Assembly: GCA_964470995.1 (NCBI GenBank) | Contig: CAYYEP010000001.1 | Coordinates: forward strand, 65,813-129,812 | DNA: 64,000 bases | DNA from: an uncultured Candidatus Saccharibacteria bacterium | Lineage (GTDB): Bacteria; Patescibacteriota; Minisyncoccia; Minisyncoccales; UBA5738 | Direction: 5' to 3' | Shown here: in pieces, positions 1 through 64,000 of the stretch | Layout: each line of letters starts with the position of its first letter | Position numbering within the stretch: position 1 is the stretch's first letter | Notes under the pieces: generated by a model | Told to the model about the DNA's origin: nothing | The model's input: only the letters and a program-made list of their open reading frames with translations | Database searches by the model: none | Made by a program: the position numbers and the translations under genes

Positions 1-190
1 ATATTATTTGTTTCTTTTTTCCGGGAACAAGGCTTTTATCGCCTTTTTGATCTTTAAGCCAGAAACCGACCAATACTCCGCCATCTGTCTCAATAAAACC
101 AAAGCCTCCGCCGACGTCGAAACTTATTATAGTCCCGCTTTCCTCTTTGACTTCGATACTTTCTTCCGGTTTTTTTTCAGGAACTAGCAT
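1..190 (-). CDS. partial small protein with a GFGFI (cold-shock-domain-like) motif; 3' end lies off the window
   Basis: Not in the ORF track. ATG at 190-188. Minus-strand translation MLVPEKKPEESIEVKEESGTIISFDVGGGFGFIETDGGVLVGFWLKDQKG... stays open to position 1. RBS is weak. Confidence 0.35.
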   Translation of the reverse strand, partial: MLVPEKKPEESIEVKEESGTIISFDVGGGFGFIETDGGVLVGFWLKDQKGDKSLVPGKKKQII

Positions 191-360
191 TCTACCGCGA
201 TAAACACCAGGCCAGTCTAGATATCCCAATTAAATCGCTCTCCTATTATGCACCAATATAATTAAACGGCGGCAAAAGTCAACAAAAGCGCGTACTATTC
301 GTTGGGAAAGGAAAACAATCTATCCTGCCGCGAGTGGCGGGAATTAGCCCGATTAAATGA

Positions 361-416
361 GTTTACCGAGGTCGCACCTCGACAAGTACATCGAGGAGCG
401 ACCTCAAAATACAAAT
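361..416. repeat. extended-hairpin intergenic repeat, copy 1 of 3
   Basis: GTTTACC-GAGGTCGC-A-CCTCGA-loop-TCGAGG-A-GCGACCTC-AAAATACAAAT. Paralogs at 11441-11498 and 32059-32115 have different inner-stem sequences that still pair. Confidence 0.7.
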
Positions 417-508
417 GATTTTCCCCGGAACAGAGTCCCAATGTATTCCGGCGATTGAATAATCAGATAGGTAATTGCAAGGGCGCGTTCCGGAAAAATT
501 GCGAGGTT

Positions 509-1324
509 TTATTGCGCCGCGGCAATAGCGGAATTTTTTTTGACCCGACCGAAAAAAAGATAGCCGGCGGCCAACAGGAAAAGCACAACACAGGCGGTAA
601 CGGCAGTGATCACGTTGGGATAACGGCTGTCGAAACCGGCGGCGGATGCGTGCTTGACCCAGATACCCGAATACGCCCAAACAAAAACAAGGCAATAAGC
701 GATACTCTTTAGCCGCAGAGTTTGCCAGATACCGATTGCCGCACCCGCAAATAAAATTATTACCGTCCAAATATCATCGGCGATGCCAAATCGATCCCAA
801 CCGATGCTTACCAAAAAAACCGTAACATTGGCGATTGAGGCCACTGTTATCCAACCGAAATACACTGAAAACGGCAGGCGCACAAACAATCTTTCCGCGA
901 CCGACAATTCCCGGCCTGCCAGCGCACCGGAAATTTTTGCCAGCCAATAGAGTATGGCCAGGATAAGCAATACCGAAAGCCAAACCAATTTATAATGCCA
1001 GGCAAATACCCAGCAAGCGTTGGCAACCGAAGTAAGAATGAAATATCTTCCGATTTTTGCTAAAATTTCCCGGCGTTCGGGAGTTTTTTCTTTTTGAAAT
1101 ATCCCGGTCTGGTAAATAACGTGTCCCGCCAGCAATAGATAGATCAATCCCCAAATGGAAAAAGCTATCCCCGCGGGCGCGAAAAGATTGGGGTAAGAAT
1201 CCGAAACCTGGCCCGTGGTCAGGTTGTTGATCGGCAGAAGGTTGGCCAGCGCATTTACCAAAACCATGGCAAGATACGTGGCCGCAATCCCGATCTTTAA
1301 AATACGAATTTCGCTTTTTTCCAT
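509..1324 (-). CDS. integral membrane protein, tentatively TspO/MBR-related
   Basis: 271-aa ORF with multiple hydrophobic helices. N-terminal pattern NALANLLPINNLTTGQVSDSYPNLFAPAGIAFSIWGLIYLLL recalls long TspO/MBR-like proteins. Family call is from memory. Confidence 0.6.
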   Translation of the reverse strand: MEKSEIRILKIGIAATYLAMVLVNALANLLPINNLTTGQVSDSYPNLFAPAGIAFSIWGLIYLLLAGHVIYQTGIFQKEKTPERREILAKIGRYFILTSVANACWVFAWHYKLVWLSVLLILAILYWLAKISGALAGRELSVAERLFVRLPFSVYFGWITVASIANVTVFLVSIGWDRFGIADDIWTVIILFAGAAIGIWQTLRLKSIAYCLVFVWAYSGIWVKHASAAGFDSRYPNVITAVTACVVLFLLAAGYLFFGRVKKNSAIAAAQ

Positions 1325-1335
1325 ATTTTTTAAGC

Positions 1336-1839
1336 TTATGCGATTTTGGCAATAATAACCGTATAATTTTTGCCGTATTTTTTAGCGCATTTGGGACAGG
1401 TGGTGTACCACATATACCATTTTTTAATTCCAAAGTTTTTGCCTTTAGCCAACTCTTCAAAATCCTTGCACCATTTGCCGGTGTCCTTAAAATCGCCCTC
1501 GTAAACCTTGCTCAAAAATTTTCCCGATAGCGTAACGTTTTGCGCCCCGGGAATTTCCTTGTCCACGGCCAGATAAAGATCCATATTCCATTTTGACGTG
1601 TGGTCCGACAGACCAAGATAGTCCGGCACATTAGCTTTCGCTGCGGAAACGGCATTCATCAGCTTGGCGACCACCATCCCGAAATTGACCGGCATAAAAA
1701 ACAGAGTAAAAACATTGCCCTTGATGAATCTTTTATTGTCCCATTTTAATATCTTATCGTCCCAAGGCGCGGGATCGAATTTGGGACAGCACTCGATTTT
1801 ATTTTGGGTATCGCCCAAGGATTGGTTTTGGCTATTCAT
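1336..1839 (-). CDS. conserved hypothetical protein with C-terminal CPKC motif
   Basis: 167-aa ORF, CCPKFDPAPWDDK near the N-terminus and TTCPKCAKKYG near the C-terminus. Tight spacing to the downstream gene. Confidence 0.6.
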   Translation of the reverse strand: MNSQNQSLGDTQNKIECCPKFDPAPWDDKILKWDNKRFIKGNVFTLFFMPVNFGMVVAKLMNAVSAAKANVPDYLGLSDHTSKWNMDLYLAVDKEIPGAQNVTLSGKFLSKVYEGDFKDTGKWCKDFEELAKGKNFGIKKWYMWYTTCPKCAKKYGKNYTVIIAKIA

Positions 1840-1860
1840 AGTTTAAATTAGTTAATTATT

Positions 1861-2208
1861 TTAACATTCAACGCACTTGGCTTTTTTGTCAACCAGTTTT
1901 ATCATTTTCCCCAGTTTTGGTTCGTCGATGCTTTTTAAATCCGGAATTTTAATGTGCCTCATGGTTTTGCCGCCTCCTTCCAAAAAATCAATCTCTTTTT
2001 TATCCAAACCGACAATGGAAAAGCCGACGTGCACCCTGCTTTTCATCGCGGCAATATAAAACTTGCCGCCGGAAAAAACGATCACGCCCCAGCCGTATTT
2101 TTCTTCGCAGTTTTTTATGGTTTTAAAAAAAATTTCGCGAACCGCCAAAATGATCTCCTTTTGCGGAGATTTTTGCCTGTCTATTTATTGTTTTACTTTT
2201 TCGTCCAT
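1861..2208 (-). pseudogene. DUF1801/YdhG-like protein interrupted by an in-frame TAA at codon 8
   Basis: ATG at 2208 gives MDEKVKQ-TAA(2187-2185)-IDRQKSPQKEIILAVREIFFKTIKN..., continuous with tracked ORF 1861..2148. The stop sits where family members typically have Tyr (xxYIxxQ). Confidence 0.55.
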
Positions 2209-2227
2209 ATTAAAACTTACCGATTTA

Positions 2228-2614
2228 CTAATTGTTGCCGCATCGCGAACAAACCCCCCTATGGACGCAAACAATTCCGCCGCATTTTTTACATGTCCAT
2301 TTTTCCTTTTCTTTTCTTAAAAACATTCTGATCCCGTTATTTTGTATAAACTCCAAATTATCGATCATGCTCATGCCGTATTTTGTTTTGTATCTTTTGT
2401 CCAGATTTTTTAACCTTTGGCAAGGATATTTTTCGCATTTGGCGGAGCAAAACCGCCATTTATTTTTATTTAAAATGCCGCAATTTTTGATGACGCATTT
2501 TTGGCAAGTTCCTATTGCTTCGCCCCTGCATCCCGGACAATGGTTCTTTTTCCGAAAATACGCCATGCACAAAGCGCAGTTCATTCCGCAAGGAGCGATT
2601 AAAGTTGATTTCAT
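2228..2614 (-). CDS. DUF3795-like cysteine-rich protein
   Basis: 128 aa. CGMNCALC...CPGCRG...CQKCVIKNC pattern typical of DUF3795. Confidence 0.7.
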   Translation of the reverse strand: MKSTLIAPCGMNCALCMAYFRKKNHCPGCRGEAIGTCQKCVIKNCGILNKNKWRFCSAKCEKYPCQRLKNLDKRYKTKYGMSMIDNLEFIQNNGIRMFLRKEKEKWTCKKCGGIVCVHRGVCSRCGNN

Positions 2615-2787
2615 CTATTTTTCTTTATTCAATTTGTTGTATTGGCCTTCGGTAACAAAAATTCGGCGATGATTCGGGTCGGGCAATTTTTTGCTCTAAC
2701 TTTTGCCTTTGGCCATAGTTCCAGCCGATAACTTTTCCAGTTTTAAGATCGATGTCAATGTAAAATCCGGTATTTGAATCAATTTTT

Positions 2788-3018
2788 TTAGCCATTGCGT
2801 TTCTTCTTTAGGCTCTTATAAATAATTGACGCGCCCGCAATAGAAACAACCGCTCCGGCAATTTTCCAAGCCAATGATTTGCCGGCGATCGGCTGGCAAT
2901 TGGCGAAGCATAATATCGGTTTGACATGCACAAGATCGGATCCCTGCAAAAACCACAGCAAGCCGAGAAGCAAAAGGGCGGTTCCAAAAAATACGCCGAT
3001 TACTTTTTTCTTGTTCAT
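2788..3018 (-). CDS. small membrane protein
   Basis: 76-aa ORF with two hydrophobic segments and a basic C-terminus. Confidence 0.5.
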   Translation of the reverse strand: MNKKKVIGVFFGTALLLLGLLWFLQGSDLVHVKPILCFANCQPIAGKSLAWKIAGAVVSIAGASIIYKSLKKKRNG

Positions 3019-3155
3019 TGAATTATTATATATTACTTTTAATTACAAAATCTTTAAATCCAAATGCTGCTGAAGGAGCCTGATCCGGCAACGCCAATAC
3101 TCCACTGGGGATAGTCCCCCGAAATACAAGGCGTTTCGCGATCCAACGAAAGTGA

Positions 3156-3428
3156 TTATTTTTCTTTCCAATGCCACCACTTAAGTTTCTCCGGATTAGG
3201 ATTTGGATTTTCGGCAAAGTAAACTGCGGCGCGTAATACATACAAAAGGCAACGGTCTTGGATTTTGCCCGCAAGGCGGTTGGCGGCGTCATATAATTTT
3301 TCCGGTTCCTTGCCTTTCAAATCCGCCACTGATTTAATGCCGATGTTTTGCAAATCCCGGGCGATGCTTTCCCCCACCCCGGGAATGGTTTGCAAATCAT
3401 CGACGTGTTTTATGCTTTGCGTATTCAT
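3156..3428 (-). CDS. helix-hairpin-helix DNA-binding protein (pathogenicity-locus/Cdd1-like)
   Basis: LQTIPGVGESIARDLQNIGIKSVADL HhH motif. Start moved to the internal ATG (MNTQSIKH) at 3428. Confidence 0.6.
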   Translation of the reverse strand: MNTQSIKHVDDLQTIPGVGESIARDLQNIGIKSVADLKGKEPEKLYDAANRLAGKIQDRCLLYVLRAAVYFAENPNPNPEKLKWWHWKEK

Positions 3429-3556
3429 AAATCTATTTACCCGCCAGAATATCGCGGAGCTTTGCCCCGGGGATGAATAGCGGGTAATCAAACTTTTCCT
3501 ACTGCGGCGCCTTGAACGCGCGGTAGTTTATTGCCTGGCTTAACTTCAAATATTTT

Positions 3557-4212
3557 TTACCAGAGGCCGTAGATCGGCCCCGTAAAATAGAAAATGATAA
3601 TGCCGATAGAATTGTAGAAACCATGGGCAAAGATCGCCGCCCATAAATTGTTATCATATTTTAGCTTAAGCCAGCTGAAAAGCAGCGCGTCACCCGTGGG
3701 GACAACTACACCAATGAGCCCCTGCTCAACGTGCGCAAGGCCGAACAACAAGCTGGAAGCTCCAATTGCCAGCATAGTTCCAAACAGGCTCTTTACCCAT
3801 AAACCGGCAAGCAACTTTTGAATATAGCCGCGATAGGCAATTTCTTCGCCCACGGCCGCCAGCGTCCAGGAAAGCGTCAGAAGCAACACCAATTGCCCCA
3901 AGTTACCATTAAGATCGGCAAAACCGCTGTAATCAATGTTCGTTCCGGTCAAGCGGTTCATGACCGGCAAAACCACGCCAACATCAAACAATTGCAAAAA
4001 AACACGGCGGCAAAGGCAAAGCCGATCATACGGCTCCATGAACGGGGGCGTTTGAATCCCAGCGACCGGATATGGCCGCGCCGGATAAACAGCGAAACAA
4101 TCATCAATCCCAAAATAATCAAAGTGGGCTGGAAAAGATCGAGCAGTATCGCCGCCACAACCGCGCCGATTTCAGCAATGGAAACAATCCTCCATATTAT
4201 TATTTGTTCCAT
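3557..4212 (-). pseudogene. CPBP (CAAX) family intramembrane protease split by a -1 frameshift in an A7 run
   Basis: N-terminal ORF 3958..4212 and C-terminal ORF 3557..4039 (EEIAYRGY, FGLAHVEQG, AHGFYN motifs). Adding one base to the A7 run at 3996-4002 joins ...AAVFFLQLFDVGVV.... Confidence 0.65.
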
Positions 4213-4294
4213 AATCCATTTAACTATCGGAATACACGGGCCCTTAGTCCATTTAAAAGGGTTCGACTCTTTTAAATAGCTTTAAGACGCTTGA

Positions 4295-5320
4295 TTACTT
4301 GAGATATTTCTCCTCGTAATATTGCGGGAGTTGGCATTGCACGAAACTGGCGCAATCGTTGGGCGTTTTAATATCAATGGCGTTGATGCATTTGACCATC
4401 TCCACGGGCCAAGCGGGGCATTCTTCCATACAAGCGTTATAGGCGTCATTTAAATCGGCCGGAGTGGCGTCTTCGGTGAAAGCGGCACAGTCCTTATGCC
4501 TTTGGCAGGCATCGCTGCATTTGTCGGAAACCGGCTTTTTAGCCGGCGCGTCCTCCTGGCACAACGCTTTCAATCGTTGCAAAATATCGATTATTTTTTG
4601 CCCGGCATCTTCCATCTGGAAAATCGGTTCGTTGGGATCGATAATGTCGGCCTCATTGATCTCGGGCAGGGGCGGCACATCCGAAGTAAGCTCGGGAACT
4701 TCGGAGCCCGGCCGGCCGGGATTGATTTCGGGCATTTCGGGAATATAATCCCCGGTCTCGATCGATTCGATATTTATCTCGGGGAGAGGCGGCACATCGG
4801 GGGTTAATTCCGGCACCTGCGAACCGGGCGTTTCTTCGATGATTATCGAATTGGGATCGATTTCGGGGAGGGGCGGCACATCGGGGGTGAGCTCGGGTAC
4901 TTCGGATCCGGGAATTATTTCCACGCTGACATCGGGGAGGGGCGGCACATCGGGAGTTAACTCCGGGACTTGGGAACCCGGGCGGTTCGGATCGTTTTGA
5001 TCGCGTATTTCCGGCTCCACATCCGGCAATTTGGGCACGCTATCCAGCCATTCATTTTTTTTGGCATCCAAATCCGCCAGCTTGTTTTTCAATTCCTCAA
5101 TCTTTTGATTAACATCTTTTTTGTTGCCGCAATCCGCGCCGGCGGCCGTTTCCAGGTTTTTTGCCTCATCCAGCAATTTTTGGTAATCTGCGGCAATGCT
5201 TTGCGGACTGTCCAAAGTATTTTTTTTATTTGAATCAAAAAAATGATCCGCCGCAAAATAACCGCCGATCGCCAAAACCACCGCCGCCGCGCCCATTAAC
5301 ACTTTTTGAATTATGCTCAT
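4295..5320 (-). CDS. secreted or anchored protein with five proline-rich tandem repeats and a Cys-rich C-terminal domain
   Basis: N-terminal TM/signal sequence, coiled-coil-like segment, 5x PGS(Q/E)VPELT(P/S)DVPPLP(D/E)(V/I), then 8 Cys in the last ~90 aa. Confidence 0.75.
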   Translation of the reverse strand: MSIIQKVLMGAAAVVLAIGGYFAADHFFDSNKKNTLDSPQSIAADYQKLLDEAKNLETAAGADCGNKKDVNQKIEELKNKLADLDAKKNEWLDSVPKLPDVEPEIRDQNDPNRPGSQVPELTPDVPPLPDVSVEIIPGSEVPELTPDVPPLPEIDPNSIIIEETPGSQVPELTPDVPPLPEINIESIETGDYIPEMPEINPGRPGSEVPELTSDVPPLPEINEADIIDPNEPIFQMEDAGQKIIDILQRLKALCQEDAPAKKPVSDKCSDACQRHKDCAAFTEDATPADLNDAYNACMEECPAWPVEMVKCINAIDIKTPNDCASFVQCQLPQYYEEKYLK

Positions 5321-5333
5321 ATAATTTTTTTCG

Positions 5334-5561
5334 CTATTTTTGGCAAATTACAATTTTTCGATCTCTTTCAAATCCTTGTCGGGCAAGTAAAGAATCAACA
5401 ATCCCGCGATAATCCCCACCAGCCCGGTCAACAAATGACTGCCGCCAAACAGCCGCACCATATTCCAAATACGCCCCAATTTCCTTTTCAATGTCGCCAT
5501 ACTGCGTATAAAATTCGCCGCTCTTTGCCCTTTTTGCATTTGTCAGATTGCTGTTTGCCAT
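5334..5561 (-). pseudogene. N-terminal stub of an adenine-specific DNA methyltransferase
   Basis: MANSNLTNAKRAKSGEFYTQYGDIEKEI matches the characteristic N-terminus of EcoRI-methylase-like enzymes. The rest of the reading frame is unrelated and short. Confidence 0.45.
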
Positions 5562-5564
5562 ATT

Positions 5565-5726
5565 TTAATTCCGGTAATCCCTTATCAAGAGGCCGCCTTT
5601 GACTCTTTTGACGGTTACTTTTTGTTTCTCGCGCCAGCCGAGATTGCGCACCTCGTCTATCGGCAGTGTCAGGCCGATGCTTCTTTTGCCAACGCGGGTT
5701 AATTTGCGGATTTCTTTGTTTTGCAT
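5565..5726 (-). CDS. AbrB/MazE/SpoVT-type small DNA-binding protein (intact copy of a 3-member family)
   Basis: MQNKEIRKLTRVGKRSIGLTLPIDEVRNLGWREKQKVTVKRVKGGLLIRDYRN. Start at the internal ATG 5726. Degenerate paralogs at 8543-8644 and 9920-10030. Confidence 0.6.
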   Translation of the reverse strand: MQNKEIRKLTRVGKRSIGLTLPIDEVRNLGWREKQKVTVKRVKGGLLIRDYRN

Positions 5727-5731
5727 AATTT

Positions 5732-5766
5732 TGATACTTACCCTGTTACGTAACATGCTACTTACC
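5732..5766. promoter_or_regulatory. operator-like repeats upstream of the AbrB-like gene
   Basis: Two copies of (T/A)TGaTACTTACC-like 12-mers (5732-5743, 5755-5766) flank the palindrome GTTACGTAAC. The same 12-mer is triplicated at 10046-10081. Confidence 0.4.
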
Positions 5767-5804
5767 CCAGTTTTAATCCAAAAGCGTCTATTTGCAAACA
5801 AAAA

Positions 5805-6206
5805 CTATGATACAATCTGGCTGCAATATTTGCAGCGTTTGGCGGCAACCGGAATTTCGCTCAAGCACTCGGGGCATTTTTTAACAGAAGGTTGGGCAAC
5901 TGCATCTTTCTTGGAACGGTTGACCAGCATATTCATCGGCTTGACCACAAAGAAAAATACCGCACCGGCCACCAGAACAAACGAAATGATCGCGTTGATA
6001 AAATGGCCGAACATAAATTTGCTGCCGTTTACCGTGAAAAACAATCCACCAAAATCCGGCACCTTGGCTACCGCCGCGATGAGCGGCGTCAAAAGGTCGG
6101 CGACCAACGCGGTGACCACCGACCCGAAAGCCGCGCCGATCACTACGCCCACGGCCAAATCCACCACGTTCCCCCGCAACAAAAATTGCTTGAAATCGTT
6201 TAACAT
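5805..6206 (-). CDS. mscL: large-conductance mechanosensitive channel MscL with C-terminal zinc-ribbon tail
   Basis: MLNDFKQFLLRGNVVDLAVGVVIGAAFG signature. C-terminus CPECLSEIPVAAKRCKYC. Confidence 0.9.
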   Translation of the reverse strand: MLNDFKQFLLRGNVVDLAVGVVIGAAFGSVVTALVADLLTPLIAAVAKVPDFGGLFFTVNGSKFMFGHFINAIISFVLVAGAVFFFVVKPMNMLVNRSKKDAVAQPSVKKCPECLSEIPVAAKRCKYCSQIVS

Positions 6207-6256
6207 ATTTTTTATTATTTTAATTTCCGATACGGTAATTTAAAAACCGAATCTCA

Positions 6257-7159
6257 CTAAAATAAGTTAGTCGGCGGCTCTTTCAGATAAGCCTCTATAT
6301 TATCAATCATCATATCATTGGCAATCCGGGCGGTAACATCGGTGTTAAACGCAATATGCGGCGTCGCCAATATTCTACCGCTTGTTAAAAGTTTCTGATA
6401 AAAATCATCACTCGCATCACCAACCCGGGCATCGCCCGCATCAATGGCCGCACCTGAAATATTTTTCCCCAAGCAAAATAATAATGCATCAATATCGTAT
6501 ATTTTCGAACTCGTGACTGAAATAAAATAGGTTCCGGTATTGAGCGATGCAAAAAATTTCTCATTAAGCATCCCAACCGTTGTCGGGTTTTGACTTAGGC
6601 AGTTAATCACGATATCCGCACCCTTGGCGCTTTCCATAATATTATCGCCCTGCCTGAAAAAAATAACATCCATGCCGAATACGTCACAAATTTTTCCAAC
6701 CTTGGATCCGATATTACCTACCCCCAATATGCAAACCTTTTTTCCAGCCAATCCAAGAGTACGTCTCGGCAAATTGTATTTCGCTTGCTTCACCGAATTT
6801 ATTTGCTTTGGCAAATCTCGCAGCAGATTTATCATCATGCCGATTATCCATTCCGATACCGCATCTTTATTGCAGCCCGGTGAATTCGCGACCTTGATAT
6901 TTTTGGCTCTCAATTTCTCCGCGTCCATCCAACCGATGCCAACGAGCGGCAATGAAATAAAAACATTTTCCAACTCATAAATTTTTTGCCGCAGGCCAAA
7001 GCTGCCCGTGCAAATAATATCAAAACCCCGGCATCTATCAAGCCAACCCTCAGGCGATTCCGCCGCATCATTATAAATCTTCACTTCACCCAAATTATTT
7101 AACCGTTCAATTTGGTCCGGTAACAAATCCAATCCTTGCGCAATCACAATTCTATTCAT
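6257..7159 (-). CDS. D-isomer-specific 2-hydroxyacid dehydrogenase family protein
   Basis: NAD-binding GLAGKKVCILGVGNIGSKVG and a C-terminal catalytic-domain pattern (ATPHIAF). Confidence 0.75.
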   Translation of the reverse strand: MNRIVIAQGLDLLPDQIERLNNLGEVKIYNDAAESPEGWLDRCRGFDIICTGSFGLRQKIYELENVFISLPLVGIGWMDAEKLRAKNIKVANSPGCNKDAVSEWIIGMMINLLRDLPKQINSVKQAKYNLPRRTLGLAGKKVCILGVGNIGSKVGKICDVFGMDVIFFRQGDNIMESAKGADIVINCLSQNPTTVGMLNEKFFASLNTGTYFISVTSSKIYDIDALLFCLGKNISGAAIDAGDARVGDASDDFYQKLLTSGRILATPHIAFNTDVTARIANDMMIDNIEAYLKEPPTNLF

Positions 7160-7196
7160 AGAATTTATTTAAATACTTGCAACAATAACTTTTTTA

Positions 7197-7760
7197 TTAA
7201 TAATACTTCTCAATCCCTCCAAAACCAAATTGCTTGTTTTGTCCGGACTTTTTTATGAGATTGGCAAGGCGTTTCTCAAATTCCGCAGGGTGGGATCGCG
7301 CGCTCTCAACATAGCCAACGCGGATTCTTTGGTAGGCTGGAGAAAATTTGCGGAAATTGTCCCAAGCAATTTTGTTGGCTTTAATCTTGGCCATAATGTC
7401 CGGCGGAAACACAAACTTTTTCGCCAACACCGCCTCAACCTCTTTTCGCACCGCCGGAATCACCCTTCCTTCCGCCGCCAGCCGCCGCAACCGCTCAATA
7501 TTCGCCTGCGAATATCCGCTCTTGGGATTGCGCGGCGTAAATCTCTGCGCCAAGGAAAATTCATCAATCTTCTTCACAGTACTATCGATCCACCCAAAAC
7601 AAAGCGCGACCTCGACCGCATCATTGTAAGCTATGCGCGTTTTCCCGGATTTTTTATTGTAATACACTAACCATATCTCCCTTTCAATATCGCGATTCTT
7701 CTTCAGCCAATCATGCCATTTATCCCTTCCGGTAACATATAATTTTTTTCCTATTTCCAT
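7197..7760 (-). CDS. YdeI/OmpD-associated family protein
   Basis: GWIDSTVKKIDEFSLAQRFTPRNPKSGYSQANIERL pattern typical of the YdeI family. Confidence 0.7.
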   Translation of the reverse strand: MEIGKKLYVTGRDKWHDWLKKNRDIEREIWLVYYNKKSGKTRIAYNDAVEVALCFGWIDSTVKKIDEFSLAQRFTPRNPKSGYSQANIERLRRLAAEGRVIPAVRKEVEAVLAKKFVFPPDIMAKIKANKIAWDNFRKFSPAYQRIRVGYVESARSHPAEFEKRLANLIKKSGQNKQFGFGGIEKYY

Positions 7761-7903
7761 TGAACAAATAATTATTTATTATTCGTTTTTATAGCTTCTT
7801 TACTAAATCTATGAATTTTAACAATGATTTTTCATGCGTTCTTTGTAAAACTTAATGGAATTCATGTGGTCAAAGGCGATTTCGCTTTCCGGGGGCAGCG
7901 CCG

Positions 7904-8506
7904 CTAATGGAAACCATTGTTGTTGGTCGCTCTCATCGTCGGCCGCGCCAATCTTTTCCCGCGCGGTGCAAAAAGCCCGGAAGCTTCTTTTTTATCTTGC
8001 AGGCTCCGCCTCAAATCAGCGATCGCTTCCTTTAATTCCGTGGCGGTTACTGCCGCCTGTTTTTTTGTCGCCCCCGACGTTGGCAACGATGATTTGTCGT
8101 AAAATTCGTCGTAATCCTTGGCAATCCGTTTGCGATCAATAGTGTAGCCTTTCAATATGTGCTGGCGAAGCGTTTTTGTCGCCCACTGGCGGAAGGCAGT
8201 GGCGGTTTTGGAATTCACGCGATAACCACCGATATAATCATATCCAGATTGTAATGTTTGATATCGCGCACAACCTCCCTACCCCCTTCCTTTTGAACTA
8301 TCCGGAAATTCCGGATAGTTGTCTTTTCATTTAATTCCCCGACTTTATAGATATTTTTGATATGTTCATTGATAGTCCTCAAATCAACCCCAAAAGCCGC
8401 CGCAATCTGCGCTTGCGTCGCCCAAATCGTTTCCTTTTTAAAACCGCCATTGAATTCAAGCGCGCCGTTTTTGCCTGATAGATGATAATTTCTTTTTTTG
8501 CGGCCA
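7904..8506 (-). pseudogene. RhuM-family (virulence-associated) gene with at least two -1 frameshifts
   Basis: ATG at 8506 gives MAAKKEIIIYQAK. A shifted frame gives NGALEFNGGFKKETIWATQAQIAAAFGVDLRTINEHIKNIYKVGELNEKTTIRNFRIVQKEGGREVVRDIKHYNLDMIISV. Then ORF 7904..8218 begins VNSKTATAFRQWATKTLRQHILKGY. The shifts map to a T5 run (8467-8471) and a CC/GG run (8226-8227). Confidence 0.6.
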
Positions 8507-8542
8507 TCTTTTTTTTCAAATTTTTTTAAGCCCCAATCATAG

Positions 8543-8693
8543 CTAGCTTTTTTCTTTCAATTTTAAATTTCTTACCTCCTCTATCGGCAGGGCCGGGAAG
8601 AAAGGACGTTTACCGATGCGGGTTAGTTTGCGAATTGTTTTATTTCACAACAGAATACCTACTTTTTGCGTTAACAAAATTGCTGTTTGCCAT
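8543..8693 (-). pseudogene. AbrB-like remnant (copy 2) preceded by a 17-codon methyltransferase N-terminal stub
   Basis: Stub MANSNFVNAKSRYSVVK* (8693-8640). AbrB remnant NKTIRKLTRIGKRPFFPALPIEEVRNLKLKEKS* has no start codon, and TGA sits where codon 2 is expected. Confidence 0.5.
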
Positions 8694-8727
8694 AATTTTA
8701 CCCCACTTAACCATCGCGCAAAATTGA

Positions 8728-9867
8728 TTATTTGTTTAAAATTTTTTTATACAGGCCAATCGTTTTTTCGATCATTATATCCGACCTGAATTGTTTTGCC
8801 GTTTCTTTTGCGGCCAACGACATGCGATGGCGCAAAGCGGTGTCGCGCAATAAAATTCTGATTTTCTCCTCGGCCTCTTCCACATTACCCACGATAAAAC
8901 CGTTTTCCCCATCACGAATAATTTCCGGGGCCACGCCGACAGAAAAACTGACCGGGACTAAACCTTGCGACATTGCCTCAATTAAACTTAGCGAAAATCC
9001 TTCATAACGCGAAGTTAAAACCGCAATACACCCGGCGTATTTTGCGAGTAAAGCCGGAATGCTGTCTTTTACGGCATTCGCAATTATGGAATGATTTACA
9101 ATATTGTCTTTCATCCATTTAACCAGCTTTTTGTTTCTCGACATTGTCACGGAAAATTTTTCGACCTCCGGAAACCGCTGGAAAAGCCAGATGAGCCGAT
9201 CAACTCCCTTTAACTTCAGCGTAAACGGGTCTTCACCGATTCTGCCCAAAAAAATAAGGGCGGGTTCATTTCTCAAGCTCGCATTCGGCGATTCAAACCA
9301 ATAATCCTCAATCGCGTTATAAATCACTTTGATTTTATCGGCCGAAATCCCGACACTTATCAAATCATTTTTTACTATTTCGGATGTGGCAATAATATAA
9401 TCGGCGCGCTCCGCCGCGTATTGCTCGATGGAGGCAATGTCATTAAGCGGGCGGCGGCTTTTTATGTTAAGTTCGCGGAGTACGCCAGCTCGCCTAAAAC
9501 GCAGGAAAATTTCACTGCATCCGTTTTCCAAATTGCTTGTTTTTGGAACGGCTCGCAAAAAACCGATAGTAGTTGAGCCGAAATGCGACACCACCGGCTT
9601 GGAAAAACGAAGAAATGCGAGCGGAGTGTAGGTTGTTCCCTGAATAATATCATGGCGCAGTATGTCTTCGCGCTTTTCCAGCAATGAATAAAAAAAGAGA
9701 ATATTATTGATGCCCTTAAAATTGACCGGCGTATCTTTCAGTAAAAAACGCGGATAAAAATTATTTACCTTGGCGCCCTTCTCTCGCAGCTTACAGGCAA
9801 TAAGATCATTGATAAAATGCGCGCCGGTGCCTTCTTTTTTGTCGCTATGGATAAAAGCTACTTTCAT
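8728..9867 (-). CDS. glycosyltransferase family 4 (GT-B, GT1/GT4-like)
   Basis: C-terminal EGFSLSLIEAMSQGLVPVS...ENGFIV motif. Confidence 0.8.
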   Translation of the reverse strand: MKVAFIHSDKKEGTGAHFINDLIACKLREKGAKVNNFYPRFLLKDTPVNFKGINNILFFYSLLEKREDILRHDIIQGTTYTPLAFLRFSKPVVSHFGSTTIGFLRAVPKTSNLENGCSEIFLRFRRAGVLRELNIKSRRPLNDIASIEQYAAERADYIIATSEIVKNDLISVGISADKIKVIYNAIEDYWFESPNASLRNEPALIFLGRIGEDPFTLKLKGVDRLIWLFQRFPEVEKFSVTMSRNKKLVKWMKDNIVNHSIIANAVKDSIPALLAKYAGCIAVLTSRYEGFSLSLIEAMSQGLVPVSFSVGVAPEIIRDGENGFIVGNVEEAEEKIRILLRDTALRHRMSLAAKETAKQFRSDIMIEKTIGLYKKILNK

Positions 9868-9919
9868 TTTTTTATTTCATTAGATCATCAAGCAAAACTC
9901 GGCGGCGATTAACAACCTT

Positions 9920-10030
9920 TTATACGGAAGACCAAAGATAGCTTCGGGCGGACAGGGTCTCTATCGGGAGGGTCGGGCCGAGAAGGCGTTTGCCGACGCG
10001 GGTCAGTTTTTTAATTTATTTATTTTCCAT
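9920..10030 (-). pseudogene. AbrB-like remnant (copy 3) with an in-frame TAA at codon 5
   Basis: MENK-TAA(10018-10016)-IKKLTRVGKRLLGPTLPIETLSARS.... The intact paralog has Glu (GAA) at this position. Confidence 0.5.
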
Positions 10031-10045
10031 AATGATTTTTTTGTT

Positions 10046-10081
10046 TTGCCACTTACCTTGCTACTTACATTGCTACTTACA
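10046..10081. repeat. 3 x 12-nt tandem repeat (TTGC[C/T]ACTTAC[C/A]), operator-like
   Basis: ttgccacttacc ttgctacttaca ttgctacttaca lies directly upstream (minus sense) of AbrB-like copy 3. It is related to the motif at 5732-5766. Confidence 0.7.
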
Positions 10082-10134
10082 TATAATCTTACGATAAAAC
10101 CGCGACCCAGCAAAATACACAGGACAAAAAATAA

Positions 10135-10731
10135 TCATACTTTGGCCGCGGAAAACAAGACTTTAACCAGCCTTTTGCGCGCGACCGCGTAGAGTAGAAT
10201 TGAGCCCATAATAACGCAATATAACGGGAAAGCGTATTCCGAGGGGGCCCAATTTTTCATGGCAAAAAAAGGCGTTGCCAGATTAACCAAACCGGTGATA
10301 TAAGGAGTGATGTTTTCGGTTTCGGGATAGCGCCACGCCTTGGCCAGCGTCGGAATGGTGGAGAAAAAGTCACTGATGATTGCCAAAAATATCGCCACCA
10401 GCGGATCTTTAGTGAGATACCAGAAGAACAAAGCCAAAATGGAAGACGCGCCGCAAAGATAATCGAAATTATTCAACCGCCAGCCGGTTTTTTTATTGGC
10501 AAACGAAGCGGCAAAAACGATAAGCGAACCAACGCCGGAGGCGAAAGCCGGCAAAGCCGGCCAGCGCGCCCCGTCGGTAAACGCCGCGGCCGCCGCGATT
10601 AGAGGCACTATCCCCCATAACAACCAGGTTACCCGGTTGGGTTTTGCCTCCCCTTTTAGCGTCGCTTTGGCGTAAACGAGATTACCCCAGAATTGCAAAA
10701 TTACTCCGAAGATAACCAAATATTCAAGCAT
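10135..10731 (-). CDS. integral membrane protein, unknown function
   Basis: 198 aa with about 6 hydrophobic helices. Confidence 0.65.
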   Translation of the reverse strand: MLEYLVIFGVILQFWGNLVYAKATLKGEAKPNRVTWLLWGIVPLIAAAAAFTDGARWPALPAFASGVGSLIVFAASFANKKTGWRLNNFDYLCGASSILALFFWYLTKDPLVAIFLAIISDFFSTIPTLAKAWRYPETENITPYITGLVNLATPFFAMKNWAPSEYAFPLYCVIMGSILLYAVARKRLVKVLFSAAKV

Positions 10732-10836
10732 AATTTAGTACAAAAGATTTACCTCGTCCGATTTTCATTCCGCTTTTTTAAACGGCACACACCGATTTTT
10801 TTTATAGCCCTGATCGCTTGGCGGCGGGGCAGCTTA

Positions 10837-11232
10837 TTACTCATAATTGCCGTGTGATTCGGGTTGGTGCAAGATTTTTTCCACTTTCAGTTTTTTTTCG
10901 CCCTTTGGGGTATTAACGGAGATCGTATCGCCGATCTTATAGCCCAGCAAGGCGCAACCGATCGGAGAAAGCACAGATATCTTCCGTTGGCTAATATCCG
11001 CGGCCTCGGGAAAAACAAGCCAGTATTCAAGCTCGTCCTTGGATTCAATATCGCAAAAAACCACCAGCGAATTCATAGTTATCACATCGCCGGGAATATC
11101 CCGCGGCTCGACGATCGTTGCCCGATTCAATTCGGCGAGCAGAGCTTCGTCATGATTGTCGTGGCGCTGTTTTTTGTTTATTATCTCGACCAATTTTTTA
11201 TAGTCGTTTTTGGTTATGTATATTGGATTCAT
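10837..11232 (-). CDS. GreA/GreB-family protein (Rnk-like regulator of nucleoside diphosphate kinase)
   Basis: 131 aa. The C-terminal VSVLSPIGCALLGYKIGDTISVNTPKGEKKLKVEKI matches the GreA/B C-terminal domain. Confidence 0.75.
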   Translation of the reverse strand: MNPIYITKNDYKKLVEIINKKQRHDNHDEALLAELNRATIVEPRDIPGDVITMNSLVVFCDIESKDELEYWLVFPEAADISQRKISVLSPIGCALLGYKIGDTISVNTPKGEKKLKVEKILHQPESHGNYE

Positions 11233-11262
11233 ATCAATAATTAAAAACCGGCCTTTTAATTG

Positions 11263-11301
11263 CCGGTTGTTTGCTGCGCGTTCGCGCTGACAAACAACCG
11301 G
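11263..11301. other. long GC-rich hairpin between the rnk-like gene and the tRNA locus
   Basis: CCGGTTGTTTG...GCGCG-TT-CGCGC...CAAACAACCGG. The 11-bp outer stem is perfect. Function unknown (processing site or terminator?). Confidence 0.5.
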
Positions 11302-11440
11302 TCAGGAACCGGTTTTAAGAGAGACCTTTTGGTTGGAGTTAATCATCCGCATAAGCTTAGCTATGGTATAGCAAGAAAGAAAAAAACAAGCAAACAAATT
11401 TTTTATCGAGCCTACGAAATTGAGCGAGCTTAAAATATAA

Positions 11441-11498
11441 GCTGGCCAAGGTCGCACCTTGGCATGCTCGCCGAGGAACGACCTTAAAAAACAAATAC
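11441..11498. repeat. extended-hairpin intergenic repeat, copy 2 of 3
   Basis: AAGGTCGC-A-CCTTGGC-loop-GCCGAGG-A-ACGACCTT-AAAAAACAAATAC. Confidence 0.65.
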
Positions 11499-11518
11499 TA
11501 AACGTTCGGTTACCGTTG

Positions 11519-11583
11519 CGGAGGGTGGAGGATGCTTCAAGCTTGCTTTTCGCAAGTTCAAACCTCCGAGGGGCTGTCCCCAA
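11519..11583 (-). pseudogene. orphan 3' fragment of tRNA-Ser (variable arm to discriminator) with an insertion in the T-loop
   Basis: TTGGGGACAGCCCCTC-GGAGG-TTTGAA[CTTGCGAAAAGCAAG]CTTGAAGCAT-CCTCC-ACCCTCC-G. There is no 5' half. Confidence 0.6.
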
Positions 11584-11587
11584 CCTA

Positions 11588-11848
11588 TTTAATTCGTGAA
11601 AAAGCGGAGGGGGCGAGATTCAAACTCGCGGTGGCTTTTGGCCACAACGGTTTTCTTCGCTTTGCTGCGGCGTCAATTTCATTGCGGAGGGTGGAGGATT
11701 CGAACCTCCGAGGAGTTTCCCCCAACTGGTTTTCAAGACCAGCGCTATAGGCCACTCAGCCAACCCTCCGCAATGAAATTGACCAAGACCATCTCCTTTC
11801 CTACTGGTCACAACGCTCAGACACCCCTCCGCTTTTTCACGAATTAAA
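11588..11848 (-). other. outer tRNA-Ser-like unit interrupted by a 129-nt insert that carries the functional tRNA; flanked by an 18-nt perfect inverted repeat
   Basis: 5' part GGAGGGGTG...ATGGTCTTG and 3' part AAAACCGT...GCGAGTTTGAATCTCGC-CCCCTCC-G. Flanks TTTAATTCGTGAAAAAGC (11848-11831) and GCTTTTTCACGAATTAAA (11605-11588). Confidence 0.55.
11685..11769 (-). tRNA. tRNA-Ser (anticodon UGA), no encoded CCA
   Basis: Manual cloverleaf: GGAGGGT/ACCCTCC acceptor, D-loop GAGTGGCCTAT, anticodon arm CTGGT-CTTGAAA-ACCAG, long variable arm, GGAGG-TTCGAAT-CCTCC, G73. Confidence 0.85.
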
Positions 11849-12005
11849 GTTTTCCCCGCCTACGCGGGACTTCCTGCTGGTCGCAAACCAGCGCCATGAC
11901 TCCCTCGATTACGCGGGAACCATCAAAAAAGCACTCAACCAACCATCCCTACTCCATACCGGTTTTACCGGCATGGATACAATTAATCACGCAATACGGT
12001 AAAAA

Positions 12006-14564
12006 TCAAGCTTGTTTTTTCCCGAATAGCAGCCATTTGAACGGTTCAAACCACAGGGCGCCCAGCACGCCTAAGGCCGCGGCCCGGGCAAGATCGGCGG
12101 GCATTACCGGATCAAAATGGAATACCTGGCGCAAGGGCGGGTATAGCAACACCGCAACCAACATCATCAGGGCGGCGGCAAAGACCCAAAGAAATGCTCT
12201 ATTGCCGTTAATAAATACCTTGAACGGATTACCCCAGCTTAAATTGGCGACGATCAAAAACAGGTTGGCAACCAATATCGCAACAAACGACAGGGCGCGG
12301 ATCTGGCCTTCGCTTTGGCCGGAATGGAGAGCGGCCATATAAACAATAAATACCGCCACGAGCACCCCCAATCCCTGCAATAAGCTGGTCCAGAAGGCGC
12401 GGCGGCCAAAAAGAGACCGGCTTAAACGGCGCGGCGGCCGGTTCATAATATTTTTTTCGGCGGGCTCATTTTCGAAAACTACCGAACAAGCCGGGTCGAT
12501 AACCAATTCAAGAAACGCGATATGCGCCGGGAAAAATACTACGGGCAGATTCAACGCTACGGGTAAAAACGACATCCCCGCGATCGGAATATGCACCGCA
12601 AAAATATAGGCGATAGCCTTTTTAATGTTATCGAAGACCGTTCGGCCCATACGAATGGCGCGGACGATCGAAGTGAAATCATCGTTAAGCAGGACAAGGT
12701 CGGCGGTTTCGCGAGCAACATCGGTGCCGCGCTCCCCCATGGCAATACCGATATGGGCGGCTTTGAGCGCCGGGGCGTCATTAACACCATCTCCGGTCAT
12801 GGCAATGGTCATACCCTTATCCTTGAGCGCGTTGATAAGCAACATTTTTTGTTCGGGAACTACACGCGCAAAAACGTTCACGGTGTCCAATTTTTTAACA
12901 AGGTCGGCGCGGGCCATAGACTGGAGTTCCATGCCAGTTAGACATTCGTCCGGATTCTTAAGGCCGATCTGGCGCGCGATCTGGCGCGCGGTGGCGGGAT
13001 AATCGCCGGTGATCATACAAACCCGGACTCCGGCCGTATAACACTCTTTAACGGCCGCCGGAACCGACGGCCGTACCGGATCTTCAAAACCAAGCAGACC
13101 CACGAATTCAAAATCAAAATCATGCTGGCCGCTGGCATTAAGCTTATCTTTGGCAACCCCGGCAACCGCCACCCCCAAAAGCCGCAAGCCATCGGAAAGC
13201 AGCGGTTCCATGCGTTGCATAAGTTTTGTTTTTTCGGGTTCGCCAAGGTGGCATAGTTCGGCGATCGATTCGGGGGCGCCCTTGGCAGCAACCACATAAC
13301 GCCCGCCGTCGCCCGTTTCCCAAACGTGCGAAAGCGCTAAAAGGTTGCCCGAAAAAGGATATTCTTTTATTAATCTCCAATTTGAATGCAAATGGCTGGT
13401 TGATTTGAGGAGAAATTCGCCGGTTTTTTTAATTTCTTTTTCCAGCGGGTCGAACGGGTCGGTTTGGCTGGCAAGAATACCGTATTCAAGCAGTTCTTCG
13501 TATTGTTCGGGAATGATATTGCCGCCGGCGCCATAATCATCGACATTTAACGAACCCTCCATTACGGCCAGTTTTTTCAAGCGCATCTGATTAAAAGTGA
13601 TCGTACCGGTTTTGTCGGAACAAAGGATATCGGCGGCGCCCAGCATTTCAATGGCGGCGGTGTTGCGCGTCAAAACTTTTCTTTTTGATATGCGCCAGGC
13701 ACCAATGGTCATAAACAGCAACATTACCACCGGGAATTCTTCGGGCAACATAGACATACTGATCGTCAAACCGTAAAGAACCCCCTGCAACAGATTGCCG
13801 TTGGCCGCAACATAGATCGCGACAGTTGCAATACAAAGACCCAAGCCGATGATGCCGAAAAATTTTGTAAGCCGGGCGGTCTCGGATTTTAAATGAGTCC
13901 CTTCATCGGCAACCGCCTGCAGAGACTTTCCGATCTTGCCCATTTCGGTATTGATACCAGTGGCAACCACTTTGGCAAAGCCGTGTCCCCGGTTTATGAG
14001 CGTCCCGGAATAAATAAACTGCAGATTATCCCCTCCGGGATGATCGCCGGCGATAAGCCGTTTTCCGTCCCAAACCGATTTTGAAACGGCGACCGACTCA
14101 CCGGTAAGTAAAGATTCATCAACCGATAAATTAACCGACTCTAAAACCGCGGCGTCGGCGGCAACGCGGTCGCCTTCGCGCAGGATCATAATATCCCCCG
14201 CCACCACTTCCCGGCCAGCAACGCGTTTTTGCGCGCCGTCGCGGATTACTAACGCCCGGGGACTGGATAAATCGCGCAAAGCTTCAAGGGCGCGTTCGGT
14301 CTTGCGCTGCTGGTAAAAAGTGATGCCCACAATAAAAAAAATGAAAGTGGAAAGTATCAAGGAATCGCTCAATTCTCCCAAGTAAAAATAGATCATCCCG
14401 GCGACAACAAGCAATAAAAGCATAGGCTCTTTAACCACTTCGATCATAATTAAAAAAAGGCCGCGTTTTTTTTGCGACGGCAATTCGTTATAGCCGTCTT
14501 TTACCAGCCGCTCCCGGGCTTGTTTGGAGGTAAGCCCTTCAATCATTTTGGGATCGTTAAACAT
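12006..14564 (-). CDS. cation-transporting P-type ATPase (P2-type, Ca2+/Mg2+-like)
   Basis: 852 aa with DKTGTITFN phosphorylation site, TGESVAV, MITGDYPATA and TGDGVNDAPALK. Confidence 0.9.
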   Translation of the reverse strand: MFNDPKMIEGLTSKQARERLVKDGYNELPSQKKRGLFLIMIEVVKEPMLLLLVVAGMIYFYLGELSDSLILSTFIFFIVGITFYQQRKTERALEALRDLSSPRALVIRDGAQKRVAGREVVAGDIMILREGDRVAADAAVLESVNLSVDESLLTGESVAVSKSVWDGKRLIAGDHPGGDNLQFIYSGTLINRGHGFAKVVATGINTEMGKIGKSLQAVADEGTHLKSETARLTKFFGIIGLGLCIATVAIYVAANGNLLQGVLYGLTISMSMLPEEFPVVMLLFMTIGAWRISKRKVLTRNTAAIEMLGAADILCSDKTGTITFNQMRLKKLAVMEGSLNVDDYGAGGNIIPEQYEELLEYGILASQTDPFDPLEKEIKKTGEFLLKSTSHLHSNWRLIKEYPFSGNLLALSHVWETGDGGRYVVAAKGAPESIAELCHLGEPEKTKLMQRMEPLLSDGLRLLGVAVAGVAKDKLNASGQHDFDFEFVGLLGFEDPVRPSVPAAVKECYTAGVRVCMITGDYPATARQIARQIGLKNPDECLTGMELQSMARADLVKKLDTVNVFARVVPEQKMLLINALKDKGMTIAMTGDGVNDAPALKAAHIGIAMGERGTDVARETADLVLLNDDFTSIVRAIRMGRTVFDNIKKAIAYIFAVHIPIAGMSFLPVALNLPVVFFPAHIAFLELVIDPACSVVFENEPAEKNIMNRPPRRLSRSLFGRRAFWTSLLQGLGVLVAVFIVYMAALHSGQSEGQIRALSFVAILVANLFLIVANLSWGNPFKVFINGNRAFLWVFAAALMMLVAVLLYPPLRQVFHFDPVMPADLARAAALGVLGALWFEPFKWLLFGKKQA

Positions 14565-14783
14565 TTTTTATTTATATATCTTTTTGGCTTCCGCTTTGGC
14601 GAGCATAGCAACATTGCCCGCGCGCCGATTAGGAATTACGAGCGCAAAACCGGAAATTAAAAAAGGGTTCAATCCGATTGTTTAAACATTAGGTATTATT
14701 ATATCCGATTCTTCCACTTCTTAAAACTAATCCTCTATAATATAATGAATTAATATCTTAATTTTAAACAATTAAAAATAATT

Positions 14784-16700
14784 ATGACAAAAGTTTTTTC
14801 GGCAGCTTTGGCGGCAATGGCGTTAACCGCTTTGGGTTCGATAATAATCATCGGCGCGCTGGATAGCGGCCAGATGCCGCCATCGGTGACGATCGGCGGC
14901 CAACCGGGTGAAAATTTAACCGGCGATTCCCAGACGGGGATCAATAACGGCGATCTGTCCGCGAGCAGCACCACCGGAATAACCGATTTTCCGGAAAATT
15001 CCGGCACGATCGACGACTGGAACACCGAGACCGCTGGAATGAACGAGGGAATTGTTACTAATTCTTCGACGGGCGGCAGCGGAAGCTGGAATTTTACGGG
15101 AACAGATAGCGGAGGCGGCCGAACGGCAGGATCGGCGAAAATGGCGGCGCCTTCGGCAACCATGTATATGGCAGAGTCGGATTCAATCGGCTTGGCGACG
15201 GGCGGGGCGAAAGATACCAATAATTTCCGGGAGAACATCAAAAATGGGTATCTGCCGCTGGAGACCGACATTACCTATGAAGGCCTCTATTACAATTATT
15301 ATTTTGATACCGGCAAAGCGCAGGCGTGCGAGAAACTTTTTTGCCCTTCCTACAGCAAGGCGGTCAGCAAAGATCCATTCTCGGGAAAGGATGAATATTT
15401 CCTTACCGTAGGATTGAATTCGGGCATCAAGGAAAGCGATTTTGACCGTAAAAAACTGAATCTGGTGGTGGTAATGGACATATCCGGATCAATGGGCTCA
15501 CCTTTTAATCAATATTATTACGACCAGTTCGGCAACTACCAGACCCCAAATGCCGAGGAACAACAAGAAATGTCTAAAACAAAAATGCGCGTTGCCACCG
15601 AATCATTGGTGGCAATGACCAAGCATCTGCGGAGCGATGACCGCTTCGGCGTAGTATTGTTCGACGACTACGCTTACACAGCCAAACCGCTGTCTTTGGT
15701 GGGCAAAACCGATATGGACAAGATACGCGGACATATTCTGGATATCAGCGAGCAAGGAGGCACAAATATGGAATCCGGGATAAATGAAGGAACCTCGCTT
15801 TTCAAAGAATTAAAAGAAGCCAATCAAAACGAATACGAAAACAGGATAATCTTCATTACCGACGCCCAGCCCAATATGGGCGGCACTTCCCAGGGAGGCT
15901 TTATGAACCTGGTACAACAAAATGACGGCGATAAAATTTATATGACATTTATTGGCGTGGGCGTTGATTTTAACACCGAACTGATCGAGTCGATAACCAA
16001 AGTGCGAGGCGCCAATTATTATTCGGTTCATTCAAGCCAGGAATTCGCAAAACGAATGGACGACGAATTCAATTATATGGTCACGCCGCTGGTGTTTAAC
16101 CTTAAGCTGAACATGAAGTCGAGCGGGTTTGAAATAATGAAAGTATACGGTTCACCGGAAGCCGATACGGCCACCGGTGAATTGATGAAGGTTTCCACGC
16201 TTTTTGCCTCCGCGACTTCCGAAGAGGGCACTAAAGGCGGGATTGTACTACTGCATCTTAAAAAAATAAACGACAATGCCACAATCACTTTATCGACAAG
16301 CTACGAAGACCGCAAGGGCGTTGCCGGAGGAGACACTTCAACAATAACTTTCGGCGGCCAAAGTGCGGAGTATTTTGAAAACACCGGCATTCGAAAAGGA
16401 ATACTGCTGGCGCGCTACGGCAATATGATAAAGGACTGGATATATGATGAGCGCGGCCACGCAAATTATACCGCCCAAACCTGGGAACCCAGAATCAATT
16501 ATACCGATGGTATTTACTGCCCTCCCCCGGTTTGGCCGAATTTGGGCCAGTGGGAACGCCAGTCGATGCGCCTGCAGGTATCCAGCGCCTATAAAAAATT
16601 GTTTGGTATATTTAAGACATACTTTGACGGTGAGATCAAGACGATCGGCGACGAAGACCTGCGGCAAGAATCCGATATTCTGGAAAAACTTAGCCGGTGA
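14784..16700 (+). CDS. von Willebrand factor type A domain protein (exported)
   Basis: N-terminal signal/TM sequence. MIDAS VVVMDISGSMG. Large C-terminal extension. Confidence 0.8.
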   Translation: MTKVFSAALAAMALTALGSIIIIGALDSGQMPPSVTIGGQPGENLTGDSQTGINNGDLSASSTTGITDFPENSGTIDDWNTETAGMNEGIVTNSSTGGSGSWNFTGTDSGGGRTAGSAKMAAPSATMYMAESDSIGLATGGAKDTNNFRENIKNGYLPLETDITYEGLYYNYYFDTGKAQACEKLFCPSYSKAVSKDPFSGKDEYFLTVGLNSGIKESDFDRKKLNLVVVMDISGSMGSPFNQYYYDQFGNYQTPNAEEQQEMSKTKMRVATESLVAMTKHLRSDDRFGVVLFDDYAYTAKPLSLVGKTDMDKIRGHILDISEQGGTNMESGINEGTSLFKELKEANQNEYENRIIFITDAQPNMGGTSQGGFMNLVQQNDGDKIYMTFIGVGVDFNTELIESITKVRGANYYSVHSSQEFAKRMDDEFNYMVTPLVFNLKLNMKSSGFEIMKVYGSPEADTATGELMKVSTLFASATSEEGTKGGIVLLHLKKINDNATITLSTSYEDRKGVAGGDTSTITFGGQSAEYFENTGIRKGILLARYGNMIKDWIYDERGHANYTAQTWEPRINYTDGIYCPPPVWPNLGQWERQSMRLQVSSAYKKLFGIFKTYFDGEIKTIGDEDLRQESDILEKLSR

Positions 16701-16745
16701 TCTGCATAGCCTCCATCCGGGGCTTCCCGGATGTATCAAAAAAAC

Positions 16746-16770
16746 AAAAATTCCCTTACAGGAATTTTTT
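16746..16770 (+). terminator. rho-independent terminator after the vWA gene
   Basis: AAAAATTCC-cttaca-GGAATTTTTT. Confidence 0.7.
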
Positions 16771-16801
16771 GTTTAGATGCAATAATTAGAGCGACAAAAT
16801 G

Positions 16802-16980
16802 AATCTCCCCGGGGACAAACGCGACGGGATCTAGGTTGAACCGCCTTCCGCTTTGTTCCAGGCGTCCCCCGCATACTGCGAGGGAAAATTTTCATCCCCC
16901 CCGCTTCCTCCCGATTACGGGAGGCGCCCCGCCGCAGTCGCGGCGGAAAACGCGCGGGGTATTAAGATTTGTTCAATAAA
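16802..16980. repeat. GC-rich multi-hairpin intergenic repeat, copy A (full length, ~179 nt)
   Basis: Near-identical to 34532-34705; the last 83 nt are identical. Contains hairpins CCTCCCG-ATTA-CGGGAGG and CCGCCGC-AGTC-GCGGCGG enclosed by CCCCGC/GCGGGG. Confidence 0.8.
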
Positions 16981-17034
16981 TAAAATTAAAGAGGTTGAAG
17001 CATTATATCCCGAAGGATTGCCCAACCTCTAAAT

Positions 17035-17250
17035 TTAAAATGGCCACCATTTTCTTTTTGGTTTTGCGGGCGGAAAAGTTTCAAGAGCGGCTTGTCTGCT
17101 TCTCCCGCAACCACCGCAATAATTCTTATAGCCATACATCTCCTGCCCGCACCAATTGCACAGCGGCACAGGGATGGATTCTACTCCGCAACTGGGGCAA
17201 AACCCAGCGCTAGTAGGGTTTCCACATTTCGGGCACATTTTTCCACGCAT
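17035..17250 (-). CDS. double zinc-ribbon small protein
   Basis: CPKCGN...CPSCG...CNWCG...CGGCG. Confidence 0.6.
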   Translation of the reverse strand: MRGKMCPKCGNPTSAGFCPSCGVESIPVPLCNWCGQEMYGYKNYCGGCGRSRQAALETFPPAKPKRKWWPF

Positions 17251-17635
17251 TCTTCCACCTCAAATGATTAATATATTGGATGTATATTATTTTGTTTAGG
17301 TTTGTCAAGATTTCCAAGTTTTGCTAAATCAGTTAACCTTTTCTATCTTGGAGTTGGCATAATAAGTTGTTGTTTGCCCAATCCACTTAAAATGTAATGA
17401 AAAATATGGCTGGATTTGATATTTTTTCTCGCGAAAAAAAGCGTCTTTAAGGTTGTTGCCACCAATTCAATAATAAAAATCAAGGAAAATTATCTCAATT
17501 AAGCGTTTAATTTCAGTCGTAAGATAAGCGCACAATAACGCACGATAGGCATTTTGATAGTCTGTATATATAAATTGCAACCTTTTTTTGTACCCAAAAC
17601 CGACCGACAAATTGAACGGCCAAAAGCTCGATTTT

Positions 17636-17664
17636 GAATTGAAAACACCGTTTGACACGGTGTT
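17636..17664 (-). terminator. putative native terminator of tRNA-Ser(GCU), now separated from it by the integrated element
   Basis: Minus sense AACACCG-TGTCAAA-CGGTGTTTTC immediately follows the attL core. Confidence 0.5.
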
Positions 17665-17672
17665 CAGCGAAA

Positions 17673-17856
17673 GGCGGTGTTTTTTGGACGAAGTTCGAAC
17701 ATTTTTTGAGCAAAACTCCGAATGATTGCGCGCTTCGCGCGCAAAACCGAAACGCTCGGGCGGGCAAAAAGGAAGGGAGTTGGGGGGAAGGAATTTTTGC
17801 CCGCCCTCGCTTTCCGCCGCCGCCGAATTTCGTGCCAACAAAGTTGGCGCGCCGCC
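17673..17856 (+). repeat. inverted repeat IR1-left (P' arm of the att site), ~180 bp, highly structured
   Basis: Reverse complement of 20092-20276, with 1 substitution and 1 single-base indel across the ~156-nt collinear part and a divergent but still self-pairing distal hairpin. Confidence 0.85.
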
Positions 17857-17864
17857 TTTAATTT

Positions 17865-19730
17865 CTAAACTGTAAACCCAACTAATTTAACTAACAGCCA
17901 CGAAATAATCAAGAATGAAATTGAAAAAACGGGAACAAAAACATATTTCATTTTATCTTTTGGCCGGAATGACCAAGATGAATATCCAGCCAATTTCAAT
18001 TGTTCAAATAGATTTTTATCCTCGGGTTTGATTCTTTTGATTATGAAGCTCACAATTAAAGCAGTAATCGGCAAAACATAAATTATCAAAAGAGGAATGA
18101 TGATATCAGAATCTAAATATCTCAGGGAGTAACTAATTTCGCGGATTAGTGATGACAACGCAAATAAACCGAAAACCAGAAAAGGTATGGCAACGAAAAA
18201 TAAAATTGTAGCAACTCTCCTTTTCCATAAATATCCTTTTTGTTTTATTTCGGCAAGCAGAGGTTCTACGCTTTCATTTTTATTTTTCGTGCCAACCAAT
18301 ACTGTCGTTATCAATAATCCTAAAATTGTTAGAAAATTAGACAAACCAATCAAGCCGAGTTTTACCGGCTTTCTTCTTAAATCCTTGAAAATAATCAAGC
18401 CCGCCAAAATTCCAGCGAGTATTGAACTTAAAATAAACAGGATTATTGCGCTTACTATCGGGTGTTTGGCAATAAAAGTTGAGTAGTAAGTTTTGGCGGG
18501 TGCTTGCGCTTTTAGCCACAAGTCATCAGTGAAGAATTTTGACGGCGCGTTGATTTCTATTTTTGTATATTTAATGTTTTGATTTTGTCCGCTATAAAAG
18601 TTTTTCAAGTCATCGGCAAAACTGGCATAGCTATCAATATAATATTCAGTTTTTGTGTAGCTTTCAATATCTTGAAAAACATTTGGCGTAACATGGCCAA
18701 TTACTCTGATTGTTGCCGGAACTGTTTTGCTACCATAGACGCTTGTCGGAAGAAGTGGAAAATATATTTCTTTCGTGGGGAATGTTACAAATACTCCCTT
18801 TTGGTTAGCTAAGTTCTGATTTTTGTTATAGGTATCTACGATTATTGACGGGTCATTTTGAATAGCTTGCGTTAATTCCTGCAAAACAGTTCCGCCTTGT
18901 TGGGATTTCAAATAATCAGTTGAATTGTTAGCTTGATTAAATTCGGGATATTTTTGTTTTAAGCTATTTACTAAGTCAAAAAATTTTGGATAGCGGTATT
19001 GACTCGAAAAGTAGATATAAAGATTATTTTTTATATCGTCAGCCGAAATGATTTTTTCTGGCGAGCTTATCCATGAAGCGACAAAAGAAAATTCTTTGCC
19101 GATATAATTATCCAAAACTGGAATCGAGCCACTTTCAATTTTTAACCCCTTATTTTTCAAATAATCGTAGAGTCCGTTGGCTGTTTTTGCAGTAATTATT
19201 TCTGATGAAATTCCTTCTTTGTCTAAATGTTCGTAAACAACAACATCCGGTACAATTCCCTTACCGATTCCTTGTGGTGCTGCACCCAAAGCATTATCCA
19301 TGCCTCTGCCCGCCGAGAGAGTCCCATAAAAAGAAACAAAAGGAATTGTATAAAGTTGCGTCATTTGTAAAAACTTCGTTGTATCGTCAAGATTTGATTT
19401 CGCTTTTCTTGAAACTTCTTCACCGCTTAATCCGGGCAGACTTTTTACTACATCAATAGCAACTTTATTCGGATCGGCAGGAACGGGGAAAAGCCAAACC
19501 ACTCCTTTGCTGTTTTCTCCTTCAAGTCCAACGCTGATAATCATTTTTTGCAATCCGTTATTATAATTAATAAACGCTTGCTGATTACTTTCATTTGAAT
19601 AATCCCAACGGTCTGAATAAGGATCGGGTTTCATCATCATTCCGTCTGCAAAAACTGACTTTGGAATAAAGGAAGCTATCGCCAAAAATGTAATTAGCGA
19701 TAATGTAATAAATGAGAGTGATTTTTTCAT
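17865..19730 (-). CDS. cargo: large exported protein with a C-terminal 5-TM anchor (possibly DUF2330-like)
   Basis: 621 aa: signal peptide MKKSLSFITLSLITFLAIASF, ~400-aa extracytoplasmic region, five C-terminal hydrophobic helices. AT-rich codon usage. Confidence 0.75.
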   Translation of the reverse strand: MKKSLSFITLSLITFLAIASFIPKSVFADGMMMKPDPYSDRWDYSNESNQQAFINYNNGLQKMIISVGLEGENSKGVVWLFPVPADPNKVAIDVVKSLPGLSGEEVSRKAKSNLDDTTKFLQMTQLYTIPFVSFYGTLSAGRGMDNALGAAPQGIGKGIVPDVVVYEHLDKEGISSEIITAKTANGLYDYLKNKGLKIESGSIPVLDNYIGKEFSFVASWISSPEKIISADDIKNNLYIYFSSQYRYPKFFDLVNSLKQKYPEFNQANNSTDYLKSQQGGTVLQELTQAIQNDPSIIVDTYNKNQNLANQKGVFVTFPTKEIYFPLLPTSVYGSKTVPATIRVIGHVTPNVFQDIESYTKTEYYIDSYASFADDLKNFYSGQNQNIKYTKIEINAPSKFFTDDLWLKAQAPAKTYYSTFIAKHPIVSAIILFILSSILAGILAGLIIFKDLRRKPVKLGLIGLSNFLTILGLLITTVLVGTKNKNESVEPLLAEIKQKGYLWKRRVATILFFVAIPFLVFGLFALSSLIREISYSLRYLDSDIIIPLLIIYVLPITALIVSFIIKRIKPEDKNLFEQLKLAGYSSWSFRPKDKMKYVFVPVFSISFLIISWLLVKLVGFTV

Positions 19731-19745
19731 AATTTTATTTTACGA

Positions 19746-19943
19746 TTATTTTATTAACTCATCAACGCTAACCTCAAGAGCTTTCGCGATTTTCTTGAGG
19801 GTATCCAGCGTTGGATTCTGGTTTTTACCAGCTTCAATTTTGATAATTGTATTATTGGCGACATCGGCCAATCTCGCCAACTTTTCTTGGGAAAGCCCTT
19901 TGGCTTCCCTTAACCTTCTTAAATTTTTAGTAATGTTTGACAT
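19746..19943 (-). CDS. cargo: XRE-family helix-turn-helix transcriptional regulator
   Basis: LRRLREAKGLSQEKLARLADVANNTIIKIEAGKNQNPTLDTLKKIAKALEVSVDEL. Confidence 0.85.
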   Translation of the reverse strand: MSNITKNLRRLREAKGLSQEKLARLADVANNTIIKIEAGKNQNPTLDTLKKIAKALEVSVDELIK

Positions 19944-20091
19944 AACTTATATCTTAGTAGTAGAATTAAAGTATTAGGATATATTTCCTTTCAACTACTA
20001 TAATGCTACACCAAAAATTAAGAAAAGTAAATAATGGGAGAAAAATTGTTGTGTGCGCACGGGTGGGTGGGGCAAACACAACTCCATTTTT

Positions 20092-20276
20092 GGCGGCGCA
20101 TTTTGCAAAGCAAAATACGAAATTCGGCGGCGGCGGAAAGCGAGGGCGGGCAAAAATTCCTTCCCCCAACCCCCTTCCTTTTTGCCCGCCCGAGCGTTTC
20201 GGTTTTGCGCGCGAAGCGCGCAATCATTCGGAGTTTTGCTCAAAAAATGTTCGAACTTCGTCCAAAAAACACCGCC
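20092..20276 (-). repeat. inverted repeat IR1-right (inverted P' arm)
   Basis: See 17673-17856. Core CCGCC at 20272-20276. Confidence 0.85.
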
Positions 20277-20404
20277 AATTTTCACTTTTTGTGAAATCGT
20301 AAGAAACTGCCTCGGCACAAAGCGCCTCGGCATGGTATTTTTCCGCAATTTTGAAAGCATTTTTGAAATCCAAAACCAAAGTGCGGTCGGTAATGCGGAA
20401 GTTC
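20277..20404 (-). repeat. inverted repeat IR2-left: inverted copy of the last 128 nt of the recombinase P arm
   Basis: 100% identical to the reverse complement of 21890-22017. Together with 20092-20276 it forms a complete inverted attP-like junction (ORF 20224..20439 = ...NFRITDRTLVLDF...SENWR+CFLDEVRTFFEQNSE*). Confidence 0.85.
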
Positions 20405-20519
20405 GCCGTGCAAAGCACGGGCAAAATGAAATTTTGCAAACCAATCTTTTTTCTTTCGCTTTCAGCGAAAGGTTGAGCGTATTTTTCTTTGATTGCCCAA
20501 AAACTAATTTCAAAACAAT

Positions 20520-22247
20520 ATGGACAACATAAATTTACAAACCAAAAAGATTTTTCTCTATGCTCGTAAATCCACGGACGAGCCAGAGCGACAAATTCTT
20601 TCCATTGAAGCGCAACTTTTTGAATTACGAGAATTTGCCAAAAAGGAAGGATTAAATATCGTCCGTGAATTCGTGGAGAGCAAAACCGCCAAAGAGCCGG
20701 GCAGAGAGATTTTTAACAAAATGGTGGCAAGCATAGAGAAAAATGAAGCCGAAGGAATTTTAGCGTGGCACCCTGACCGCTTAGCTCGAAATAGCATAGA
20801 CGGCGGACGGATAATCTATCTCGTAGATACTGGGAAGATTACCACGCTAAAATTTCCAACTTTTTGGTTTGATCCGACACCGCAGGGAAAATTTATGTTG
20901 TCCATTGCTTTTGGGCAATCAAAATATTATGTGGATAATCTTTCGGAAAATATAAAGAGGGGTATTCGCCAGAAATTGCGAAATGGAATATGGCCCGCTT
21001 GGGCGCCACTTGGCTATATAAACGGCAAAAACGCCCGCTGTATCGCCGTGGACAAAGAAAAGGCAAAGTATATCAAGCGGGCTTTTGAAATGTATGCAAC
21101 TGGCGAATACCCCCTCGCTCAAATCCGAAAGATTATCAATTCCTTGGGCTTGGTTGGCAAGAAAGGCAAAATGCTTTCCGTTTCAAATTATCAGTATATG
21201 CTGAAAAATAAAATCTATTACGGAATGATTGAGTATAACGGCGAAATGTATGACGGAAAGCATGAACCGATTATCACAAAGAAACTTTTTGATTCCGTTC
21301 AAGAAGTGATGGTGAGAAAGTCCAAACCGAAAACGCCAAAATTGAAACCGTATGTGTACAGAGGATTTTTCCGTTGCGGAGAGTGCGGTTGTTTCATTAC
21401 CACCGAAACGCAAAAAGGACATAACTATTTGCGTTGTACCAAACGGAAAAATCCTTGCACGCAAAGATATGTTCGCGAAGAAATCATCACTTCTCAAATA
21501 AAGGAGGAAATCAAAAAAGTTTCTTTGTCTTCCGTTTGGGCAAACGCTTCAATCAATTATTTTGAAAATGAAAAAATGAAAATTGCCCAAACGGAAAGCT
21601 CTTTCGCCCAAAAAGCGAGAAATGAGCTTGTGGAGATAGAAACAAAGCTTGATCGTTTGCTTGATTTACAACTAGACGGCAATTTGTCGCAAGTGGAATA
21701 TACCACCAAAAAGCACAAACTCATTCTCGCTAAAAAAGATTTGGAAGAAAAAATCACCGCTTTTGGGCGAAAGAGCAATAATCGGTTCGAACTTGCCATT
21801 GCCTTTCTAAAAGACGCCAACCAAGCCGAAAAATACGCTCAACAAGAAAATCCCGAAAGGATTCGGGATTTTCTCAAAAAGATTGGTTCGAACTTCCGCA
21901 TTACCGACCGCACTTTGGTTTTGGATTTCAAAAATGCTTTCAAAATTGCGGAAAAATACCATGCCGAGGCGCTTTGTGCCGAGGCAGTTTCTTACGATTT
22001 CACAAAAAGTGAAAATTGGCGGAGGGGGCGGGATTCGAACCCACGGACGGCTTTAAGACCGTCAGAGGTTAGCAACCTCTTGCAATGCCGCTATGCGACC
22101 CCTCCACAGATTGATCTGCGATCAAATTGCAAATTCCAAACCCTAAGCACCAATTATCAAGATAATACAAAACGACATTCCAATAATAACGTTAAAGACC
22201 GCTTTGGTCAATCTCAACCCCGAAGAGCGCCTGCGTATTCCCCGTAG
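20520..22247 (+). CDS. large serine recombinase (integrase)
   Basis: N-terminal resolvase domain (IFLYARKSTDEPERQILSIEAQ), recombinase domain, Zn-ribbon CGECGC...CTKRKNPC, coiled-coil region. The ORF runs through tRNA-Ser and stops only at 22247. Confidence 0.85.
   Translation: MDNINLQTKKIFLYARKSTDEPERQILSIEAQLFELREFAKKEGLNIVREFVESKTAKEPGREIFNKMVASIEKNEAEGILAWHPDRLARNSIDGGRIIYLVDTGKITTLKFPTFWFDPTPQGKFMLSIAFGQSKYYVDNLSENIKRGIRQKLRNGIWPAWAPLGYINGKNARCIAVDKEKAKYIKRAFEMYATGEYPLAQIRKIINSLGLVGKKGKMLSVSNYQYMLKNKIYYGMIEYNGEMYDGKHEPIITKKLFDSVQEVMVRKSKPKTPKLKPYVYRGFFRCGECGCFITTETQKGHNYLRCTKRKNPCTQRYVREEIITSQIKEEIKKVSLSSVWANASINYFENEKMKIAQTESSFAQKARNELVEIETKLDRLLDLQLDGNLSQVEYTTKKHKLILAKKDLEEKITAFGRKSNNRFELAIAFLKDANQAEKYAQQENPERIRDFLKKIGSNFRITDRTLVLDFKNAFKIAEKYHAEALCAEAVSYDFTKSENWRRGRDSNPRTALRPSEVSNLLQCRYATPPQIDLRSNCKFQTLSTNYQDNTKRHSNNNVKDRFGQSQPRRAPAYSP
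22017..22105 (-). tRNA. tRNA-Ser (anticodon GCU), CCA encoded
   Basis: GGAGGGG-TC-GCA-TAGCGGCAT-TGC-A-AGAGG-TTGCTAA-CCTCT-long variable arm-GTGGG-TTCGAAT-CCCGC-CCCCTCC-G-CCA. Confidence 0.85.
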
Positions 22248-23079
22248 CGGCAGCTATAACCGTTTCGACGGGTTCATTACGGATCTGCGCCACGCGTTGG
22301 GCGACATTCACCACATATCGCGGCTCGTTGCGCTTTATTTGGGACAACGGCCCGCCGGAGGCGATATCCGCTAAGGGCGGCAAAAGATAGGGGCAATCGG
22401 TTTCCAGCAAAATTCTATCGAGAGGCATTCGAGCGATCGCGTCGTTGATGTCGCGCTTAAAGATGATGCCGTTCAGCCCGAAATAAAACCCGAGATCGTA
22501 ATACCGCGCCGCGTCGGCGGCAGTGCCGGTGAAACAGTGCACCGCTCCCCTGACCGGGCCGTTGGCTTTAGCTTCGTTTTCCAGAATCGCAATAATATCT
22601 TCGTGAGCCAGGCGCGAATGGATAATAACCGGCAAATCAAGTTCTCGCGCCAGCGCCAACTGGCGGCAAAAAACTTTTTTTTGTTTGGTTTTTATCGCAC
22701 CGGATTTTTCTTTGTCTTTGGGAAGGCGCAAATAATCCAGACCGATCTCTCCGATAGCCACAACCTTATCCGAGGAGCGCGCCAGCCTGCGATAGGCATC
22801 GGCGTTGAAATCGGTTTCGGGAATATTTTCAGGGATACAATGGTCGCGGTTTTGCGGCGCGCCAACCAAAATATTCTCCGGGTGCAGGCCGATAGCAGCC
22901 CAAAGCCCTCGGCCGTACTCGCGAGCGATCGCCACCGCCCGCTCGGAAGACGGATAATTAACCCCAATATTGATCACGAAAACTCCCCTTTCGAGGGAGT
23001 CGGCGGCGACTTGGCGCCAATCGTCGGCAAATTCTTTGAGGTTAAGATGAGCGTGGGTATCAAATATTTGCGGCAACAT
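22192..23079 (-). CDS. TatD-family metal-dependent hydrolase/DNase
   Basis: MLPQIFDTHAHLN start motif (start moved to ATG 23079) and the family-wide pattern through GAVHCFTG and ETDCPYL. Confidence 0.8.
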   Translation of the reverse strand: MLPQIFDTHAHLNLKEFADDWRQVAADSLERGVFVINIGVNYPSSERAVAIAREYGRGLWAAIGLHPENILVGAPQNRDHCIPENIPETDFNADAYRRLARSSDKVVAIGEIGLDYLRLPKDKEKSGAIKTKQKKVFCRQLALARELDLPVIIHSRLAHEDIIAILENEAKANGPVRGAVHCFTGTAADAARYYDLGFYFGLNGIIFKRDINDAIARMPLDRILLETDCPYLLPPLADIASGGPLSQIKRNEPRYVVNVAQRVAQIRNEPVETVIAAATGNTQALFGVEIDQSGL

Positions 23080-24004
23080 TGTTTTCTTTTTTAAGCAAGC
23101 AATGGGACTGCCAAAATGCGGTACCGACAAAAGCAAGCGTTACCAGCGTGGGAATGAATTCCGGCAGTTCAACGCCGAAACTTTCGATAATAATTACCAA
23201 CCCCAATACCCCGATGGAAGTCATCGCGCCATTTTTTAGATATTTGTATAACGCGACCTTATCGACGCTTTTGATGGTCATTTCCCGCACGATCAGAGCG
23301 CCGATGCCATTGCCAATCAGGATGAGCGGAATAGATGTCGTGAACGCGAACGCCCCCAAAACCCCATCAAACGAAAACGACATATCCAATACTTCCAGAT
23401 ACATCAACTTGGAAAAATCACTCATCGAACCGGCGCCCGCCATAAGCTGGTGAGATTGTTTTTCGGCCTGCTCGCGGAACCCGTAAAGGATAAAAAACGC
23501 GGCGTTGCCGATCGCGGCGGATAGCATCAGCATTGGGTTGTAGCTGGCCGCATAAAGCAGAAAGACAAGAGTTACCGCGACAAAGCCAAAAAACCAGATA
23601 CCGTAGTGAGGTTTTATGAATTTATCAAGAACAAAGAAGGGGCATTTTTCCTCCAAAAACAGCCAGTGAAGGTACAACAGAAACAGAAACACTCCCGCGC
23701 CCATAAGGATAAGCGGCTTGCCTTCTTCGATGGCATGGGCCACGTCCGGAGAACTGGTAAACATCGCCTGGAACGCTTCCATAAAACCAATTCCGGGAAC
23801 AGTGAGCCAGACAACCAAAAACGGCAGTACGCCGCGAACGACGAATACCGCAAAAAAAAGACCCCAAACCAAAAAAATCTTCCGCCATTTGGCGCTCATA
23901 GTTTTTAAGACGTAGGCATTGACAATGGCATTATCAACGCTGTTAACTATCTCAAAAACGACCAAACCGAGAATTATTACCAACGCGCTTATAAGATCGA
24001 ACAT
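23060..24004 (-). CDS. TerC/DUF475-family integral membrane protein
   Basis: EIVNSVDNAIVNA motif near the N-terminus; polytopic. Confidence 0.7.
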   Translation of the reverse strand: MFDLISALVIILGLVVFEIVNSVDNAIVNAYVLKTMSAKWRKIFLVWGLFFAVFVVRGVLPFLVVWLTVPGIGFMEAFQAMFTSSPDVAHAIEEGKPLILMGAGVFLFLLYLHWLFLEEKCPFFVLDKFIKPHYGIWFFGFVAVTLVFLLYAASYNPMLMLSAAIGNAAFFILYGFREQAEKQSHQLMAGAGSMSDFSKLMYLEVLDMSFSFDGVLGAFAFTTSIPLILIGNGIGALIVREMTIKSVDKVALYKYLKNGAMTSIGVLGLVIIIESFGVELPEFIPTLVTLAFVGTAFWQSHCLLKKENNVAANI

Positions 24005-24016
24005 AGTCGGTTTTTC

Positions 24017-25297
24017 TTAATTATTCTTAATTTTTAAAACGGACGGCAACGCCAGCTTGTGGGCGTTGTTCTTTTTGCGGTCGATAACTTTTTGCATTTT
24101 TTTAGGATCGACATTGGCAAGGTAGCAAACCTCTTCGGGCAGAAGCCCCTGGCTTAAAAGTTTTAACGCCGTATCCAACTGGTGGTAAGTCAAACCCAAT
24201 TCTTTTTCGTCGGTCTGGCCGGGCCAAAGAGCCGCGGTGGGCGCCACTTCAATGATTTCACTGGGCAGTTTCAAGCGTTTAGCCATTTCGTAGATCTCGG
24301 TTTTGTAAAGGTCGGCGATCGGCTCAATATCCACCCCCCCGTCGCCGTATTTGGTGAAATAGCCGATCTCCAATTCTGAACGGTTGGTGGTACCAATAAC
24401 CAGCGCTTTTTTTAAATTCGCGTAATAGTAAAGCGCGGTCATCCGGAGGCGGGGCTTCATATTGCCATAAACCAAATTACCTCCGGCGGGCAGGATTTTG
24501 GCAAAATTTTGAATCACTTTGTCCAGATAAACTTTTTCCACCTTCATTTTGAAAGTTTTTTCCAGACGCGCCACATTGTTGCCGAAAGGGCATTTGCGAA
24601 CGAAAGGCATCCAAACAAAGACCGCTTTTTTACCGAGAGTTTTTTGCATGATCGCGGCGGTTACCGCCGAATCGATGCCGCCCGAAACGCCGATGACTGC
24701 GCGGGCCAGCCCGGCGGCCTTCATTCGCTCTTTTATGAAATTGGCAATCCGGTCTTCGGGCAATACCTGGGACTGGGCGATGATTCTGTCTTTGCCTTCG
24801 CCCTCGAGATACTGGACGGCGGCAACCGGTACCGACCCCTTCCAAGACATCCCCGCCCGCATAGCTTCGCGTACCTGGGTGGCGGTCAATCCCCGGCAAA
24901 ACATCGGATGGCAGGCAATTTCGATGCCTGCTTTTTTTGCGCTGGCGGCGGACCAGTCGTTTTGGGTAACCAGAACGAGTTTTTCGGGATTGGTTTTTAA
25001 TATCTGGGACAATTTTTTACCCCAGGCAATATCGTTTAAAAGGTCGGGCAAGCCGAATATCCGGCAATTGGCAATATTGGCCGCGGCAAGCACTTTTTCG
25101 AACATTTCTTTACGCTCTTTGTAGTCCAGCGGATTTTGGGCGGTACCGCTTTCCTGCATACTGCCAATAACAATAAAAAAATCACTGGCTTGAGACGAGA
25201 TCCATTTTATCACTTCCAAATGGCCGTTATGCAAAGGCTGGAACCGGCCTACAAAAACCGGAATTTTTCCTTTAGGTAAAATATATTCTGTTTCCAT
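24017..25297 (-). CDS. fusion of NadM-type nicotinamide-nucleotide adenylyltransferase and NH3-dependent NAD+ synthetase (NadE)
   Basis: N-terminal GRFQPLHNGHLEVIKW (cytidylyltransferase HxGH). C-terminal GVSGGIDSAV PP-loop and the NadE-like remainder. Confidence 0.8.
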   Translation of the reverse strand: METEYILPKGKIPVFVGRFQPLHNGHLEVIKWISSQASDFFIVIGSMQESGTAQNPLDYKERKEMFEKVLAAANIANCRIFGLPDLLNDIAWGKKLSQILKTNPEKLVLVTQNDWSAASAKKAGIEIACHPMFCRGLTATQVREAMRAGMSWKGSVPVAAVQYLEGEGKDRIIAQSQVLPEDRIANFIKERMKAAGLARAVIGVSGGIDSAVTAAIMQKTLGKKAVFVWMPFVRKCPFGNNVARLEKTFKMKVEKVYLDKVIQNFAKILPAGGNLVYGNMKPRLRMTALYYYANLKKALVIGTTNRSELEIGYFTKYGDGGVDIEPIADLYKTEIYEMAKRLKLPSEIIEVAPTAALWPGQTDEKELGLTYHQLDTALKLLSQGLLPEEVCYLANVDPKKMQKVIDRKKNNAHKLALPSVLKIKNN

Positions 25298-25380
25298 ATT
25301 TTTTGATTTTACGCCAATAAAGCGGTTTTTTCAATTGCAATAATTAAAAGCCCACTCCAAATATAAAAGAGTGGACTGGA

Positions 25381-25500
25381 TCACGATACAGCATGCATCG
25401 GATCCCTTAGAAGGTGTTCTATTTTAAGCTCAATCTTCTTCTTCGATTGCTGGCTTTTGTCGCCATTAGATTTAGATTCTAGTTTCTCAACTTCTGGCAT
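25381..25500 (-). CDS. possible 39-aa lysine-rich peptide
   Basis: Not in the ORF track. AAGGGGTGGA SD-like sequence 6 nt upstream of ATG 25500. MPEVEKLESKSNGDKSQQSKKKIELKIEHLLRDPMHAVS*. Followed by hairpin CCACTC...GAGTGG. Confidence 0.3.
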   Translation of the reverse strand: MPEVEKLESKSNGDKSQQSKKKIELKIEHLLRDPMHAVS

Positions 25501-25847
25501 TTTCCATCCACCCCTTCATTACCTGACCCCGTATGGACCCATTGAAACAGGCCTGTCCCAATAACCGGGATCAAGATTTTTTTTGCTTTTACCCCCTTTT
25601 ACGTTATTTAATCGGTTGCTATGCTCCCCTACATTCCTTATTCTTAAGTTAATACAATTCCTCCTTGAATAAATTGTTAATTGCGGGAGAATTTCCCGCA
25701 TTACTGGAATATCAGCGTCAGCGCCCTTCGCCAGTTACCCGGCGACGGCGATGATCACCCCTTTAAAGAGTGTGCCATCCCCGCTCCTTTTCGGTATTGG
25801 ACTATCAGAGTATCGATGCCAGACACTACGGAAGCCCGCCGATAATT

Positions 25848-25880
25848 AAAGACCCTTCCGTTTTAGGAAGGGTCTTTTGT
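25848..25880 (+). terminator. strong rho-independent terminator with no upstream plus-strand ORF
   Basis: AAAGACCCTTCC-gtttta-GGAAGGGTCTTTTGTTT. Confidence 0.7.
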
Positions 25881-26057
25881 TTGGCTCAAGCTATTCTTCT
25901 TTTTTAACTCCTGCCAAACAAAAGACCCTCCTTAATAATAAGGCCCATAAGCACGAGCAGTCCGAAAATATTAGGTTGGCGTTTTGGGCTGTTCATAATA
26001 TTGCTATATGATTTTATTAACAGATACGCAAATTTCAGTCAAGAGGATAAACAGGAA

Positions 26058-26624
26058 CTATTTTTCACCAAAAAATATCTCTTTTAAAATCGCAGTGCCG
26101 TTATTGGCAATTACCACTCGCGCGAATGACGGATAATCGCGAAGTTTAGCGGATATCTGGCCGCCGGAGCCTTCGGGAATAAAATAATTTTCGATCCCGT
26201 AGACAGCTCTTACCGTTTCTTTTTTTTGATCGTCTTTTTTTGTGGAATCGTAATAACGATTGGAGATGTATTCTATATTCCCTTTAATAAATACTCCTCC
26301 GGCCGGCTTATTTTTTTCGATCGTATCTAAAATCCAATAGTTGCCGTTTTTTTTCAGCACCGCATAAATAATATCCTTTTTTGCAAATCCCTTTTGTTTT
26401 ATCTCGGCCCGCGAAATCTCGATACTTGAGATATCATATTGAACAGTCATATAATCACCGCGCAGAGGATCGCGCGGATCAACCGGCTCGATGGGAAGAA
26501 TGATTTCCTGACCCCGCACCAGCAATGAAGCATTAAACACCACAAGACCGAAAACAATCAGCAACTGAATTACAACAGCCGTTAAAAACTTCGTTTTTTT
26601 GGGCAATATTGGAAACATAGTCAT
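26058..26624 (-). CDS. GDYXXLXY domain protein
   Basis: PLRGDYMTVQYDIS motif; N-terminal TM. Confidence 0.8.
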   Translation of the reverse strand: MTMFPILPKKTKFLTAVVIQLLIVFGLVVFNASLLVRGQEIILPIEPVDPRDPLRGDYMTVQYDISSIEISRAEIKQKGFAKKDIIYAVLKKNGNYWILDTIEKNKPAGGVFIKGNIEYISNRYYDSTKKDDQKKETVRAVYGIENYFIPEGSGGQISAKLRDYPSFARVVIANNGTAILKEIFFGEK

Positions 26625-27718
26625 TGTTTAATTGTTTGTTCTTTCATCGCCCGGGCAAGATACTTCCTCCCCTTTTCCATCGCCCACCCTACGGAGAATA
26701 AAAGTATCCCGGCAAAAATGAAAAAGATGCTCTTGTCGAAAAATTTAAAGAACCAGTCGAAATATTTAATACCGACAAAAAATATCATCAATACCGCCCC
26801 CAGATTAACCAACAACAATTCCCGGCGAACATAACCGATAAGGATTGTTCCTAAAATCTCGGCAAATAAAATAAAATTCATAATCACCGCCCATAATATC
26901 CCCTCCGGCCAAAGCATGTCGCCGGACACCAACTCCCTTCCGGAAGCCGCCACAACAAACGAACCAAACAATAAAAAAATAATTTCGATGCCGATTAATT
27001 CGGCGTTTAGCAATATTTTCCTGGACCAGGCATATAAAACAACAATTGTTGCGGCCCCACCAACAACCGTCAAAGCTAAAATATTTTGCAACGGCCCGAC
27101 AGCCATCGACTCCAAAGACTCGAGGCCGTATTGGGTTGAATACGAAAAAAGAATCCAGTTGGCCAGAAATACACCGATCAGCAAATAAGCCAACCCGAAA
27201 CGCTTCCATGCCGAAAAACTCATCTGGATAAAACCAACCGCATAAAGCGCGAGCGCCAGCCACATTAACCCAAGGGGAATGGCCGCGACTTCCTCAAAAA
27301 AATTTTTCGAACCGATTTGCCAATATGTCACTTGAGCGCACCACCAAAACAATAAACCAACCGTTGCCAGTATCGCCGAATAAACCGATTTCCAATAATA
27401 GGCAATCGCAAAAAAAATCATAACCGCCACCATTAGAATAAAACGCCAGGAAACCAATCCTCCCAATTCATTATTAACCGTAAAAATTGCATTGGCAGCG
27501 GCCAACCCGCCCAACAGCAAAAATATCTGGCTTAATGCATCCTGCCGTGACAGCGATATCTGAATGTACCAATTGCTTTCATTGATTTCGGCAGTATTTC
27601 TTTTTTTGGTTCTTAAAAATGAGGAAATCACCGCCAAAATCAAAAAGACAAACAACGCGATTCCCGCCAATATCCCCATTATTATGAAAATATATGATTC
27701 CATATTTAAAATATTCAA
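26621..27718 (-). CDS. DUF4401-like polytopic membrane protein
   Basis: 365 aa with about 10 TM helices. Stop/start overlap with both neighbours (ATGA). Confidence 0.7.
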   Translation of the reverse strand: MNILNMESYIFIIMGILAGIALFVFLILAVISSFLRTKKRNTAEINESNWYIQISLSRQDALSQIFLLLGGLAAANAIFTVNNELGGLVSWRFILMVAVMIFFAIAYYWKSVYSAILATVGLLFWWCAQVTYWQIGSKNFFEEVAAIPLGLMWLALALYAVGFIQMSFSAWKRFGLAYLLIGVFLANWILFSYSTQYGLESLESMAVGPLQNILALTVVGGAATIVVLYAWSRKILLNAELIGIEIIFLLFGSFVVAASGRELVSGDMLWPEGILWAVIMNFILFAEILGTILIGYVRRELLLVNLGAVLMIFFVGIKYFDWFFKFFDKSIFFIFAGILLFSVGWAMEKGRKYLARAMKEQTIKQ

Positions 27719-28422
27719 TAGCGATCCGGAGAATCAGCCAAAAAGCCGCGCCTCATTCTATGCGCAACCGCAAACAGAACGGCGGTAGAAATTATTAATA
27801 AAAGCCAAGGGGTCAAAAATAAGGGGTTGTAAAGTTCGCCGGAAAAAAAACCTACGGGATACCATACCAAGCCGATAAATCCGGTGAACGCCGCCAACCA
27901 CCAAATCGACGCAATGTCGAGCGCCCAGGCCGCCGCGAGCGAACCCAGCATCCACCACAAAAAACCATCGGGCCAGTAAACCCGGGTATTATACATTTGC
28001 GCCGCCAAAAAAACCGCGCCGCCAAATATTATCGACCCTAGAAAAAACATTGCCTCCGCGGACTTCGCCAAGCGAATCTTTTCGTTCAAATACCAGCCGA
28101 TCGCATCGACGCAAAACATTGAGATAAGAACCACAGCCATTTTCCCCGTACGGGTCATTTCCTGCCAATTGGCCGCAATAAATGAAAATATTCCCAATCC
28201 AATCAGCACCGCGCCGATAGTCACGACGACGCGAATGGTTTTTTTTTGCGTTTCTTCTTTTAATTCCGCCGGCGACACCGCTTGCGCCACATAATTCTCA
28301 ATCTGTTCTACCTTAAATCCGTCGGCAAGCAGTTTCAAATATATTTCTTCACGGCTCTTCCCTGTCCGAAGCGCTTGGGAAACATATTGCATTTGAGAAT
28401 CGTTCTCCATATTTGTTGTCAC
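27715..28422 (-). CDS. DUF2157-like membrane protein
   Basis: Soluble N-terminal ~60 aa followed by TM helices. First gene of the conserved three-gene operon. Confidence 0.7.
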   Translation of the reverse strand: MTTNMENDSQMQYVSQALRTGKSREEIYLKLLADGFKVEQIENYVAQAVSPAELKEETQKKTIRVVVTIGAVLIGLGIFSFIAANWQEMTRTGKMAVVLISMFCVDAIGWYLNEKIRLAKSAEAMFFLGSIIFGGAVFLAAQMYNTRVYWPDGFLWWMLGSLAAAWALDIASIWWLAAFTGFIGLVWYPVGFFSGELYNPLFLTPWLLLIISTAVLFAVAHRMRRGFLADSPDRY

Positions 28423-28454
28423 TTTATCAAAGTATACTACTATTAGAAAAGTTC

Positions 28455-29033
28455 TTAAAGATTAAAACGGCGCTCGCAATAACGGCCTCCTTCCCGGAAT
28501 TCCGGCCAGCGCCTCTGCCGGGAATTCTTGGATATATTAAAAAGCGAGCGCTGATCGCGCTCGCAAGCTTGGGTATAGGTTTTTGGCCCGTCCAATATTT
28601 TATAGCAAAGAACTATCATGCGCCAATAATTATCCTGCGCTTTATAGATAGCTTTGCCGATTTGCTCCATTACATCGGCCCAGGAAATACCACTTTCCAG
28701 GTAAATCTTGCCGCAGGCCATAATACCGCCTTTGGCCACTTTGGCAATAAGGAACCTGCCGTCAAACCAAATCTTGGCAATGAATTGCCCGGCATAACAA
28801 ACCAGCTTATCCACGATCGGTTCAAAAGTAATGCTCCGGCGATAATCGGACAATTCTGCCCCCCCCAAGACGACTACCTGTTCGCGGCGGCGGCTTGTCC
28901 GGTCAATAATCTTTCCGTTCGGATTTATCTGGATCGCGTACCATGGCCCGCCATTCACAATCCCTAAAAGCTTTCCTAATTTATTCCGATTGTTTATTCT
29001 TTTGGTTTTCACCGCATTGGCCAATCCATACAT
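28455..29033 (-). CDS. hypothetical protein; the 3' end is uncertain
   Basis: Strong RBS GAAAGGAG 8 nt before ATG 29033. An 8-bp-stem terminator (28538-28564) lies inside the Arg-rich tail, so the true C-terminus may be earlier. Confidence 0.5.
   Translation of the reverse strand: MYGLANAVKTKRINNRNKLGKLLGIVNGGPWYAIQINPNGKIIDRTSRRREQVVVLGGAELSDYRRSITFEPIVDKLVCYAGQFIAKIWFDGRFLIAKVAKGGIMACGKIYLESGISWADVMEQIGKAIYKAQDNYWRMIVLCYKILDGPKTYTQACERDQRSLFNISKNSRQRRWPEFREGGRYCERRFNL
28538..28564 (-). terminator. rho-independent terminator
   Basis: Minus sense GCGAGCGC-GATCA-GCGCTCGC-TTTTT. Confidence 0.65.
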
Positions 29034-29633
29034 ATTTTATACTCCTTTCTCTTTCCTTTGTTTTTATGGTTTATTTATGTCTGGGGTTACCGCGATCGTG
29101 ATCGCGACATATCCACCCCATTCTGAATATTCCTATCGTCGCGGCCATTTTGCCGCATTCGATCCCTTCCAGCCGCTCTTGCGGTCGCCTTTCAATAATT
29201 CCCCGACGTAGGGAACGAAATAGTGGAAATGATCTCTCATGGCGGCGGTAATATCGCCGTTAACCGGTTATGAGATAATCTCTTTAAAAAACGCTTTGCA
29301 TCTTTCTCTTGTTTCTATCAGTCATTTCCCCCCAAGTTGTTAATGTCCTTTAAGGCAACTGCTTTCTTTTAAAAAAATTCTCGTTGCCTGAGAATTTGCC
29401 GTTTGTATATTTATTCCGCTAAATTCTACAAATGGAAAATTCCCAGATAATGAATCGGGCCAAAATAAAAGTAAAACCAATAATAATTGCGTTGACTATT
29501 CATATCAATTGCTAATTATTTGCTCTCACGTTAGATACGCGCCCGCGCTAAAACTACGGCATAGCAAAGCGGAATCAACCCTGTGGCGCTTCACCCTTCG
29601 GGCCATTTTTATGCCATTTTTCAGGAAATGGCA

Positions 29634-29663
29634 TAAAAAAGAAAACCCCCGGCGGTCCGGGAG
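29634..29663 (-). terminator. terminator downstream of metG
   Basis: Minus sense CCCGG-ACCG-CCGGGGGTTTTCTTTTTT. Confidence 0.65.
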
Positions 29664-29785
29664 TTTGAAATTTTATGACTTAGATTTTTTCAAAACTAAA
29701 TTCCCAGACTTTGAGGAGTTTGGCCGTAAAAATAAAACCAAAAATTAATTCTTGAAGTTTGGGTTTCCATAGCAAGGAAAATATA

Positions 29786-31246
29786 TCAGTTTTTTGATGC
29801 CGGGTCAAGGCGCGGGAATAATATCCCGACTTCCTGGCCGGCAAGCAACCGCTTGATTCGTTGGGAGGTTTCGGGAATAAAAGGTTCGATAATTTCGGCG
29901 ATCCGGAACAGAGTAAACAGCAGATCCCCTACCGCGGCGGCGTCATTGGTTTTCCAGGGCTGGGTCTTTTCGATGTATTTGTCGCCAAAATTTACCAGCT
30001 TCCAGGCAGCGGACAGGGCTTCATTGAATTTATAATCCGCAAGCGCAGTATTAACCCCCCTGAAAGCCGTATTGATTTCGGCGGCGATTTCGGGGTTGAC
30101 GGCGGTTTCAGCTGACATTTTAGCGGCGATTTTTTTGGCGATCGCGGTAACACGCGCAGACAGATTGCCAATACCCTTGGCCAAATCGCCATTATAGCGT
30201 TCTTCGAATTTATCATAGGAAAAATCGCCGTCTTCGGCGGGCGGCAATTCGCGCAACATAAAATAGCGGACCGCGTCGGTACCGTATTTTCCCACCAATT
30301 CCACCGGATCGATCACGTTGCCAAGCGACTTGGACATTTTCTGGCCATTGGCGGTGACAAATCCGTGAATGAATACCTGTTTGGAATTTGGCAAACCGGC
30401 CGACATCAACATTGCCTGCCACATCGCGGACTGCTGGCGCAAGTTATCTTTTCCGGCAACTTGGATTGCGTTGCGGTTATTTTTCGTTCCCCAGAAATTG
30501 ACGAAATTTTTTTCATCGGCGGGCCAGCCCAAACAAGAAATGTAATTCACCAGAGCGTCGAACCACACATACATTACCTGATCTTCATCCTCCGGAACCG
30601 GAATGCCCCAGGGCATTTTTTCCTTCACCCGCGAGATCGAAAAATCCTGCAGGCCGCCGGAAACGAAACTTTTTATCTCGTTAAAACGCCCTTCAGGGAC
30701 GACAAAATCAGGGTTGGCGTTATAAAAATCCAACAGAGGCTGCCGGTATTTGGAAAACCGGAAGAAATAATTTTCTTCTTCGATAATTTCGACATCCTTG
30801 TTGGGATGCAGGGGGCAGCGTCCGTTGACGAGCTGGGAATCGGTAACTTCCAATTCACAACCAACGCAATATTTGGCTTTGTAAATTTTTTTATAAATGT
30901 CGCCGTTATTATCGCAGCGCTTCCAGAATTCCCGAGCGGCTTTGATGTGCTGATTATCGGTAGTGCGGATAAAATTATCGAAGGATAACCCCAGCTTTTC
31001 TTTAAGGTTCTTAAAGGGTATTGCCGACTCATCACAATAAGCTTGCGCGGTTTTGCCGAGTTCGGCGGCTTTTTGGTAAATCTTTAAACCATGTTCGTCG
31101 GTGCCGGTGTTAAAAAAAACGTCATCCCCCATTGCGCGGCGCCAGCGGGCTAAAACATCGGCCTGGATAACCTCTAACGCAAAACCGATATGAGGTTTGG
31201 CGTTAACGTAAGGCAGGGTGGTGGTAAGATAGTATTTTGAATTCAT
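29786..31246 (-). CDS. metG: methionine--tRNA ligase (short form, no C-terminal tRNA-binding domain)
   Basis: TTTLPYVNAKPHIGFALE (HIGH-type), Zn knuckle CVGCE...CPLHP, KMSKSLGN. Confidence 0.92.
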   Translation of the reverse strand: MNSKYYLTTTLPYVNAKPHIGFALEVIQADVLARWRRAMGDDVFFNTGTDEHGLKIYQKAAELGKTAQAYCDESAIPFKNLKEKLGLSFDNFIRTTDNQHIKAAREFWKRCDNNGDIYKKIYKAKYCVGCELEVTDSQLVNGRCPLHPNKDVEIIEEENYFFRFSKYRQPLLDFYNANPDFVVPEGRFNEIKSFVSGGLQDFSISRVKEKMPWGIPVPEDEDQVMYVWFDALVNYISCLGWPADEKNFVNFWGTKNNRNAIQVAGKDNLRQQSAMWQAMLMSAGLPNSKQVFIHGFVTANGQKMSKSLGNVIDPVELVGKYGTDAVRYFMLRELPPAEDGDFSYDKFEERYNGDLAKGIGNLSARVTAIAKKIAAKMSAETAVNPEIAAEINTAFRGVNTALADYKFNEALSAAWKLVNFGDKYIEKTQPWKTNDAAAVGDLLFTLFRIAEIIEPFIPETSQRIKRLLAGQEVGILFPRLDPASKN

Positions 31247-31281
31247 AAATAGAGATATTAATGCAAAATATAACAGATATG

Positions 31282-31959
31282 TTATTTCCCCTCAAGCACC
31301 GCCACAAACTCCCCCTTGAGGGGGTCTTTTTCTATTTTTACCAAAACTTGGGCGATCGTGCCGCGATAAATCGTTTCGAAGGTTTTGGTGAGTTCCCGGC
31401 AAACCACGATTTGACGCGATTTATCGGGATTGAGTTCGTCAAGCTCGGATAATGTTTTTAAAATACGAAAATTCGATTCGTAGAAAACCGCGGCTTTATC
31501 GCAGGACAGGACCTCTTCAAAATATTTTTTGCGCTTATTTTTAGCCGGCGGAAAACCGAGAAAAACAAATCTGTCAGTGGCGAAACCGGAAACACTCAAC
31601 GCGGCAATGGCGGCATTGGCCCCGGGAACGGGAATTATTTTGACTCCCTCCTCGAGCGCGGCGGCGGCAACCAATTGATTGCCCGGATCGCTGATACCGG
31701 GAGTGCCGGCGTCGGAAACAAGGGAGATGGTCTTACCTTCACGCAGAAAACCGATAATATGTTCTGTTTTTTGCAGGGCCGAGTGCTGGTGGTAGCTTTG
31801 CAGCGGTTTTTTAATTTCAAAACGCGCCAGCAGTTTTTGGGCCACCCGGGTGTCTTCGCACAAAATCAAATCGGCGCTTTTGAGCGCCTCTATCGCACGG
31901 TACGTAATGTCATTCAAATTGCCAATGGGAGTGGCAACGATATAAAGAATTCCCGGCAT
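31282..31959 (-). CDS. rsmI: 16S rRNA (cytidine1402-2'-O)-methyltransferase
   Basis: GILYIVATPIGNLNDITYRAIEALKSADLILCEDTR. Confidence 0.88.
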   Translation of the reverse strand: MPGILYIVATPIGNLNDITYRAIEALKSADLILCEDTRVAQKLLARFEIKKPLQSYHQHSALQKTEHIIGFLREGKTISLVSDAGTPGISDPGNQLVAAAALEEGVKIIPVPGANAAIAALSVSGFATDRFVFLGFPPAKNKRKKYFEEVLSCDKAAVFYESNFRILKTLSELDELNPDKSRQIVVCRELTKTFETIYRGTIAQVLVKIEKDPLKGEFVAVLEGK

Positions 31960-32058
31960 AATGATTTATGGATCGCGAATCGCGATTTACGAATAATAAT
32001 TCTAAAATACAAAAAATATCAAAAATTTAATACCCCATAAACCGGACTTAAGATTCTA

Positions 32059-32115
32059 GTTTACCGAGGTCGCGCCTTTGCGATTACGCCAAGGAGCGAC
32101 CTTGCATCCAAATAC
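32059..32115. repeat. extended-hairpin intergenic repeat, copy 3 of 3
   Basis: GTTTACC-GAGGTCGC-G-CCTTTGCG-ATTA-CGCCAAGG-A-GCGACCTT-GCATCCAAATAC. In minus sense it starts 4 nt after the stop of the upstream gene. Confidence 0.7.
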
Positions 32116-32118
32116 CCA

Positions 32119-33129
32119 TCAGTCTTTATGGCGTTCGAGGTAGTCGCGAACGACGTCGTGCAAAACGCCAAATAACGGAATGGCAAGAATCGCGCCCGCC
32201 ATACCCCAGAGAGTTTCGCCGATAAATATTGATATCAAAACCAGTATCCCGGGAAAATCCATGAACTTGCGGGCCAAAAAAGGAATAATAAGGTTATTCT
32301 CAAGCTGCTGGATAAAAGTGAAAACTGCGATAATCAAAACCGCTTTTTGCCAAGAGTCGATTAAGGCAAACATTGCCAGAATAAACGCCGCCACGATCGG
32401 CCCGATAAACGGGATTATATCCAGAACGCCGGCGATAAAACCAAGAAAAACCGGGTATTCGACGCCGATAGCATAACAAGAAAGCGAAGTCAGCAGCCCT
32501 ACCGAAAGCATACCAACGACCCGGATAACAAACCACCCTGAAATTTTTATCTGAGATTTATTCCAGATATCCAAAGCGTATTTTTCGTGTTTTTTTGGAG
32601 CCACCAGGCGAATAAACTTTTCTATTCCCCGCTCTTCAAGCGAAAAGAAAAACGCGATCGTGAAAACCGTGGCAGTTAAAAATACGCCGCCAAAGATCGA
32701 AGCGATTGAGCCGGCAATGCTTGACGACGCGCCAACAAGCCAGCTTTGGATCGCGGCAATAAACGCATCCATACTCCGGAAAATGTCGAAACCCAATCCG
32801 GAAAGCAAGGGCGCCACTCTTTCGAAATAAACCGGGAAAAGCCGGGCCAGCTGCTGAATCTCGACCATAAACACCGGCGATACCAGATAGATTGCAGATC
32901 CTACCAAACCAAGCGTAACAAAATAAACGAATGAGGTCGCAACAACACGTGAAACGCGAAGCTTTTGCAACAGGTCGATTGCCGGATTGAAAAGCAGGGA
33001 GACAACCAGACCAAAAAACACGATAAGAAGGACATCCCGTACCACATAAAGAGAATAAATAAATATAACCGCGACCGATATCTTGAGGACCGCGCCCCAA
33101 GAAATGTCCAGACTGTTTTTACCGAACAT
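32119..33129 (-). CDS. AI-2E family transporter (PerM/YhhT-like)
   Basis: 336 aa, 8 TM, family-typical C-terminal half (IPFIGPIVAA...LAIPL). Confidence 0.75.
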   Translation of the reverse strand: MFGKNSLDISWGAVLKISVAVIFIYSLYVVRDVLLIVFFGLVVSLLFNPAIDLLQKLRVSRVVATSFVYFVTLGLVGSAIYLVSPVFMVEIQQLARLFPVYFERVAPLLSGLGFDIFRSMDAFIAAIQSWLVGASSSIAGSIASIFGGVFLTATVFTIAFFFSLEERGIEKFIRLVAPKKHEKYALDIWNKSQIKISGWFVIRVVGMLSVGLLTSLSCYAIGVEYPVFLGFIAGVLDIIPFIGPIVAAFILAMFALIDSWQKAVLIIAVFTFIQQLENNLIIPFLARKFMDFPGILVLISIFIGETLWGMAGAILAIPLFGVLHDVVRDYLERHKD

Positions 33130-33192
33130 TTATTTATTAGATCTACTGCGCAAATATTTACGCAACAGATCTATTATTTACTTATATTTTTA

Positions 33193-34464
33193 TTATAGCG
33201 CACCTTCAAGAAGTTTTTCGAACCGCGAGCCGCTGTCGTAAGGTCCAATAAGAGCAAGATTCAAATTACGGGGTTTAAACATCTCATTAGCCGCGGCCTG
33301 AATATCCGATACGGTTACTCGGGAAATCTTTTCGTAAATTTCTTCGGGTTCGCAGATTTTGCCTTCGAGCAATTCCTGCTCCCCGTAAAACATGCCTTTG
33401 GCGTGCGACGATTCCAGTACGATCGAGCTTTTACCGATATAATGGTCTTTGGCTTTCCGCAGTTCGGATTCCGGCACCGGGATATCGCGGATCTTTTTAA
33501 ATTCGCCCAAGATAACCTTTATCCCCTCTTCAACGCGCGAACTGTCCAAGTTGGCAGTGGCGGCCAACGAACCGGTATCGGGATCGGTGCTGATTTCGGT
33601 GTGCACGTCGTAGACGAGGCCACGCTTTACCCGTACCTCTTCGTTTAACCGCGAAGACCACATACCACCCAGAATCACATCCATTAATTCCAACACGTAG
33701 CGCTGGGGATGAAAAAGATTGAACGCGCGCACGCCCAGCGCCACTTGGGTTTGTTTGGTGTCTTTTTTATAGATCAAAACTCCGGGTTTGGCCTGCTGTT
33801 CAACTACCGGCGCCTTACCGCCGGGAGATTTAGCGGCAAAACCGCCAAAATATTGACGCGCCAAATCGAACGCATCTTTGGGATCGAATTTACCAGACAC
33901 GCAAAGAATAGTATTTTGCGCAACATAATTGGAAGCGCGATACCCCACTAACTGGTCGCGCGTGATTTTTGAAACAGTTTCCTCCACCCCGCCAATATCC
34001 CAACCGGCAGGCTGATCTCCGTAAAGCACCTGGCCCCAAACCGTCCAAATGTAGCGCATCGGATGGTCGTAAAACATATTGAGCTCTTCAATGATCGTGC
34101 CGCGTTCTTTTTCGATTTCTTCGGGGGGAAGGGTGGCGTTCAGAAACATATCCGCCACTAAATCAAAAGCGGCGGCAAACTTACCGCTTTGGGATTTCAC
34201 GTAATAGCCAGTGTATTCCTGCCCGGTAAACGCGTTGGAAATCCCGCCGAGCTCGTCGATATCCCGGAACACATCCATCTGGGTCGGACGTTTAACCGTT
34301 CCCTTGAACTGCAGGTGTTCCAAAAAATGCGAAATGCCGCTGATTTCTTTAGTTTCGTATTTTGAACCGGTACCGACAAGCGCCAAAACCGTCACCGCGT
34401 TGGTATTAACCGACGGAACCATAATTAATCGAAGGCCATTGGGAAGAATTTTTTTTTCAAACAT
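33193..34464 (-). CDS. M16-family zinc peptidase (pitrilysin-like)
   Basis: Inverted zinc motif HFLEHLQFKG. Confidence 0.85.
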   Translation of the reverse strand: MFEKKILPNGLRLIMVPSVNTNAVTVLALVGTGSKYETKEISGISHFLEHLQFKGTVKRPTQMDVFRDIDELGGISNAFTGQEYTGYYVKSQSGKFAAAFDLVADMFLNATLPPEEIEKERGTIIEELNMFYDHPMRYIWTVWGQVLYGDQPAGWDIGGVEETVSKITRDQLVGYRASNYVAQNTILCVSGKFDPKDAFDLARQYFGGFAAKSPGGKAPVVEQQAKPGVLIYKKDTKQTQVALGVRAFNLFHPQRYVLELMDVILGGMWSSRLNEEVRVKRGLVYDVHTEISTDPDTGSLAATANLDSSRVEEGIKVILGEFKKIRDIPVPESELRKAKDHYIGKSSIVLESSHAKGMFYGEQELLEGKICEPEEIYEKISRVTVSDIQAAANEMFKPRNLNLALIGPYDSGSRFEKLLEGAL

Positions 34465-34531
34465 AAGTGCTTAAATTCCAAGCACCAAGCACCAAATTTC
34501 AAACGATATCCAAATATCAATATTTAAAATT

Positions 34532-34705
34532 AATCTCCCCGGGCTTACCCGCGGGATATTGGTTGAACCGCCTTCCGCCTTGCTCCAGGCGTCCTCCGCA
34601 TACTGCGGGGGAAAATCTTCACTCCCCGCTTCCTCCCGATTACGGGAGGCGCCCCGCCGCAGTCGCGGCGGAAAACGCGCGGGGTATTAAGATTTGTTCA
34701 ATAAA
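34532..34705. repeat. GC-rich multi-hairpin intergenic repeat, copy B (full length)
   Basis: See 16802-16980. Confidence 0.8.
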
Positions 34706-34761
34706 AAATTTTCTGATACTTGCTATTTAGTATTTGCAATTTGGCTATCGGTTACCGGAGA

Positions 34762-35340
34762 TTATTTCTGATATTCTTTTTGCGCCTTGAAAGCAAGATT
34801 GATGCATTCTTGAAGATCGTAACCCAAATCGGCGCACCAGACAATAGAAGAAAATATCACATTGCCCATTTCTTTTTTTAGTCCCGCTTCACCTTCGGCA
34901 CGGTCGGAAGAAACAGTGTTGCGGGCATAGCGGCAGATATCGCCGATAACCTTGCCCAAACGCACGACAATCTGCTCCAGGCCGCAAGACTTTCCTTGCC
35001 ATATCTCCTGGCCAAGGACAAGCAATTCATTGGTATCGGACGGAATAATCTTATCATCACCCCTATAAGGGGTAAATCTTTTTTGAGCCGCTGCCGCCAG
35101 ACTGATGCACTCGCAAGGATCAAAACCAAGATCGTCGCACCACCGGGTCGCGGACACGATAAGATTACCAAGCTCTTTTTTTAACTCATTTTCCAAAGAC
35201 CGGTCGGCAATCGATTCGCCGCGGGCATAGCGGCAGATATCGCCGTATATCTTACCCATCCGGATAATGATCTGCGGCAAAACCAATTTTTTATTGCCCC
35301 AAACGGTACGGGAATCTTCAAGGATTTGCTTGATATCCAT
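34762..35340 (-). CDS. tandem-duplicated MazG-like nucleotide pyrophosphohydrolase domain protein
   Basis: Two ~90-aa halves align: (R/K)(M/L)GK(I/V)xGDICRYAR ... LKKE(L/M)GN(L/V)I(V/F)S...WC(D/A)DLG(F/Y)D. Confidence 0.65.
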   Translation of the reverse strand: MDIKQILEDSRTVWGNKKLVLPQIIIRMGKIYGDICRYARGESIADRSLENELKKELGNLIVSATRWCDDLGFDPCECISLAAAAQKRFTPYRGDDKIIPSDTNELLVLGQEIWQGKSCGLEQIVVRLGKVIGDICRYARNTVSSDRAEGEAGLKKEMGNVIFSSIVWCADLGYDLQECINLAFKAQKEYQK

Positions 35341-35378
35341 TTTTTTATATAAAAGCGATCAATATTGTTTTAAAAACC

Positions 35379-35639
35379 TTAATCAGCCGGCCCAGGGATA
35401 AAAGATTCCAAAGTTTGGGATGGATCCATATTTTGGCTTGCCCCCCCGCCGGTTTGATTAAAATACATACCCCAAAATACCGCCGACAGCGACATACATA
35501 TTATAATAATCAAGATATATATTTTTTTCTTTTTGTCCGCCTGGCCTAACGGCGCATAAACCACGGTCCGGGCCGGTTTATCCGATTTAAGATAATCGCT
35601 AAGATCGGCAGTTTTATTATCGCCTTTATCTATTTCCAT
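35379..35639 (-). CDS. small membrane protein
   Basis: Start moved to ATG 35639 (MEIDKGDNK...). The upstream part of tracked ORF 35379..35786 overlaps the pilin reading frame. Confidence 0.5.
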   Translation of the reverse strand: MEIDKGDNKTADLSDYLKSDKPARTVVYAPLGQADKKKKIYILIIIICMSLSAVFWGMYFNQTGGGASQNMDPSQTLESFIPGPAD

Positions 35640-35649
35640 TTGAATATGG

Positions 35650-36159
35650 TTACTTTTGGCGCATTCCCACGGTAATCGTACCGGAATAATTATAGGTGGT
35701 TCCGCTACACGTAGTGATTCCCGGGCTTGTCTTCGTTGTTTTTTCCAAACGATATACCAACATATACCATTGCCGACTACACCCACCGCTCAAGGAATAA
35801 TAAGTATATGTGTATTTTCCGGTAACACCCGCCCAGCTCCCCGATGAATTAACCGGATCCCCGGGCAGTGTTGTCAGATATGGATTTAGCGCCGTCTGCA
35901 GAGTTGCTCAACTCGAATCATTGCTGTTGGTCCAGCCGCTATTCGGATAAGTCGCGCCTCCAGATAGCGGATATTGGTTGTTTTGCAAATAATATAATTC
36001 CAAAGCTCTCCTTATCTGATCAACATCGCTCATTCTCCGCGCATCGCGCGCTTTGGCGCGCGAACCGGCCGTCCCCACCAAAATCACCCCAGCCAGCATG
36101 CTGATAATCGAAATAACCACCAAAAGCTCGATGAGCGTAAAACCTTTGCGTGATACCAT
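35650..36159 (-). pseudogene. type IV pilin-like protein with one in-frame TGA (35910-35908)
   Basis: Prepilin N-terminus GFTLIELLVVISIISMLAG. After ...TNSNDSS-TGA the same frame continues ATLQTALNPYLTTLPGDPVNSSGSWAGVTGKYTYTYYSLSGGCSRQWYMLVYRLE...* to TAA at 35652-35650. Confidence 0.7.
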
Positions 36160-36182
36160 CGTTTATTTTGTGTTTTACTATT

Positions 36183-37574
36183 TTAGCATTTTAATAGTTG
36201 TTTGAAATATTCCGCCAGTTCGGAAATTTTGACGTGCACCTGCTCCATTGTATCGCGGTCGCGCACGGTAACGTCGCCTTTTTCCAACGAATCAAAATCA
36301 ACGGTCACGCAATAGGGAGTGCCAATCTCGTCCTGGCGGCGGTAACGTTTGCCAATATTGCCGGAGTCGTCAAATTCGCACATAAAATATTGGCAAAGTT
36401 CTTTATAGATACCGCGGGCTTTGGCGACCAATTCGGGCTTGTTTTTGAGCAGAGGAAAGACCGCGATTTTAATGGGAGCAAGCCGCTTGTCGAATTTCAT
36501 CACGATGCGGGTTTCGCCTTCTTTCACGGCTTCTTCGGTATAGGCTTTATCCAAAAACATAAAGAACAAGCGGTTCAAACCCACCGATGTTTCCATGATA
36601 TGGGGAATGAACTTCTCGCCGGATACCGGGTCGGTGTAGCTTAAGTCCTGGCCGGAGAATTTTTCATGCTGGCTTAGATCCCAGTTGCCGCGGGCGTGGA
36701 TACCCTCCACCTCCTTGTAACCGCCCAAAGATTTGAAATTGTATTCTATGTCGTAGGCCTCGCTGGCGTAGTGCGCCAGTTTTTCGTGTTTGTACCAGCG
36801 AATATCGGCTTCGGTTATGCCATATTCCAAATACCAGTCCCAGCGGGTCTTTTTCCATTCATCGTATTTTTCCTTCATTTGTGACGGATGCAGAAAATAT
36901 TGCATTTCCATCTGCTCGAACTCACGAGTGCGAAAAATGAACTGGCGCGCCACGATCTCGTTGCGGAAAGCCTTCCCCACTTGCGCGATACCAAACGGCA
37001 ATTTCACCCGCACGGTGTCGATAGTGTTTTTGTATTCCAGGTAAATGCCGCCGCATGTTTCCGGCCGCAGATAAACGACGTTTTCTTCGCTTAATGCGTC
37101 AGTGGGAGAACCAAGGTTGGATTTAACCATTAAAGAAAACCTCTTGGCGAGCGTAAGTTCAGCGGAGCCGCAACTGGCGCATTTAAGCTTGCCGGCAGAC
37201 CTTAGCTTATCCAGCTCAGCGTTGATAAATTCCAGCGGCTGCTTGTCGGCACTGATATTGAATTGCTCCAAAATGTGATCGGCGCGCCAGCGGGCTTTAC
37301 ATTTTTTACAATCCACCTGCGGATCGTCAAAGCTTTCCACATGGCCCGACGCCTTCCAGGTCGTCGGGTGCATGAAAATCGCCGAGTCAAGGCCGACTAC
37401 ATCTTCGCGAAGCTGTACCATGGCGCGCCACCAGGCGTCGCGGATATTGTTTTTCAGCAGAGTGCCATAATGGCCGTAATCGTAAATCGCGGCAAAACCG
37501 CCGTAAATTTCCGACGACGGAAACACGAAGCCCCGGCGTTTTGAGAGTGAGATTATGTTTTGCGCTATATCCAT
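36183..37574 (-). CDS. glyQS: glycine--tRNA ligase (homodimeric class II type)
   Basis: SLSKRRGFVFPSSEIYGG N-terminus and class II motifs. 463 aa. Confidence 0.92.
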   Translation of the reverse strand: MDIAQNIISLSKRRGFVFPSSEIYGGFAAIYDYGHYGTLLKNNIRDAWWRAMVQLREDVVGLDSAIFMHPTTWKASGHVESFDDPQVDCKKCKARWRADHILEQFNISADKQPLEFINAELDKLRSAGKLKCASCGSAELTLAKRFSLMVKSNLGSPTDALSEENVVYLRPETCGGIYLEYKNTIDTVRVKLPFGIAQVGKAFRNEIVARQFIFRTREFEQMEMQYFLHPSQMKEKYDEWKKTRWDWYLEYGITEADIRWYKHEKLAHYASEAYDIEYNFKSLGGYKEVEGIHARGNWDLSQHEKFSGQDLSYTDPVSGEKFIPHIMETSVGLNRLFFMFLDKAYTEEAVKEGETRIVMKFDKRLAPIKIAVFPLLKNKPELVAKARGIYKELCQYFMCEFDDSGNIGKRYRRQDEIGTPYCVTVDFDSLEKGDVTVRDRDTMEQVHVKISELAEYFKQLLKC

Positions 37575-37668
37575 AAAATTTTTATATTAATGGTTTTGCT
37601 CCCCTATTTGCGAAAAAGCCGGCTTGCGGCTTTTTTCGCTCATTTGATTTAAATTTACTTTTTTTGTT

Positions 37669-39336
37669 TTATCGGACATTCCCGTCTTCTTCATCCATGC
37701 CGGGATCCGAAACGGATCCGGTATCAACAGACGGCGAGGTTGATTCGAGAACCGATCCGGTCCAGCTGTCGTCCCCGGAGATTTTGGCTTGGCCGATGAC
37801 TCCGGCGGTATTATCGCGCTGGGAAGACATCGGAGTAAGCGTAACCTGAAACGAGACATTTAAAGGATTAGAGATCAACCCCTGCCCGGCAGACATATTC
37901 CCAAGGGTCCAGGTAATCTGGCGAGTGCCTTCATCGTAAGATAGTTTGGAAATCTGATCTTCGGGAAATATTTCGCTGCGGTTGAATTCGACTTCCGGCG
38001 GCAAAGTTGCGGTAACTTTAACGTTCTTTACGTCGGAATAATAATTCTTCGCCTGCCAAGTAACGGTATAGGTAGTTTCGTCTCCCACTTTGGGCGGGAA
38101 CGGGCCGGAATTTCCAAAGATCTCATCATTGTAGTAAGCTTTCTGGGAAATCTCCAGCTTGGAACTGATCTTGGTAATAAAGTCCTCGCGGGCCGCTCCG
38201 ATCATCACTTTGTTGTCGAGTTCGGGCTGGCTCAAACTGCTTAGATCATCCTTCAGGCGGATCCAGAATTCCGCCTTTCCTTCCTCCATCGGCGCCAAGT
38301 AAGTGAGCTTATTGTTCTGCTTCCAGTCGAACACGATCGAACTGTCTCCCTGCTGGAAAGTTCCGGTATCCGAGCGGACAGTGGAAAAATCATACATTCC
38401 GCCTTCAAGATTATCCACCATCACCAGATTATAAAGTTCGCTGTCGCTGATGTTCTTATAATAAATCTCATAATGCAGCCATTCTCCCGGCTTGGCGACA
38501 TAATTGGCGTCGCCGTTGATCGTTTGGCGAATCGATACCGTGGGTTTGACGATCTTGGCCCCCCTCTCAATTTCCCTTAAAGGCACATACTGGCCGTCCT
38601 TCCACATTCCAATGCGGGCCCGGAACACCTTACCTTCATTGAGATCTCCGGAAACCTGTCCAATAATATCGATCACTCCCGACTGCCCCTTATTGAGAAC
38701 CGGGATAGTAAATTCATCTTTATCCAACGATTGCGGAGTAGACTGGGTGAACGCGTATCCCAAAGGATAATCCACCGTAACCCGCAGATCGGTTAACAGC
38801 CAATCAACATTGGAAAGATAATTAATACGCAAATGGAAGTCCTTGTTGGCCTCAATAGTTGAGGAAATATCCATATCCAAATCCAGAGGCACGGCCTGCA
38901 TTACCGTAGTGGCGGAAGTGCTGGATTCGTAGCGTGCGCTCAAATTTTTTGGCTGATAAGATAGCGTAGCCTTCGCGATCTTGGCGTCGCCCTCTTTACC
39001 GATAACCCGCATCTTGAAAGTGATGCTGCGCTCCTCGCCGGGGTAAATAGCGCCGCCCAGCTGATCGGCGGCAATTGTTTCCTGGACATACATATTGCCA
39101 TCCTTAATCGAAAATTCCGGCGCGTAAAATATCAGTGTCGGATTTTCCAGCCGGAAATCGCCGTTGTTTTTATATTTAACGACATATTCGACTTCCTGGC
39201 CCAGTTGCGCCTGGGACGGACCGATCATTTCCAGTTTCAATCCTTCCTTGGAATAGATGTTTTTACGCCAGAAACCATAACCGACAGCGGCCAGAACCAG
39301 AGCGAAAACTATTAATATTTTTATAAATTTACTCAT
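37669..39336 (-). CDS. large exported protein with repeated beta-sandwich-like (CARDB/DUF11-like) modules
   Basis: N-terminal TM anchor. 555 aa, Thr/Ser/Asn-rich repeated ~110-aa modules. Family call is tentative. Confidence 0.7.
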   Translation of the reverse strand: MSKFIKILIVFALVLAAVGYGFWRKNIYSKEGLKLEMIGPSQAQLGQEVEYVVKYKNNGDFRLENPTLIFYAPEFSIKDGNMYVQETIAADQLGGAIYPGEERSITFKMRVIGKEGDAKIAKATLSYQPKNLSARYESSTSATTVMQAVPLDLDMDISSTIEANKDFHLRINYLSNVDWLLTDLRVTVDYPLGYAFTQSTPQSLDKDEFTIPVLNKGQSGVIDIIGQVSGDLNEGKVFRARIGMWKDGQYVPLREIERGAKIVKPTVSIRQTINGDANYVAKPGEWLHYEIYYKNISDSELYNLVMVDNLEGGMYDFSTVRSDTGTFQQGDSSIVFDWKQNNKLTYLAPMEEGKAEFWIRLKDDLSSLSQPELDNKVMIGAAREDFITKISSKLEISQKAYYNDEIFGNSGPFPPKVGDETTYTVTWQAKNYYSDVKNVKVTATLPPEVEFNRSEIFPEDQISKLSYDEGTRQITWTLGNMSAGQGLISNPLNVSFQVTLTPMSSQRDNTAGVIGQAKISGDDSWTGSVLESTSPSVDTGSVSDPGMDEEDGNVR

Positions 39337-39352
39337 CTGCTACTTAATTTCA

Positions 39353-39373
39353 AATTTCCAATTTCCAATTTCC
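39353..39373. repeat. 3 x 7-nt tandem repeat (AATTTCC; GGAAATT in minus sense) in a 5' leader
   Basis: Lies 17 nt upstream of start codon 39336. Confidence 0.6.
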
Positions 39374-39447
39374 GATGAATTTTCAATGAATGGATTTCCA
39401 ATGAAAATCACCAAATTAGAAATTTAATCGAAATTATAAATTAATAA

Positions 39448-40059
39448 TTATTTAGTAATAAGCGCCAGATAATCCCGGGCAATCCGATTAAGATTATTAA
39501 CCTGGCTGCCGGTCAGGCGCATTTTTGCGGAACGGGCAATGTCGGAATCGCGAAAAAGGCGCACCAGCGACCGGCAGGCCGCTCCGGCAAAATCAGCCCC
39601 GAATTCAGGCCGCCAGCCCAGCGATTCAAATAAATGCCAAACAAAATATTGGTAAATGGCATCGGAATTCCGGCGGTCGGCGGTTTCGGCAAAAACCGCG
39701 GCCGAACACACCAAATCCCAAACGTTACTGTCGGATTGCTGATCTTTAATCAGGATTTCGGCCATGGCGGCGATCCGGGTTATCACTTCCCGCTTATCCG
39801 GGTCGCGCCGGGAGTGCTTCAACGGAATTAAAGTTACCGCATCGGTCAAGGTTTTGCAAGTTTTCCCTTGGATAAATTCCAAGTCGATAATCGCAGGAAA
39901 TTCCACCGCCGGGCGCAACTTGGATGCGACCTTGCGGACACCCTTGGCCATAACCTCGATCCGGCCAAAATCTTTAGTGTAAACAACCAAAAGCTGGTCG
40001 GCCTCTCCCCTGTCGATCCTTTTCAGAATAAACGCCTTGGTACGGTAATGAGTAAACAT
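39448..40059 (-). CDS. recO: DNA repair protein RecO
   Basis: AFILKRIDRGEADQLLVVYTKDFGRIEVMAKGVRK OB-fold N-terminus. Confidence 0.85.
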   Translation of the reverse strand: MFTHYRTKAFILKRIDRGEADQLLVVYTKDFGRIEVMAKGVRKVASKLRPAVEFPAIIDLEFIQGKTCKTLTDAVTLIPLKHSRRDPDKREVITRIAAMAEILIKDQQSDSNVWDLVCSAAVFAETADRRNSDAIYQYFVWHLFESLGWRPEFGADFAGAACRSLVRLFRDSDIARSAKMRLTGSQVNNLNRIARDYLALITK

Positions 40060-40066
40060 CTGGGAA

Positions 40067-40528
40067 TCAGCCGGAATATCCGGTTATCGCGGCGATTGTT
40101 TTCATTAACTTATGCCGCTTATCGTCATTGCCACTGGCAAAAATTTTTTTTATTTCCTCGCGGGTAAATTTGAATTTATCCTCAAGTTGCCGGCGGTTGA
40201 AACTCTGTAAATCCCGATACATTTCGATCATAGCAGTTCGCCTTATATATTCTTCAGGCCCCTTAAACACACGCGCCAAAAAGTTCTTTTTCAACTCCGC
40301 AGTTTTCACCGATTCGGGAATCACTTCGGCCAGCACGGGAAATAATGCCTGGGCAATATATTTGGCACGAACAGATTCAAGGCTGGTTCCGGTGAACAAC
40401 AAGGCCGATTCTGAATTTTTTTTATTTTGCGCCTCCTCTTGCTCTTTTTTTTGCGCTTTTCCCTGTTGTATTTGCGCGAGCCTCCGGGCCGCGAATGCGT
40501 AGGCGTTATTCTTTTCGTTTTCGTCCAT
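40067..40528 (-). CDS. hypothetical protein
   Basis: 153-aa ORF, helical and charged. Operonic spacing with its neighbours. Confidence 0.55.
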   Translation of the reverse strand: MDENEKNNAYAFAARRLAQIQQGKAQKKEQEEAQNKKNSESALLFTGTSLESVRAKYIAQALFPVLAEVIPESVKTAELKKNFLARVFKGPEEYIRRTAMIEMYRDLQSFNRRQLEDKFKFTREEIKKIFASGNDDKRHKLMKTIAAITGYSG

Positions 40529-40540
40529 GATATTACAATT

Positions 40541-41173
40541 TTAATTATGGCTGGTACGGCGCATTATTTCTTTGTTGCGGGTAAGTTCGGCGATAGTGCC
40601 GGCAACAGCCCGGTTGGTGCGCGCGCGAGTGGCGCTATCGAGCTTTTTGAAACCGCCCAATTCGGAAACGCTGCCGCCGAGAGCCCGCCGGGCGGCATCA
40701 TTGGCTTTCCCCTTGTGCACGTACGAATTCCAACCAACCTTTTTGCCCTCGATATTGTCAATTATACCTTTGGCGACCCGCGTCTTGTTTTCGGCGGTTT
40801 GCATCCCTGGGGTAAGAAACGCATCAAAGGCCTTGTTTTTGTCCATTATTTGAATGGTTTTTTTGATAGTGGAATTAACTGACGCCGAAGAATTGTATTC
40901 GAGCAGGCCCTTTTCGGGTTTGTTATTTTTACCGTCATTCGCACCAGACGCATTGGCAGTGCCGCTTTCCCGCGTTTTCAGTTCGCGGCGCTGGCGGCCC
41001 CGAGCGTAAAGAGAATTTAGACTTTCTTTGCCGAACCTCGATTTGCCGCCAAAACCCGAAGACATACCGATGCTGGTATCGTTTTTGCCAAATTGCTTAT
41101 CCTGTCCGATTTTAAAACCGCCGCTTAGGCCGTAATCGCTATTCATTGATGAGTCGCCCGGATCGAAAGACAT
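40541..41173 (-). CDS. hypothetical low-complexity (Gly/Ser/Lys-rich) protein
   Basis: 210-aa ORF. Confidence 0.5.
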   Translation of the reverse strand: MSFDPGDSSMNSDYGLSGGFKIGQDKQFGKNDTSIGMSSGFGGKSRFGKESLNSLYARGRQRRELKTRESGTANASGANDGKNNKPEKGLLEYNSSASVNSTIKKTIQIMDKNKAFDAFLTPGMQTAENKTRVAKGIIDNIEGKKVGWNSYVHKGKANDAARRALGGSVSELGGFKKLDSATRARTNRAVAGTIAELTRNKEIMRRTSHN

Positions 41174-41188
41174 GGTTAATATTGAAAT

Positions 41189-42223
41189 TTAGAACAGTTC
41201 GAGAAGCTTTACGAAAAAGAGGAAATATAAGAGAAGAAAAAGAATCCCCTGACCGGCACCGATCTTTTGAGAAACCGCGGCCACTCCCAATAAAACCGAG
41301 GCGGCCGCCAGAAACGGCAAACCAACCGCAAGGATAGCACCGCCAAAAACCAAGGGGGAGAACAGCGACGCCGCGCCGCAAACCAGCAGCAGATTAGCCG
41401 CGGTGGCCGCAAAAAGATTGCCTAAAGTCAGATCCCCTTTCCGGGACCGGATAATTGATACGCCGCCGAACATTTCGGGCATCGCGGTACCAATCGACAA
41501 CGCTACCATTGCCGTGACCGCGGCCGATATCTTCATAATATCGGAAATCCCGACCAGCGAAGCAACAGTAAAATTTGAAGCCGCTACCAACACAAGGCCT
41601 CCCCCCGAAAGCAGGCCGATCATTTTCAAAAAAGAGCGGCGGCCAAGCGCACCGACAGTTTCCAATTTTTTTTCCAGGCGCGTCGGCAGCAGTTGCACGA
41701 TCCGCGCCACGGCGGCACTGCCCAATAGCTCGGGAGTGATTACATCGCGAGCAGTAATACCGCGGGGCCGCGCCGAATAAGAATAAGCGGCATAAACAAA
41801 AAACGCCAGAATCATCAATATGCCTTCGGGAGCGTTAATGCGGCCATCGGCGGCCACCAAGCAAAAAATCGCGACCGCGGAAGCGAACAGCGGCAAGTCG
41901 GTATTGATATATTCACTTTTTAAGAGCAAGGATCCGGCCGAAAACGCACCCAAGCCGGCAACCAACAGGATATTGGCAATCGATGAACCAATAACCACGG
42001 CTACCGCGAGCTCCGTCTGACCCTGCTGGACCGCGGCAAGCGCGGCTCCCATTTCCGGCATTGCCACGGCAATAAGAGCCGCCGGCAGAGAAATATCAGC
42101 TTCGCGCACGCCAAAAATCCGCGCGGCGCGGCGCAAGCCAAGAATAAGCCAGTCCGAAGCTTTAATAAGAGCACAGACCGAGGTAATGAATATTAATGAC
42201 CAGACTAGAAGCTCCATAATCAA
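41189..42223 (-). CDS. Ca2+/cation antiporter (CaCA, YrbG-like)
   Basis: Two alpha-repeat regions (GSSIANILLV; GTAMPEM), about 10 TM helices. Confidence 0.8.
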   Translation of the reverse strand: MIMELLVWSLIFITSVCALIKASDWLILGLRRAARIFGVREADISLPAALIAVAMPEMGAALAAVQQGQTELAVAVVIGSSIANILLVAGLGAFSAGSLLLKSEYINTDLPLFASAVAIFCLVAADGRINAPEGILMILAFFVYAAYSYSARPRGITARDVITPELLGSAAVARIVQLLPTRLEKKLETVGALGRRSFLKMIGLLSGGGLVLVAASNFTVASLVGISDIMKISAAVTAMVALSIGTAMPEMFGGVSIIRSRKGDLTLGNLFAATAANLLLVCGAASLFSPLVFGGAILAVGLPFLAAASVLLGVAAVSQKIGAGQGILFLLLYFLFFVKLLELF

Positions 42224-42325
42224 CTCGATATTAATAGAAATTAGCTCCGCGAAATTAATTGAATTTTCTATTAAAAACCAATTTCAAAAAATTTCAAGAG
42301 TTTCCAAGAATTTCTATTAAATATT

Positions 42326-45300
42326 TTAACACTTTTTAATGCCTACCCAAAGCGGTTGATTATCCACATTCACTGATTTTTCGGCCGCAAGCTTGGCCGG
42401 TTTTTCAAACCTTACCCCGGCGGCTTTGGTTTCGCGCGCGATCAAGCTCTGGTTTTTTTGGACGGCGGCGAATAAATCTCCTTCGGTTTTGATGAAAGCA
42501 ATAATCTTGTCGGCCGGAGTGAATTTAGCTTTTTTGCGCAGTTCCTGGATATTGCGCATCACTTCGCGCACATTTCCCTCTTCGCGCAGTTCGGGAGTAA
42601 TGTTCCAATCGAGCTCCATAGGAACAGCCAGAGCGGAGTCGAACTCCACGGCTTTAACATTAATCTCTTCAGCCAGAAGATCCCGGAGATCATTACCAAA
42701 TGGTTTTACCTTGCCGCCAACAATCAGCTTTGCCAACGGCTGGCGAATCTTGACCGCATGCTGGGCGCGCTGGGCAAGCGCCAGGGTAACCAGTTCGCGC
42801 ACTTTGGCCATTTGCTCATTCAGGGCGGCATCGTTTTTTTGGGCTTTTACCGCCGGCCAGCTTTCCAGATGCACCGACTTGGCCTTGGCGTAACCATTGC
42901 CTGACACTCCCTGATAAACCTCTTCGGCAATAAACGGCGCGAAGGGCGCAATAATACGGGCCAAGTTTTCCAGAACGTAAGCATAAACTTTGGCGGCGGC
43001 AACCAGTTCGGCGCGGTTTTGCGGCTGTTGCAGCCGGCGGCGCATCCGGCGCACATACCATAACGAAAGGTCGTTAATCGTAAACGATTCGATACCGCGC
43101 GCGGCCGCGACAATATCGTATTTATCCAGAAGAACCGAGGTGTCGGCGACTATCCGGGACAAACGCGCCACGATCCAGCGATCCAGAATATTAACGGGCG
43201 CGATGGTTGAAGGAGCCTTTACTCCGGGAGCATAAGTATTCAGAAAAACGTAACAATTCCAGAATGTAAGCAGAAATTTTTTGAGCGCGCCATCCAAATC
43301 GGACTCTTTGTAGAGCTTTGGGTCGCCCGGCTCGTTGACGGTGTAAAAATACCACCGCACGGCATCAGCGCCGTACTTTTGCACCATATCCCAGGGATTA
43401 ATGACATTGCCTTTGGATTTGGACATTTTATCCCCTTTCTCGTCCAAAACATGGCCAAGGGAAACAACATTTTTATAAGACGCTTTAAACCCAAGTACCG
43501 TCGCGACCGACAGCAAAGTATAGAACCACCCGCGCGTCTGGTCGATGGCTTCGGAAATAAAATCCGCGGGATAAAGTTTGGGAGGCACTAATTTGGACGG
43601 TGTTTTCCCCGACGGGCCGACTGCGCCGGAGGCGACGCCGTGCCAAGGCCAATGCTGCTGGGCAAAAGGCATCGAACCGGAGTCCAACCAGCAGTCGCAA
43701 ACCTGGGGCACACGGTGCATCCGGCCGGCACACTTGGGGCAGACCGGCGTTACGCCATCAATGAACGGACGGTGCAAATCGAGTTCCATATTATCATTGA
43801 ACGGCAATTGTTTGAATTCAACCGGACGACATTCAGCAGTGGCAATCCTTTTTATTTTTCCGGAATAACGCTGTTCGATGATATCTTTCAAATCCATACC
43901 TTTAAGCGTCCATTCCAGCATGGTCAGGGGCATTTCGTGGGAAATGATAACGATATTTTTGCCGGCGTATTTTTGGTCGATTTCGGATAAAAAATCATAG
44001 ACGCGGCGGCGCAAACCGATAAGGCTCTCGCCTCTTTTGGGTTTGGCCGAAAAGCGATTTGCTTTGGTGCCAATATAATCCCAATAAACTTTAGGATCTT
44101 TGCCGTTGAGTTCGCCGACATTGACTTCGCGCAGGCGTTTGTCGTAAACAACTTTGGCGCCAGTGGCTTCGGAAATGATTTGCGCGGTTTCTTTCGTTCG
44201 CAAAATATCGGAGGCGATTATCAGATCTATTTTCGCCGATTTGGCCAGTTTTTTGGCGTTAAGCGCGATCTTTTTTTTGCCTTTTTCGGTGAGCGGCAAA
44301 GGCGCGGGTTCGGGCCAACAGCTGGCGATCTTTTTTATTTGCCGAAGCGACTCGCCGTGGCGGAAAATAAAATATTTGTTGGCTGAATAGCGGCGCGACA
44401 ACATCTCGGAAACCGAACCGATAAGATCGGTATGGCCGCAGCTGCATTTCCAGATTGGAAGAGGCGTTCCCCAGTAACGGTCGCGAGATACGGCCCAGTC
44501 TTTCACCTCTCGCAGCCATTCGCCGAAGCGGCCTTCTTTCAGATAAGCAGGATACCAGTTGATGGTCTGGTTATTTTTAATCAATTGCGCGCGCAATTCA
44601 GTCATTTTAATGAACCAACTCAAGCGGGCGTAATACAGCAACGGAGTCTTACAACGCCAACAGAACGGATAGTCGTGCTCATAAGGAACGGCGGCGAACA
44701 GCAACCCCCTATCTTTGAGATCATCAATAATCGACGGATCGGCATCCTTAACGAATACGCCCGCCCATTTGGCGACATCCAAAGAGAAAGTGCCGTCTTC
44801 GCCGACGTTTAAGATTATTGGAAATTCCGGCTGGCCGGAAGCTTTAAGCTTTTTGTTTTCTTTTTTAACCGCTTCCATATCTTCGGCACCGAACGCCGGC
44901 GCGATATGCACGATACCGGTGCCGTCTTCGGTGGATACAAAATCCGCCCCGATGACCCGGTAAATGGTTTTTTCGGATTCCAGGCTTGCCGGGAATACCG
45001 CTTGGTAACGCAAACCGATAAGATCGGTCCCATTCATTTCGCCAACAATCTCATAGCCATCGCCCAAAACTTCCAGACGGCTTTTTGCCAAAATAAAAAT
45101 TTCCGGACTGTCTTTGGGCTTGGCTTTAACATAGTCGATCGCGGGATTGACCGCCGCGGCCACATTGGCCGGCAAAGTCCAAGGAGTAGTTGTCCAGACA
45201 AGCAATGAACTGTTCTCGAACTCCGGATTCAACACCGCAAACTTCACGTAAACGGAGGGGTCTTTCACTTTTTTGTAACCCTGCGCGACTTCGTGGCTCG

Positions 45301-45853
45301 AAAGGGCCGTGCCGCAGCGCGAACAATAAGGAATGACTTTATAATCCTGAAATAAAAGTTTTTTGTCCCAGGCGGTTTTTAAAATGTGCCACACCGATTC
45401 CATATATTTGGGATCGTAGGTAATGTAGGCATTCTCGAAATCAAGCCAGTAACCGATGCGTTCGGTTAGGTTCTGCCATTCGCCAATCTGCTCAAAGACG
45501 GAATCTTTGCATTCCTTATTAAATTGCTTGATCCCGTATGTTTCGATCTCTTTTTTATTATGAAGCCCCAATTTTTTTTCGATCTGCAATTCCACGGGCA
45601 AGCCATGAGTATCCCATCCGGCGCGGCGCTGGACGCGAAAGCCGCGCATGGTCTTGTAACGGCAAACCATATCTTTGAAAACGCGGGTTTCGACATGATG
45701 GATACCCGGTCTGGCGTTGGCCGTGGGCGGACCTTCGTAGAATACGAACTCCTTGGCACCCTTCTTGCGGCCGCTGACGGATTTTTCGAAGACCGAATGT
45801 TTTTTCCAGAATTCGATTGTCTTTTGCTCCTTCTCGTTAAAATTTAATTCCAT
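42326..45853 (-). CDS. ileS: isoleucine--tRNA ligase (type 2) with an inserted histidine-phosphatase (PGAM-like) domain
   Basis: PPTANARPGIHH, TTTPWTLPAN editing domain, WKCSCGH, DLHRPFID, DKMSKSKGN. Start moved to ATG 45853 (MELNFNEKEQ). Insert at 43805-44380. Confidence 0.9.
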   Translation of the reverse strand: MELNFNEKEQKTIEFWKKHSVFEKSVSGRKKGAKEFVFYEGPPTANARPGIHHVETRVFKDMVCRYKTMRGFRVQRRAGWDTHGLPVELQIEKKLGLHNKKEIETYGIKQFNKECKDSVFEQIGEWQNLTERIGYWLDFENAYITYDPKYMESVWHILKTAWDKKLLFQDYKVIPYCSRCGTALSSHEVAQGYKKVKDPSVYVKFAVLNPEFENSSLLVWTTTPWTLPANVAAAVNPAIDYVKAKPKDSPEIFILAKSRLEVLGDGYEIVGEMNGTDLIGLRYQAVFPASLESEKTIYRVIGADFVSTEDGTGIVHIAPAFGAEDMEAVKKENKKLKASGQPEFPIILNVGEDGTFSLDVAKWAGVFVKDADPSIIDDLKDRGLLFAAVPYEHDYPFCWRCKTPLLYYARLSWFIKMTELRAQLIKNNQTINWYPAYLKEGRFGEWLREVKDWAVSRDRYWGTPLPIWKCSCGHTDLIGSVSEMLSRRYSANKYFIFRHGESLRQIKKIASCWPEPAPLPLTEKGKKKIALNAKKLAKSAKIDLIIASDILRTKETAQIISEATGAKVVYDKRLREVNVGELNGKDPKVYWDYIGTKANRFSAKPKRGESLIGLRRRVYDFLSEIDQKYAGKNIVIISHEMPLTMLEWTLKGMDLKDIIEQRYSGKIKRIATAECRPVEFKQLPFNDNMELDLHRPFIDGVTPVCPKCAGRMHRVPQVCDCWLDSGSMPFAQQHWPWHGVASGAVGPSGKTPSKLVPPKLYPADFISEAIDQTRGWFYTLLSVATVLGFKASYKNVVSLGHVLDEKGDKMSKSKGNVINPWDMVQKYGADAVRWYFYTVNEPGDPKLYKESDLDGALKKFLLTFWNCYVFLNTYAPGVKAPSTIAPVNILDRWIVARLSRIVADTSVLLDKYDIVAAARGIESFTINDLSLWYVRRMRRRLQQPQNRAELVAAAKVYAYVLENLARIIAPFAPFIAEEVYQGVSGNGYAKAKSVHLESWPAVKAQKNDAALNEQMAKVRELVTLALAQRAQHAVKIRQPLAKLIVGGKVKPFGNDLRDLLAEEINVKAVEFDSALAVPMELDWNITPELREEGNVREVMRNIQELRKKAKFTPADKIIAFIKTEGDLFAAVQKNQSLIARETKAAGVRFEKPAKLAAEKSVNVDNQPLWVGIKKC

Positions 45854-45947
45854 AAATGTATTGTATGGTTTATCAATCCAAATGTAGCAAATTTTACCAA
45901 TATTTAAAGGGAGAGCGCCATAAAACAAAATCGGGCATCTATTTAGC

Positions 45948-45973
45948 AAAAAACGGACTCCTCACGGGATCCG
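45948..45973 (-). terminator. terminator upstream of ileS
   Basis: Minus sense CGGATCC-CGTGA-GGAGTCCG-TTTTTT. Confidence 0.55.
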
Positions 45974-46411
45974 CTTTCTGGTTGCTTACCCCCATTCTCA
46001 ATCCGCGGCGGTGGCACCCATTCCGGACCGCGAAAAATCAAGATAAATAATAGGGTTATGCATATTTATAATTTGGAGCAAGTCTCGCACGACCTGTTCC
46101 GCCCACATAGCTTTATGTCGCTGGAGTTTCGGTGGCTGCCGGAGCGGCCGGGATCTCTTGCGGAACTACTGCCGGTTCCTGGGGTTGGGGTTGAGCCTGA
46201 GGTTCGGTTTGAGGTTGAACCTGGGGTTCGATTCCTGTCGCGTTGTCTCCTTCCATATATATTTTTAACAAAAATCCAAATTTCGCGACAAAAATGGGTG
46301 GTTTTGGCGTAAAAATTTTAATTTTTGCTGATTAACCCGGCGAAGGCAAGATGCGCCCATTGCACAAGCTTAATTTCATAATAGTTTTCGATTTTAACAA
46401 TTGTCAAATTT

Positions 46412-46439
46412 TAAAAAAATACCCGGTCAAAAGCCGGGC
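46412..46439 (-). terminator. terminator downstream of argS
   Basis: Minus sense CCCGGC-TTTTGA-CCGGGTATTTTTTT. Confidence 0.65.
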
Positions 46440-46459
46440 AGTGAAAACGATATTCTAGT

Positions 46460-48073
46460 TTACATTTTTTCGGGAGCAGAAATCCCCAGAAGCGCCAATG
46501 AATTTGCCAAGACAGCCTTGGTTGAATATGCCAGAGCCAGCCGGGCGCGGGTCAGTTTGGCGTCTGTACCAATAACCTGGCATTCGCCGTAGAATTTATG
46601 AAAGCTGGCCGCAAGTTCGGTGGCGTACAGGCAAACTCTTTGCACCTGATAATCGCGGGCGGTATCCTGGACAATTTCGGGCAGGCGCAACAAATCTTTT
46701 ATTAGCGCGGTTTCGGCCGGGTGCTGTAAAAGCTTGAAATCCGCGGTTAGGGCAGTAATTTTTTTGGCTTTTGCTTTTCTTAATATACTGGCGATGCGCG
46801 CGTGGGCGTATTGCACATAAAAAACCGGCGAATCACTGGAACGCTGTTTGGCAAGATTCACATCGAATTCCATCTGCGATTGCAAAGAATTTTGCAGATA
46901 GAAAAATCGGGCGGCATCTACGCCAACCTCATCAATAAGCCAATTGAGCGAAATGATGTTCCCTTCCCTCTTGGAGATTTTGCCGCCCTTAATGGTCACG
47001 ATCTGACAGATCAACACTTCGAATTCGCCCTTATAACCCAAAATATCCATCACGGCTTTCATGCGCGGCACATGGCCTTGGTGGTCGGCGCCCCAAATGT
47101 CGATGATAAATTTAAAACCGCGCTTCATTTTATCGAGATGATACGCAATATCCGACAGGAAATAGGTGGGGCTGCCGTTGGCGCGCAATAGCACTTCGTC
47201 TTTCTGACCATATTTAGACATATCCAGCCAATAAGCGTCGTCTTTGGCAACAACCAGCCCTTTCTTTTTGAGAATATCATAGGTTTTCATTACCAGACGA
47301 TCCCTATATAAGATCTCTTCAGACATCCATCTATCGAACTTTATTTTTAAATCCTTTTCCACGAATTTCTTCAGATCCTTGACAACCTGGCCGGCTAAAA
47401 AATATCCCGCGTCGGTTTCGGAATGGATTAGGGAAAGCTTGGCCTGAAGCGAGGCAATCTTATCCTTCAGATAAGGAGAAAGATAGGCAACCCCATTGCC
47501 CAGGGCGGTAGCGCCCAGAGCTTGGATCTGCTTGGAAACCTTGGCGTCGTTGATGTAATATTCGCGATCAACTTTGTAACCGGCGGCCGACAAAACATTG
47601 CTTAACGCGTCGCCGTAGAACGCGCTACGACCGTTGCCTACGTGCAACTGACCCGAAGGGTTGGCGGAAATGAATTCAATCTGGGTTTTTTTGCCCCTTC
47701 CGGCGTTCACGCGGCCGTATTTGGCGCCGGCGCGAATAATCGCCGCCGCCTCCGAAGCCAGATATCCGGGCGACAAAACGAAGTTGATAAAACCGGGAGC
47801 GGCAGTATTAACGGCGGAAAAATGTTTGGCGAAATTTTTGTCTTTTTTGATCTCTTCGGCGATGGCTACGGCAATTTCCATTGGATTCCTTTTGAGGGTA
47901 CGCGCCAGCCGCATCGCAACATTGGAAGAATAATCTCCGTGGATCCGATCCTTACAGGGACTGGCCGACTTACATTCCCCCGCCAAGCTTCCGTCGCTAA
48001 TAATAAAAATTCCGGTATTGGCCAGCCGTTTCAAAGCCTTAAGGGTTATATCATTAACAATTTGGCGTACCAT
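46460..48073 (-). CDS. argS: arginine--tRNA ligase
   Basis: 537 aa. IEFISANPSGQLHVGNGR (HIGH-type) and a C-terminal DALR anticodon-binding pattern. Confidence 0.92.
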   Translation of the reverse strand: MVRQIVNDITLKALKRLANTGIFIISDGSLAGECKSASPCKDRIHGDYSSNVAMRLARTLKRNPMEIAVAIAEEIKKDKNFAKHFSAVNTAAPGFINFVLSPGYLASEAAAIIRAGAKYGRVNAGRGKKTQIEFISANPSGQLHVGNGRSAFYGDALSNVLSAAGYKVDREYYINDAKVSKQIQALGATALGNGVAYLSPYLKDKIASLQAKLSLIHSETDAGYFLAGQVVKDLKKFVEKDLKIKFDRWMSEEILYRDRLVMKTYDILKKKGLVVAKDDAYWLDMSKYGQKDEVLLRANGSPTYFLSDIAYHLDKMKRGFKFIIDIWGADHQGHVPRMKAVMDILGYKGEFEVLICQIVTIKGGKISKREGNIISLNWLIDEVGVDAARFFYLQNSLQSQMEFDVNLAKQRSSDSPVFYVQYAHARIASILRKAKAKKITALTADFKLLQHPAETALIKDLLRLPEIVQDTARDYQVQRVCLYATELAASFHKFYGECQVIGTDAKLTRARLALAYSTKAVLANSLALLGISAPEKM

Positions 48074-48262
48074 TGATTTTGATTAAAATATCATGAAAAA
48101 ACGGGCTATGCTCCGCGATTACAGCTTAGCTTAAATGAGCTAAAAATAAAAATTTTTGTTGCTGCCATCTTCATATATTTTAAATTTATTAACATAATTT
48201 ATTTTTTTGTCAAGACTAACTTAAACAAGGGTTTTGGGCTAGAATGAAGCAGAATCAAGCTT

Positions 48263-48727
48263 ATGAAGGTATTCGCCGAAAACAGAAAAGCGAGTTACAA
48301 CTACGAGATCATCGAAAGATTCGAGGCCGGAGTGATGTTAAACGGCCAGGAAGCCAAATCGATCAAAACCCGGGGATTATCCCTGACAGGCTCCTATGTA
48401 ATCGTCAAACCGGACGGGGTTTTTTGGTTTGGCGCCAAAATCCACCCCTATCAGCCGGCCAACGCGGGCGCGGATTACCACGAAGAACGGGACCGCAAGC
48501 TTTTATTGCATAAATCCGAGATTCAGCGTTTAGCCGGAATCGCTTCCCAAAAAGGCTTGACTTTTGTGCCTCTTCGGTTATATACTAAAGAGCATTATGA
48601 AGGCTCCGGCAAAGTGAAGCTGGAGTTTGGAGTTTGCCGTGGCAAAAAAAAATTCGACAAGCGCGAATCAATCAAGAAACGCGACATTGACCGCGAAATT
48701 AAACGGGCGTACGGGAAATACGTTTAA
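48263..48727 (+). CDS. smpB: SsrA-binding protein SmpB
   Basis: ENRKASYNYEIIERFEAGVMLNGQEAKSIK. tmRNA follows 100 nt downstream. Confidence 0.92.
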   Translation: MKVFAENRKASYNYEIIERFEAGVMLNGQEAKSIKTRGLSLTGSYVIVKPDGVFWFGAKIHPYQPANAGADYHEERDRKLLLHKSEIQRLAGIASQKGLTFVPLRLYTKEHYEGSGKVKLEFGVCRGKKKFDKRESIKKRDIDREIKRAYGKYV

Positions 48728-48826
48728 TTTCGAGTGATTTATGAATCGCAATTTAAGGTTTATGAATAAATTTAAATTCGTATTTATTCATAAATCATGA
48801 ATTGTAAATCATGATTCGTTGTTTTT

Positions 48827-49189
48827 GGGGATGTAAGGCTTCGATGGTTTATCGGCCAACCGGCCGCAAGCCAAGTTGCTAAATCTTGTAAAAATTAGCG
48901 AAAATCAAAAGTGCCAAATCGAATACATTCGCTTTTAGCGCTCCGGAATTAGTTTACGCCTAGTAGACTGCCGGTGTCCGGCAGACGGATTCTCCATTAA
49001 ATTTGCCGGGCATAACCTTTTGGAGATAGATGGTTCTCCCCTGCCCCAGGGAATCATTGAAAACAAAACGGGCAAAGGACTTGGAGTTTTTGTCGGATTT
49101 CTTATTCCAGGCCCCAAACAAACCCGACTAAGCTTGTAGAAACCGCTTGACTGGTTTCCCAGATACGGGTTCAAGTCCCGCCGTCTCCA
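48827..49189 (+). ncRNA. ssrA: tmRNA (SsrA)
   Basis: 5' GGGGATGTAAGGCTTCGA and 3' GGGTTCAAGTCCCGCCGTCTCCA form a tRNA-Ala-like domain with G3:U70. Tag ORF ...AKSNTFAFSAPELVYA ends in TAG TAG (48998-49003). CCA is not encoded. Confidence 0.9.
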
Positions 49190-49253
49190 CATAATTTTGC
49201 AAATCAAAATTCCATTTAATAACTGATAGTTTATCAGTCAAATAGAAAAAGGA

Positions 49254-49757
49254 GTGTTTAAAAAACCATTAATCAATAATCAAATACGGGCATCGCAGGT
49301 AAGATTGATCGATGAGGCCGACCACCAAATAGGCGTTATTTCGTTGAAGGAAGCGTTGGAAATGGCTTGGGCAAAGCATCTCGACCTGGTGCAGGTAACC
49401 GATAAGGTAAGCCCGCCGGTAGCAAGGATAACGGATTACGGCAAATATCTTTATTCCCTGCAAAAGAAAGACAAGGGAAAACGAACCAGCGAGGTGAAAA
49501 GCATCCGCCTAACCTATAATATTTCCCCGCATGATATGGAAACGCGCGCCGGCCAGGCAAAGAAATTCCTCGAGAAGGGCGACAAGGTTAAAATCGATTT
49601 AAGATTGAGAGGCCGAGAAAAAGCATTCGCCAATCTTTCAAAAGAAAAAGTGGGCCAATTCTTGGAAATTTTGGGCAAATCCATGCCCTACAAAATTGAC
49701 CAAGAGATAAAGAGGGAGATGGGCGGATTCAACATGATCATCTCCAAGGGGCAATAA
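49254..49757 (+). CDS. infC: translation initiation factor IF-3
   Basis: NNQIRASQVRLIDEADHQIGVISLKEALEMA. There is no in-frame ATG near the 5' end; the tracked start is GTG abutting the SD AAAGGAG. Confidence 0.9.
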   Translation: MFKKPLINNQIRASQVRLIDEADHQIGVISLKEALEMAWAKHLDLVQVTDKVSPPVARITDYGKYLYSLQKKDKGKRTSEVKSIRLTYNISPHDMETRAGQAKKFLEKGDKVKIDLRLRGREKAFANLSKEKVGQFLEILGKSMPYKIDQEIKREMGGFNMIISKGQ

Positions 49758-49802
49758 AATACAACCATAAAATCCAAACGGAATTTTACAGTAACAAAGA
49801 TT

Positions 49803-49988
49803 ATGAAAACAAGAAAATCGATAACCAAACGCTTCAAGATCACCAAGAACGGCAAGATCATGAGAAGAGCGACAGGCCAAAACCATCTGCGCTCGAAAAA
49901 ATCCGGGAATACCGTGCGCGCCGGACGCAAATGGGTACCACTCAACGAATCGGAAGCCAAAAAGATAAGAAAACTGATCGTAAAGTAA
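49803..49988 (+). CDS. rpmI: 50S ribosomal protein L35
   Basis: MKTRKSITKRFKITKNGKIMRR. Confidence 0.92.
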   Translation: MKTRKSITKRFKITKNGKIMRRATGQNHLRSKKSGNTVRAGRKWVPLNESEAKKIRKLIVK

Positions 49989-50059
49989 AATTAAGCTGCT
50001 GAAATTTGTTGAAACTTGCTTCGCGAAATTATTAGAAATTTAACGCATTAATGCGGCTG

Positions 50060-50099
50060 CAACCAATTTCTATAAATTTCAACCAATTTCCATAAATTT
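50060..50099 (+). repeat. 2 x 20-nt tandem repeat in the rpmI-rplT spacer
   Basis: caaccaatttctataaattt / caaccaatttccataaattt, ending 11 nt before the rplT ATG. Confidence 0.7.
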
Positions 50100-50110
50100 C
50101 CAATATAACC

Positions 50111-50455
50111 ATGTCACGCGTAAAAAGAGGAACACTGCACCATAAAAGAAGAGCCAACATCATCGAGTACACCAAGGGCTTCCGCTGGGGGCGCAAATCG
50201 AAAGTGGCCGCGGCCAAGCAGGCGATGATGAAGGCGTTGAGCTATAACTACCGCGACCGCAAGAATAAAAAACGCGAATTCCGCTCCCTGTGGAACATCC
50301 ACATCAACGCGGTCTGCCGCGCCAACGGAATGAACTACAGCCGGTTCATCGGCGCCCTCAAGAAGAATAACATCGCTATCGACCGCAAGATCCTATCACA
50401 ATTCAGCGCCAAGAACCCGAAGATATTCGAAGCGATCATTGCGAAGGTAAAATAA
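50111..50455 (+). CDS. rplT: 50S ribosomal protein L20
   Basis: MSRVKRGTLHHKRRANIIEYTKGFRWGR. Confidence 0.93.
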   Translation: MSRVKRGTLHHKRRANIIEYTKGFRWGRKSKVAAAKQAMMKALSYNYRDRKNKKREFRSLWNIHINAVCRANGMNYSRFIGALKKNNIAIDRKILSQFSAKNPKIFEAIIAKVK

Positions 50456-50466
50456 TTTTGAATTTT

Positions 50467-50495
50467 AAAAACACCCCCTCGGGGGTGTTTTGGTT
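50467..50495 (+). terminator. terminator after rplT
   Basis: AAAACACCCCC-TCG-GGGGGTGTTTTGG. Confidence 0.8.
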
Positions 50496-50509
50496 ATTAT
50501 CGAAAAGAT

Positions 50510-50579
50510 GAATCTCCCCGGGACAAACGCTACGGGATCTTGGTTGAACCGCCTTCCGCTTTGCTCCAGGCGTCAATAA
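50510..50579. repeat. GC-rich intergenic repeat, copy C (short form: 5' module joined directly to the terminal AATAAA)
   Basis: aatctccccgggacaaacgctacgggatcttggttgaaccgccttccgctttgctccaggcgtc|aataaa. Confidence 0.7.
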
Positions 50580-50602
50580 AAAAGCACAACGTGTCCAGCG
50601 GT

Positions 50603-50923
50603 TTATTCCGGCTTCCGTTGCGCTTTAATGTTTTTGCGGCTCTTGCGGCTGGCCATATAATAATCCTTCCGTGTCCCGCGGGTGACGTATTGTATCCACT
50701 TGATAATATGAACGTCATACTTCTCCGCCGATTTACATTTGCGCCAAGGTTCTTCGACGCAAATCACGTCCTCTCCCCCGCGGGTAACTATAGCATTCAA
50801 ATAAACCATCACACGGCCGTTTGCAAAGACACTGACCGCTTCGATCTGACCCAGTGCGGTAAGAAAACGATAATCATCAGGGGTTTCAATCAAGTTCACT
50901 ATTAAGCAAGCATCGTCTACCAA
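50603..50923 (-). CDS. hypothetical protein
   Basis: 106-aa ORF with a basic C-terminal tail. Confidence 0.45.
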   Translation of the reverse strand: MVDDACLIVNLIETPDDYRFLTALGQIEAVSVFANGRVMVYLNAIVTRGGEDVICVEEPWRKCKSAEKYDVHIIKWIQYVTRGTRKDYYMASRKSRKNIKAQRKPE

Positions 50924-50994
50924 TCGTTCACCTCTTTTATCCCGCCAAAAAGGACTAACTAAAGATTAACACGATAAGAGGGCGCGAACAAACC

Positions 50995-51528
50995 TTATTG
51001 GTATAATTCGTTATTTTCCAATTGCAGCAATGCGGCGGCTATCGCTTGTTTGGCGGTTTCTTTGCGGTTCCAGCGGCCGCGCGTCAGAATGCCGATTGCC
51101 CCCTCGGATGATCCAACTCTGGGGTTATCGGTCAAACCAAGCATATGAAAGGCCTGATTGATATCAAAGCCTTTTTTAACAAGTTCTATGGCTTTGGGCG
51201 GATATTCGAACGCCGCTGAAGTCCCGAGATAATATTTTTTGCCGTCGTAAAAGGCACAAATGCCAATATTCATACAACCAGTAAGCGTGTCCGGGACATC
51301 CATCAACCCATCCTCGATACCTACGGAAAAATCGCAATCTTTGAAAGCGGCTTTAGCGCGATTCTTCGCACCGCGCACCGTTTCCCTCAAGCTTTTGGGC
51401 TGGTTGCCAACAAAAGAACCGGTGTCGACACCTTCGACTAGGCATTCGCCAAGAAAGGCGCTGGCAGCTACAACTTCGCGTAAAGCTTCCACTTTAACCT
51501 TATTGGCGGTTCCGATCTTTATTTTCAT
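50995..51528 (-). CDS. inosine/xanthosine triphosphatase (YjjX/DUF84-like)
   Basis: MKIKIGTANKVKVEALREV and overall size and pattern. Tentative. Confidence 0.55.
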   Translation of the reverse strand: MKIKIGTANKVKVEALREVVAASAFLGECLVEGVDTGSFVGNQPKSLRETVRGAKNRAKAAFKDCDFSVGIEDGLMDVPDTLTGCMNIGICAFYDGKKYYLGTSAAFEYPPKAIELVKKGFDINQAFHMLGLTDNPRVGSSEGAIGILTRGRWNRKETAKQAIAAALLQLENNELYQ

Positions 51529-51552
51529 AATGCTTAATAGTATTAGCGATAA

Positions 51553-52233
51553 TCAGAAGGCCGCAAGCGCGGCAAGCACACCTTCGGGGGCGGCAACGAT
51601 CCACCCGTTGCGATCAGCCAAGGCGCGCAATCCGGAACTGGGATTTACGCAAACCGGGCAAGCGACTTTGGCAAGCATTCCCGCGTCATTTTCGGTATCC
51701 CCCAACCCGATAGAGCCGGCGGCATCGTAGCGTGCCAGGATATTTTGAGCCTCAATAGCTTTATTGGCGGCGGTAAGCAGTGATTGTTTTATAGTACCAT
51801 TGCAGATTCCGCCGGCAACACCCATCTTAGCCGAGGCGAAACCGTCCAACAAGAAAACTTCGCTTACGGCCTGCGCCAGAAAATCGAGATTGGCGGTTAC
51901 CAAATAGAAGTCGTGAGTGGGATGGTAAACGGAGCGCAATTTTGAAAAATACGGGTAAAAAATATCGCCGCGGGCGGCAAAAAAATCCCGGGCATCGGCA
52001 ACCAAATAACCGTAATCCTGCCCGGCAAGATAGCTTGCCCAAACCGTCAGGGCTTCGGAAGACGCTTCGTTATAGCTTAACTCACCCCGGTCGTATTGGG
52101 CGCGGATCGCCAGCCGCTTTTCCTGCGCGTTGGGCGAGATAATTCCCTTTTTTATGTGGTGCGCGACCAATTCGTACATTAGAGAATCGCGCGTAAGAGT
52201 CAAATCCAAATCAGAGAGTATAACCGATTTCAT
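51553..52233 (-). CDS. HAD-superfamily hydrolase (subfamily IB-like)
   Basis: LSDLDLTLT (DxD) and GLGDTENDAGM motifs. Confidence 0.75.
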   Translation of the reverse strand: MKSVILSDLDLTLTRDSLMYELVAHHIKKGIISPNAQEKRLAIRAQYDRGELSYNEASSEALTVWASYLAGQDYGYLVADARDFFAARGDIFYPYFSKLRSVYHPTHDFYLVTANLDFLAQAVSEVFLLDGFASAKMGVAGGICNGTIKQSLLTAANKAIEAQNILARYDAAGSIGLGDTENDAGMLAKVACPVCVNPSSGLRALADRNGWIVAAPEGVLAALAAF

Positions 52234-52296
52234 AAGGATTAATTCATAATCAAAAAACGGCCCCGAAGAACCGCTTCTTGTTTAACATTTATTGGC

Positions 52297-52809
52297 TTAT
52301 TTAATCAAGTCTCCGGCCGGAATATCGTCGGCGATAATTCCCTCCACATTAAACACGAACGATTGGGTTTGCGCCGCGCAGGCGGCACCGGACTTGCAGA
52401 CGCCAGTGGCGTTTAAAACCGCCTTTCCGGAATGTACTATCTGGTAAACTGCCTGCGATCTTTCGTCGGTTAGTTCGACCTCCCTCTCGGCCAATACGGT
52501 CTCGTCGCTGGATTTGATATCCCAAGTATAATCGGCGCCCAACATCAACACCAAATTCTTTCCAGGGGTGAGTTTAGCAGACTGGCCGTTATCATCCATT
52601 GTTATCCGCAGGGGAATCTCGCCTTCGGCTAATTGCAATTCCCGGCCAACTTCGCGGGCAATTTGGGTTTCGGTTTTAACTTCTTTGGGCTGGTCCACCA
52701 CACTCACCGGCGGTTCCGTTTTTTTACCGCTCTGCATCGCGATTACGATACCAATAACCACTATCAATATCACCGCACCAACAACATAATATGTAGTTTT
52801 TTTATCCAT
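52297..52809 (-). CDS. membrane-anchored hypothetical protein
   Basis: N-terminal TM helix and a 140-aa extracytoplasmic domain. Confidence 0.6.
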   Translation of the reverse strand: MDKKTTYYVVGAVILIVVIGIVIAMQSGKKTEPPVSVVDQPKEVKTETQIAREVGRELQLAEGEIPLRITMDDNGQSAKLTPGKNLVLMLGADYTWDIKSSDETVLAEREVELTDERSQAVYQIVHSGKAVLNATGVCKSGAACAAQTQSFVFNVEGIIADDIPAGDLIK

Positions 52810-52883
52810 AAATATATAAAACGTTTATAACGCTTACTGTTATTTTAACAGTATTTAAAATCCGCGCAAATAATAGTTGTGGA

Positions 52884-54740
52884 TTAATCTAGGGTTGCTT
52901 TGATGCGGCGCACGCCGGAAGACGAGCTTTCTTCTTTAACAATCCTAAAATGGCCAAGCTTGCCGGTACTGCCAACGTGCGGGCCGCCGCAAATTTCTTT
53001 GGAAAAATCACCGGCGGAATAAACCGTAACACGGTCACCGTATTTGGAACCAAACACCCCCATAGCCCCGCAATCGCGAGCCTGGCCGAGACTCATTTCT
53101 TCGCGGACAACCGGGGTATCTTTTCGTATCTGTTCATTAACCAGGTCTTCGACCTGTTTTATCTGTTCGGGGGTCATTTTATCCGGATGCGAGAAATCGA
53201 AACGCAAACGCTCGACGGTAATATTGGAACCGCGCTGTACAACATGCCCGCCCAAAACCCGGCGCAATGCCGCCAACATCAAATGTGCGGCGGTGTGCAA
53301 TTTGGTAGTTTGTTCGCTTGCGTCGGCTAACCCGCCCTTGAACATACCGGCGCTGGCGGTGCGGGAAAGTACCTGATGTTTTTTTAAATCTTCCTTGAAT
53401 TCGCTTTCCGCTTGAACGGCAATCGCAACACCCCACTCTTTTGCGATCTCAAGGCTTAATTCCAGCGGGAAACCGAAACTTTGGTAAAGGTCGAATAAAA
53501 GTTTTCCCGAAAGACTGGAATTCCCTGCGGCCATTTTTTTAAAAACTTTCAAACCTTCATGGATGGTGCGGCGGAATTTGGTTTCTTCTTTTTCCAGTTC
53601 CGCTTGGACGGTTTGGAGATTGAGATCGTAAATACCGGCGTAAGCATCGCACACCGCGACGGCAATTTCGGCCAAAAAATTCTTTTCTATTCCCAATTGC
53701 TGGCCCTTGGCAATGGCCCGACGGACCAGGCGGCGGGTAAAATATCCTTGGGCTTTGTTGGATGAAACCACGCCATCGGCAATCAAAAAGACCGCGGCGC
53801 GGATATGGTCGGCAATTATTCGCATTGCCGCCGTGGTTTTCGGATCGGAACCGTAGGTTTTGCCGGAAAGCTGTTCAATCTTTTTGATTGCCGGAAAGAG
53901 CAAATCAATCTTAAAAGCATCCGGATCGTTGACCGACGCCGCGGCGACGCGCTCCAATCCCCCACCAAAGTCAACATTATGGCGATCCATTTTTACCACC
54001 GCCCCGCCGCGCTTAACATATTCCATAAAAACATTATTGCCGATCTCCAGGAACCGGCCGCAATCGCAGTTGACGTGGCATGGCTCATTGCGCCAGGGAG
54101 AATTTTCGTGCAATTTCAGGTGTGCGCCGAAATCCCAGAACATTTCCGAATCCGGGCCGCCCAGCTCGCCTTCCGGCATGGCAGCCGGCTTTCCCGACCG
54201 CGACCACCAGTTTTTTGACTCGCCGTAATAAAAAATTTTTTCGTTTGGCGCCATTGGGTGTTTGCCGCCATCGACATCGAGAGCGGCGATCCCCGCGGTA
54301 GCAAACATATCTTTCCAAATTTGCACAGTTTCCGCATCGCGGGGCACGCCGCATTCGGGCGAGCCGCCAAACGCAGTCACATAAATGTTTTTCGGGTCCA
54401 GACCCACCTCTTTGGTTAGAAACTCGAACATCCACGCGATCTGTTCCTTTTTGAAAAAGTCGTTCAACGACCAGTTTCCCAACATCTCAAAAAAAGTCAT
54501 GTGGCGGTTATCGCCCACCTCTTCGATATCCTGGGTACGAAAACATTTTTGCGAATTGGCAATGCGCGCGCCAAGGGGATGTTTTTGCCCCAAAAGGTAA
54601 GGGATCATCTGTTGCATCCCGGCGCTGGTAAACAAAGTCGACGGGTCGTTGTCGGGCACCAATCCGCAGGAAGGGATGATCGCGCACCCCTTTTTTTTGA
54701 AATATTCAAGATATTTTTGGCGGATTTCGGAAGTATTCAT
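52884..54740 (-). CDS. alaS: alanine--tRNA ligase, short form lacking the C-Ala domain
   Basis: FTSAGMQQMIPYLLG, FFEMLGNWS, editing-site HTAAHLMLAALR...GGPHV. Only 618 aa. Confidence 0.9.
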   Translation of the reverse strand: MNTSEIRQKYLEYFKKKGCAIIPSCGLVPDNDPSTLFTSAGMQQMIPYLLGQKHPLGARIANSQKCFRTQDIEEVGDNRHMTFFEMLGNWSLNDFFKKEQIAWMFEFLTKEVGLDPKNIYVTAFGGSPECGVPRDAETVQIWKDMFATAGIAALDVDGGKHPMAPNEKIFYYGESKNWWSRSGKPAAMPEGELGGPDSEMFWDFGAHLKLHENSPWRNEPCHVNCDCGRFLEIGNNVFMEYVKRGGAVVKMDRHNVDFGGGLERVAAASVNDPDAFKIDLLFPAIKKIEQLSGKTYGSDPKTTAAMRIIADHIRAAVFLIADGVVSSNKAQGYFTRRLVRRAIAKGQQLGIEKNFLAEIAVAVCDAYAGIYDLNLQTVQAELEKEETKFRRTIHEGLKVFKKMAAGNSSLSGKLLFDLYQSFGFPLELSLEIAKEWGVAIAVQAESEFKEDLKKHQVLSRTASAGMFKGGLADASEQTTKLHTAAHLMLAALRRVLGGHVVQRGSNITVERLRFDFSHPDKMTPEQIKQVEDLVNEQIRKDTPVVREEMSLGQARDCGAMGVFGSKYGDRVTVYSAGDFSKEICGGPHVGSTGKLGHFRIVKEESSSSGVRRIKATLD

Positions 54741-54829
54741 AGATTTTTATTATCCTACACATTAGCAAAAAAACCTGCCTTGTTAAACATTGACAAAAAT
54801 AATGATTTATTTAATATTTAAGCGGAGTT

Positions 54830-55917
54830 GATTACCTACCCGCACCCCTCAATCCGACCGCATAATTAAATTAATACTTTCCCTTGTAATGATACCACGC
54901 CTGCGTGGCATTTTTGTTTTTTAAGCTCTCTGGCGAATGCCTCGGCAGGCGTTTTGTAGCCAAGGCATTCCATAAAGCGGTTGCGGAGTTTGCACGCTGC
55001 CATCGCAAAATACGACGGCGGGCATTTGCTCAAATCGGAACCCTTTTTAACATAACGGCGGATCGCTTTGTTGCGGTTTTCAACCGTTCCTTTTTCGTTT
55101 GGCGATTGCGGATGGCAGAAGAATATTGCTGCGTCGATAAGATCGGCAAGCTCGGCGTGTTTTTGGAAAGAAATATCATTGTCGATAGTTAAACTTTCAA
55201 CCGGATACGGACCAAGCAATTCATTAACCGCACGGTTGACCGTGGCGGTATCGCGATTCACGAGATAACGCAGGAACGGATATCGAGTTTTGCGTTCCAC
55301 GATCACCAAGAGCGATCCTTTGCCATCTTTTCCCGATTCGATGAAATCGCCTTCATAATGGCCGAATTGAAGCCGATTTTGGACAATCTTGGGTCTTCGG
55401 TCGATCATTCTTCGGCCGTCGATGGCAACCGATCGGCCGCGCTTGGGTCCGCCTCTTTTCTTTACCGCCCGGGAATACAGATGCCGTTCCAGATTCCGGC
55501 CCAATGGGCTGTAAACAAATTTGTAGATGGCTTTTGTACTTGCATATTCGATTTTCTTTTCAATGTTTTTCAATCTTCCTGAAATTCCTTGCGGAGTTTG
55601 ATCGTCTTCAATGTTTGTTTCCACAAAATCCCGCAGTTCAAAATTTGTCGACACCTTCAGGCATTGTATCTTGGATTCTCGTCTCGAAACATATGCTTTG
55701 TGGTGGGCTTTTTGGGCAGTATAAATACCGTTTACCGAATTGCGGTTGATTTCATCAACAACGCTCGATTTGCTCCGATCCAGTTTGTCGGCAATGAATT
55801 GCCGGCTTTTGTTTTGTTTCAAATACTTTTCAATCCGCTGCCTCTCGTAGAGGTAAAAATGTTGAAATTTGCTCATACAATTTTATTGTACAAGCGGTCG
55901 GATTCAAAGGTAAATCT
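54830..55917 (-). mobile_element. IS30-family insertion sequence
   Basis: Imperfect terminal inverted repeats GATTACCT...AATCCGACCGC (54830-54861) and GCGGTCGGATT...AGGTAAATC (55894-55916). Confidence 0.75.
54866..55876 (-). CDS. IS30 family transposase
   Basis: N-terminal HTH and DDE region HYEGDFI...TIDNDISF...PNEKGTVENRNKAIRRY. Confidence 0.88.
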   Translation of the reverse strand: MSKFQHFYLYERQRIEKYLKQNKSRQFIADKLDRSKSSVVDEINRNSVNGIYTAQKAHHKAYVSRRESKIQCLKVSTNFELRDFVETNIEDDQTPQGISGRLKNIEKKIEYASTKAIYKFVYSPLGRNLERHLYSRAVKKRGGPKRGRSVAIDGRRMIDRRPKIVQNRLQFGHYEGDFIESGKDGKGSLLVIVERKTRYPFLRYLVNRDTATVNRAVNELLGPYPVESLTIDNDISFQKHAELADLIDAAIFFCHPQSPNEKGTVENRNKAIRRYVKKGSDLSKCPPSYFAMAACKLRNRFMECLGYKTPAEAFARELKKQKCHAGVVSLQGKVLI

Positions 55918-55925
55918 GCGTTACA

Positions 55926-56246
55926 ATGCCCTTCGAAAAAATTAAAACAGAATTACCAAAATTCTGCATTATTGTTTCGCTTCCGGAACCAATGACCGGC
56001 CAGCAGATTGCCCGGATGCTGGAAAGGAGGCTGGGAAAGAATGTCTATTTTAGAAGATATAAAACAGAAATCGTTGGCGCAATTAACGGCGCAGATACAT
56101 TAATACTGTCGGGACCAAACCGAATAGGGCCGGCCGGAGTTTACAAGGAATTTTGGATCGAGGCCACCGCGAACAGATATAAAGGCAAGATCGCCCCGGA
56201 TGAAATTACCGCCCTGATAACACAGATAACGGACTGTTCCAAGTGA
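55926..56246 (+). CDS. hypothetical protein; the start abuts the IS30 end
   Basis: 106-aa ORF beginning about 10 nt after the IS right end. Confidence 0.45.
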   Translation: MPFEKIKTELPKFCIIVSLPEPMTGQQIARMLERRLGKNVYFRRYKTEIVGAINGADTLILSGPNRIGPAGVYKEFWIEATANRYKGKIAPDEITALITQITDCSK

Positions 56247-56282
56247 CAGCCCGTTCTATATTTTCAAAATATTATTCCAAGA

Positions 56283-56774
56283 TCAAGGTTTAATAATATT
56301 CTTCGCCCAACCCGCGATTTTTTTCAGATTATTATTTTCATCCGTTGCGGGAATACCGTCCATTTTAAAGCTGGCCTTGGCGACAATACGGTTTCCGGCC
56401 AGTTCTTTTTCGAGGTTTTCCAGGGCCGCGCCCGGAGTTTCTCCGCCGCGGGCAGAAAACAAGGCGATTTTTTTATTTTTGATTTTTTTCTGGTTTAAAA
56501 ACGACCGAACGGCAGGAGCGTAATTTGCGGCCCATACCGGAGTGCCAACAAATACCAAATCATAATCATTGGGATCGATTTCGAAAGGAACTATTTGGGG
56601 CGTTTCTTTTTTAACCACCTGCCGGCCGGCGGCAAAATATTTCAATAATTTGTTTGCCGGCAATTCTTTTTTCAATTTTATTTCCAGCAGATCCCCTCCC
56701 GCGGCGGCGGAAACCGAATGGGCGATTTTTTTGGTATTGCCAGTCAGCGAAAAAAATACCGTTAAGACTTTCAT
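56283..56774 (-). CDS. flavodoxin-family protein
   Basis: MKVLTVFFSLTGNTKKIA FMN-binding loop. Confidence 0.8.
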   Translation of the reverse strand: MKVLTVFFSLTGNTKKIAHSVSAAAGGDLLEIKLKKELPANKLLKYFAAGRQVVKKETPQIVPFEIDPNDYDLVFVGTPVWAANYAPAVRSFLNQKKIKNKKIALFSARGGETPGAALENLEKELAGNRIVAKASFKMDGIPATDENNNLKKIAGWAKNIIKP

Positions 56775-56828
56775 AATATGATTGATAAATATTATAATAT
56801 TATTATCTCATATTGCGGAGGAATAAAA

Positions 56829-57005
56829 ATGAGACTTAAGGTTGTTAGCACAAAAAAAGAACGATTTCGACTCCCCTTCCCCGGCGAACCGCCTTACCGG
56901 CCAAATGGAGTGGATAGCGCCGCGATGGATATTTTAGCCAAGAAGAATAGAAAACCTGTGCAAAATATCCGCTGCAGACAAATATCCGATAAAAAGAAGG
57001 AATGA
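56829..57005 (+). CDS. small basic hypothetical protein
   Basis: GGAGG SD 7 nt before ATG 56829. 58 aa. Confidence 0.4.
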   Translation: MRLKVVSTKKERFRLPFPGEPPYRPNGVDSAAMDILAKKNRKPVQNIRCRQISDKKKE

Positions 57006-57304
57006 AGCGGGACCGCGACGGAAGAAGCTGTACTTTTATTTTTTAAAATGAGCAGCCTGAAGCGGCGGTTAATTTGCCAGCGGCAATGAAAACCGCCATT
57101 TCGCGCGTTCCGGGGCAATAGATTTCGAAAAGCTTTAAACCGCGGGCACTTTACAGTGCCTTTTTTATTTTTAATACCTATCCGTGCCATAAACGGCCGG
57201 GCGGTTCCAAGATTGCCAATTATCCAACCCCCGGTATAGAAAAGTATCTGTTATTTGCCCCGCAACTATTCGCTTGGACCGGTTAAATCAAGGTATATGC
57301 GCGC

Positions 57305-57853
57305 TTATCGACACCAAAACTTTTTCCCGATACCACCGATAAACTCGCTCCAGTAACGCTCGGTATGGGGAACGTATTTCCCGGGATATTCCCTTCTCTC
57401 TCGCTCCAATTCTTCGATGGCGATAAATCTTAACATTTGCACCTCCCCTTCCTGGGGCACCAGCCGGCTTTCATCACCATCGAAGCGCGCGTAATAAGTA
57501 TAGGCAAACCCTTTTTCGTCCAAACCGTCCGAAATATTCGTGAATTTTTCCACCATCACAAATTCAAGATCAGTTTTTAAAAATTCCAGACCGGCTTCTT
57601 CGGCGGCTTCGCGCAAGGCCGCGTTGATACAATGCTCGCCGGCGGCTACATGGCCGGCAACACCGATATCCCATTTACCCGGATGCAATTCCTTGAGAAG
57701 CGACCGCAACTGGGCCAGAATACGGCCGCGCGAGTCATATACCAAAACACGGGCGGTGCGGTGCCAAAGACCGCTGGACAGAACCTTGCTTTTCATTGCC
57801 TGCCCGATGACATTGTTGTTTTCGTCGCAAATATCGATAAGTTCGTCGGCCAT
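57305..57853 (-). CDS. NUDIX hydrolase
   Basis: Nudix box GHVAAGEHCINAALREAAEEAGL. Start moved to ATG 57853 (MADELIDI). Confidence 0.85.
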   Translation of the reverse strand: MADELIDICDENNNVIGQAMKSKVLSSGLWHRTARVLVYDSRGRILAQLRSLLKELHPGKWDIGVAGHVAAGEHCINAALREAAEEAGLEFLKTDLEFVMVEKFTNISDGLDEKGFAYTYYARFDGDESRLVPQEGEVQMLRFIAIEELERERREYPGKYVPHTERYWSEFIGGIGKKFWCR

Positions 57854-57857
57854 TTTT

Positions 57858-58364
57858 TTATATTTTACGGGGATCGTACGCCCAATGGAGGATTGCTTGA
57901 CGCTGGCGGCGGCGACAGGATAAATCGCGCGGCGCACAGTTCTTTTTTATTTGGGCAATATGGCGGCGGATAGCAAGCCATCTTTTTATTTGGCGGGCGT
58001 CATCTTCGGGCATACGCCGGCCCATATAGTAGCGGCAATACCACTGGAACCATCCGCGCGGATCGGCCGGATGGATCCAGCCTTTGGCACGCCAGACGCT
58101 TAACGGCTGGGAAGCATTAATACCGAAATAATTCAGTTTGGGGTCGTGAAATTCGGGATTTAATTTCGCGTTATCAAACCAATCTTTGGGAAATTCTTTG
58201 GCACAGTCGGTCATATATTTGCCGCCGAATATACCCATTGCCAACATTTGTTTCGGGCTAAGTTCGGGCTCAAATAACGCATCAAATCCCTTTCCTACCG
58301 GCGCGTCCAGATAATAAAAATACCCCTGCTGCATTTTATCATGAACGACAATTTTTTTGCCCAT
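57858..58364 (-). CDS. conserved hypothetical protein
   Basis: 168 aa. GIFGGKYMTDC...DPRGWFQWYCRYYMGRR pattern recalled as a widespread uncharacterised family. Confidence 0.6.
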   Translation of the reverse strand: MGKKIVVHDKMQQGYFYYLDAPVGKGFDALFEPELSPKQMLAMGIFGGKYMTDCAKEFPKDWFDNAKLNPEFHDPKLNYFGINASQPLSVWRAKGWIHPADPRGWFQWYCRYYMGRRMPEDDARQIKRWLAIRRHIAQIKKNCAPRDLSCRRRQRQAILHWAYDPRKI

Positions 58365-58366
58365 AC

Positions 58367-59203
58367 TTATGATGCCAGAAAATCAACAGCTTGCGGGAAC
58401 CATTGCTCAAAAAAAATCGGCCGTTCCAAGTCATGGTCGCCGGCGGGGACTATGATGCGATTATGAAATTCGGTGTTTAAACTTTCGAGGGGCACTGACC
58501 GGTCGGCTTCTCCGTGCACGTGCAAAATCATTTCTTTTATTTTGTCGAAGTAATTCGACAAGTCAATTTTTGCGGCTTCCAAAAAATAATCCGGGGCCAA
58601 ATAATTGTCGCGCATCATCCGCGCAGGACGATTACAGTCGGCGAGAAATTTTTTTTCGTTGAAATAATTTTGCCAATTACTCCAGCTAATCTCAACCGAA
58701 AAATTTTTGGCATTCATCGAATCGCGCACAAAATAATAGCGCAGCAATTCCCGCTGATTTAGGGCGGGAGCGATGAATACCATTTTATCGGCCGTTCCTT
58801 CCAAGTATTTCAGCTTGAGCGCGATGGCGCACACCCCAAGGCTGTGGGCAACGAACGAAATCTTATCGACGGCGAATTCTTTCCGAAGATATCCGACGGC
58901 GACCATTAATTCATCGGCGCGAGCGAGCAAGGTGGTTTTTGAGAAATCTCCGTCGGATAAACCGCAGCCGGCGGCGTCATAACGCAGGGAAACAATCCCG
59001 CGCGCCGCCAAGGCGTCGGCCATCCGCCGGAATTTTTTTTCGACCGTGGCGTTGCGCTCGAATCCCTGCAGGAACACCGCTCCCCTCCCGGTAACGACTT
59101 CGGGGACGACCGCGATTCCGCGCAGGAAATTGTCATTATTATTTTTAAATTCGACAAGACGGATATTCATTGGCGGTTTTATAATTATTGCAATGAAATC
59201 CAA
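58367..59203 (-). CDS. alpha/beta hydrolase
   Basis: Nucleophile elbow VAHSLG and a C-terminal GDHD. An alternative start at 59170 is possible. Confidence 0.75.
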   Translation of the reverse strand: MDFIAIIIKPPMNIRLVEFKNNNDNFLRGIAVVPEVVTGRGAVFLQGFERNATVEKKFRRMADALAARGIVSLRYDAAGCGLSDGDFSKTTLLARADELMVAVGYLRKEFAVDKISFVAHSLGVCAIALKLKYLEGTADKMVFIAPALNQRELLRYYFVRDSMNAKNFSVEISWSNWQNYFNEKKFLADCNRPARMMRDNYLAPDYFLEAAKIDLSNYFDKIKEMILHVHGEADRSVPLESLNTEFHNRIIVPAGDHDLERPIFFEQWFPQAVDFLAS

Positions 59204-59700
59204 TACCTGAAGGTTGCATCATTCTCGCCGGCAACCATAATCTTGTTCTCAAACTTTCCGCCGTTGGCCTTGATAACCTTGCGGGACGCGATATTATCTT
59301 TAAAACTCGTCACCAAAACTTTTTTCATACCAAGGTCTTTTGCCCAAAGCAAGGAAAGTTCTAATATCTTTTTCCCATAACCCTTGCCCCTTTCCGATGG
59401 CACAATTTCGTAACCGATATTGCCGCCTCTTTGCAGCAGATTTTCATTCAGCCGGCGGCGGATGCTAACGATACCAATGATCTCTCCATTATCCAAAAGC
59501 CACAACATATCGTAGGGAACCCAGCCATACGGCAAATCTTTGCCATTGGAATGATCGGTGGCAACTTTGACGCAGGCTTCGAGATTGTCGGGATTGCCGA
59601 GAACTTCCCACAGTTTTATGCTTTTGCGATCATGCCGGAACTCCGCAACCGCCTTGCGCCAGCTTTTTTCATAAACTTTATTTGGACGAACGAGTTTCAT
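59185..59700 (-). CDS. GNAT-family N-acetyltransferase
   Basis: RGKGYGKKILE acetyl-CoA-binding motif. Confidence 0.8.
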   Translation of the reverse strand: MKLVRPNKVYEKSWRKAVAEFRHDRKSIKLWEVLGNPDNLEACVKVATDHSNGKDLPYGWVPYDMLWLLDNGEIIGIVSIRRRLNENLLQRGGNIGYEIVPSERGKGYGKKILELSLLWAKDLGMKKVLVTSFKDNIASRKVIKANGGKFENKIMVAGENDATFRYWISLQ

Positions 59701-59742
59701 TTTTTAGCTTTATTTATCTGTTTTAAATCTTAAAAAATAACA

Positions 59743-60309
59743 TTAATTATCGTTCAAAATAGCAGATAATATTTCTGGGAATTCGGTTGTTTTCAAGTCA
59801 TTAAAAGTGAAATGTCCTTTGTCGGAAAATTCTTCGACGCAGATACCGGGCAAATTATCCCTAATGATTTTTACTGATTCTATAATATCACTACTGTCGT
59901 CGCGTGATATAAAAATTTTTAATTTTGTTTTTTCAAGAAGATTTTTATCTATTATAAAATCAAAGAAATTATCCGTTTTCTCCCTTTCGGGATCAATCCA
60001 GGGAGCAACAAGCAGCAACTTAAGAGGATAAATATTATTTTGACTAAGCCAACGAAGCAAGAAACCGCCGCCGCAACTGTGGCCAATTAAAATTGTTTTT
60101 TCGTTCACATCATATCTTTCAAATTCTATTTTCCATTTATCATAGTCAGGTTCATACGCATCCGGCATTTCTGGACTTTGGGTAAAAATGCCTTTCATCA
60201 AAAGCTGTTTTTGAAGCCACAGAAACCAATGACTGTTCGAAAGCGACGGGTATTTATCGCTGAAATATTCTTCCTTATCGCAGGTGCCATGAATTATTAT
60301 CGCGTTCAT
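59743..60309 (-). CDS. YdeN/RBBP9-like serine hydrolase
   Basis: IIHGTCDKEEYF...LIGHSCGG. AT-rich relative to its neighbours. Confidence 0.7.
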   Translation of the reverse strand: MNAIIIHGTCDKEEYFSDKYPSLSNSHWFLWLQKQLLMKGIFTQSPEMPDAYEPDYDKWKIEFERYDVNEKTILIGHSCGGGFLLRWLSQNNIYPLKLLLVAPWIDPEREKTDNFFDFIIDKNLLEKTKLKIFISRDDSSDIIESVKIIRDNLPGICVEEFSDKGHFTFNDLKTTEFPEILSAILNDN

Positions 60310-60321
60310 CGCTTTATTATA

Positions 60322-60843
60322 TTATACGGAAAATTCAAAATTGTCTTCGGAATCAAAACTTACGAGATTGGCAACCCGGATAATCTCCGGCGAAGTCCAA
60401 TTGCCGCGCAAAAGGGCGGCGACCTTCCAGGAACGGGCATCGATCAAAAAATCACGGATGATAAAATCATCGTCGGCGACCGCGGCGGAAGTTTCGCCGT
60501 CAACCGAGTTATCGGATATCCGAGCCAAACGGGCGTGGCTGGAATCGAGCTTGGAGTAATCGCCGGCGGCAAGTTTTAAAAAATTACCCGATTTGGGAAT
60601 GGCCAGTTCTTCACCAAAAAGAAATGCGGCGGCGGGAGCCATAAACAGGCTTTCCGGAGCGCGACCGTCGGGCGCGGCCGAAACTTCAATGTATTTGACG
60701 AAAAGATCTTTATCGAACCAGAAAGCGCTGACAAACATCGGCACGCCGTCGATATCGCCGATAGCACCCCGGTCGAAAACGCTTTTGACACTCAAGAAAC
60801 CTTCGATGGTGTTAACTTTGATCGTAAATCTATTGCGATCCAT
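60322..60843 (-). CDS. hypothetical protein
   Basis: 173-aa ORF. Confidence 0.5.
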   Translation of the reverse strand: MDRNRFTIKVNTIEGFLSVKSVFDRGAIGDIDGVPMFVSAFWFDKDLFVKYIEVSAAPDGRAPESLFMAPAAAFLFGEELAIPKSGNFLKLAAGDYSKLDSSHARLARISDNSVDGETSAAVADDDFIIRDFLIDARSWKVAALLRGNWTSPEIIRVANLVSFDSEDNFEFSV

Positions 60844-60866
60844 TGGCTATTTATTAATTTTCAAAA

Positions 60867-61622
60867 TCAACTTTCGGTGACAGCACGCGGCAAGCGGCTG
60901 TCCCAGTCGTCGAACACATGATTAAATCCAATACCTCGAAAATAATTTTCGACAACAGTTTCGAGATTGCGCTGGGCCGGCAAGTCGCCGGTATCGAGAA
61001 TTTTAATTATCGATGACAGCAAGTCTTTTCCCGGGAGGGGGAATTTTTCCAGCGGATATCTCTCGAGCTCCTTTTCCAAATAGTCGGCAAACGGGGCGAT
61101 CCGGTCTTCGGCGGCAAAAAGCGCGTTCAGCAGGCACGGCAAAGATAACGCCGCCTCCAAACGGTTGCCAATAACATTTTCCTTGGCGCGCGATTCAACC
61201 GACCGGATAAAACAATTCAGATAAGCGTCGATCTGTTCGCTAATATAATTTTCTTTTTCTTCGGCCGGAAATGACCCCTTTTGGTCGATATACTTTTGGA
61301 TCAAGCCGTTTTTATCCACCAAGGCTTTGGCGCGGACAAATTCGTACCGGTCCCAGGCGGTATCGCTTCCCCACCGGGCATAATTTTGGAATTCGGAAAA
61401 AGGCATTACGGCGATATCGATCCCCGGAGAAAAATATTTCGGATATTTCTCGTTATATTCAAACGCGTCTTCGTCTTTTACGATTATTCGAATGTCGTAA
61501 TCGGAATTTCTGTTTTCAAACTCTTTGGCGCGCGACCCTCCCAAAAAAGCTCCCAATATATTATTGTCGTTTTGGCATTCCGATATTATTTTTTCAAATA
61601 TTGTCTTTGGCTCTTGCTTCAT
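60867..61622 (-). CDS. nucleotidyltransferase-domain protein (ANT/KNTase-like)
   Basis: GAFLGGSRAKEFENRNSDYDI (GS...DxD minimal NTase motif). Confidence 0.65.
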   Translation of the reverse strand: MKQEPKTIFEKIISECQNDNNILGAFLGGSRAKEFENRNSDYDIRIIVKDEDAFEYNEKYPKYFSPGIDIAVMPFSEFQNYARWGSDTAWDRYEFVRAKALVDKNGLIQKYIDQKGSFPAEEKENYISEQIDAYLNCFIRSVESRAKENVIGNRLEAALSLPCLLNALFAAEDRIAPFADYLEKELERYPLEKFPLPGKDLLSSIIKILDTGDLPAQRNLETVVENYFRGIGFNHVFDDWDSRLPRAVTES

Positions 61623-61628
61623 AGTATT

Positions 61629-62078
61629 TCAGCCGACAAGCAAGGTTAACGTTTCGATCCCCGAACCGCCGACCTCTTCTTCGATCTGTTTTTCCATATT
61701 GCGGGCATCGGCAAGACTAACATTCCTTAATGCCGTTCTTTTAGCTAACAGCTTATCGCTGATCTTTAGAAACACGACGAGGTCGCAATCAAGAACAATA
61801 GTTCCGAAAACCGGCCGGCCCGGTTCGACTTGGGCCTTAGCGCGCGCCAGGCGACTCATTATTTCGCCGATCTCGGGAGTCCAGGGCGTTCGGCAAACAT
61901 AAGCCGACTCTTCCCCGGTCAGTTTGGGGAAAACCAATTTGTCCATATCAAGGCATCCGGGAATATTTTTTACCAGCGTAGTTTTACCCGTTCAGGTCGT
62001 ACCAACCACAACAATCCGCTTATTTTTGTTGCGCGCAAAAATTTTTTTTAAATTTTTTTCGAGGGCGGGCGATGTCAT
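61629..62078 (-). pseudogene. P-loop NTPase/kinase-like gene with an in-frame TGA inside Walker A
   Basis: ATG 62078 lies 1 nt after the upstream stop. MTSPALEKNLKKIFARNKNKRIVVVGTT-TGA(61994-61992)-TGKTTLVKNIPGCLDMDKLVF... is continuous with ORF 61629..61946. Confidence 0.65.
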
Positions 62079-62079
62079 T

Positions 62080-62715
62080 TTATAAACCCGGGTTATTAAA
62101 TTTCATCGCTTCACCATTGCCGATAATTTCGGTTCGGGCGCCATCGACCACTACCGATTGGCGATCGTTCAAAGCGACGATGGGGCGGTCCAATTTTGCG
62201 GCCAAATCCTTAGCTTGATCCATATTGTCGGCGTTGATGTGCGGCTTAATCGCGAAGGGAACCAAGCCGATCCCGACCAGATATTTCAAATCGACAATAT
62301 TTTCGGCGGCGCTGGTTTCAATGGTCGTGCCGGCAATAATTGAACCGGCGCTGGAGCCGACATATACCCCTCCCCTTTCCAAGAAATCCTTGACCAGAAC
62401 ATCAAAGCCGCTGGCGCGAACGTATTTTAAAAGATAGAATGTGTTGCCGCCTTCGACATAAATTATGTCGGCATCGGCAAGCTTGGGCGCAAGAGTTTGG
62501 ATAGTTTCGTTTTCGATATCGACGTCGCTGATCATATTGATCCCAAGTTCGGCAAAACGCAATTTGCTTTTATTGAGATACCAGCGGTCGCTTTCGGGAT
62601 TGGCCGCGGTTGGAACAAATACAACACGGCAATCCTCGGGCTTTTTGGGGAGGAGCTTTAAGAATTCGTTTTTTATTTCATGGCTTAACCCGCCGGATGT
62701 CAACAAAAGTTTCAT
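62080..62715 (-). CDS. peptidase S51 (dipeptidase E-like)
   Basis: MKLLLTSGGL...VFVPTAA...YVGSSAGSIIAG. Confidence 0.8.
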   Translation of the reverse strand: MKLLLTSGGLSHEIKNEFLKLLPKKPEDCRVVFVPTAANPESDRWYLNKSKLRFAELGINMISDVDIENETIQTLAPKLADADIIYVEGGNTFYLLKYVRASGFDVLVKDFLERGGVYVGSSAGSIIAGTTIETSAAENIVDLKYLVGIGLVPFAIKPHINADNMDQAKDLAAKLDRPIVALNDRQSVVVDGARTEIIGNGEAMKFNNPGL

Positions 62716-62804
62716 ATTTATAGTATTTCCTTTTTATCTCTTTTCACGCAGAAAGCAAGCCAAACTTGTTGCCGGCCTGCCTCCCAATCCCATACCATTA
62801 AAAA

Positions 62805-64000
62805 TTATTCGCCTTTGACAAACTTTCGGAGACGATCCTGATAACGGTAGTAAAGATAACCGGTTATTAACAGAATACAACCCAAGGTGATGAACGAGAA
62901 GAAACGGTAAAGATTATCCAAGTTAGCGGTATCGACCAGAAAAACTTTGATAATGACGACGAAGAACAAGGCAATCGCCATAAAACGTTCATAAACGGAT
63001 TTTTTGACGATACCGACCGCCAGCAAGATGCCGCCGTAAACCGCCCAGGCCACCGAGAGCAAAACGTTCTTGAGATTGTTGAAGTCAACGGCGCTATCGC
63101 GGACGGCGATATACTTTTGATGATCGCAGTAACCGACAATTTCAGCGCTCACCATCCAAAGCAAAAGCAAGTGGAAAACAATAAACAATAAAGGCTGGAA
63201 TAACTGGTATTCGCCTTCAGAAACGCGGCTCTTATTGCGGCGCAGCAATACCAGAAAATAACGAACGGCGGCGGCAGAAGCCAGAAAGGCGAACACCCGG
63301 TGGTTTAAAACCGGCACATACTGAACGGTTTTGGCAATTCTAAAATAACTTTCAAAGAAAATCAACCGGAAAAAAGAAACCGTAAATGTCGAATAAGTAA
63401 CCAGCCTCAAAATAACTCCTCGCAGACGGAACGACAACGCGCCCGCGGCCAGACCTCCCGCGCACCAGAAAACCGGATACCAGTAAGCGTACTCCGAACC
63501 AAGGTCATGGATTTCCAGCGTGGGGCCCAGAAGACCCATAAACGCGCCTTCCAGCGCCAAAAATGAAAACATTTGTTTTTCATCGTTGCCGAGTTCATCT
63601 TTTTTGCGGCGGAATATATAAGCGGCGGCCGCAGCAGCAACAAAAAACATTACGTAAGTCAAAAACCGGGCGTTATAAAAATGAAGCGCGGCATCGGGCA
63701 GATAGCTTTCAAACAGGATTATCCGCATCATGGTAAAAAACAGCAGAACATTACCCAATACCCGGTAAAGAGTCAAACGCAATTTGAAGCCCGAAGCGAT
63801 AAAGGCCAGAGATTCGGCCGCCCAGGCAACCGCGATCCATTTTCCGTCGAACTGGATCGGTACCGCGATGGCGAGAAGCACGAAGCCGGGCGTAAGCAGA
63901 AAATGGCGGAACCGCGACGCGCGTTCATTTTGACCGCCAATTGAAGCGGCCAGCGCGCAGTAAAGCGCGCCTAAACTGATGGTGAACCAGCCAGTAAGAT
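62805..64000 (-). CDS. DUF2339-like polytopic membrane protein (5' end off window)
   Basis: The frame stays open upstream of the tracked GTG (63881) to the window edge. Many TM helices. Confidence 0.65.
   Translation of the reverse strand, partial: LTGWFTISLGALYCALAASIGGQNERASRFRHFLLTPGFVLLAIAVPIQFDGKWIAVAWAAESLAFIASGFKLRLTLYRVLGNVLLFFTMMRIILFESYLPDAALHFYNARFLTYVMFFVAAAAAAYIFRRKKDELGNDEKQMFSFLALEGAFMGLLGPTLEIHDLGSEYAYWYPVFWCAGGLAAGALSFRLRGVILRLVTYSTFTVSFFRLIFFESYFRIAKTVQYVPVLNHRVFAFLASAAAVRYFLVLLRRNKSRVSEGEYQLFQPLLFIVFHLLLLWMVSAEIVGYCDHQKYIAVRDSAVDFNNLKNVLLSVAWAVYGGILLAVGIVKKSVYERFMAIALFFVVIIKVFLVDTANLDNLYRFFSFITLGCILLITGYLYYRYQDRLRKFVKGE

Follow-up and report, generated by a model that had tools for sequence, protein, structure and literature searches.

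A serine-integrase element in the tRNA-Ser(GCT) gene of a Candidatus Saccharibacteria bacterium contains an inverted, intact second attP with a spare integrase gene end

An integrative element in the 3' end of tRNA-Ser(GCT)

The window analysed here, a 64,000-nt stretch of contig CAYYEP010000001.1 from an uncultured Candidatus Saccharibacteria bacterium (GCA_964470995.1), contains at 17673-22022 a large serine recombinase (LSR) integrative element of 4.35 kb, whose insertion site is the 3' end of tRNA-Ser(GCT) (Table 1). The element encodes an integrase (int), an XRE-family regulator and one membrane protein, and nothing else. Pfam searches identified Resolvase, Recombinase and Zn_ribbon_recom domains in the integrase ORF, namely a resolvase-type catalytic domain (PF00239, 1e-19, residues 12-157), a C-terminal recombinase domain (PF07508, 9e-17) and a zinc ribbon (PF13408, 5e-08), and the YARKSTDE motif with R16, S18 and T19 was invariant in 25 homologues. 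The AlphaFold2 model contains helices 338-385 and 391-441, corresponding to the inserted coiled coil, and the protein aligned with the C-terminal domain of A118 integrase (4KIS and 6DNW, E 2e-06); matches to CcrB and XisF stayed under the NCBIfam cut-offs. The earlier note had described the other two genes as an XRE plus membrane-protein cassette, and both labels held: the 65-aa product is an XRE-type HTH protein by Pfam match and resembles RM control proteins, CapH and RstR, and "membrane protein" is reasonable for the 621-aa product because its translation begins with a signal-peptide-like stretch and includes several hydrophobic segments towards the C-terminus. This 621-aa protein had zero matches in Pfam, PADLOC and NCBIfam; in other assemblies it was found only on contigs of ~2 kb broken at the arms, and a search for flipped contexts returned none. 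Promoter scans gave no clear candidate for an int promoter, and a promoter-like site aimed at int (TTGACA-18-TAGAAT, 19937-19966, + strand) is a consensus match. The 114-nt int leader is conserved among relatives, often above the coding sequence.

Table 1. Coordinates of the element, its repeat arms and its target, numbered from the first letter of the window
Feature	Position	Strand	Basis
Probable original terminator hairpin of tRNA-Ser(GCT), AACACCG-N7-CGGTGTT	17640..17668	-	inferred from sequence
attL core copy GGCGG; chromosomal left flank joins A arm	17673..17677	+	repeat overlap
A1 arm = P' half-site	17678..17857	+	repeat search, alignment
Cargo gene, 621-aa predicted secreted or membrane protein	17865..19730	-	ORF list
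XRE-family HTH regulator, 65 aa	19746..19943	-	Pfam HTH_3, 2e-18
Control region 5' of XRE, within cargo segment	19944..20091	.	promoter-like consensus match only
A2 arm, A1 inverted; tail codons intact, stop, terminator hairpins	20092..20271	-	repeat search, alignment, folding
Core of intact internal attP, CCGCC on + strand	20272..20276	-	repeat overlap
B2 arm, inverted copy of int codons 458-500	20277..20405	-	repeat search; frame kept in relatives
114 nt 5' of int, presumed promoter or 5' leader	20406..20519	+	conservation 86-100% among relatives
LSR ORF as found, 575 aa	20520..22247	+	ORF list, Pfam
B1 arm, P half-site, int codons 458-500; 100% identical to B2	21889..22017	+	repeat search
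attR core copy GGCGG = reverse complement of tRNA 3' end ...CCGCC(A)	22018..22022	+	
tRNA-Ser(GCT), integration target; T-arm TTCGAAC 11 nt from core, B-type half-site	22017..22105	-	ARAGORN

The core sequence GGCGG occurs at 17673 and 22018 and, as its reverse complement, at 20272, and the element is bounded by hybrid attL and attR sites around this short common core, as expected of an LSR. Among relatives the core reads TGGCGG (in most) or GGCGG, and does so alike in attL, attP, attR and empty tRNA-Ser genes. The distance between the core and the TTCGAAC motif is 11 nt in the tRNA half-site and 16 nt in the P' half-site, a 5-bp shift that fits the LSR rule by which the zinc-ribbon-domain (ZD) motif lies 5 bp nearer the centre in attB than in attP half-sites (PMC3783163), this fit being seen in one half-site pair only; the left chromosomal half-site is not conserved. 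The insertion displaced the putative tRNA-Ser(GCT) terminator hairpin by 4.35 kb from the tRNA.

Inside the element, 20272-20405 is a 134-nt inverted copy of 21889-22022 with 100% complementarity (repeat I1), and 20092-20276 is an inverted copy of 17673-17857 with a single substitution, a 1-nt indel and an exchanged hairpin (repeats I2 and I3, 17673-17833 versus 20117-20276, 96% and 91%, with a 1-nt indel between them). A chance origin of the inverted block is excluded, because the next-best inverted repeats in the 64-kb window are merely 30-37 nt long at 71-78% identity. By alignment, the A arms differ in GGGAG versus GGGGG, in one G indel and in a distal hairpin that reads GCCAAC-AAA-GTTGGC in one copy and ATTTTGC-TTT-GCAAAAT in the other, beyond which GCGCCGCC is common to both; these are the differences that the earlier note had listed. 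Five nucleotides belong to both repeats (GGCGG at 17673-17677 and 22018-22022, CCGCC at 20272-20276), and the block is therefore the exact reverse complement of the B-core-A junction. It is the sole intact attP and the sole intact integrase 3' end in the element. The earlier note's claim of a complete inverted attP within the integrated element was thus borne out, with inverted copies of 134 nt (100%) and ~185 nt sharing a 5-nt core; its identical P arm does pair with the int 3' end, and the length of 128 nt given for it had to be corrected to 129 nt plus the 5-nt core. The A1 arm comprises 15 integrase tail codons and a stop codon (CFLDEVRTFFEQNSE, then stop), followed by a GC hairpin, a long hairpin (GGGCGGGCAAAAA...TTTTTGCCCGCCC) and the distal hairpin. 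The A arms fold into stable hairpins (z = -2.2), and both bear the same strong ones. Rfam searches found no known RNA family in the block, the matches being tRNAs and a tmRNA only. A separate small protein from the minus-strand ORF 20224-20439 is unlikely, as this ORF has no Pfam match, can start only at TTG or GTG without a Shine-Dalgarno sequence, and is preceded by a stop codon directly before the arm in Elusimicrobia relatives.

The native integrase is 516 aa long. In the 575-aa ORF, residues 1-501 are native and residues 502-575 are translated from tRNA antisense sequence and the DNA past it; the core encodes W500-R501, and the P' arm encodes the conserved last helix (CFLDEVRTFFEQN...), the stop codon and the terminator hairpins. 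Because the int gene crosses its own attP, integration removed the conserved last helix and fused the gene to antisense tRNA sequence. The native last 59 residues persist on the minus strand as B2, core and A2. In the AlphaFold2 model, the cassette-encoded residues form a beta-hairpin (456-470) and two helices (472-489 and 498-513) with a pLDDT of about 78-92, and the crossover point falls at the start of the last helix. The tail codons showed the 3-nt periodicity of coding sequence, with entropies of 0.57, 0.33 and 0.97 for the first, second and third codon position, and the signal persisted in codons left free by the search pattern. Across the family, the fused tails range from 3 to about 79 residues, their first residues RRGRDSNP are read from the universal T-arm, and the fused-state integrase genes are intact and conserved in >50 genomes.

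Conservation and arrangements among related elements

The earlier note had proposed a search of other genomes for the same int family with internal inverted att copies, and we found the inverted arm in 108 of the 115 related loci that could be tested. It was at least 120 nt long in 82 loci (133-134 nt in 58 of those 82), interrupted by contig ends in 26 and absent in 7; one locus (L085) has no arm and another (L087) has a remnant. Relatives with 53-63% identity, relatives that target tRNA-Gln and the complete genome AP024682 had the arm as well. Arm identity within a locus was 100% in 30 loci and 97-99.9% in 28, compared to 73-97% between loci, and the arms appear to be in concerted evolution. 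In all 26 loci examined, the reading frame of the spare copy was uninterrupted between the arm boundary and a stop of native type, also at loci whose arms were 8-15% different, a pattern that points to its maintenance as coding sequence. The family is large, with >6,000 protein clusters at E <= 1e-100, at least 577 relatives in species-representative genomes and at least 569 in metagenome contigs, and integrases at 90-96% amino-acid identity occur in MAGs labelled as many different candidate phyla. On these comparisons, the inverted second attP is no oddity of this locus but part of the conserved basic architecture of a very large family of LSR elements. In 49 related loci the XRE gene occupies the same position as in the window, divergent from int, and the cargo of relatives often consists of defence genes (RM, helicases, AAA ATPases). 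Replication genes were found neither in the window element nor in the cargo of its relatives, and no conserved candidate was found in these elements for a directionality factor, which LSRs, as unidirectional integrases, require for excision; only int and XRE were common to relatives. A phage origin was ruled out, IMG/VR giving merely 3 weak matches.

The arrangement of the window, with attP upstream and the tRNA downstream, was dominant, with 59 fully classified loci of this kind, and the tRNA lay downstream of about 107 int copies versus upstream of 7. This dominance means that flipping is rare, selected against or absent. The opposite polarity, with the tRNA upstream and a native tail downstream, was observed in L110 (543-kb contig, arms 85.8% identical), L095 (arms 86.5%) and L085, assemblies that are unambiguous because their arms have diverged. 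In two further loci (L162 and L021), the int module is flanked by two tRNA-Ser genes, a layout that would be the product expected from recombination of the internal attP with a second attB; the internal attP thus appears to be active and able to rearrange host chromosomes. Every member of three tandem arrays (L011, L065, L104) has its own inverted attP, and an origin of the inverted site by tandem duplication or tandem integration was rejected, as either would leave a direct rather than an inverted attP between two full copies. The junction types l/b, a/t, a/a and b/b were never found among the classified loci, so polarity is respected, which also eliminated a palindromic crossover dinucleotide that would permit either orientation.

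The two segments bounded by the block, as delimited in the earlier note, do occur in other relative orientations among relatives. Orientation isomers with identical sequence were found between samples (L081 versus L082, and L087 and L091 versus L088-L093), and three contigs (L083, L084, L094) end exactly at the branch point. Short-read contigs that start or end inside 100% identical arms, where the path taken by the assembler may be arbitrary, are the source of many of the alternative orientations, and one palindromic contig (L108) is a clear assembly artefact. Of 59 loci, 49 had XRE in the proximal and 10 in the distal position, a ratio that is compromised as a count of cargo flips because most of those 10 contigs start in 100% identical arms.

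Possible roles of the inverted attP

A cassette that runs from the last 44 int codons through the core and the tail codons to the stop and the hairpins occurs twice, in inverted orientation, and its two copies set the integrase module apart from the one with XRE and cargo. Integration used the copy at the int 3' end and split it into attL (17673...) and attR (...22022). We put at about even the chance that this is a dual-attP, two-module design, in which recombination would invert rather than delete DNA, because the copies are inverted, and would toggle the integrase C-terminus. The excised circle would carry two equivalent attPs, either of which could be used for integration, which would explain the two insertion polarities found in nature. 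Two routes to inversion would be likely: in the chromosome, RecA-type exchange between the arms of 134 nt and about 185 nt; in the circle, attP x attP recombination by the integrase at low efficiency. For A118 integrase, the attP x attP reaction runs at <5% of the attP x attB rate, and attP does not react with attL or attR (PMC3556126). The earlier note had allowed for flipping either by homologous recombination or by the recombinase; this precedent disfavours recombinase action in the integrated state, and homologous exchange on the arms, or an attP x attP reaction in the excised circle, is more plausible. If the int segment were inverted, the gene would regain its native C-terminus from the spare cassette, and int would then lie downstream of the tRNA gene and co-oriented with it. 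As the integrase ORF crosses the core, a flip would change only the integrase C-terminus, to the native helix or the tRNA-antisense tail, and it would alter the orientation of the element relative to the tRNA gene as well. The dual-attP flip would thus act on the integrase rather than the cargo, and might provide stochastic reactivation of an element that would have disabled its integrase by integrating, while the internal attP would still be recombinogenic with other tRNA-Ser genes. The intact fused-state integrase in >50 genomes would also fit an active fused protein, for example in excision, and if the fused protein is active, the spare cassette needs another explanation.

A more far-reaching version, which we regard as a tentative possibility, is that the dual inverted attP evolved as a directionality-factor-free control device for a serine integrase: loss of the conserved C-terminal helix would silence or re-programme the enzyme, and the spare inverted cassette would permit its stochastic rebuilding by inversion and keep a live attP in the chromosome.

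Several other explanations were weighed against the dual-attP design. The block could be a cis regulator whose competence as an attP is a side effect, for example an integrase-binding operator 115 nt 5' of int, a terminator or insulator separating int from the XRE promoter region, or, if transcribed, a 134-nt antisense partner of the int 3' end forming a long RNA duplex. Its place between the XRE control region and the highly conserved 114-nt int leader, the strong promoter-like site at 19937-19966 that aims through it at int, and the stable A-arm hairpins all favour such a role, which we nevertheless judge unlikely, since an operator or terminator requires neither a 129-nt exact coding copy nor an intact frame to the native stop, both of which are kept in 26/26 loci, and since the loci with two flanking tRNAs and those of opposite polarity show use of the site in recombination. 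We consider it improbable that the internal attP is a built-in excision cofactor replacing a directionality factor (an integrase dimer on it would offer free coiled-coil motifs and unlock auto-inhibited attL/attR complexes), or that a tail swap sets directionality, the native protein integrating and the tail-less protein excising. The missing directionality-factor candidate and the intact fused-state genes agree with both proposals, and a tail swap would be deterministic because the RRGRDSNP start derives from the universal T-arm; yet both are purely models, we know of no LSR that uses a third site, the widely varying length of the fused tails looks undesigned, and a tail swap alone gives no role to the second attP. 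Comparably improbable is a functionless ancient inverted duplication of the int 3' end, homogenised by gene conversion, with the alternative arrangements being accidental. Gene conversion from the selected int 3' end alone could keep the spare copy open and similar, and decayed or rearranged cases do exist (the arm-less L085 and the remnant in L087). Arm length, however, is constant at 133-134 nt down to 53-63% identity and across tRNA targets, and the arm is lost in only 7/115 loci. Given that long inverted repeats are as a rule unstable and that a live attP endangers the host (L021, L162), persistence without benefit is unlikely.

The earlier note had suggested that flipping could switch cargo expression on and off, and we give very little weight to such a programmed phase-variation switch, in which the recombinase would flip the cargo or the int segment. 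Both segments are bounded by inverted repeats, cargo is found in both orientations, and the defence genes frequent in the cargo of relatives belong to a class that is often phase-variable. The XRE upstream region, however, lies within the cargo segment and moves with it, and the strong hairpins recur in both A arms, so that a flip alters no promoter-gene link; in addition, the cargo is oriented as in the window in 49/59 loci, most exceptions being ambiguous assemblies in which the orientation may be the assembler's choice, and the A118 precedent argues against attP x attL and attP x attR recombination. We practically dismiss the last explanation, that the block is an assembly artefact produced by a chimeric join of integrated and excised forms. 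Assemblers do break and misjoin at these repeats, as seen in the many contigs ending 217-280 nt 5' of int and in the palindromic contig L108, but the same architecture recurs in >80 independent assemblies from different pipelines, on contigs of 200-775 kb and in complete genomes. Moreover, three differences distinguish the A arms of the window, and in many loci the B arms are 3-15% divergent, which removes the assembly ambiguity; the earlier note's argument against a duplication made during assembly was therefore well founded.

Comparison with known systems

Like the LSR elements and prophages A118, Bxb1, phiC31, SPbeta and SCCmec (CcrAB), this family has the same integrase domains with a long coiled coil, a short common core, hybrid attL/attR sites and the 5-bp shift of the ZD-type motif between attB-type and attP-type half-sites. 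Unlike them, it targets the 3' end of tRNA-Ser (tRNA-Gln in one branch) with the T-arm as a half-site, has its attP inside the integrase ORF and a second complete attP inverted just 5' of int, lacks an evident directionality factor, and is only weakly similar to characterised LSRs. An attP within int is also found in SSV1-type (type I) archaeal integrases, where insertion in a tRNA gene partitions the integrase gene. The present family shares with them the position of attP, the tRNA-gene target and the alteration of the integrase gene by integration; it differs in that those enzymes are tyrosine recombinases split into large N and C parts, whereas here a serine recombinase loses only its last 15-18 codons and a spare inverted 3' end, lacking in SSV-type elements, is kept.

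The yeast 2-micron plasmid encodes FLP and has its FRT sites inside two long inverted repeats. The circle deduced for our element (22022 joined to 17673) would similarly consist of two unique segments and two long homogenised inverted repeats, each holding a recombinase target, with the recombinase encoded in one unique segment, and the two isomers expected of such a circle are apparently observed. Unlike the plasmid with its tyrosine enzyme, this element has a serine recombinase, lives integrated and includes the recombinase gene end in its repeat; as it has no replication gene or origin, Futcher-type amplification would be without basis. CTX-phi has inverted attPs ~90 nt apart that form a forked hairpin, at which the tyrosine recombinase XerCD exchanges single strands. 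Both elements are integrative and contain two inverted attP-type sites, but those described here are 1.5 kb apart and their enzyme makes double-strand breaks; a CTX-phi-like fold-back single-stranded attP was dropped as a candidate because a serine recombinase would break the chromosome there.

Hin, Gin and Cin are small serine invertases of about 190 aa with a C-terminal HTH, acting on ~26 bp sites with an enhancer. The recombinase gene of the window element also lies within a potentially invertible segment, as in Hin-type systems, but it encodes a 516-aa LSR, the arms are at least 134 nt long, and no enhancer or Fis-type features are known in this element. With intragenic invertons (bioRxiv 10.1101/2023.03.11.532203), the element shares an arm in coding sequence, such that a flip would swap the C-terminus; it differs from them in its arms of at least 134 nt (14-30 nt in invertons) and in its LSR, a type of enzyme not expected to invert DNA by an attP x attR reaction.

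A search of full-text literature for an attP in an integrase gene combined with a conserved inverted second attP and a spare gene end returned no such case, and an inverted intact second attP with a spare integrase gene end has apparently not been described before. Serine integrases are prized as simple and directional tools for genome engineering, and this family bears on how natural serine-integrase elements without a directionality factor exit. If the control-device reading is true, such a device would be the basis on which a single, nearly identical integrase (at least 90% amino-acid identity) has spread across many Patescibacteria classes, and would drive inversions and deletions between tRNA-Ser genes in tiny genomes. 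The routes of gene exchange in Patescibacteria are, to our knowledge, poorly known. Hundreds of small mobile elements in the serine-tRNA genes of these ultra-small bacteria share the design; their target sequence, the acceptor and T-arm of tRNA-Ser, is universal, and the 90-96% identity across candidate-phylum labels places them among the most promiscuous small elements of Patescibacteria.

An integrated element with an intact copy of its split cassette

By every sequence-level criterion tested, the stretch from the far-left A arm to the core inside int is a large serine recombinase (LSR) integrative element. The 3' end of tRNA-Ser(GCT) coincides with the core, an LSR gene (int) is present and GC falls from ~50% in flanking DNA to 32-42% within the element, so that a 4.35-kb element is integrated at the tRNA 3' end. 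Left of int are genes for an XRE-type HTH protein and for a 621-aa membrane-type protein, the latter matching no family in Pfam, PADLOC or NCBIfam. A repeat search of the window recovered the two inverted repeats at the positions reported in the earlier note, one formed by the B arms (P side) and one by the A arms (P' side), while the runner-up inverted repeats across the 64-kb window were merely 30-37 nt at 71-78%. Alignment of the A copies reproduced the differences described there, namely 1 substitution, one G indel and a distal hairpin swapped for a different self-pairing sequence, after which the common GCGCCGCC comes next. Since both repeats overlap in the 5-nt core, the middle block is the exact reverse complement of the junction formed by joining 22022 to 17673, which confirms the inverted attP read there from the sequence.

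Features of the window and of related loci
Feature	Sequence	Position	Strand	Remarks
Integrated element	window	17673-22022		
Middle block, inverted attP	window	20092-20405		
B-arm inverted repeat	window	20272-20405 and 21889-22022		134 nt, 100% complementary
A-arm inverted repeat	window	17673-17833 and 20117-20276		91-96% complementary, two blocks with a 1-nt indel between
5-nt core	window	17673, 22018 and 20272		GGCGG, GGCGG and CCGCC
LSR ORF (int)	window	20520-22247		Resolvase, Recombinase and Zn-ribbon domains
tRNA-Ser(GCT)	window	22017-22105	minus	core formed by the 3' end, ...CCGCC(A)
Probable tRNA-Ser(GCT) terminator	window	17640-17668		likely displaced here by the insertion
Leader/int complementarity	window	20466-20502 and 20909-20945		73% over 37 nt
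B-arm 45 nt beside core	window	21973-22017		P half-site and integrase residues 486-499
tRNA-Ser(TGA)	window	11684-11769	minus	unoccupied
Intergenic ~160-nt repeat	window	16825-16983, 34552-34708 and 50533-50608		two copies 88-99% identical, third partial
341-aa ORF	window	4295-5320	minus	
Diverged tandem repeats	window	4657-4998		~70-84 nt, 64-76% identity
Imperfect inverted repeat	window	48736-48817		36 nt
tmRNA	window	48827-49192	plus	full-length, Rfam 104.6 bits
Integrase module	L162	33-1940		cargo-free, between inverted tRNA-Ser genes
Integrase module	L021	7669-9587		cargo-free, between inverted tRNA-Ser genes
DnaG primase; pyruvate phosphate dikinase	L021	1997-4909 and 10115-13747		both with intein-splicing-domain matches
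Remnant attR	L087	11499-11693		~60 nt B arm, core AGCGG, tRNA-Ser(CGA)

The integrase ORF crosses the B arm and the core and now runs on through the antisense tRNA to give 575 aa, its fused replacement tail beginning RRGRDSNP, a stretch derived from the T-arm, and ranging from 3 to ~79 residues among hosts. With the A arm after the core, it would stop 15 codons later at ...WR-CFLDEVRTFFEQNSE-stop (516 aa), and the last 59 residues of this 516-aa form are encoded exactly on the minus strand of the middle block. The cassette of last int codons, core, tail codons, stop and hairpins is split at attL and attR and intact in the internal copy. In an AlphaFold2 model of a native-tail homologue (mean pLDDT 75.8), the cassette residues form a beta-hairpin (456-470) and helices (472-489 and 498-513) at pLDDT ~78-92, with the crossover point at the start of the last helix. 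The 37-nt complementarity between the int leader and a segment 400 nt into the int coding sequence could reflect long-range RNA pairing or chance.

Conservation of the block and its reading frame

At least 577 relatives were found in a species-representative scan (one genome per species) and at least 569 in a metagenome-contig scan, and the protein database held >6,000 clusters at E <= 1e-100. Mapping the window's segments on these relatives gave a recurrent order of far-left A copy, variable cargo (1.6-6.3 kb), inverted A-core-B, a conserved leader of 114 nt, int with B in its 3' end, and an antisense tRNA-Ser of any anticodon. The inverted arm measured at least 120 nt in 82 of the 115 loci with enough sequence (133 or 134 nt in 58 of the 82), was cut by a contig end in a further 26 and was absent in just 7; it was kept in Elusimicrobia relatives at 60-63% identity, in the 53%-identical second element of the tandem array L104, in tRNA-Gln-targeting relatives and in the complete genome AP024682. 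The search of other genomes for the same int family with internal inverted att copies, which the earlier note had proposed, thus found the arm in 108 of 115 testable loci; its case against a trivial assembly duplication is borne out by this recurrence, and an assembly artefact was rejected. Many related contigs break 217-280 nt upstream of int, that is, inside the block, and the window's cargo gene occurs in other assemblies only on ~2-kb contigs; both patterns are typical of assemblers that meet a real repeat.

The best-scoring relatives among the matches listed share 90-96% amino-acid identity and lie in MAGs labelled as many Patescibacteria classes (Gracilibacteria, Saccharibacteria, Paceibacterota, Moraniibacteriota, Magasanikbacteria), and likewise, among the matches listed, as Gammaproteobacteria, Verrucomicrobiota, Dehalococcoidia, Caldisericales and 'Pacearchaeota archaeon'; this spread reflects either an extreme host range or frequent mis-binning of short element contigs.

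The two arms of a locus matched at 100% in 30 loci and at 97-99.9% in 28, compared with 73-97% identity between loci, a pattern of concerted evolution. In the 24 loci with more divergent arms, the differences were concentrated in the 45 nt beside the core, with recurring alleles (...SYDFTKSENWR, ...SFNFAECKTWR, ...SNLDFSKCDSWR, ...SYDFAKSTIWR), each of which is also the integrase 3' end in other loci. These 45 nt encode integrase residues and form the P half-site; a few discrete P half-site alleles recur, mixed between the two copies of one element, so near-identical integrases work with quite different P half-sites. In each of the 26 loci examined, the frame of the middle copy was open from the arm boundary across the core and on to a tail and stop of native type. 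The tail keeps the protein pattern [CS][FL]LxxVRxFFxxNP in Patescibacteria through to Elusimicrobia, with codon periodicity (entropy 0.57 at position 1, 0.33 at position 2 and 0.97 at position 3) that is also present in codons outside the constraint of the search pattern. Tail conservation, codon periodicity and the AlphaFold2 structure together indicate that the native B-core-A reading is the functional form of the integrase, and the window's integrase has lost a conserved, structured element.

Attachment sites, insertion polarity and orientation

In an alignment of 105 junctions from relatives, the core TGGCGG was common to attP (B-A), attL (flank-A), attR (B-tRNA) and unoccupied tRNA-Ser genes, and the distance from the core to the palindromic T-arm motif TTCGAAC was 11 nt on the tRNA side and 16 nt in the A arm. 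In attB half-sites the zinc-ribbon-domain motif lies 5 bp nearer the centre (base pairs 11-19) than it does in attP half-sites (base pairs 16-24; Rutherford et al., PMC3783163), and by this rule the A arm is a P-type and the tRNA a B-type half-site. Conservation was absent from the left chromosomal half-site, and no polarity-violating junction (flank-B, A-tRNA, A-A or B-B) was found among the relatives' junctions and classified int copies. The unoccupied tRNA-Ser(TGA), 8.6 kb from the internal attP, lacks an encoded CCA and ends in TTGCGG, not TGGCGG; this one-base core mismatch may be the reason for its not having recombined with the internal attP.

We sorted int copies by the sequence beyond the core, upstream and downstream. 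The window's state, attP upstream and tRNA downstream, accounted for 59, and ~107 in all had tRNA downstream whatever lay upstream. attP stood on both sides in 7, which are tandem arrays (for example L011, L065, L104), and tRNA upstream was joined to a native tail in 3 (L110, L095, L085), to a second tRNA in 2 (L021, L162) and to a contig end in 2 (L032, L140). The opposite-polarity loci L110 (a 543-kb contig, arms 85.8% identical), L095 (arms 86.5% identical) and L085 (without any arm) are reliable, and both insertion polarities exist. The modules between two tRNAs are flanked by different genes (GCT, TGA) in L162 and by identical tRNA-Ser(GGA) copies in L021, whose outer flanks are both chromosomal and different (rpoD and dnaG at one end, PPDK at the opposite end). 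These products are consistent with recombination between the internal attP and attB, the two-tRNA class matching that predicted for a second tRNA-Ser attB, an allowed LSR reaction. L021, from a Patescibacteria MAG, also carries intein-splicing-domain matches. In L011, L065 (AP024682) and L104, two elements of different subfamilies (53-67% identity), each with its own inverted attP, stand in tandem at one tRNA-Ser, and the upstream integrase reads into its neighbour's A arm (tail CAFEKIRTDF...).

Orientation variants exist among relatives, an identical integrase protein and the same cargo occurring in both relative orientations. L081 and L082 were 100% identical over 1,983 and 4,019 nt, with the orientation switch at the A-arm end, and L087 and L091 were opposite to L088, L089, L090, L092 and L093; the cargo-end repeats of this L087-L093 group differ at 6/56 positions, so its k=141 contigs are not graph ambiguities. 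L083, L084 and L094 are 2,008-2,170-nt contigs ending exactly at the branch point, which suggests that both continuations are present in those samples. L087 itself is a rearranged array: beside the XRE end of the cargo, a remnant attR is joined without a gap to the final 56 nt of an A arm, as if an opposite-polarity insertion had lost its int module. A search with an HMM of the XRE proteins of the family put the regulator at the window's position, adjoining the middle block and divergent from int, in 49 loci and at the far cargo end in 10; most of the contigs of these 10 begin inside 100% identical arms. The arrangement of L108 was rejected as a palindromic misassembly. The arrangement in the window greatly outnumbers all others; the variants are known between loci or samples, and in situ flipping within one population is putative.

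A proposed spare 3' end and backup attP

The excised circle would carry two equivalent inverted attPs. Integration through the one at the int 3' end would yield the window's state, in which the integrase is truncated and faces the tRNA, and use of the other would leave int intact, downstream of and co-oriented with the tRNA gene, with an intact attP at its 3' end. As the copies are inverted, recombination between them would isomerise the element only, with no splitting or deletion. The segment flipping proposed in the earlier note is consistent with the orientation variants (L081/L082; L087, L091), and its recombinase route is disfavoured: the A118 integrase is inactive on attP x attL and on attP x attR, and its attP x attP reaction reaches <5% of the rate of attP x attB (PMC3556126), so that RecA-type exchange on the 134-nt and ~185-nt arms would be favoured in the chromosome and low-level attP x attP would be plausible in the circle. 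The sole functional effect of flipping the int segment would be to restore the native C-terminus and to reverse int relative to the tRNA gene. The block may thus serve as a spare 3' end and backup attP, permitting low-frequency reactivation of an element crippled by its own integration. While the anatomy is near certain, this overall account is in our judgement evenly poised, and the reactivation step is tentative, with the balance against it. The excess of the window's state fits its being quiet and safe; a native integrase with a live attP would be unstable or harmful, and the two-tRNA loci may be what such a combination can do.

Other roles were weighed. A switch of cargo expression, as first suggested, was rejected on the anatomy. 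A purely regulatory block (operator, insulator or antisense partner) is possible but leaves the preserved reading frame unexplained, and a relic without function would hardly be expected to persist in 108 of 115 loci, its length constant despite deep divergence. It is attractive to view the internal attP as a candidate cis cofactor for excision, or the tail swap as a candidate directionality switch, since no directionality factor is evident in the family.

Compared with known systems, the element shares with SSV1-type elements an attP that lies within int, with the 2-micron plasmid a circle (deduced here) of two repeats and two segments, and with intragenic invertons (bioRxiv 10.1101/2023.03.11.532203) the potential recoding of a C-terminus, and is a member of none of these. 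In the full-text literature, of which coverage was incomplete so that an earlier description is possible, neither a conserved inverted attP inside an LSR element nor this tRNA-Ser family of Patescibacteria was found to have been described.

Elsewhere in the window, one copy of the GC-rich, hairpin-containing ~160-nt repeat is found 700 nt to the left of the element. The tmRNA, absent from the ARAGORN output, has the imperfect inverted repeat just upstream, and the 341-aa ORF, within which the diverged tandem repeats lie, encodes a repeat-containing protein.

Follow-up and report, generated by a model that had tools for sequence, protein, structure and literature searches.

The stretch of DNA analysed here, hereafter called the window, is 64 kb long, and it comes from a bacterium of the Paceibacteria type (Patescibacteria/CPR) with the standard genetic code. 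On the minus strand of the window lies a prepilin open reading frame (ORF) that begins with ATG, has the N-terminus MVSRKGFTLIELLVV, and is closed by a TGA codon directly after the residues GWTNSNDSS (Table 1). Past this TGA, the same frame remains open for 85 further codons, which start with ATLQTALNPYLTT, end with TVGMRQK, and are closed by a TAA at 35652-35650; a gap of 10 nucleotides separates this TAA from the ATG of the next ORF at 35639. The codons around the interruption are AGT TGA GCA, and a full-length pilin would read NSNDSSWATLQTALNPY across codon 84. A previous, sequence-only reading of this locus described the same end of the ORF, the same 85 codons, and the same gap, and its coordinates were found to be exact. 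It further proposed that a Trp is expected at the stop, that a change of TGG to TGA is the simplest explanation, and that the TGA is either a very recent nonsense mutation or population variant, or a codon that is read through or decoded as Trp. We report herein that W84* (the TGA at codon 84) is very probably a real and recent G-to-A nonsense allele (TGG to TGA) of a type IV pilin-like gene that appears to undergo repeated, short-lived loss.

Table 1. Positions of the pilin gene, its stop sites, and the adjoining gene in the window
Feature	Position	Strand	Evidence or remark
Truncated prepilin ORF, 83 codons and TGA	35908..36159	-	Reading frames; PF07963, 33.6 bits (cut-off 21.2); modelled helix 9-60
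Premature TGA at codon 84 (Trp84, TGG)	35908..35910	-	TGG in contigs L001, L003, and L098; W84 invariant in 120 homologs
Untranslated remainder of the pilin, codons 85-169 and TAA	35650..35907	-	Match to P0002, 63% identity, E=7e-41; dN/dS 0.12 relative to the L101 ortholog
Trp109 codon, TGG in the window, TGA in L001	35833..35835	-	Second stop allele; product P0007, 108 aa
Gln62 codon, CAA in the window, TAA in L098	35974..35976	-	Third stop allele; C to T at 35976; product P0123, 61 aa
Gln59 codon, CAA in the window, TAA in L101	35983..35985	-	Fourth stop allele, sister lineage
Small membrane-protein gene, 86 aa (orf86)	35379..35639	-	Begins 10 nucleotides past the normal stop of the pilin; G7 run at 35441-35447

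The interrupted pilin gene and its surroundings

The 85 codons beyond the stop align without a gap to residues 88-171 of P0002, an intact positional ortholog of 171 aa whose last residue is thereby reached (Table 1). The contig that encodes P0002 has the same gene order as the window, i.e. RecO, a DUF11-type protein of 555 aa, GlyRS, the pilin, an M16 peptidase, and an AI-2E transporter. The end-to-end alignment implies that the frame past the stop is not open by chance, and it bears out the suggestion of the sequence-only reading that this part is typical of the pilin class. When the reconstructed 169-aa protein was used as a query, 5,717 homologs were recovered, and the best 120 of these were mostly 160-200 aa long; the source names given for a few of the 120 include Paceibacterota and Patescibacteria. 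Trp84 is invariant across the best 120 of the 5,717 homologs, with the consensus SSWxTLQTALxPY, so that a Trp is indeed to be expected at the stop. In the same alignment of the best 120, Trp109, Cys127, and Cys151 are each conserved in at least 90% of the sequences. Both cysteines are encoded 3' of the stop.

Searches for closely related loci gave little. Exact 33-nucleotide patterns around the stop had no match in genome contigs and none in metagenome contigs. A search for related loci in genome contigs was swamped by the generic FTLIELLVV motif, its best match being a Zambryskiibacteriota MAG with 44% identity; Paceibacterota MAGs were also matched, which provides taxonomic context only. The equivalent search of metagenome contigs yielded nothing closer than 55%.

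The 83-aa product of the window gene retains the class III signal peptide (MVSRKG/FTLIELLVV) and the long N-terminal helix, and is devoid of a globular head. Its prepilin N-methylation motif is present (Gly at -1, Phe at +1, and Glu at +5), and the Pfam family N_methyl (PF07963) is matched at 32-33.6 bits, well above the cut-off of 21.2. An AlphaFold model of the intact allele, P0122 (mean pLDDT, 94.2), has the lollipop shape of a pilin, with a long helix (residues 9-60), a second, short one (83-91), and strands at 119-121, 131-136, and 162-167. According to this model, the head that is lost through W84* comprises the helix at 83-91, the beta strands, and the C127/C151 pair. When the model was used in a structure search, PDB matches 1-9 were all type IV pilins, with weak scores (E of at least 0.024; TM, 0.30-0.45).

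The gene thus resembles those of type IV pilins and of GspG-like pseudopilins of the type II secretion system (T2SS) in its class III signal peptide, its N-terminal helix (some 50 residues), its beta-sheet head, and its conserved pair of cysteines. It differs from them in that the window gene is cut at codon 84 and specifies the signal peptide and helix only. It also differs from GspG in that the reconstructed full-length protein scores just under the threshold of PF08334 (T2SS protein G), at 19.8 versus 21 bits; a precomputed match to PF08334 is recorded for some homologs of the pilin. An uninterrupted ORF that encodes the head is absent from the window, where residues 1-83 alone are encoded, and the C-terminal part has neither a start codon nor a signal peptide of its own. 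Because the truncated product would be unable to form a normal pilus subunit, W84* is very probably a genuine loss-of-function nonsense allele. The gene stands isolated among housekeeping genes, and the 64-kb window contains no second prepilin motif and no pilus machinery (prepilin peptidase, assembly ATPase, or platform protein).

The small gene that follows the pilin, orf86, has no Pfam match, and no homology was found between it and the small ORF that follows the pilin in contig L005. A homolog of orf86 lies directly after the pilin in contig L006 and ends in SEQFIP, which agrees with the frame given by the run of seven Gs in the window. This run is also G7 in contig L003, and is G6 in contig L098, where the resulting frameshift alters the last ~20 codons of orf86. 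The difference could represent slipped-strand variation, a second lesion in a pilin-orf86 unit, or a homopolymer error of assembly; the two genes may form such a unit.

Several other features of the window are worth recording. A class I tRNA synthetase of 1,207 aa with IleRS-like domains (tRNA-synt_1, Anticodon_1, and DUF5915) is encoded at 42326-45949 on the minus strand, and a histidine phosphatase domain (His_Phos_1) is inserted in the middle of its catalytic domain; the same arrangement is found in an ortholog of 1,166 aa (L004/L005). A protein of 426 aa, encoded at 24017-25297 (minus strand), combines an N-terminal domain of the cytidylyltransferase type with an NAD synthase domain and may be a fused enzyme of NAD biosynthesis. 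At 20520-22247 on the plus strand is an ORF of 575 aa for a large serine recombinase (Resolvase, Recombinase, and Zn_ribbon_recom domains), the 3' end of which overlaps the oppositely oriented gene for tRNA-Ser(GCT) (22017-22105, minus strand); this overlap may mark the edge of an element integrated at the tRNA gene. Finally, an ORF of 336 aa at 54866-55876 (minus strand), located between AlaRS and a flavodoxin-like gene, resembles the transposases of insertion sequences, with HTH_38 and rve domains, the latter at 24.1 bits and under the Pfam cut-off.

Stop alleles of the pilin gene in other samples

On the minus strand, W84* results from a G-to-A change at 35908 (C to T on the plus strand). 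The same allele is found in L002 (Logan, SRR8925774), which matches the window with 100% identity over 7,291 bp, and in L099 (run SRR8925805), which represents a haplotype with 5 other differences from the window. An NCBI record, with a longest contig of 150,794 bp, likewise contains the 83-aa product. SRR8925774 and SRR8925805 have neighbouring accession numbers and perhaps belong to one project, so the independence of these two samples is uncertain. No paper that mentions the run or assembly accessions was retrieved by searching full texts. The intact allele is found in L003 (SRR10769896), which is 99.69% identical to the window over 1,910 bp, has TGG at codon 84, and encodes the 169-aa product P0122. 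The change proposed in the sequence-only reading, TGG to TGA, is therefore the one that separates the window from a near-identical strain, and the occurrence of an intact allele so close to the window, together with the invariance of W84, upholds its suggestion of a very recent nonsense mutation or population variant.

Three further stop alleles were identified. The first, W109*, is carried by L001 (ENA ERZ27315071; 535 bp), in which codon 84 is TGG and codon 109 is TGA. Only 2 of its 535 bases, those at 35908 and 35833, are different from the window, and at both sites in GlyRS where L003 differs, L001 has the bases of the window. Since these GlyRS sites are shared and the two stop sites are the only differences, the common ancestor of L001 and the window was intact, and each gained its own stop. 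The second, Q62*, is carried by L098 (Logan, SRR20705930), which is 99.85% identical to the window over 2,659 bp and has TGG at codon 84. The third, Q59*, is carried by L101 (Logan, SRR27751817), a member of a sister lineage with about 83-86% nucleotide identity and the same gene order; apart from Q59*, its pilin frame is open through to the normal stop. All of these alleles were read from consensus contigs, and the Logan and MEGAHIT contigs may represent low-coverage consensus. Exact look-ups in the collection found none of seven further products that transition-type nonsense changes could give (47, 58, 75, 87, 129, 130, and 167 aa), nor the 126-aa product of one transversion-type change; neither orf192 nor orf86, used as anchors for other look-ups, was on record.

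Some additional variation was noted among these contigs. A comparison of the window with L099 and L100 indicated that L099, which carries W84*, nonetheless shares the state of the SRR10769896 strain with the intact pilin at 5 SNPs (40607-41828), which suggests that co-existing strains have recombined or that the consensus is a mosaic. Three of these 5 SNPs are missense and cluster in codons 33-51 of a 210-aa ORF at 40541-41173. Codon 150 of the pilin (35710-35712) is ACG (Thr) in the window versus GCA (Ala) in L003, a difference of two bases, and the homologs vary between Thr and Ala here as well; recombination over a short tract, or selection on a residue at the surface, may account for it. 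Outside the window, many short prepilin fragments of 58-120 aa occur in related Patescibacteria, on contigs of 2-100 kb (among P0124-P0240). Examples are P0124, P0145, and P0162, which are 105, 100, and 107 aa long and lie on contigs of 3.2, 74.7, and 100 kb, respectively. Some of these fragments may be further truncated pilin alleles of other species; a check at the DNA level covered P0127 only.

Recurrence of the stops and constraint on the gene

Among the near-identical haplotypes, three of the five nucleotide changes within the pilin are nonsense, compared with none of the 16 SNPs outside it (Fisher test, p=0.0075). As the allele of the window had prompted the search, the test was repeated without it, and p was then 0.032; Q59* of the sister lineage was not counted in either case. 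The numbers behind this recurrence are small, being four stop alleles and one intact near-identical allele. Between the window and L101 orthologs, the dN/dS of the pilin is 0.11 overall (dS=0.53), with values of 0.12 for codons 85-169 and 0.095 for the N-terminal half. Judging from these ratios, the whole gene, including the part beyond the stop, was under strong purifying selection through almost the entire time over which the two lineages diverged. Each lineage bears exactly one lesion, which argues that every one of the stops is recent, and secondary decay of the gene was seen in no lineage. As far as can be read from the contigs, the pilin has probably been struck by premature stops independently at least four times.

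We lean towards the view that the stops recur under repeated positive or fluctuating selection. Loss of the pilin would be repeatedly favoured, or would at least reach consensus frequency, on short time scales. The loss would not last, the full-length gene being otherwise held by purifying selection. Surface structures that involve a trade-off would be expected to show such a pattern; a cell that escapes a pilus-binding phage in this way might, for instance, no longer attach to its host. In the Saccharibacterium TM7x, a cultivated Patescibacterium, one type IV pilus is non-essential, mediates host binding, and adds competitive fitness (PMC11623550). In Pseudomonas aeruginosa, phages with type IV pili as their receptor are reported to select for mutations by which the pili are reduced or abolished (PMC13170266). 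These phage-selected mutants resemble the present case in that independent inactivating mutations of pilus genes arose in near-identical cells, and in that the pilus is valuable in the long term and costly under a specific pressure. They differ in that the alleles studied here come from public metagenome assemblies of uncultivated Patescibacteria, and we only infer a role of phage. Nothing in the 64-kb window hints at a phage, and a pilus-binding phage is named here as a conjectural example of such an agent.

A single stop such as W84* is, by itself, ordinary. What appears to be new is the evidence from these alleles for at least four independent and recent stop gains in one conserved gene, which are a fresh example of a known phenomenon. 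Their recurrence makes it likely that antagonistic or fluctuating selection acts on the pilin in this uncultivated lineage of Patescibacteria. If this is true, the pilin would be a candidate for a surface structure recognized by phage, host, or competitor, and its alleles would offer a natural on/off contrast with which the role of the pilus could be studied without cultivation.

The stops might instead recur through relaxed selection, a mutational hotspot, or both, and not through selection for loss, an account that we consider unlikely. Under relaxed selection, cells in these habitats could do without the pilin, for instance owing to paralogous pilins encoded elsewhere in the genome, and stops created by C-to-T transitions of the deamination type would become frequent by drift or hitch-hiking. 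In keeping with this, all four stops are C-to-T or G-to-A transitions, the alleles are few, and the p value corrected for ascertainment is only 0.03. The two TGA sites, both in the context AGY-TGG-GC, are moreover the only GCCCA/TGGGC pentamers in the 535-bp overlap, so that a hotspot could play a part. A dN/dS of 0.11, however, implies that the gene was constrained nearly throughout the divergence of the lineages. In addition, only 14 of the 507 possible transitions in the pilin gene (2.8%) create a stop, a share that neutrality would lead one to expect, whereas three of the five changes observed are nonsense and not a lone synonymous change is found. As for a hotspot, the two TAA alleles are outside the GCCCA context, and the L003 overlap contains two more GCCCA sites, neither of which has changed. 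Deamination at GCCCA as the sole cause was accordingly rejected, as it suits the two TGA sites but not the two TAA sites.

Programmed switching was also considered. The pilC gene of Neisseria is a phase-variable pilus gene that is switched by poly-G tracts. The present locus is similar in that a pilus component is heterogeneous (on or off) at the population level and that orf86, near the pilin, varies between G7 and G6. It is dissimilar in that the four stops of the pilin are substitutions at non-repetitive sites, unprogrammed and slow to revert. Phase variation of the pilin through simple sequence repeats was rejected because all four stops are base substitutions at sites outside repeats.

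UGA as a stop codon, and the less probable readings

A further set of readings denies that the stops are plain loss-of-function alleles. In the broadest of them, the stop alleles might be selected because a short helix-only subunit remodels or blocks the pilus, the two UGA alleles might also be leaky by way of tRNA-Trp, and in either case the stops would act as a population-level dial. If true, point mutations to stop would tune the surface fibre of an ultra-small episymbiont. We regard this as very improbable, and its two components can be weighed separately.

The first component is that Trp is inserted at the UGA of codon 84, and at that of codon 109 in L001, such that full-length pilin is still made. 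This could occur by low-level, near-cognate reading by tRNA-Trp(CCA) or through a special tRNA, and the allele would then be silent or merely weakened. The distinction between nonsense and recoding matters here, since reassignment of UGA to Trp has lately been described elsewhere in this bacterial class, namely in JAKLIH01, a family of Patescibacteriota (order UBA6257, class Minisyncoccia) (PMC13092985). In the JAKLIH01 genomes, UGA is absent from the ends of genes, RF2 is absent, and a tRNA-UCA is present in two of four (PMC13092985). The window is like these genomes in its broad bacterial group and in having TGA where homologs have Trp, and two of the four stop alleles are indeed changes of TGG to TGA at Trp codons. 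It is unlike them in that TGA ends 19 of its 72 long ORFs and occurs in frame in one gene only. Two of the TGA ends, those of the AI-2E transporter and a MetRS-like gene, were confirmed against the ortholog, falling within 1-2 residues of its TAG or TAA end. TGA is a working stop codon in the genome of the window, and genome-wide reassignment of UGA was rejected on these grounds. Three other candidates for genes split by TGA were rejected because they are adjacent, separate genes, each with its own start, which leaves the pilin with the sole in-frame TGA found among the genes of the window.

Signals for local recoding were likewise absent. An Rfam search (E of 1 or less) at the stop of the pilin matched no family, SECIS included, and the predicted fold of the 86 nucleotides that span and follow the stop is no more stable than that of shuffled sequences (z=+1.42). 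Insertion of selenocysteine was rejected in view of the missing SECIS, this z value, and the invariant Trp of the homologs. Programmed read-through was rejected as well, for the stop is not conserved, and orthologs and near-identical strains have TGG. The only tRNA genes in the 64-kb window are two for tRNA-Ser, and it contains no gene for tRNA-Trp, a suppressor tRNA, or a release factor. No tRNA-Trp or prfB gene was found beyond the ends of the window on adjoining contigs, which represent other runs of the same population. Finally, the remaining two stop alleles are TAA at Gln codons, to which decoding of UGA as Trp does not apply. The suggestion of read-through or Trp insertion made in the sequence-only reading thus found no support, and decoding of UGA as Trp appears very improbable. 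As TGA works as a stop, no other gene is split by it, and neither a SECIS nor a stable structure follows it, the TGG-to-TGA allele is best understood as recent nonsense and not as recoding. The TGA of the pilin provides no evidence for an altered genetic code in the host organism.

The second component is that truncation itself is selected, in that a short, helix-only pilin enters the pilus machinery and gives rise to a thin filament or a dominant-negative plug. The four stops, at codons 59, 62, 84, and 109, spare the signal peptide and nearly all of the N-terminal helix, since they lie where the modelled helix (residues 9-60) ends or beyond it, and the first 58 codons yielded no stop allele. 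Before codon 59, however, there is only one site (Q48) at which a transition can create a stop, so the lack of earlier stops carries no statistical weight. The C-terminal half is, moreover, as constrained as the N-terminal half (0.12 versus 0.095), from which it follows that the full-length pilin is the form that functions in the long term. A precedent for a divided pilin exists in Geobacter, where PilA-N and PilA-C are encoded by two conserved, separate genes, each with its own start. The window gene resembles that arrangement in that a short N-terminal pilin, little more than a helix, is followed by DNA that encodes a head. It differs in that the split is a point mutation found in some strains, and that the C-terminal part is without a start or signal. 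A two-gene pilin of the Geobacter type was rejected for the latter reason, as no PilA-C-like partner could be made. Selection for a helix-only pilin seems to have an even slimmer chance of being correct than decoding of UGA as Trp.

The least credible reading, that the TGA is a consensus error of sequencing or assembly and that the true genome has TGG, as do three other near-identical contigs, can hardly be reconciled with the record of the 83-aa product at NCBI, or with the presence of TGA in the window, in the Logan assembly of SRR8925774, and in the SRR8925805 haplotype with its 5 other differences, which makes an error private to one assembly unlikely; nor would random errors be expected to fall four times on stop-creating sites of one gene when none of the 16 other variants creates a stop.

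What the first reader, a model, noticed from the sequence alone, without database searches (positions are those of the whole stretch)
43805..44380. Histidine-phosphatase (PGAM-like) domain embedded inside isoleucyl-tRNA synthetase
Type 2 IleRS enzymes usually have only about 25-30 residues between the conserved WKCSCGH...GSVSEM segment and DLHRPFID. Here there are about 190 extra residues with the hallmarks of the histidine phosphatase superfamily: YFIFRHGES (catalytic RHG), PLTEKGKKKIA, SDILRTKETAQII, RLREVNVGELNG, GESLIGLRRRV and VIISHEMPL. The frame is continuous and the flanking IleRS motifs are intact. I am not aware of an aaRS with an inserted PGAM-type domain. Possible roles are hydrolysis of a phosphorylated nucleotide or alarmone, or tRNA 2',3'-cyclic or 3'-phosphate end repair coupled to charging.
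Basis: partly seen in the sequence, partly recalled or inferred. Interest (0 to 1): 0.65.

Follow-up and report, generated by a model that had tools for sequence, protein, structure and literature searches.

The report
Histidine phosphatase nested inside isoleucyl-tRNA synthetase
The gene for the enzyme that loads isoleucine onto tRNA carries a complete, apparently active phosphatase domain inside one of its surface loops; hundreds of ultra-small (CPR/Patescibacteria) bacterial species share this layout, I found no paper describing it, and its substrate is unknown.

Summary
The minus-strand ORF 42326-45853 encodes a 1175-aa type-2 IleRS (TIGR00392, 864 bits). A 194-aa His_Phos_1 domain (PF00300, E=1e-30) sits in frame at residues 488-681. 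It replaces about 3 residues of the zinc-finger CP3 loop of T. thermophilus IleRS.

The domain is not an accident:
- All 120 closest IleRS homologues carry it.
- At least 546 species-representative genomes encode a relative, mostly Paceibacteria/Parcubacteria.
- Its catalytic set is invariant or conservatively kept in 52 diverse homologues: R498, H499, R552, E576 (Asp in 10) and H639.
- Its dN/dS (about 0.10) equals that of the host.
- AlphaFold models it as a discrete PhoE/PspA/CobC-like fold (pLDDT about 92).

In lineages with an insert-less ileS, the same phosphatase is a separate gene between argS and ileS. Relatives are also nested in ValRS (1-4 copies), placed at other IleRS sites, and fused to ArgRS and to a TsaC/Sua5-type enzyme.

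The best reading is a bifunctional IleRS-phosphatase whose phosphatase module has repeatedly joined ATP-adenylating tRNA enzymes. The substrate is unknown; PPi or a nucleotide by-product is favoured, and tRNA-end repair is less likely. No literature describes it. It is a new variant of a known kind.

The parts
42326..45853 (-). ileS CDS, 1175 aa plus stop: type-2 isoleucyl-tRNA synthetase with a nested phosphatase domain
   Evidence: ORF. TIGR00392 863.6 bits. Best solved relative is 1ILE at E=7.5e-237. Identical to P0014.
44393..45853 (-). IleRS N-terminal part (aa 1-487): first half of the Rossmann/HUP domain, CP core, CP1 editing domain, CP2, CP2-3 linker and first half of the CP3 zinc finger
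   Evidence: Pfam tRNA-synt_1 at 12-486. Aligns to Tth IleRS 7-479. Domain names follow PMC7191050 and PMC7955072.
43811..44392 (-). Nested His_Phos_1 domain (aa 488-681), with essentially no linkers
   Evidence: PF00300 E=1.2e-30. AF2 pLDDT 92.8 alone and about 92 inside the full-length model. Foldseek TM 0.70-0.75 to PspA, PhoE, CobC and GpgP. Stand-alone homologues span the same residues from Met to C-terminus.
42329..43810 (-). IleRS C-terminal part (aa 682-1175): second half of CP3, second half of the Rossmann fold with KMSKS, anticodon-binding domain, DUF5915 C-terminal domains
   Evidence: Pfam Anticodon_1 at 891-1042 and DUF5915 at 1067-1174. Aligns to Tth IleRS 488-819.
44354..44362 (-). 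R498-H499-G500: the RHG motif, with H499 the predicted phospho-accepting nucleophile
   Evidence: R and H are invariant in 52/52 nested homologues and G in 51/52. Also kept in all extra copies in ValRS and IleRS variants.
44198..44200 (-). R552: second phosphate-pocket arginine (SDxLRT motif)
   Evidence: Invariant 52/52.
44126..44128 (-). E576: predicted general acid (RLRE motif)
   Evidence: Glu in 42 and Asp in 10 of 52. Glu in all other-site copies.
43937..43939 (-). H639: second catalytic histidine (SHE motif)
   Evidence: Invariant 52/52.
44438..44446 (-). C470 and C472: first pair of CP3 zinc-finger cysteines, upstream of the insert
   Evidence: Invariant 52/52. Align with the Tth CxxC preceding residue 479.
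43730..43741 (-). C705 and C708: second pair of CP3 zinc-finger cysteines, downstream of the insert
   Evidence: Invariant 52/52. Tth CP3 carries a zinc-binding motif (PMC7191050).
44468..44503 (-). CP2-3 linker KDWAVSRDRYWG. In yeast IleRS this segment lines the tRNA CCA-end / reveromycin pocket. It lies about 25 residues upstream of the insertion point.
   Evidence: Sequence. Role of the homologous ARDWNVSRNRYWG from PMC7955072.
45695..45706 (-). G50-I-H-H53: non-canonical GXHH form of the class I HIGH signature
   Evidence: Sequence. G50 and H52 invariant, H53 at least 90%. Meaning of the motif from PMC10485003.
43415..43429 (-). KMSKS signature loop
   Evidence: Sequence. Invariant K809-S813.
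46460..48073 (-). argS (arginyl-tRNA synthetase), the conserved upstream neighbour. In relatives the stand-alone phosphatase gene lies between argS and ileS, or is fused to the ArgRS C-terminus.
   Evidence: Pfam Arg_tRNA_synt_N, tRNA-synt_1d and DALR_1. Synteny.

Best explanation
The gene encodes a bifunctional protein.

The host is a complete type-2 isoleucyl-tRNA synthetase. It has a GXHH signature, KMSKS, the CP1 editing domain, the anticodon-binding domain and the C-terminal domains, so it should charge tRNA-Ile normally.

A whole 194-aa branch-1 histidine phosphatase is nested, with almost no linker, in the tip of the CP3 zinc-finger loop. This loop lies between the DWxVSRxRYWG linker and the DxWxDSG strand of the Rossmann fold.

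Shown:
- The domain is real and discretely folded.
- It is lineage-wide in Paceibacteria.
- It is under the same purifying selection as the host.
- It keeps the full catalytic set.

Inferred mechanism: it hydrolyses a phosphate ester or anhydride through a phospho-His499 intermediate. R498, R552 and H639 hold the phosphate, and E576 acts as the acid.

Inferred geometry: the chain enters at the start of strand beta-1 and the RHG motif sits at its far end. The active site should therefore point away from the IleRS body and be open to solvent.

Shown, origin: the module is the same protein that in other Paceibacteria is a separate gene in an argS-hp-ileS operon. Relatives have joined ValRS (same homologous loop, 1-4 copies), other IleRS loops, the ArgRS C-terminus and a TsaC/Sua5-type enzyme.

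Inferred function: all these partners make an acyl-adenylate from ATP and release PPi, then AMP. I therefore favour a role that serves adenylate-forming tRNA enzymes by removing a phosphorylated by-product. PPi is my first guess and a nucleotide my second. The substrate itself is speculative.
For: Identity and boundaries.

Discrete fold: the full-length AF2 model has pLDDT 87-96 across residues 481-700, the best-modelled part of the protein. The isolated insert has pLDDT 92.8 and pTM 0.89. Foldseek matches PspA 4IJ5/4IJ6, PhoE 1H2E, CobC 6E4B and GpgP 4QIH at TM 0.70-0.75. The profile search of PDB sequences gives the same relatives.

Catalytic conservation: R498, H499, R552 and H639 are 52/52, and E576 is Glu in 42 and Asp in 10. 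The same set is intact in 21 of 22 additional nested copies.

Selection: dN/dS is 0.10 in the insert, against 0.07 and 0.10 in the host halves.

Spread:
- 120/120 top IleRS homologues (52-100% identity) carry PF00300.
- At least 546 GTDB species genomes encode a relative.
- 261 representatives at 50% clustering score E<=1e-30.

Operon link:
- The stand-alone gene lies between argS and an insert-less ileS in 12 loci.
- An ArgRS::HP fusion occurs in a locus syntenic with the window.

Other partners:
- ValRS with 1-3 copies in 69 of 119 homologues; 71 of the 82 domains lie in the homologous DWxISR-to-DxWFxS interval.
- One ValRS with 4 copies.
- IleRS with copies at two further sites.
- A Sua5_yciO_yrdC + HP fusion.

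Junctions are positionally fixed and conserved.
Against: No biochemical data exist, and no coordinates were available. The position of the phosphatase active site relative to the IleRS sites is inferred from fold topology only.

The adenylation by-product idea rests on partner identity. The TsaC-type fusion is a single 3.7-kb contig. The ArgRS fusion could be a neutral read-through of adjacent genes.

No extra basic residues that would fit a PPi leaving group are universal across copies: K572 and R575 vary.

CPR class Ia synthetases also host unrelated domains, such as DUF559 and an HU-like tail. This fits a 'permissive carrier' reading.

Three stand-alone loci sit in a different context, gatCA-CarS-like-HP-murJ.

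I could not determine whether these genomes lack a conventional pyrophosphatase (one search was uninformative).
Confidence: 0.5

Rival explanations
1. Hitch-hiking housekeeping phosphatase. The domain is an ordinary small-molecule phosphatase of the PhoE/PspA/CobC type whose job has nothing to do with aminoacylation. The CP3 loop of class Ia synthetases is simply a structurally permissive site in an essential, constitutively expressed gene. Nesting guarantees expression and prevents loss in a streamlined genome.
For: The closest solved relatives are small-molecule phosphatases. The stand-alone form must work in trans. CPR ValRS also carries unrelated nested or fused domains: DUF559 in P0312 and P0347, and an HU-like tail in P0321. 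NCBIfam has an 'ileS_w_GNAT' family. Charge of the domain follows that of its host in ValRS. Three stand-alone loci have a non-aaRS context.
Against: Among the 148 best profile hits, every multi-domain partner is an ATP-adenylating enzyme of tRNA metabolism: IleRS, ValRS, ArgRS or a TsaC-type protein. No unrelated large protein appears. The operon position between argS and ileS is conserved in 12 of 15 stand-alone loci. Multiple copies and multiple sites suggest repeated selection for the association.
Confidence: 0.3
2. tRNA end-healing. The phosphatase removes a 3'-phosphate, 2'-phosphate or opened 2',3'-cyclic phosphate from damaged tRNA 3' ends, so that the synthetase can recharge them.
For: The insertion point lies about 25 residues after the CP2-3 linker that lines the tRNA CCA pocket. 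IleRS-nested copies are more basic than their host, +6.4 against +2.4 net charges per 100 aa. All the synthetase partners bind tRNA.
Against: No member of the superfamily retrieved here acts on RNA ends. ValRS-nested copies are acidic, at -2.2 per 100 aa. The TsaC/Sua5-type partner makes TC-AMP and does not itself bind tRNA (plus established knowledge of t6A synthesis). Tandem arrays of 2-4 copies are hard to rationalise for end repair. Fold topology suggests the active site faces away from the host (inference).
Confidence: 0.12
3. Non-catalytic module. The domain is a pseudo-enzyme used as a structural brace or as a sensor that binds a phosphorylated ligand and allosterically tunes IleRS.
For: Zero-length, conserved junctions imply a fixed orientation on the host. 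One nested copy, P0274, has Trp in place of the second Arg.
Against: The nucleophile, both arginines, the acid and the second histidine are kept in 52/52 nested homologues and in 21 of 22 other copies. The stand-alone homologue has the same residues.
Confidence: 0.05
4. Assembly or annotation artefact: a chimeric contig or a mis-joined frame.
For: None beyond the metagenomic origin of all the sequences.
Against: The identical protein appears in independent sources. The same architecture appears in 120 clusters from NCBI, JGI, ENA and Logan and in at least 60 independent genome loci, including a closed 689-kb chromosome, CP179887.1. GC and GC3 of the insert (0.46/0.52) are close to those of the flanks (0.49-0.52/0.58-0.59).
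Confidence: 0.01

Closest known systems
Type-2 isoleucyl-tRNA synthetase (T. thermophilus IleRS 1ILE; Priestia megaterium IleRS2 8C8U-8C9D)
   Same: Full-length collinear similarity outside the insert, E=7.5e-237 and 3e-229. Same domain order, CP3 cysteines, KMSKS, editing motifs and C-terminal DUF5915-type domains. The GXHH signature variant is described for IleRS2 (PMC10485003).
   Different: CP3 carries a nested 194-aa enzyme domain where Tth has about 3-8 loop residues. No solved or described IleRS has this.
Small branch-1 histidine phosphatases: PspA/iPSP1 (4IJ5), PhoE/YhfR (1H2E, 1EBB), CobC (6E4B, 6NRU), GpgP Rv2419c (4QIH)
   Same: Same fold (TM 0.70-0.75), same size (about 200 aa) and same catalytic residues, at 19-26% identity.
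   Different: Those are free-standing enzymes with known small-molecule substrates. This one is nested in a synthetase, and none of the curated equivalog models reaches its cutoff. Substrate specificity therefore cannot be transferred.
Stand-alone Patescibacteria His_Phos proteins (P0001-P0009; genes in L035, L037, L044, L081 and others)
   Same: 43-48% identical over the whole insert and share the SCWPE, DKRLRE and SHE.PL motifs. They are encoded between argS and ileS.
   Different: They are separate 187-227 aa polypeptides, and the adjacent IleRS lacks the insert (920-977 aa in the three that were measured). They are uncharacterised.
IleRS with an extra enzyme domain: NCBIfam NF040702 'isoleucine--tRNA ligase, N-acetyltransferase domain-containing'
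   Same: A precedent for an IleRS that carries an additional catalytic domain. It is listed among the hits.
   Different: The domain family is different (GNAT). The window protein scores 297.7 bits against a cutoff of 1999, so it is not a member. I did not examine where the GNAT domain sits.
Bifunctional RNase H / CobC-like acid phosphatase (NCBIfam NF005567, the Rv2228c type)
   Same: A branch-1 histidine phosphatase fused to a nucleic-acid enzyme. It is the second-best NCBIfam hit of the insert, at 76 bits.
   Different: That is an end-to-end fusion, not a nested one. The score is far below the cutoff (326). The partner enzyme is different.
Fusions of a PPi-releasing enzyme with a pyrophosphatase (ATP sulfurylase-APS kinase-PPase fusions of some algae; recalled from memory, not checked here)
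   Same: A functional analogy for the favoured by-product-removal hypothesis.
   Different: Those use a family I pyrophosphatase domain, not a histidine phosphatase. No evidence yet shows that this domain hydrolyses PPi.

Membership tests
Histidine phosphatase superfamily, branch 1 (Pfam PF00300 His_Phos_1) | Score above the Pfam gathering threshold | tested here: met
   101.9 bits in the whole protein and 107 bits for the insert alone, against 21.7.
Histidine phosphatase superfamily, branch 1 (Pfam PF00300 His_Phos_1) | RHG motif with the nucleophilic His at the end of strand beta-1 | tested here: met
   R498-H499-G500. Invariant in 52 homologues. Strand 493-498 in the model.
Histidine phosphatase superfamily, branch 1 (Pfam PF00300 His_Phos_1) | Second Arg, second His and an acidic proton donor | tested here: met
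   R552 52/52, H639 52/52, E576 as Glu in 42 and Asp in 10.
Histidine phosphatase superfamily, branch 1 (Pfam PF00300 His_Phos_1) | Alpha/beta/alpha sandwich fold of the superfamily | tested here: met
   AF2 pLDDT 92.8. Foldseek probability 1.00 and TM 0.70-0.75 to many solved members.
Histidine phosphatase superfamily, branch 1 (Pfam PF00300 His_Phos_1) | Phosphoryl transfer through a phospho-histidine intermediate | not testable with these tools
   Requires an enzyme assay and an H499A mutant.
Cofactor-dependent phosphoglycerate mutase proper (dPGM) | Curated equivalog score (NF038349 dPGM_arch, TIGR01258 pgm_1) | tested here: not met
   81.8 bits against a cutoff of 225, and 24.2 against 81.7. 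The domain is about 40-50 aa shorter than dPGMs, and Foldseek rmsd to dPGMs is about 7 A.
CobC alpha-ribazole phosphatase / PspA phosphoserine phosphatase / SixA | Curated equivalog score | tested here: not met
   TIGR03162 72.6 against 162.9; NF045917 61.8 against 350; TIGR00249 27.9 against 74.5.
Isoleucyl-tRNA synthetase (TIGR00392 ileS) | Curated equivalog score | tested here: met
   863.6 bits against 621.4.
Isoleucyl-tRNA synthetase (TIGR00392 ileS) | Class I signature motifs and CP1 editing motifs present | tested here: met
   GIHH (a GXHH variant), KMSKS and WTTTPWT. These columns are invariant or nearly so.
Isoleucyl-tRNA synthetase (TIGR00392 ileS) | Isoleucine-specific aminoacylation of tRNA-Ile, and being the cell's only IleRS | not testable with these tools
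   The whole genome is not available, and no assay exists.
Type-2 IleRS (IleRS2 / eukaryote-like) | Closest to IleRS2 rather than IleRS1, with a type-2 C-terminal organisation lacking a C-terminal zinc-binding domain | tested here: met
   Tth and P. megaterium IleRS2 score 767-792 bits, against 248-287 bits for IleRS1 (1FFY, 8C9E). Pfam DUF5915 is at the C-terminus. GXHH occurs only in IleRS2 (PMC10485003).
Acquired mupirocin-resistance IleRS (MupA / MupB) | Curated exception-model score | tested here: not met
   765.7 and 782.9 bits against a cutoff of 1900.
NF040702 IleRS with GNAT domain | Curated score and presence of an acetyltransferase domain | tested here: not met
   297.7 bits against 1999. 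No GNAT Pfam hit.

The most novel reading that the evidence does not exclude
A dedicated histidine phosphatase has been recruited again and again into the ATP-adenylating enzymes of tRNA metabolism in CPR bacteria: IleRS, ValRS, ArgRS and TsaC. The reason would be that it is mechanistically coupled to them. One option is a tethered pyrophosphatase or nucleotide phosphatase that pulls amino-acid activation forward in cells with minimal metabolism. Another is an enzyme that acts on a phosphorylated form of tRNA or of the synthetase itself. That would make it a previously unrecognised accessory activity of aminoacyl-tRNA synthetases.
Probability: 0.3. Interest if true: 0.85.

Novelty: new variant of a known kind. 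Interest (0 to 1): 0.72.

Why it matters
Aminoacyl-tRNA synthetases are among the best-studied enzymes, and their insertion modules have been catalogued in detail. A full second enzyme nested in the CP3 zinc finger has not been described in any paper I could find. Here it is conserved with an intact active site across a whole class of Patescibacteria. It recurs in ValRS, ArgRS and a TsaC-type enzyme, and sometimes appears in 2-4 copies.

If the phosphatase is coupled to aminoacylation, it would reveal a new accessory reaction of the charging machinery. It would also show how ultra-small, metabolically minimal cells organise translation. If it is only a passenger, it is still a clear natural example of repeated domain nesting from a neighbouring operon gene into an essential enzyme. 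In that case the stand-alone, end-fused and nested states are all still extant for comparison.

The question is directly testable with recombinant protein. It may also be testable in the one cultured member of the class, Minisyncoccus archaeiphilus, if its IleRS carries the insert.

Tried and rejected
- **Model coordinates.** They are not exposed: /data holds only FASTA files. I could not measure distances between the phosphatase pocket and the synthetic, editing or tRNA sites.
- **AFDB Foldseek library.** It was unavailable.
- **Remnant phosphatase gene.** None was found in the 606-bp argS-ileS spacer of the window; hmmsearch --max gave nothing better than E about 1.
- **Family I pyrophosphatase.** Only about one hit would be expected by chance coverage, so the result says nothing.
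- **Charge analysis as a test for RNA binding.** IleRS-nested copies are basic, but ValRS-nested copies are acidic like their hosts. There is no general signature.
- **Direction and number of nesting events.** NJ trees of the IleRS core need at least 4 state changes in 100/100 bootstraps. Against that, the junctions are identical in all clades, and most separate phosphatases cluster together on the phosphatase tree. The question is unresolved, and I make no claim about it.
- **Genes between the stand-alone phosphatase and ileS.** In some loci the intervening genes are unrelated to each other, so they are not part of a conserved system.
- **Literature.** Eight full-text searches plus targeted reading found no mention of a phosphatase in any synthetase. 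The reading covered the 2026 survey of 96,219 IleRS sequences, the AARS insertion-module catalogue and CPR protein-family and review papers. The library lacks most subscription journals, so absence is not proof.
- **The insert-only word-index search.** It missed almost all nested homologues, with only 212 candidates. Taken alone, it would have wrongly suggested the architecture is nearly unique.
Full report
**1. The observation**

The window holds one uninterrupted minus-strand ORF. From the ATG at 45853 to the stop at 42326 it encodes 1175 aa. This protein is identical to a database protein seen on contigs up to 151 kb (P0014).

- Pfam places His_Phos_1 (PF00300) at residues 495-658 with E=4.5e-29. 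The interval alone scores E=1.2e-30, 107 bits against a gathering score of 21.7.
- The rest of the protein is isoleucyl-tRNA synthetase. TIGR00392 scores 863.6 bits against a cutoff of 621.4.
- The best solved relative is T. thermophilus IleRS 1ILE at E=7.5e-237.
- That alignment splits exactly at the insert: query 2-487 matches Tth 7-479, and query 691-1032 matches Tth 488-819.

Comparison with stand-alone homologues and with Tth puts the domain boundaries at residues 488-681, window 43811-44392.

**2. Where the domain sits in IleRS**

The insert lies between two invariant cysteine pairs: C470/C472 and C705/C708. This is the CP3 subdomain.
- In the nomenclature used for Candida and yeast IleRS, CP3 follows CP2 and leads into the second half of the Rossmann fold. 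In T. thermophilus IleRS it contains a zinc-binding motif (PMC7191050).
- In the catalogue of synthetase insertion modules, CP3 is a 25-77 aa cysteine-rich zinc finger with no assigned function (PMC10810186).
- The CP2-3 linker, KDWAVSRDRYWG here, lies about 25 residues upstream of the insertion point. In yeast IleRS this linker lines the pocket that binds the tRNA CCA end and reveromycin A (PMC7955072).

**3. The domain is real, folded and under selection**

- In the full-length AlphaFold2 model (52-sequence alignment; mean pLDDT 80, pTM 0.69), residues 481-700 form the best-predicted stretch, with block means of 87-96.
- Modelled alone, the insert has pLDDT 92.8 and pTM 0.89.
- Foldseek matches small branch-1 histidine phosphatases at TM 0.70-0.75 and 19-26% identity. 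These include phosphoserine phosphatase PspA, PhoE, CobC and glucosyl-3-phosphoglycerate phosphatase. A profile search of PDB sequences returns the same set.
- In 52 diverse nested homologues (53-85% identical overall), R498, H499, R552 and H639 are invariant. The acid E576 is Glu in 42 and Asp in 10.
- dN/dS between the window and its closest relative is 0.10 in the insert, against 0.07 and 0.10 in the two IleRS halves. dS is above 1, so these values are approximate.
- GC and GC3 of the insert resemble those of the flanks.

None of the curated equivalog models reaches its cutoff; I checked dPGM, CobC, PspA, GpmB and SixA. The domain is therefore 'PGAM-like' only at superfamily level, and its substrate cannot be read from homology.

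**4. How widespread it is**

- All 120 best IleRS homologues, from 100% down to 52% identity and 1145-1244 aa long, carry PF00300. Their source names include Minisyncoccales, Paceibacterota, Nealsonbacteria and Pacebacteria.
Named hosts include Paceibacterota/Parcubacteria, Nealson-, Wolfe-, Wildermuth-, Jorgensen-, Campbell- and Staskawiczbacteria, plus a closed 689-kb chromosome.
- Of the 80 best loci, 65 have the domain inside ileS and 15 encode it as a separate ~190-230 aa protein. Including the two loci fetched, the counts are 67 and 15.
- A full HMMER scan of 1.84 billion representatives gave 261 proteins at E<=1e-30.

The first, insert-only word-index search had found almost no nested homologues. 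That result came from the index's limited sensitivity, not from the biology.

**5. The operon link**

In 12 loci with a separate phosphatase gene, the gene lies directly after argS and before an insert-less ileS. In some of these loci one unrelated gene sits in between.

In the window, and in most nested loci where argS lies within the fetched region, the order is argS then ileS with the domain inside.

A locus syntenic with the window (infC-smpB, argS, recO, DUF7619, class II aaRS) has the phosphatase fused to the C-terminus of ArgRS, with no ileS at that position.

The same module therefore exists as a free operon partner, as an end fusion to ArgRS, and as a nested domain of IleRS.

Three stand-alone loci have a different context: gatC-gatA-x-CarS-like-HP-murJ-lepA.

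**6. Beyond the finding**

The profile search also returned these architectures:
- IleRS of another clade (canonical HYGH) with two domains in tandem around the DLH motif.
- IleRS with a copy in the loop after WFESGSMPYA.
- IleRS with a copy between the catalytic and anticodon-binding domains.
- A ValRS with four copies.
- A Sua5/YciO/YrdC (TsaC-type) protein with a C-terminal copy.
- Tandem HP-HP proteins.

A search with the four-copy ValRS showed that 69 of its 119 best homologues carry 1-3 copies. These come from Gracilibacteria and Peregrinibacteria. Of the 82 domains, 71 lie in the interval homologous to the IleRS site.

Twenty-one of 22 such extra copies keep the complete catalytic set.

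**7. Mechanism**

Shown: the protein is a complete IleRS plus a complete, conserved histidine-phosphatase module with zero-length, conserved junctions.

Inferred from the chemistry of the superfamily: the module transfers a phosphoryl group to H499, with R498, R552 and H639 binding the phosphate and E576 as the acid.

Inferred from fold topology: the chain enters at the start of strand beta-1 and the RHG motif is at its far end. The active site should therefore face away from the host and be solvent-accessible. I could not check this because model coordinates are not exposed.

The substrate is unknown. The multi-domain partners found are IleRS, ValRS, ArgRS and a TsaC-type enzyme. All of them form an acyl-adenylate from ATP and release PPi, then AMP. 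TsaC does not itself bind tRNA (established knowledge of t6A synthesis). On that basis I favour a role in removing a phosphorylated by-product of adenylation, with PPi first and a nucleotide second.

This ranking is weak, for these reasons:
- The TsaC-type fusion is one short contig.
- The ArgRS fusion could be a neutral read-through of adjacent genes.
- No extra basic pocket is universal across copies.
- CPR ValRS also hosts unrelated domains, which supports a 'permissive carrier' alternative.
- Charge analysis gives no general RNA-binding signature.

**8. Evolution**

NJ trees of the IleRS core need at least four nested/separate transitions in all 100 bootstraps. Against that, the junctions are identical in every nested clade, and most separate phosphatases cluster together on the phosphatase tree. 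I could not resolve whether this reflects repeated nesting, ileS replacement or method artefact.

**9. Comparison with what is known, and novelty**

Synthetases with appended or inserted domains are a familiar theme. NCBIfam even has an IleRS-with-GNAT family.

I found no description of a phosphatase inside any synthetase in these sources:
- Eight full-text searches.
- A 2026 survey of 96,219 IleRS sequences with domain annotation.
- The insertion-module catalogue.
- CPR protein-family and review papers.

Public annotation calls these proteins 'class I tRNA ligase family protein' or 'isoleucine--tRNA ligase'. I rate the finding a new variant of a known kind, with interest 0.72. It is surprising to a synthetase specialist, phylogenetically broad and directly testable, but its function is open.

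Noticed in passing
window 45695-45706 (-), aa 50-53: The IleRS carries GIHH instead of the canonical HxGH class I signature, and G50 and H52 are invariant in the whole nested clade. PMC10485003 links the GXHH swap in IleRS2 to mupirocin hyper-resistance (Ki in the mM range).
   Followed up: partly
P0134, P0289-P0407 (not in the window): ValRS of Gracilibacteria and Peregrinibacteria carries 1-4 nested His_Phos_1 domains, mostly in the loop homologous to the IleRS site. 69 of the 119 best homologues of P0134 have at least one copy.
   Followed up: partly
P0171, P0174, P0223, P0231, P0243, P0246, P0256, P0259, P0287; locus L083 6001-10260: IleRS of another clade (canonical HYGH) has the phosphatase at other sites: after the second CxxC/DLH motif, after WFESGSMPYA..HYPF, and between the catalytic and anticodon-binding domains. 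These often occur as two copies per protein. One such protein is on a 1.06-Mb contig.
   Followed up: partly
P0152 / locus L085 6001-8070; P0213 / locus L084 977-2140: End-to-end fusions of the same phosphatase family to ArgRS (in a locus syntenic with the window) and to a Sua5/YciO/YrdC (TsaC-type) protein (a single 3.7-kb contig). P0200 and P0249 are tandem HP-HP proteins.
   Followed up: partly
P0312, P0347, P0321 (not in the window): CPR ValRS also hosts unrelated extra domains: a nested DUF559 (PF04480; I recall it as Vsr-like endonuclease, not checked) and a C-terminal HU-like Bac_DNA_binding segment. P0312 has both DUF559 and His_Phos_1. Class Ia synthetases of CPR look like hot spots for domain nesting.
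   Followed up: no
window 45854-46459 (argS-ileS spacer, minus strand): The 606-bp spacer holds a terminator-like hairpin after argS (46440-46420) and a near-consensus promoter (TTGACA-18-TATTAT, 46407-46378). It also holds a small ORF of about 45 codons, rich in Pro and Gln, and a second hairpin with a T-run just before ileS. There is no Rfam hit and no remnant of a phosphatase gene.
   Followed up: partly
window 36183-52000: A translation-rich syntenic block: class II aaRS (36183-37574), DUF11/DUF7619 protein, recO, Na/Ca exchanger, ileS, argS, smpB (48263-48727), tmRNA (48827-49192), infC (49254-49757). The same order is kept in locus L085.
   Followed up: partly
loci L026, L028, L047: A subclade of stand-alone phosphatases is not next to ileS. 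It overlaps the end of a CarS-like (PF01864) membrane-protein gene, in the order mreB-gatC-gatA-x-CarS-like-HP-murJ-lepA.
   Followed up: partly
locus L081 209-2502: Upstream of the argS-HP-ileS operon of this Patescibacteria MAG lies a second, more distant His_Phos_1 gene flanked by an Exo_endo_phos gene and a NUDIX gene. This may be a small cluster of phosphoesterases.
   Followed up: no
loci L001-L080 record titles: Many loci that are clearly Paceibacteria-like are titled 'uncultured Candidatus Saccharibacteria bacterium' (binchicken MAGs). One is titled 'Candidatus Binatia' (L076) and one 'Pacearchaeota archaeon' (L006). These record names are probably unreliable or the contigs are mis-binned.
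   Followed up: no
P0274 (1249 aa IleRS): One nested copy has RHS instead of RHG and Trp in place of the second catalytic Arg (SSEMLWTKQTA). It may be a degenerating or repurposed copy.
   Followed up: no
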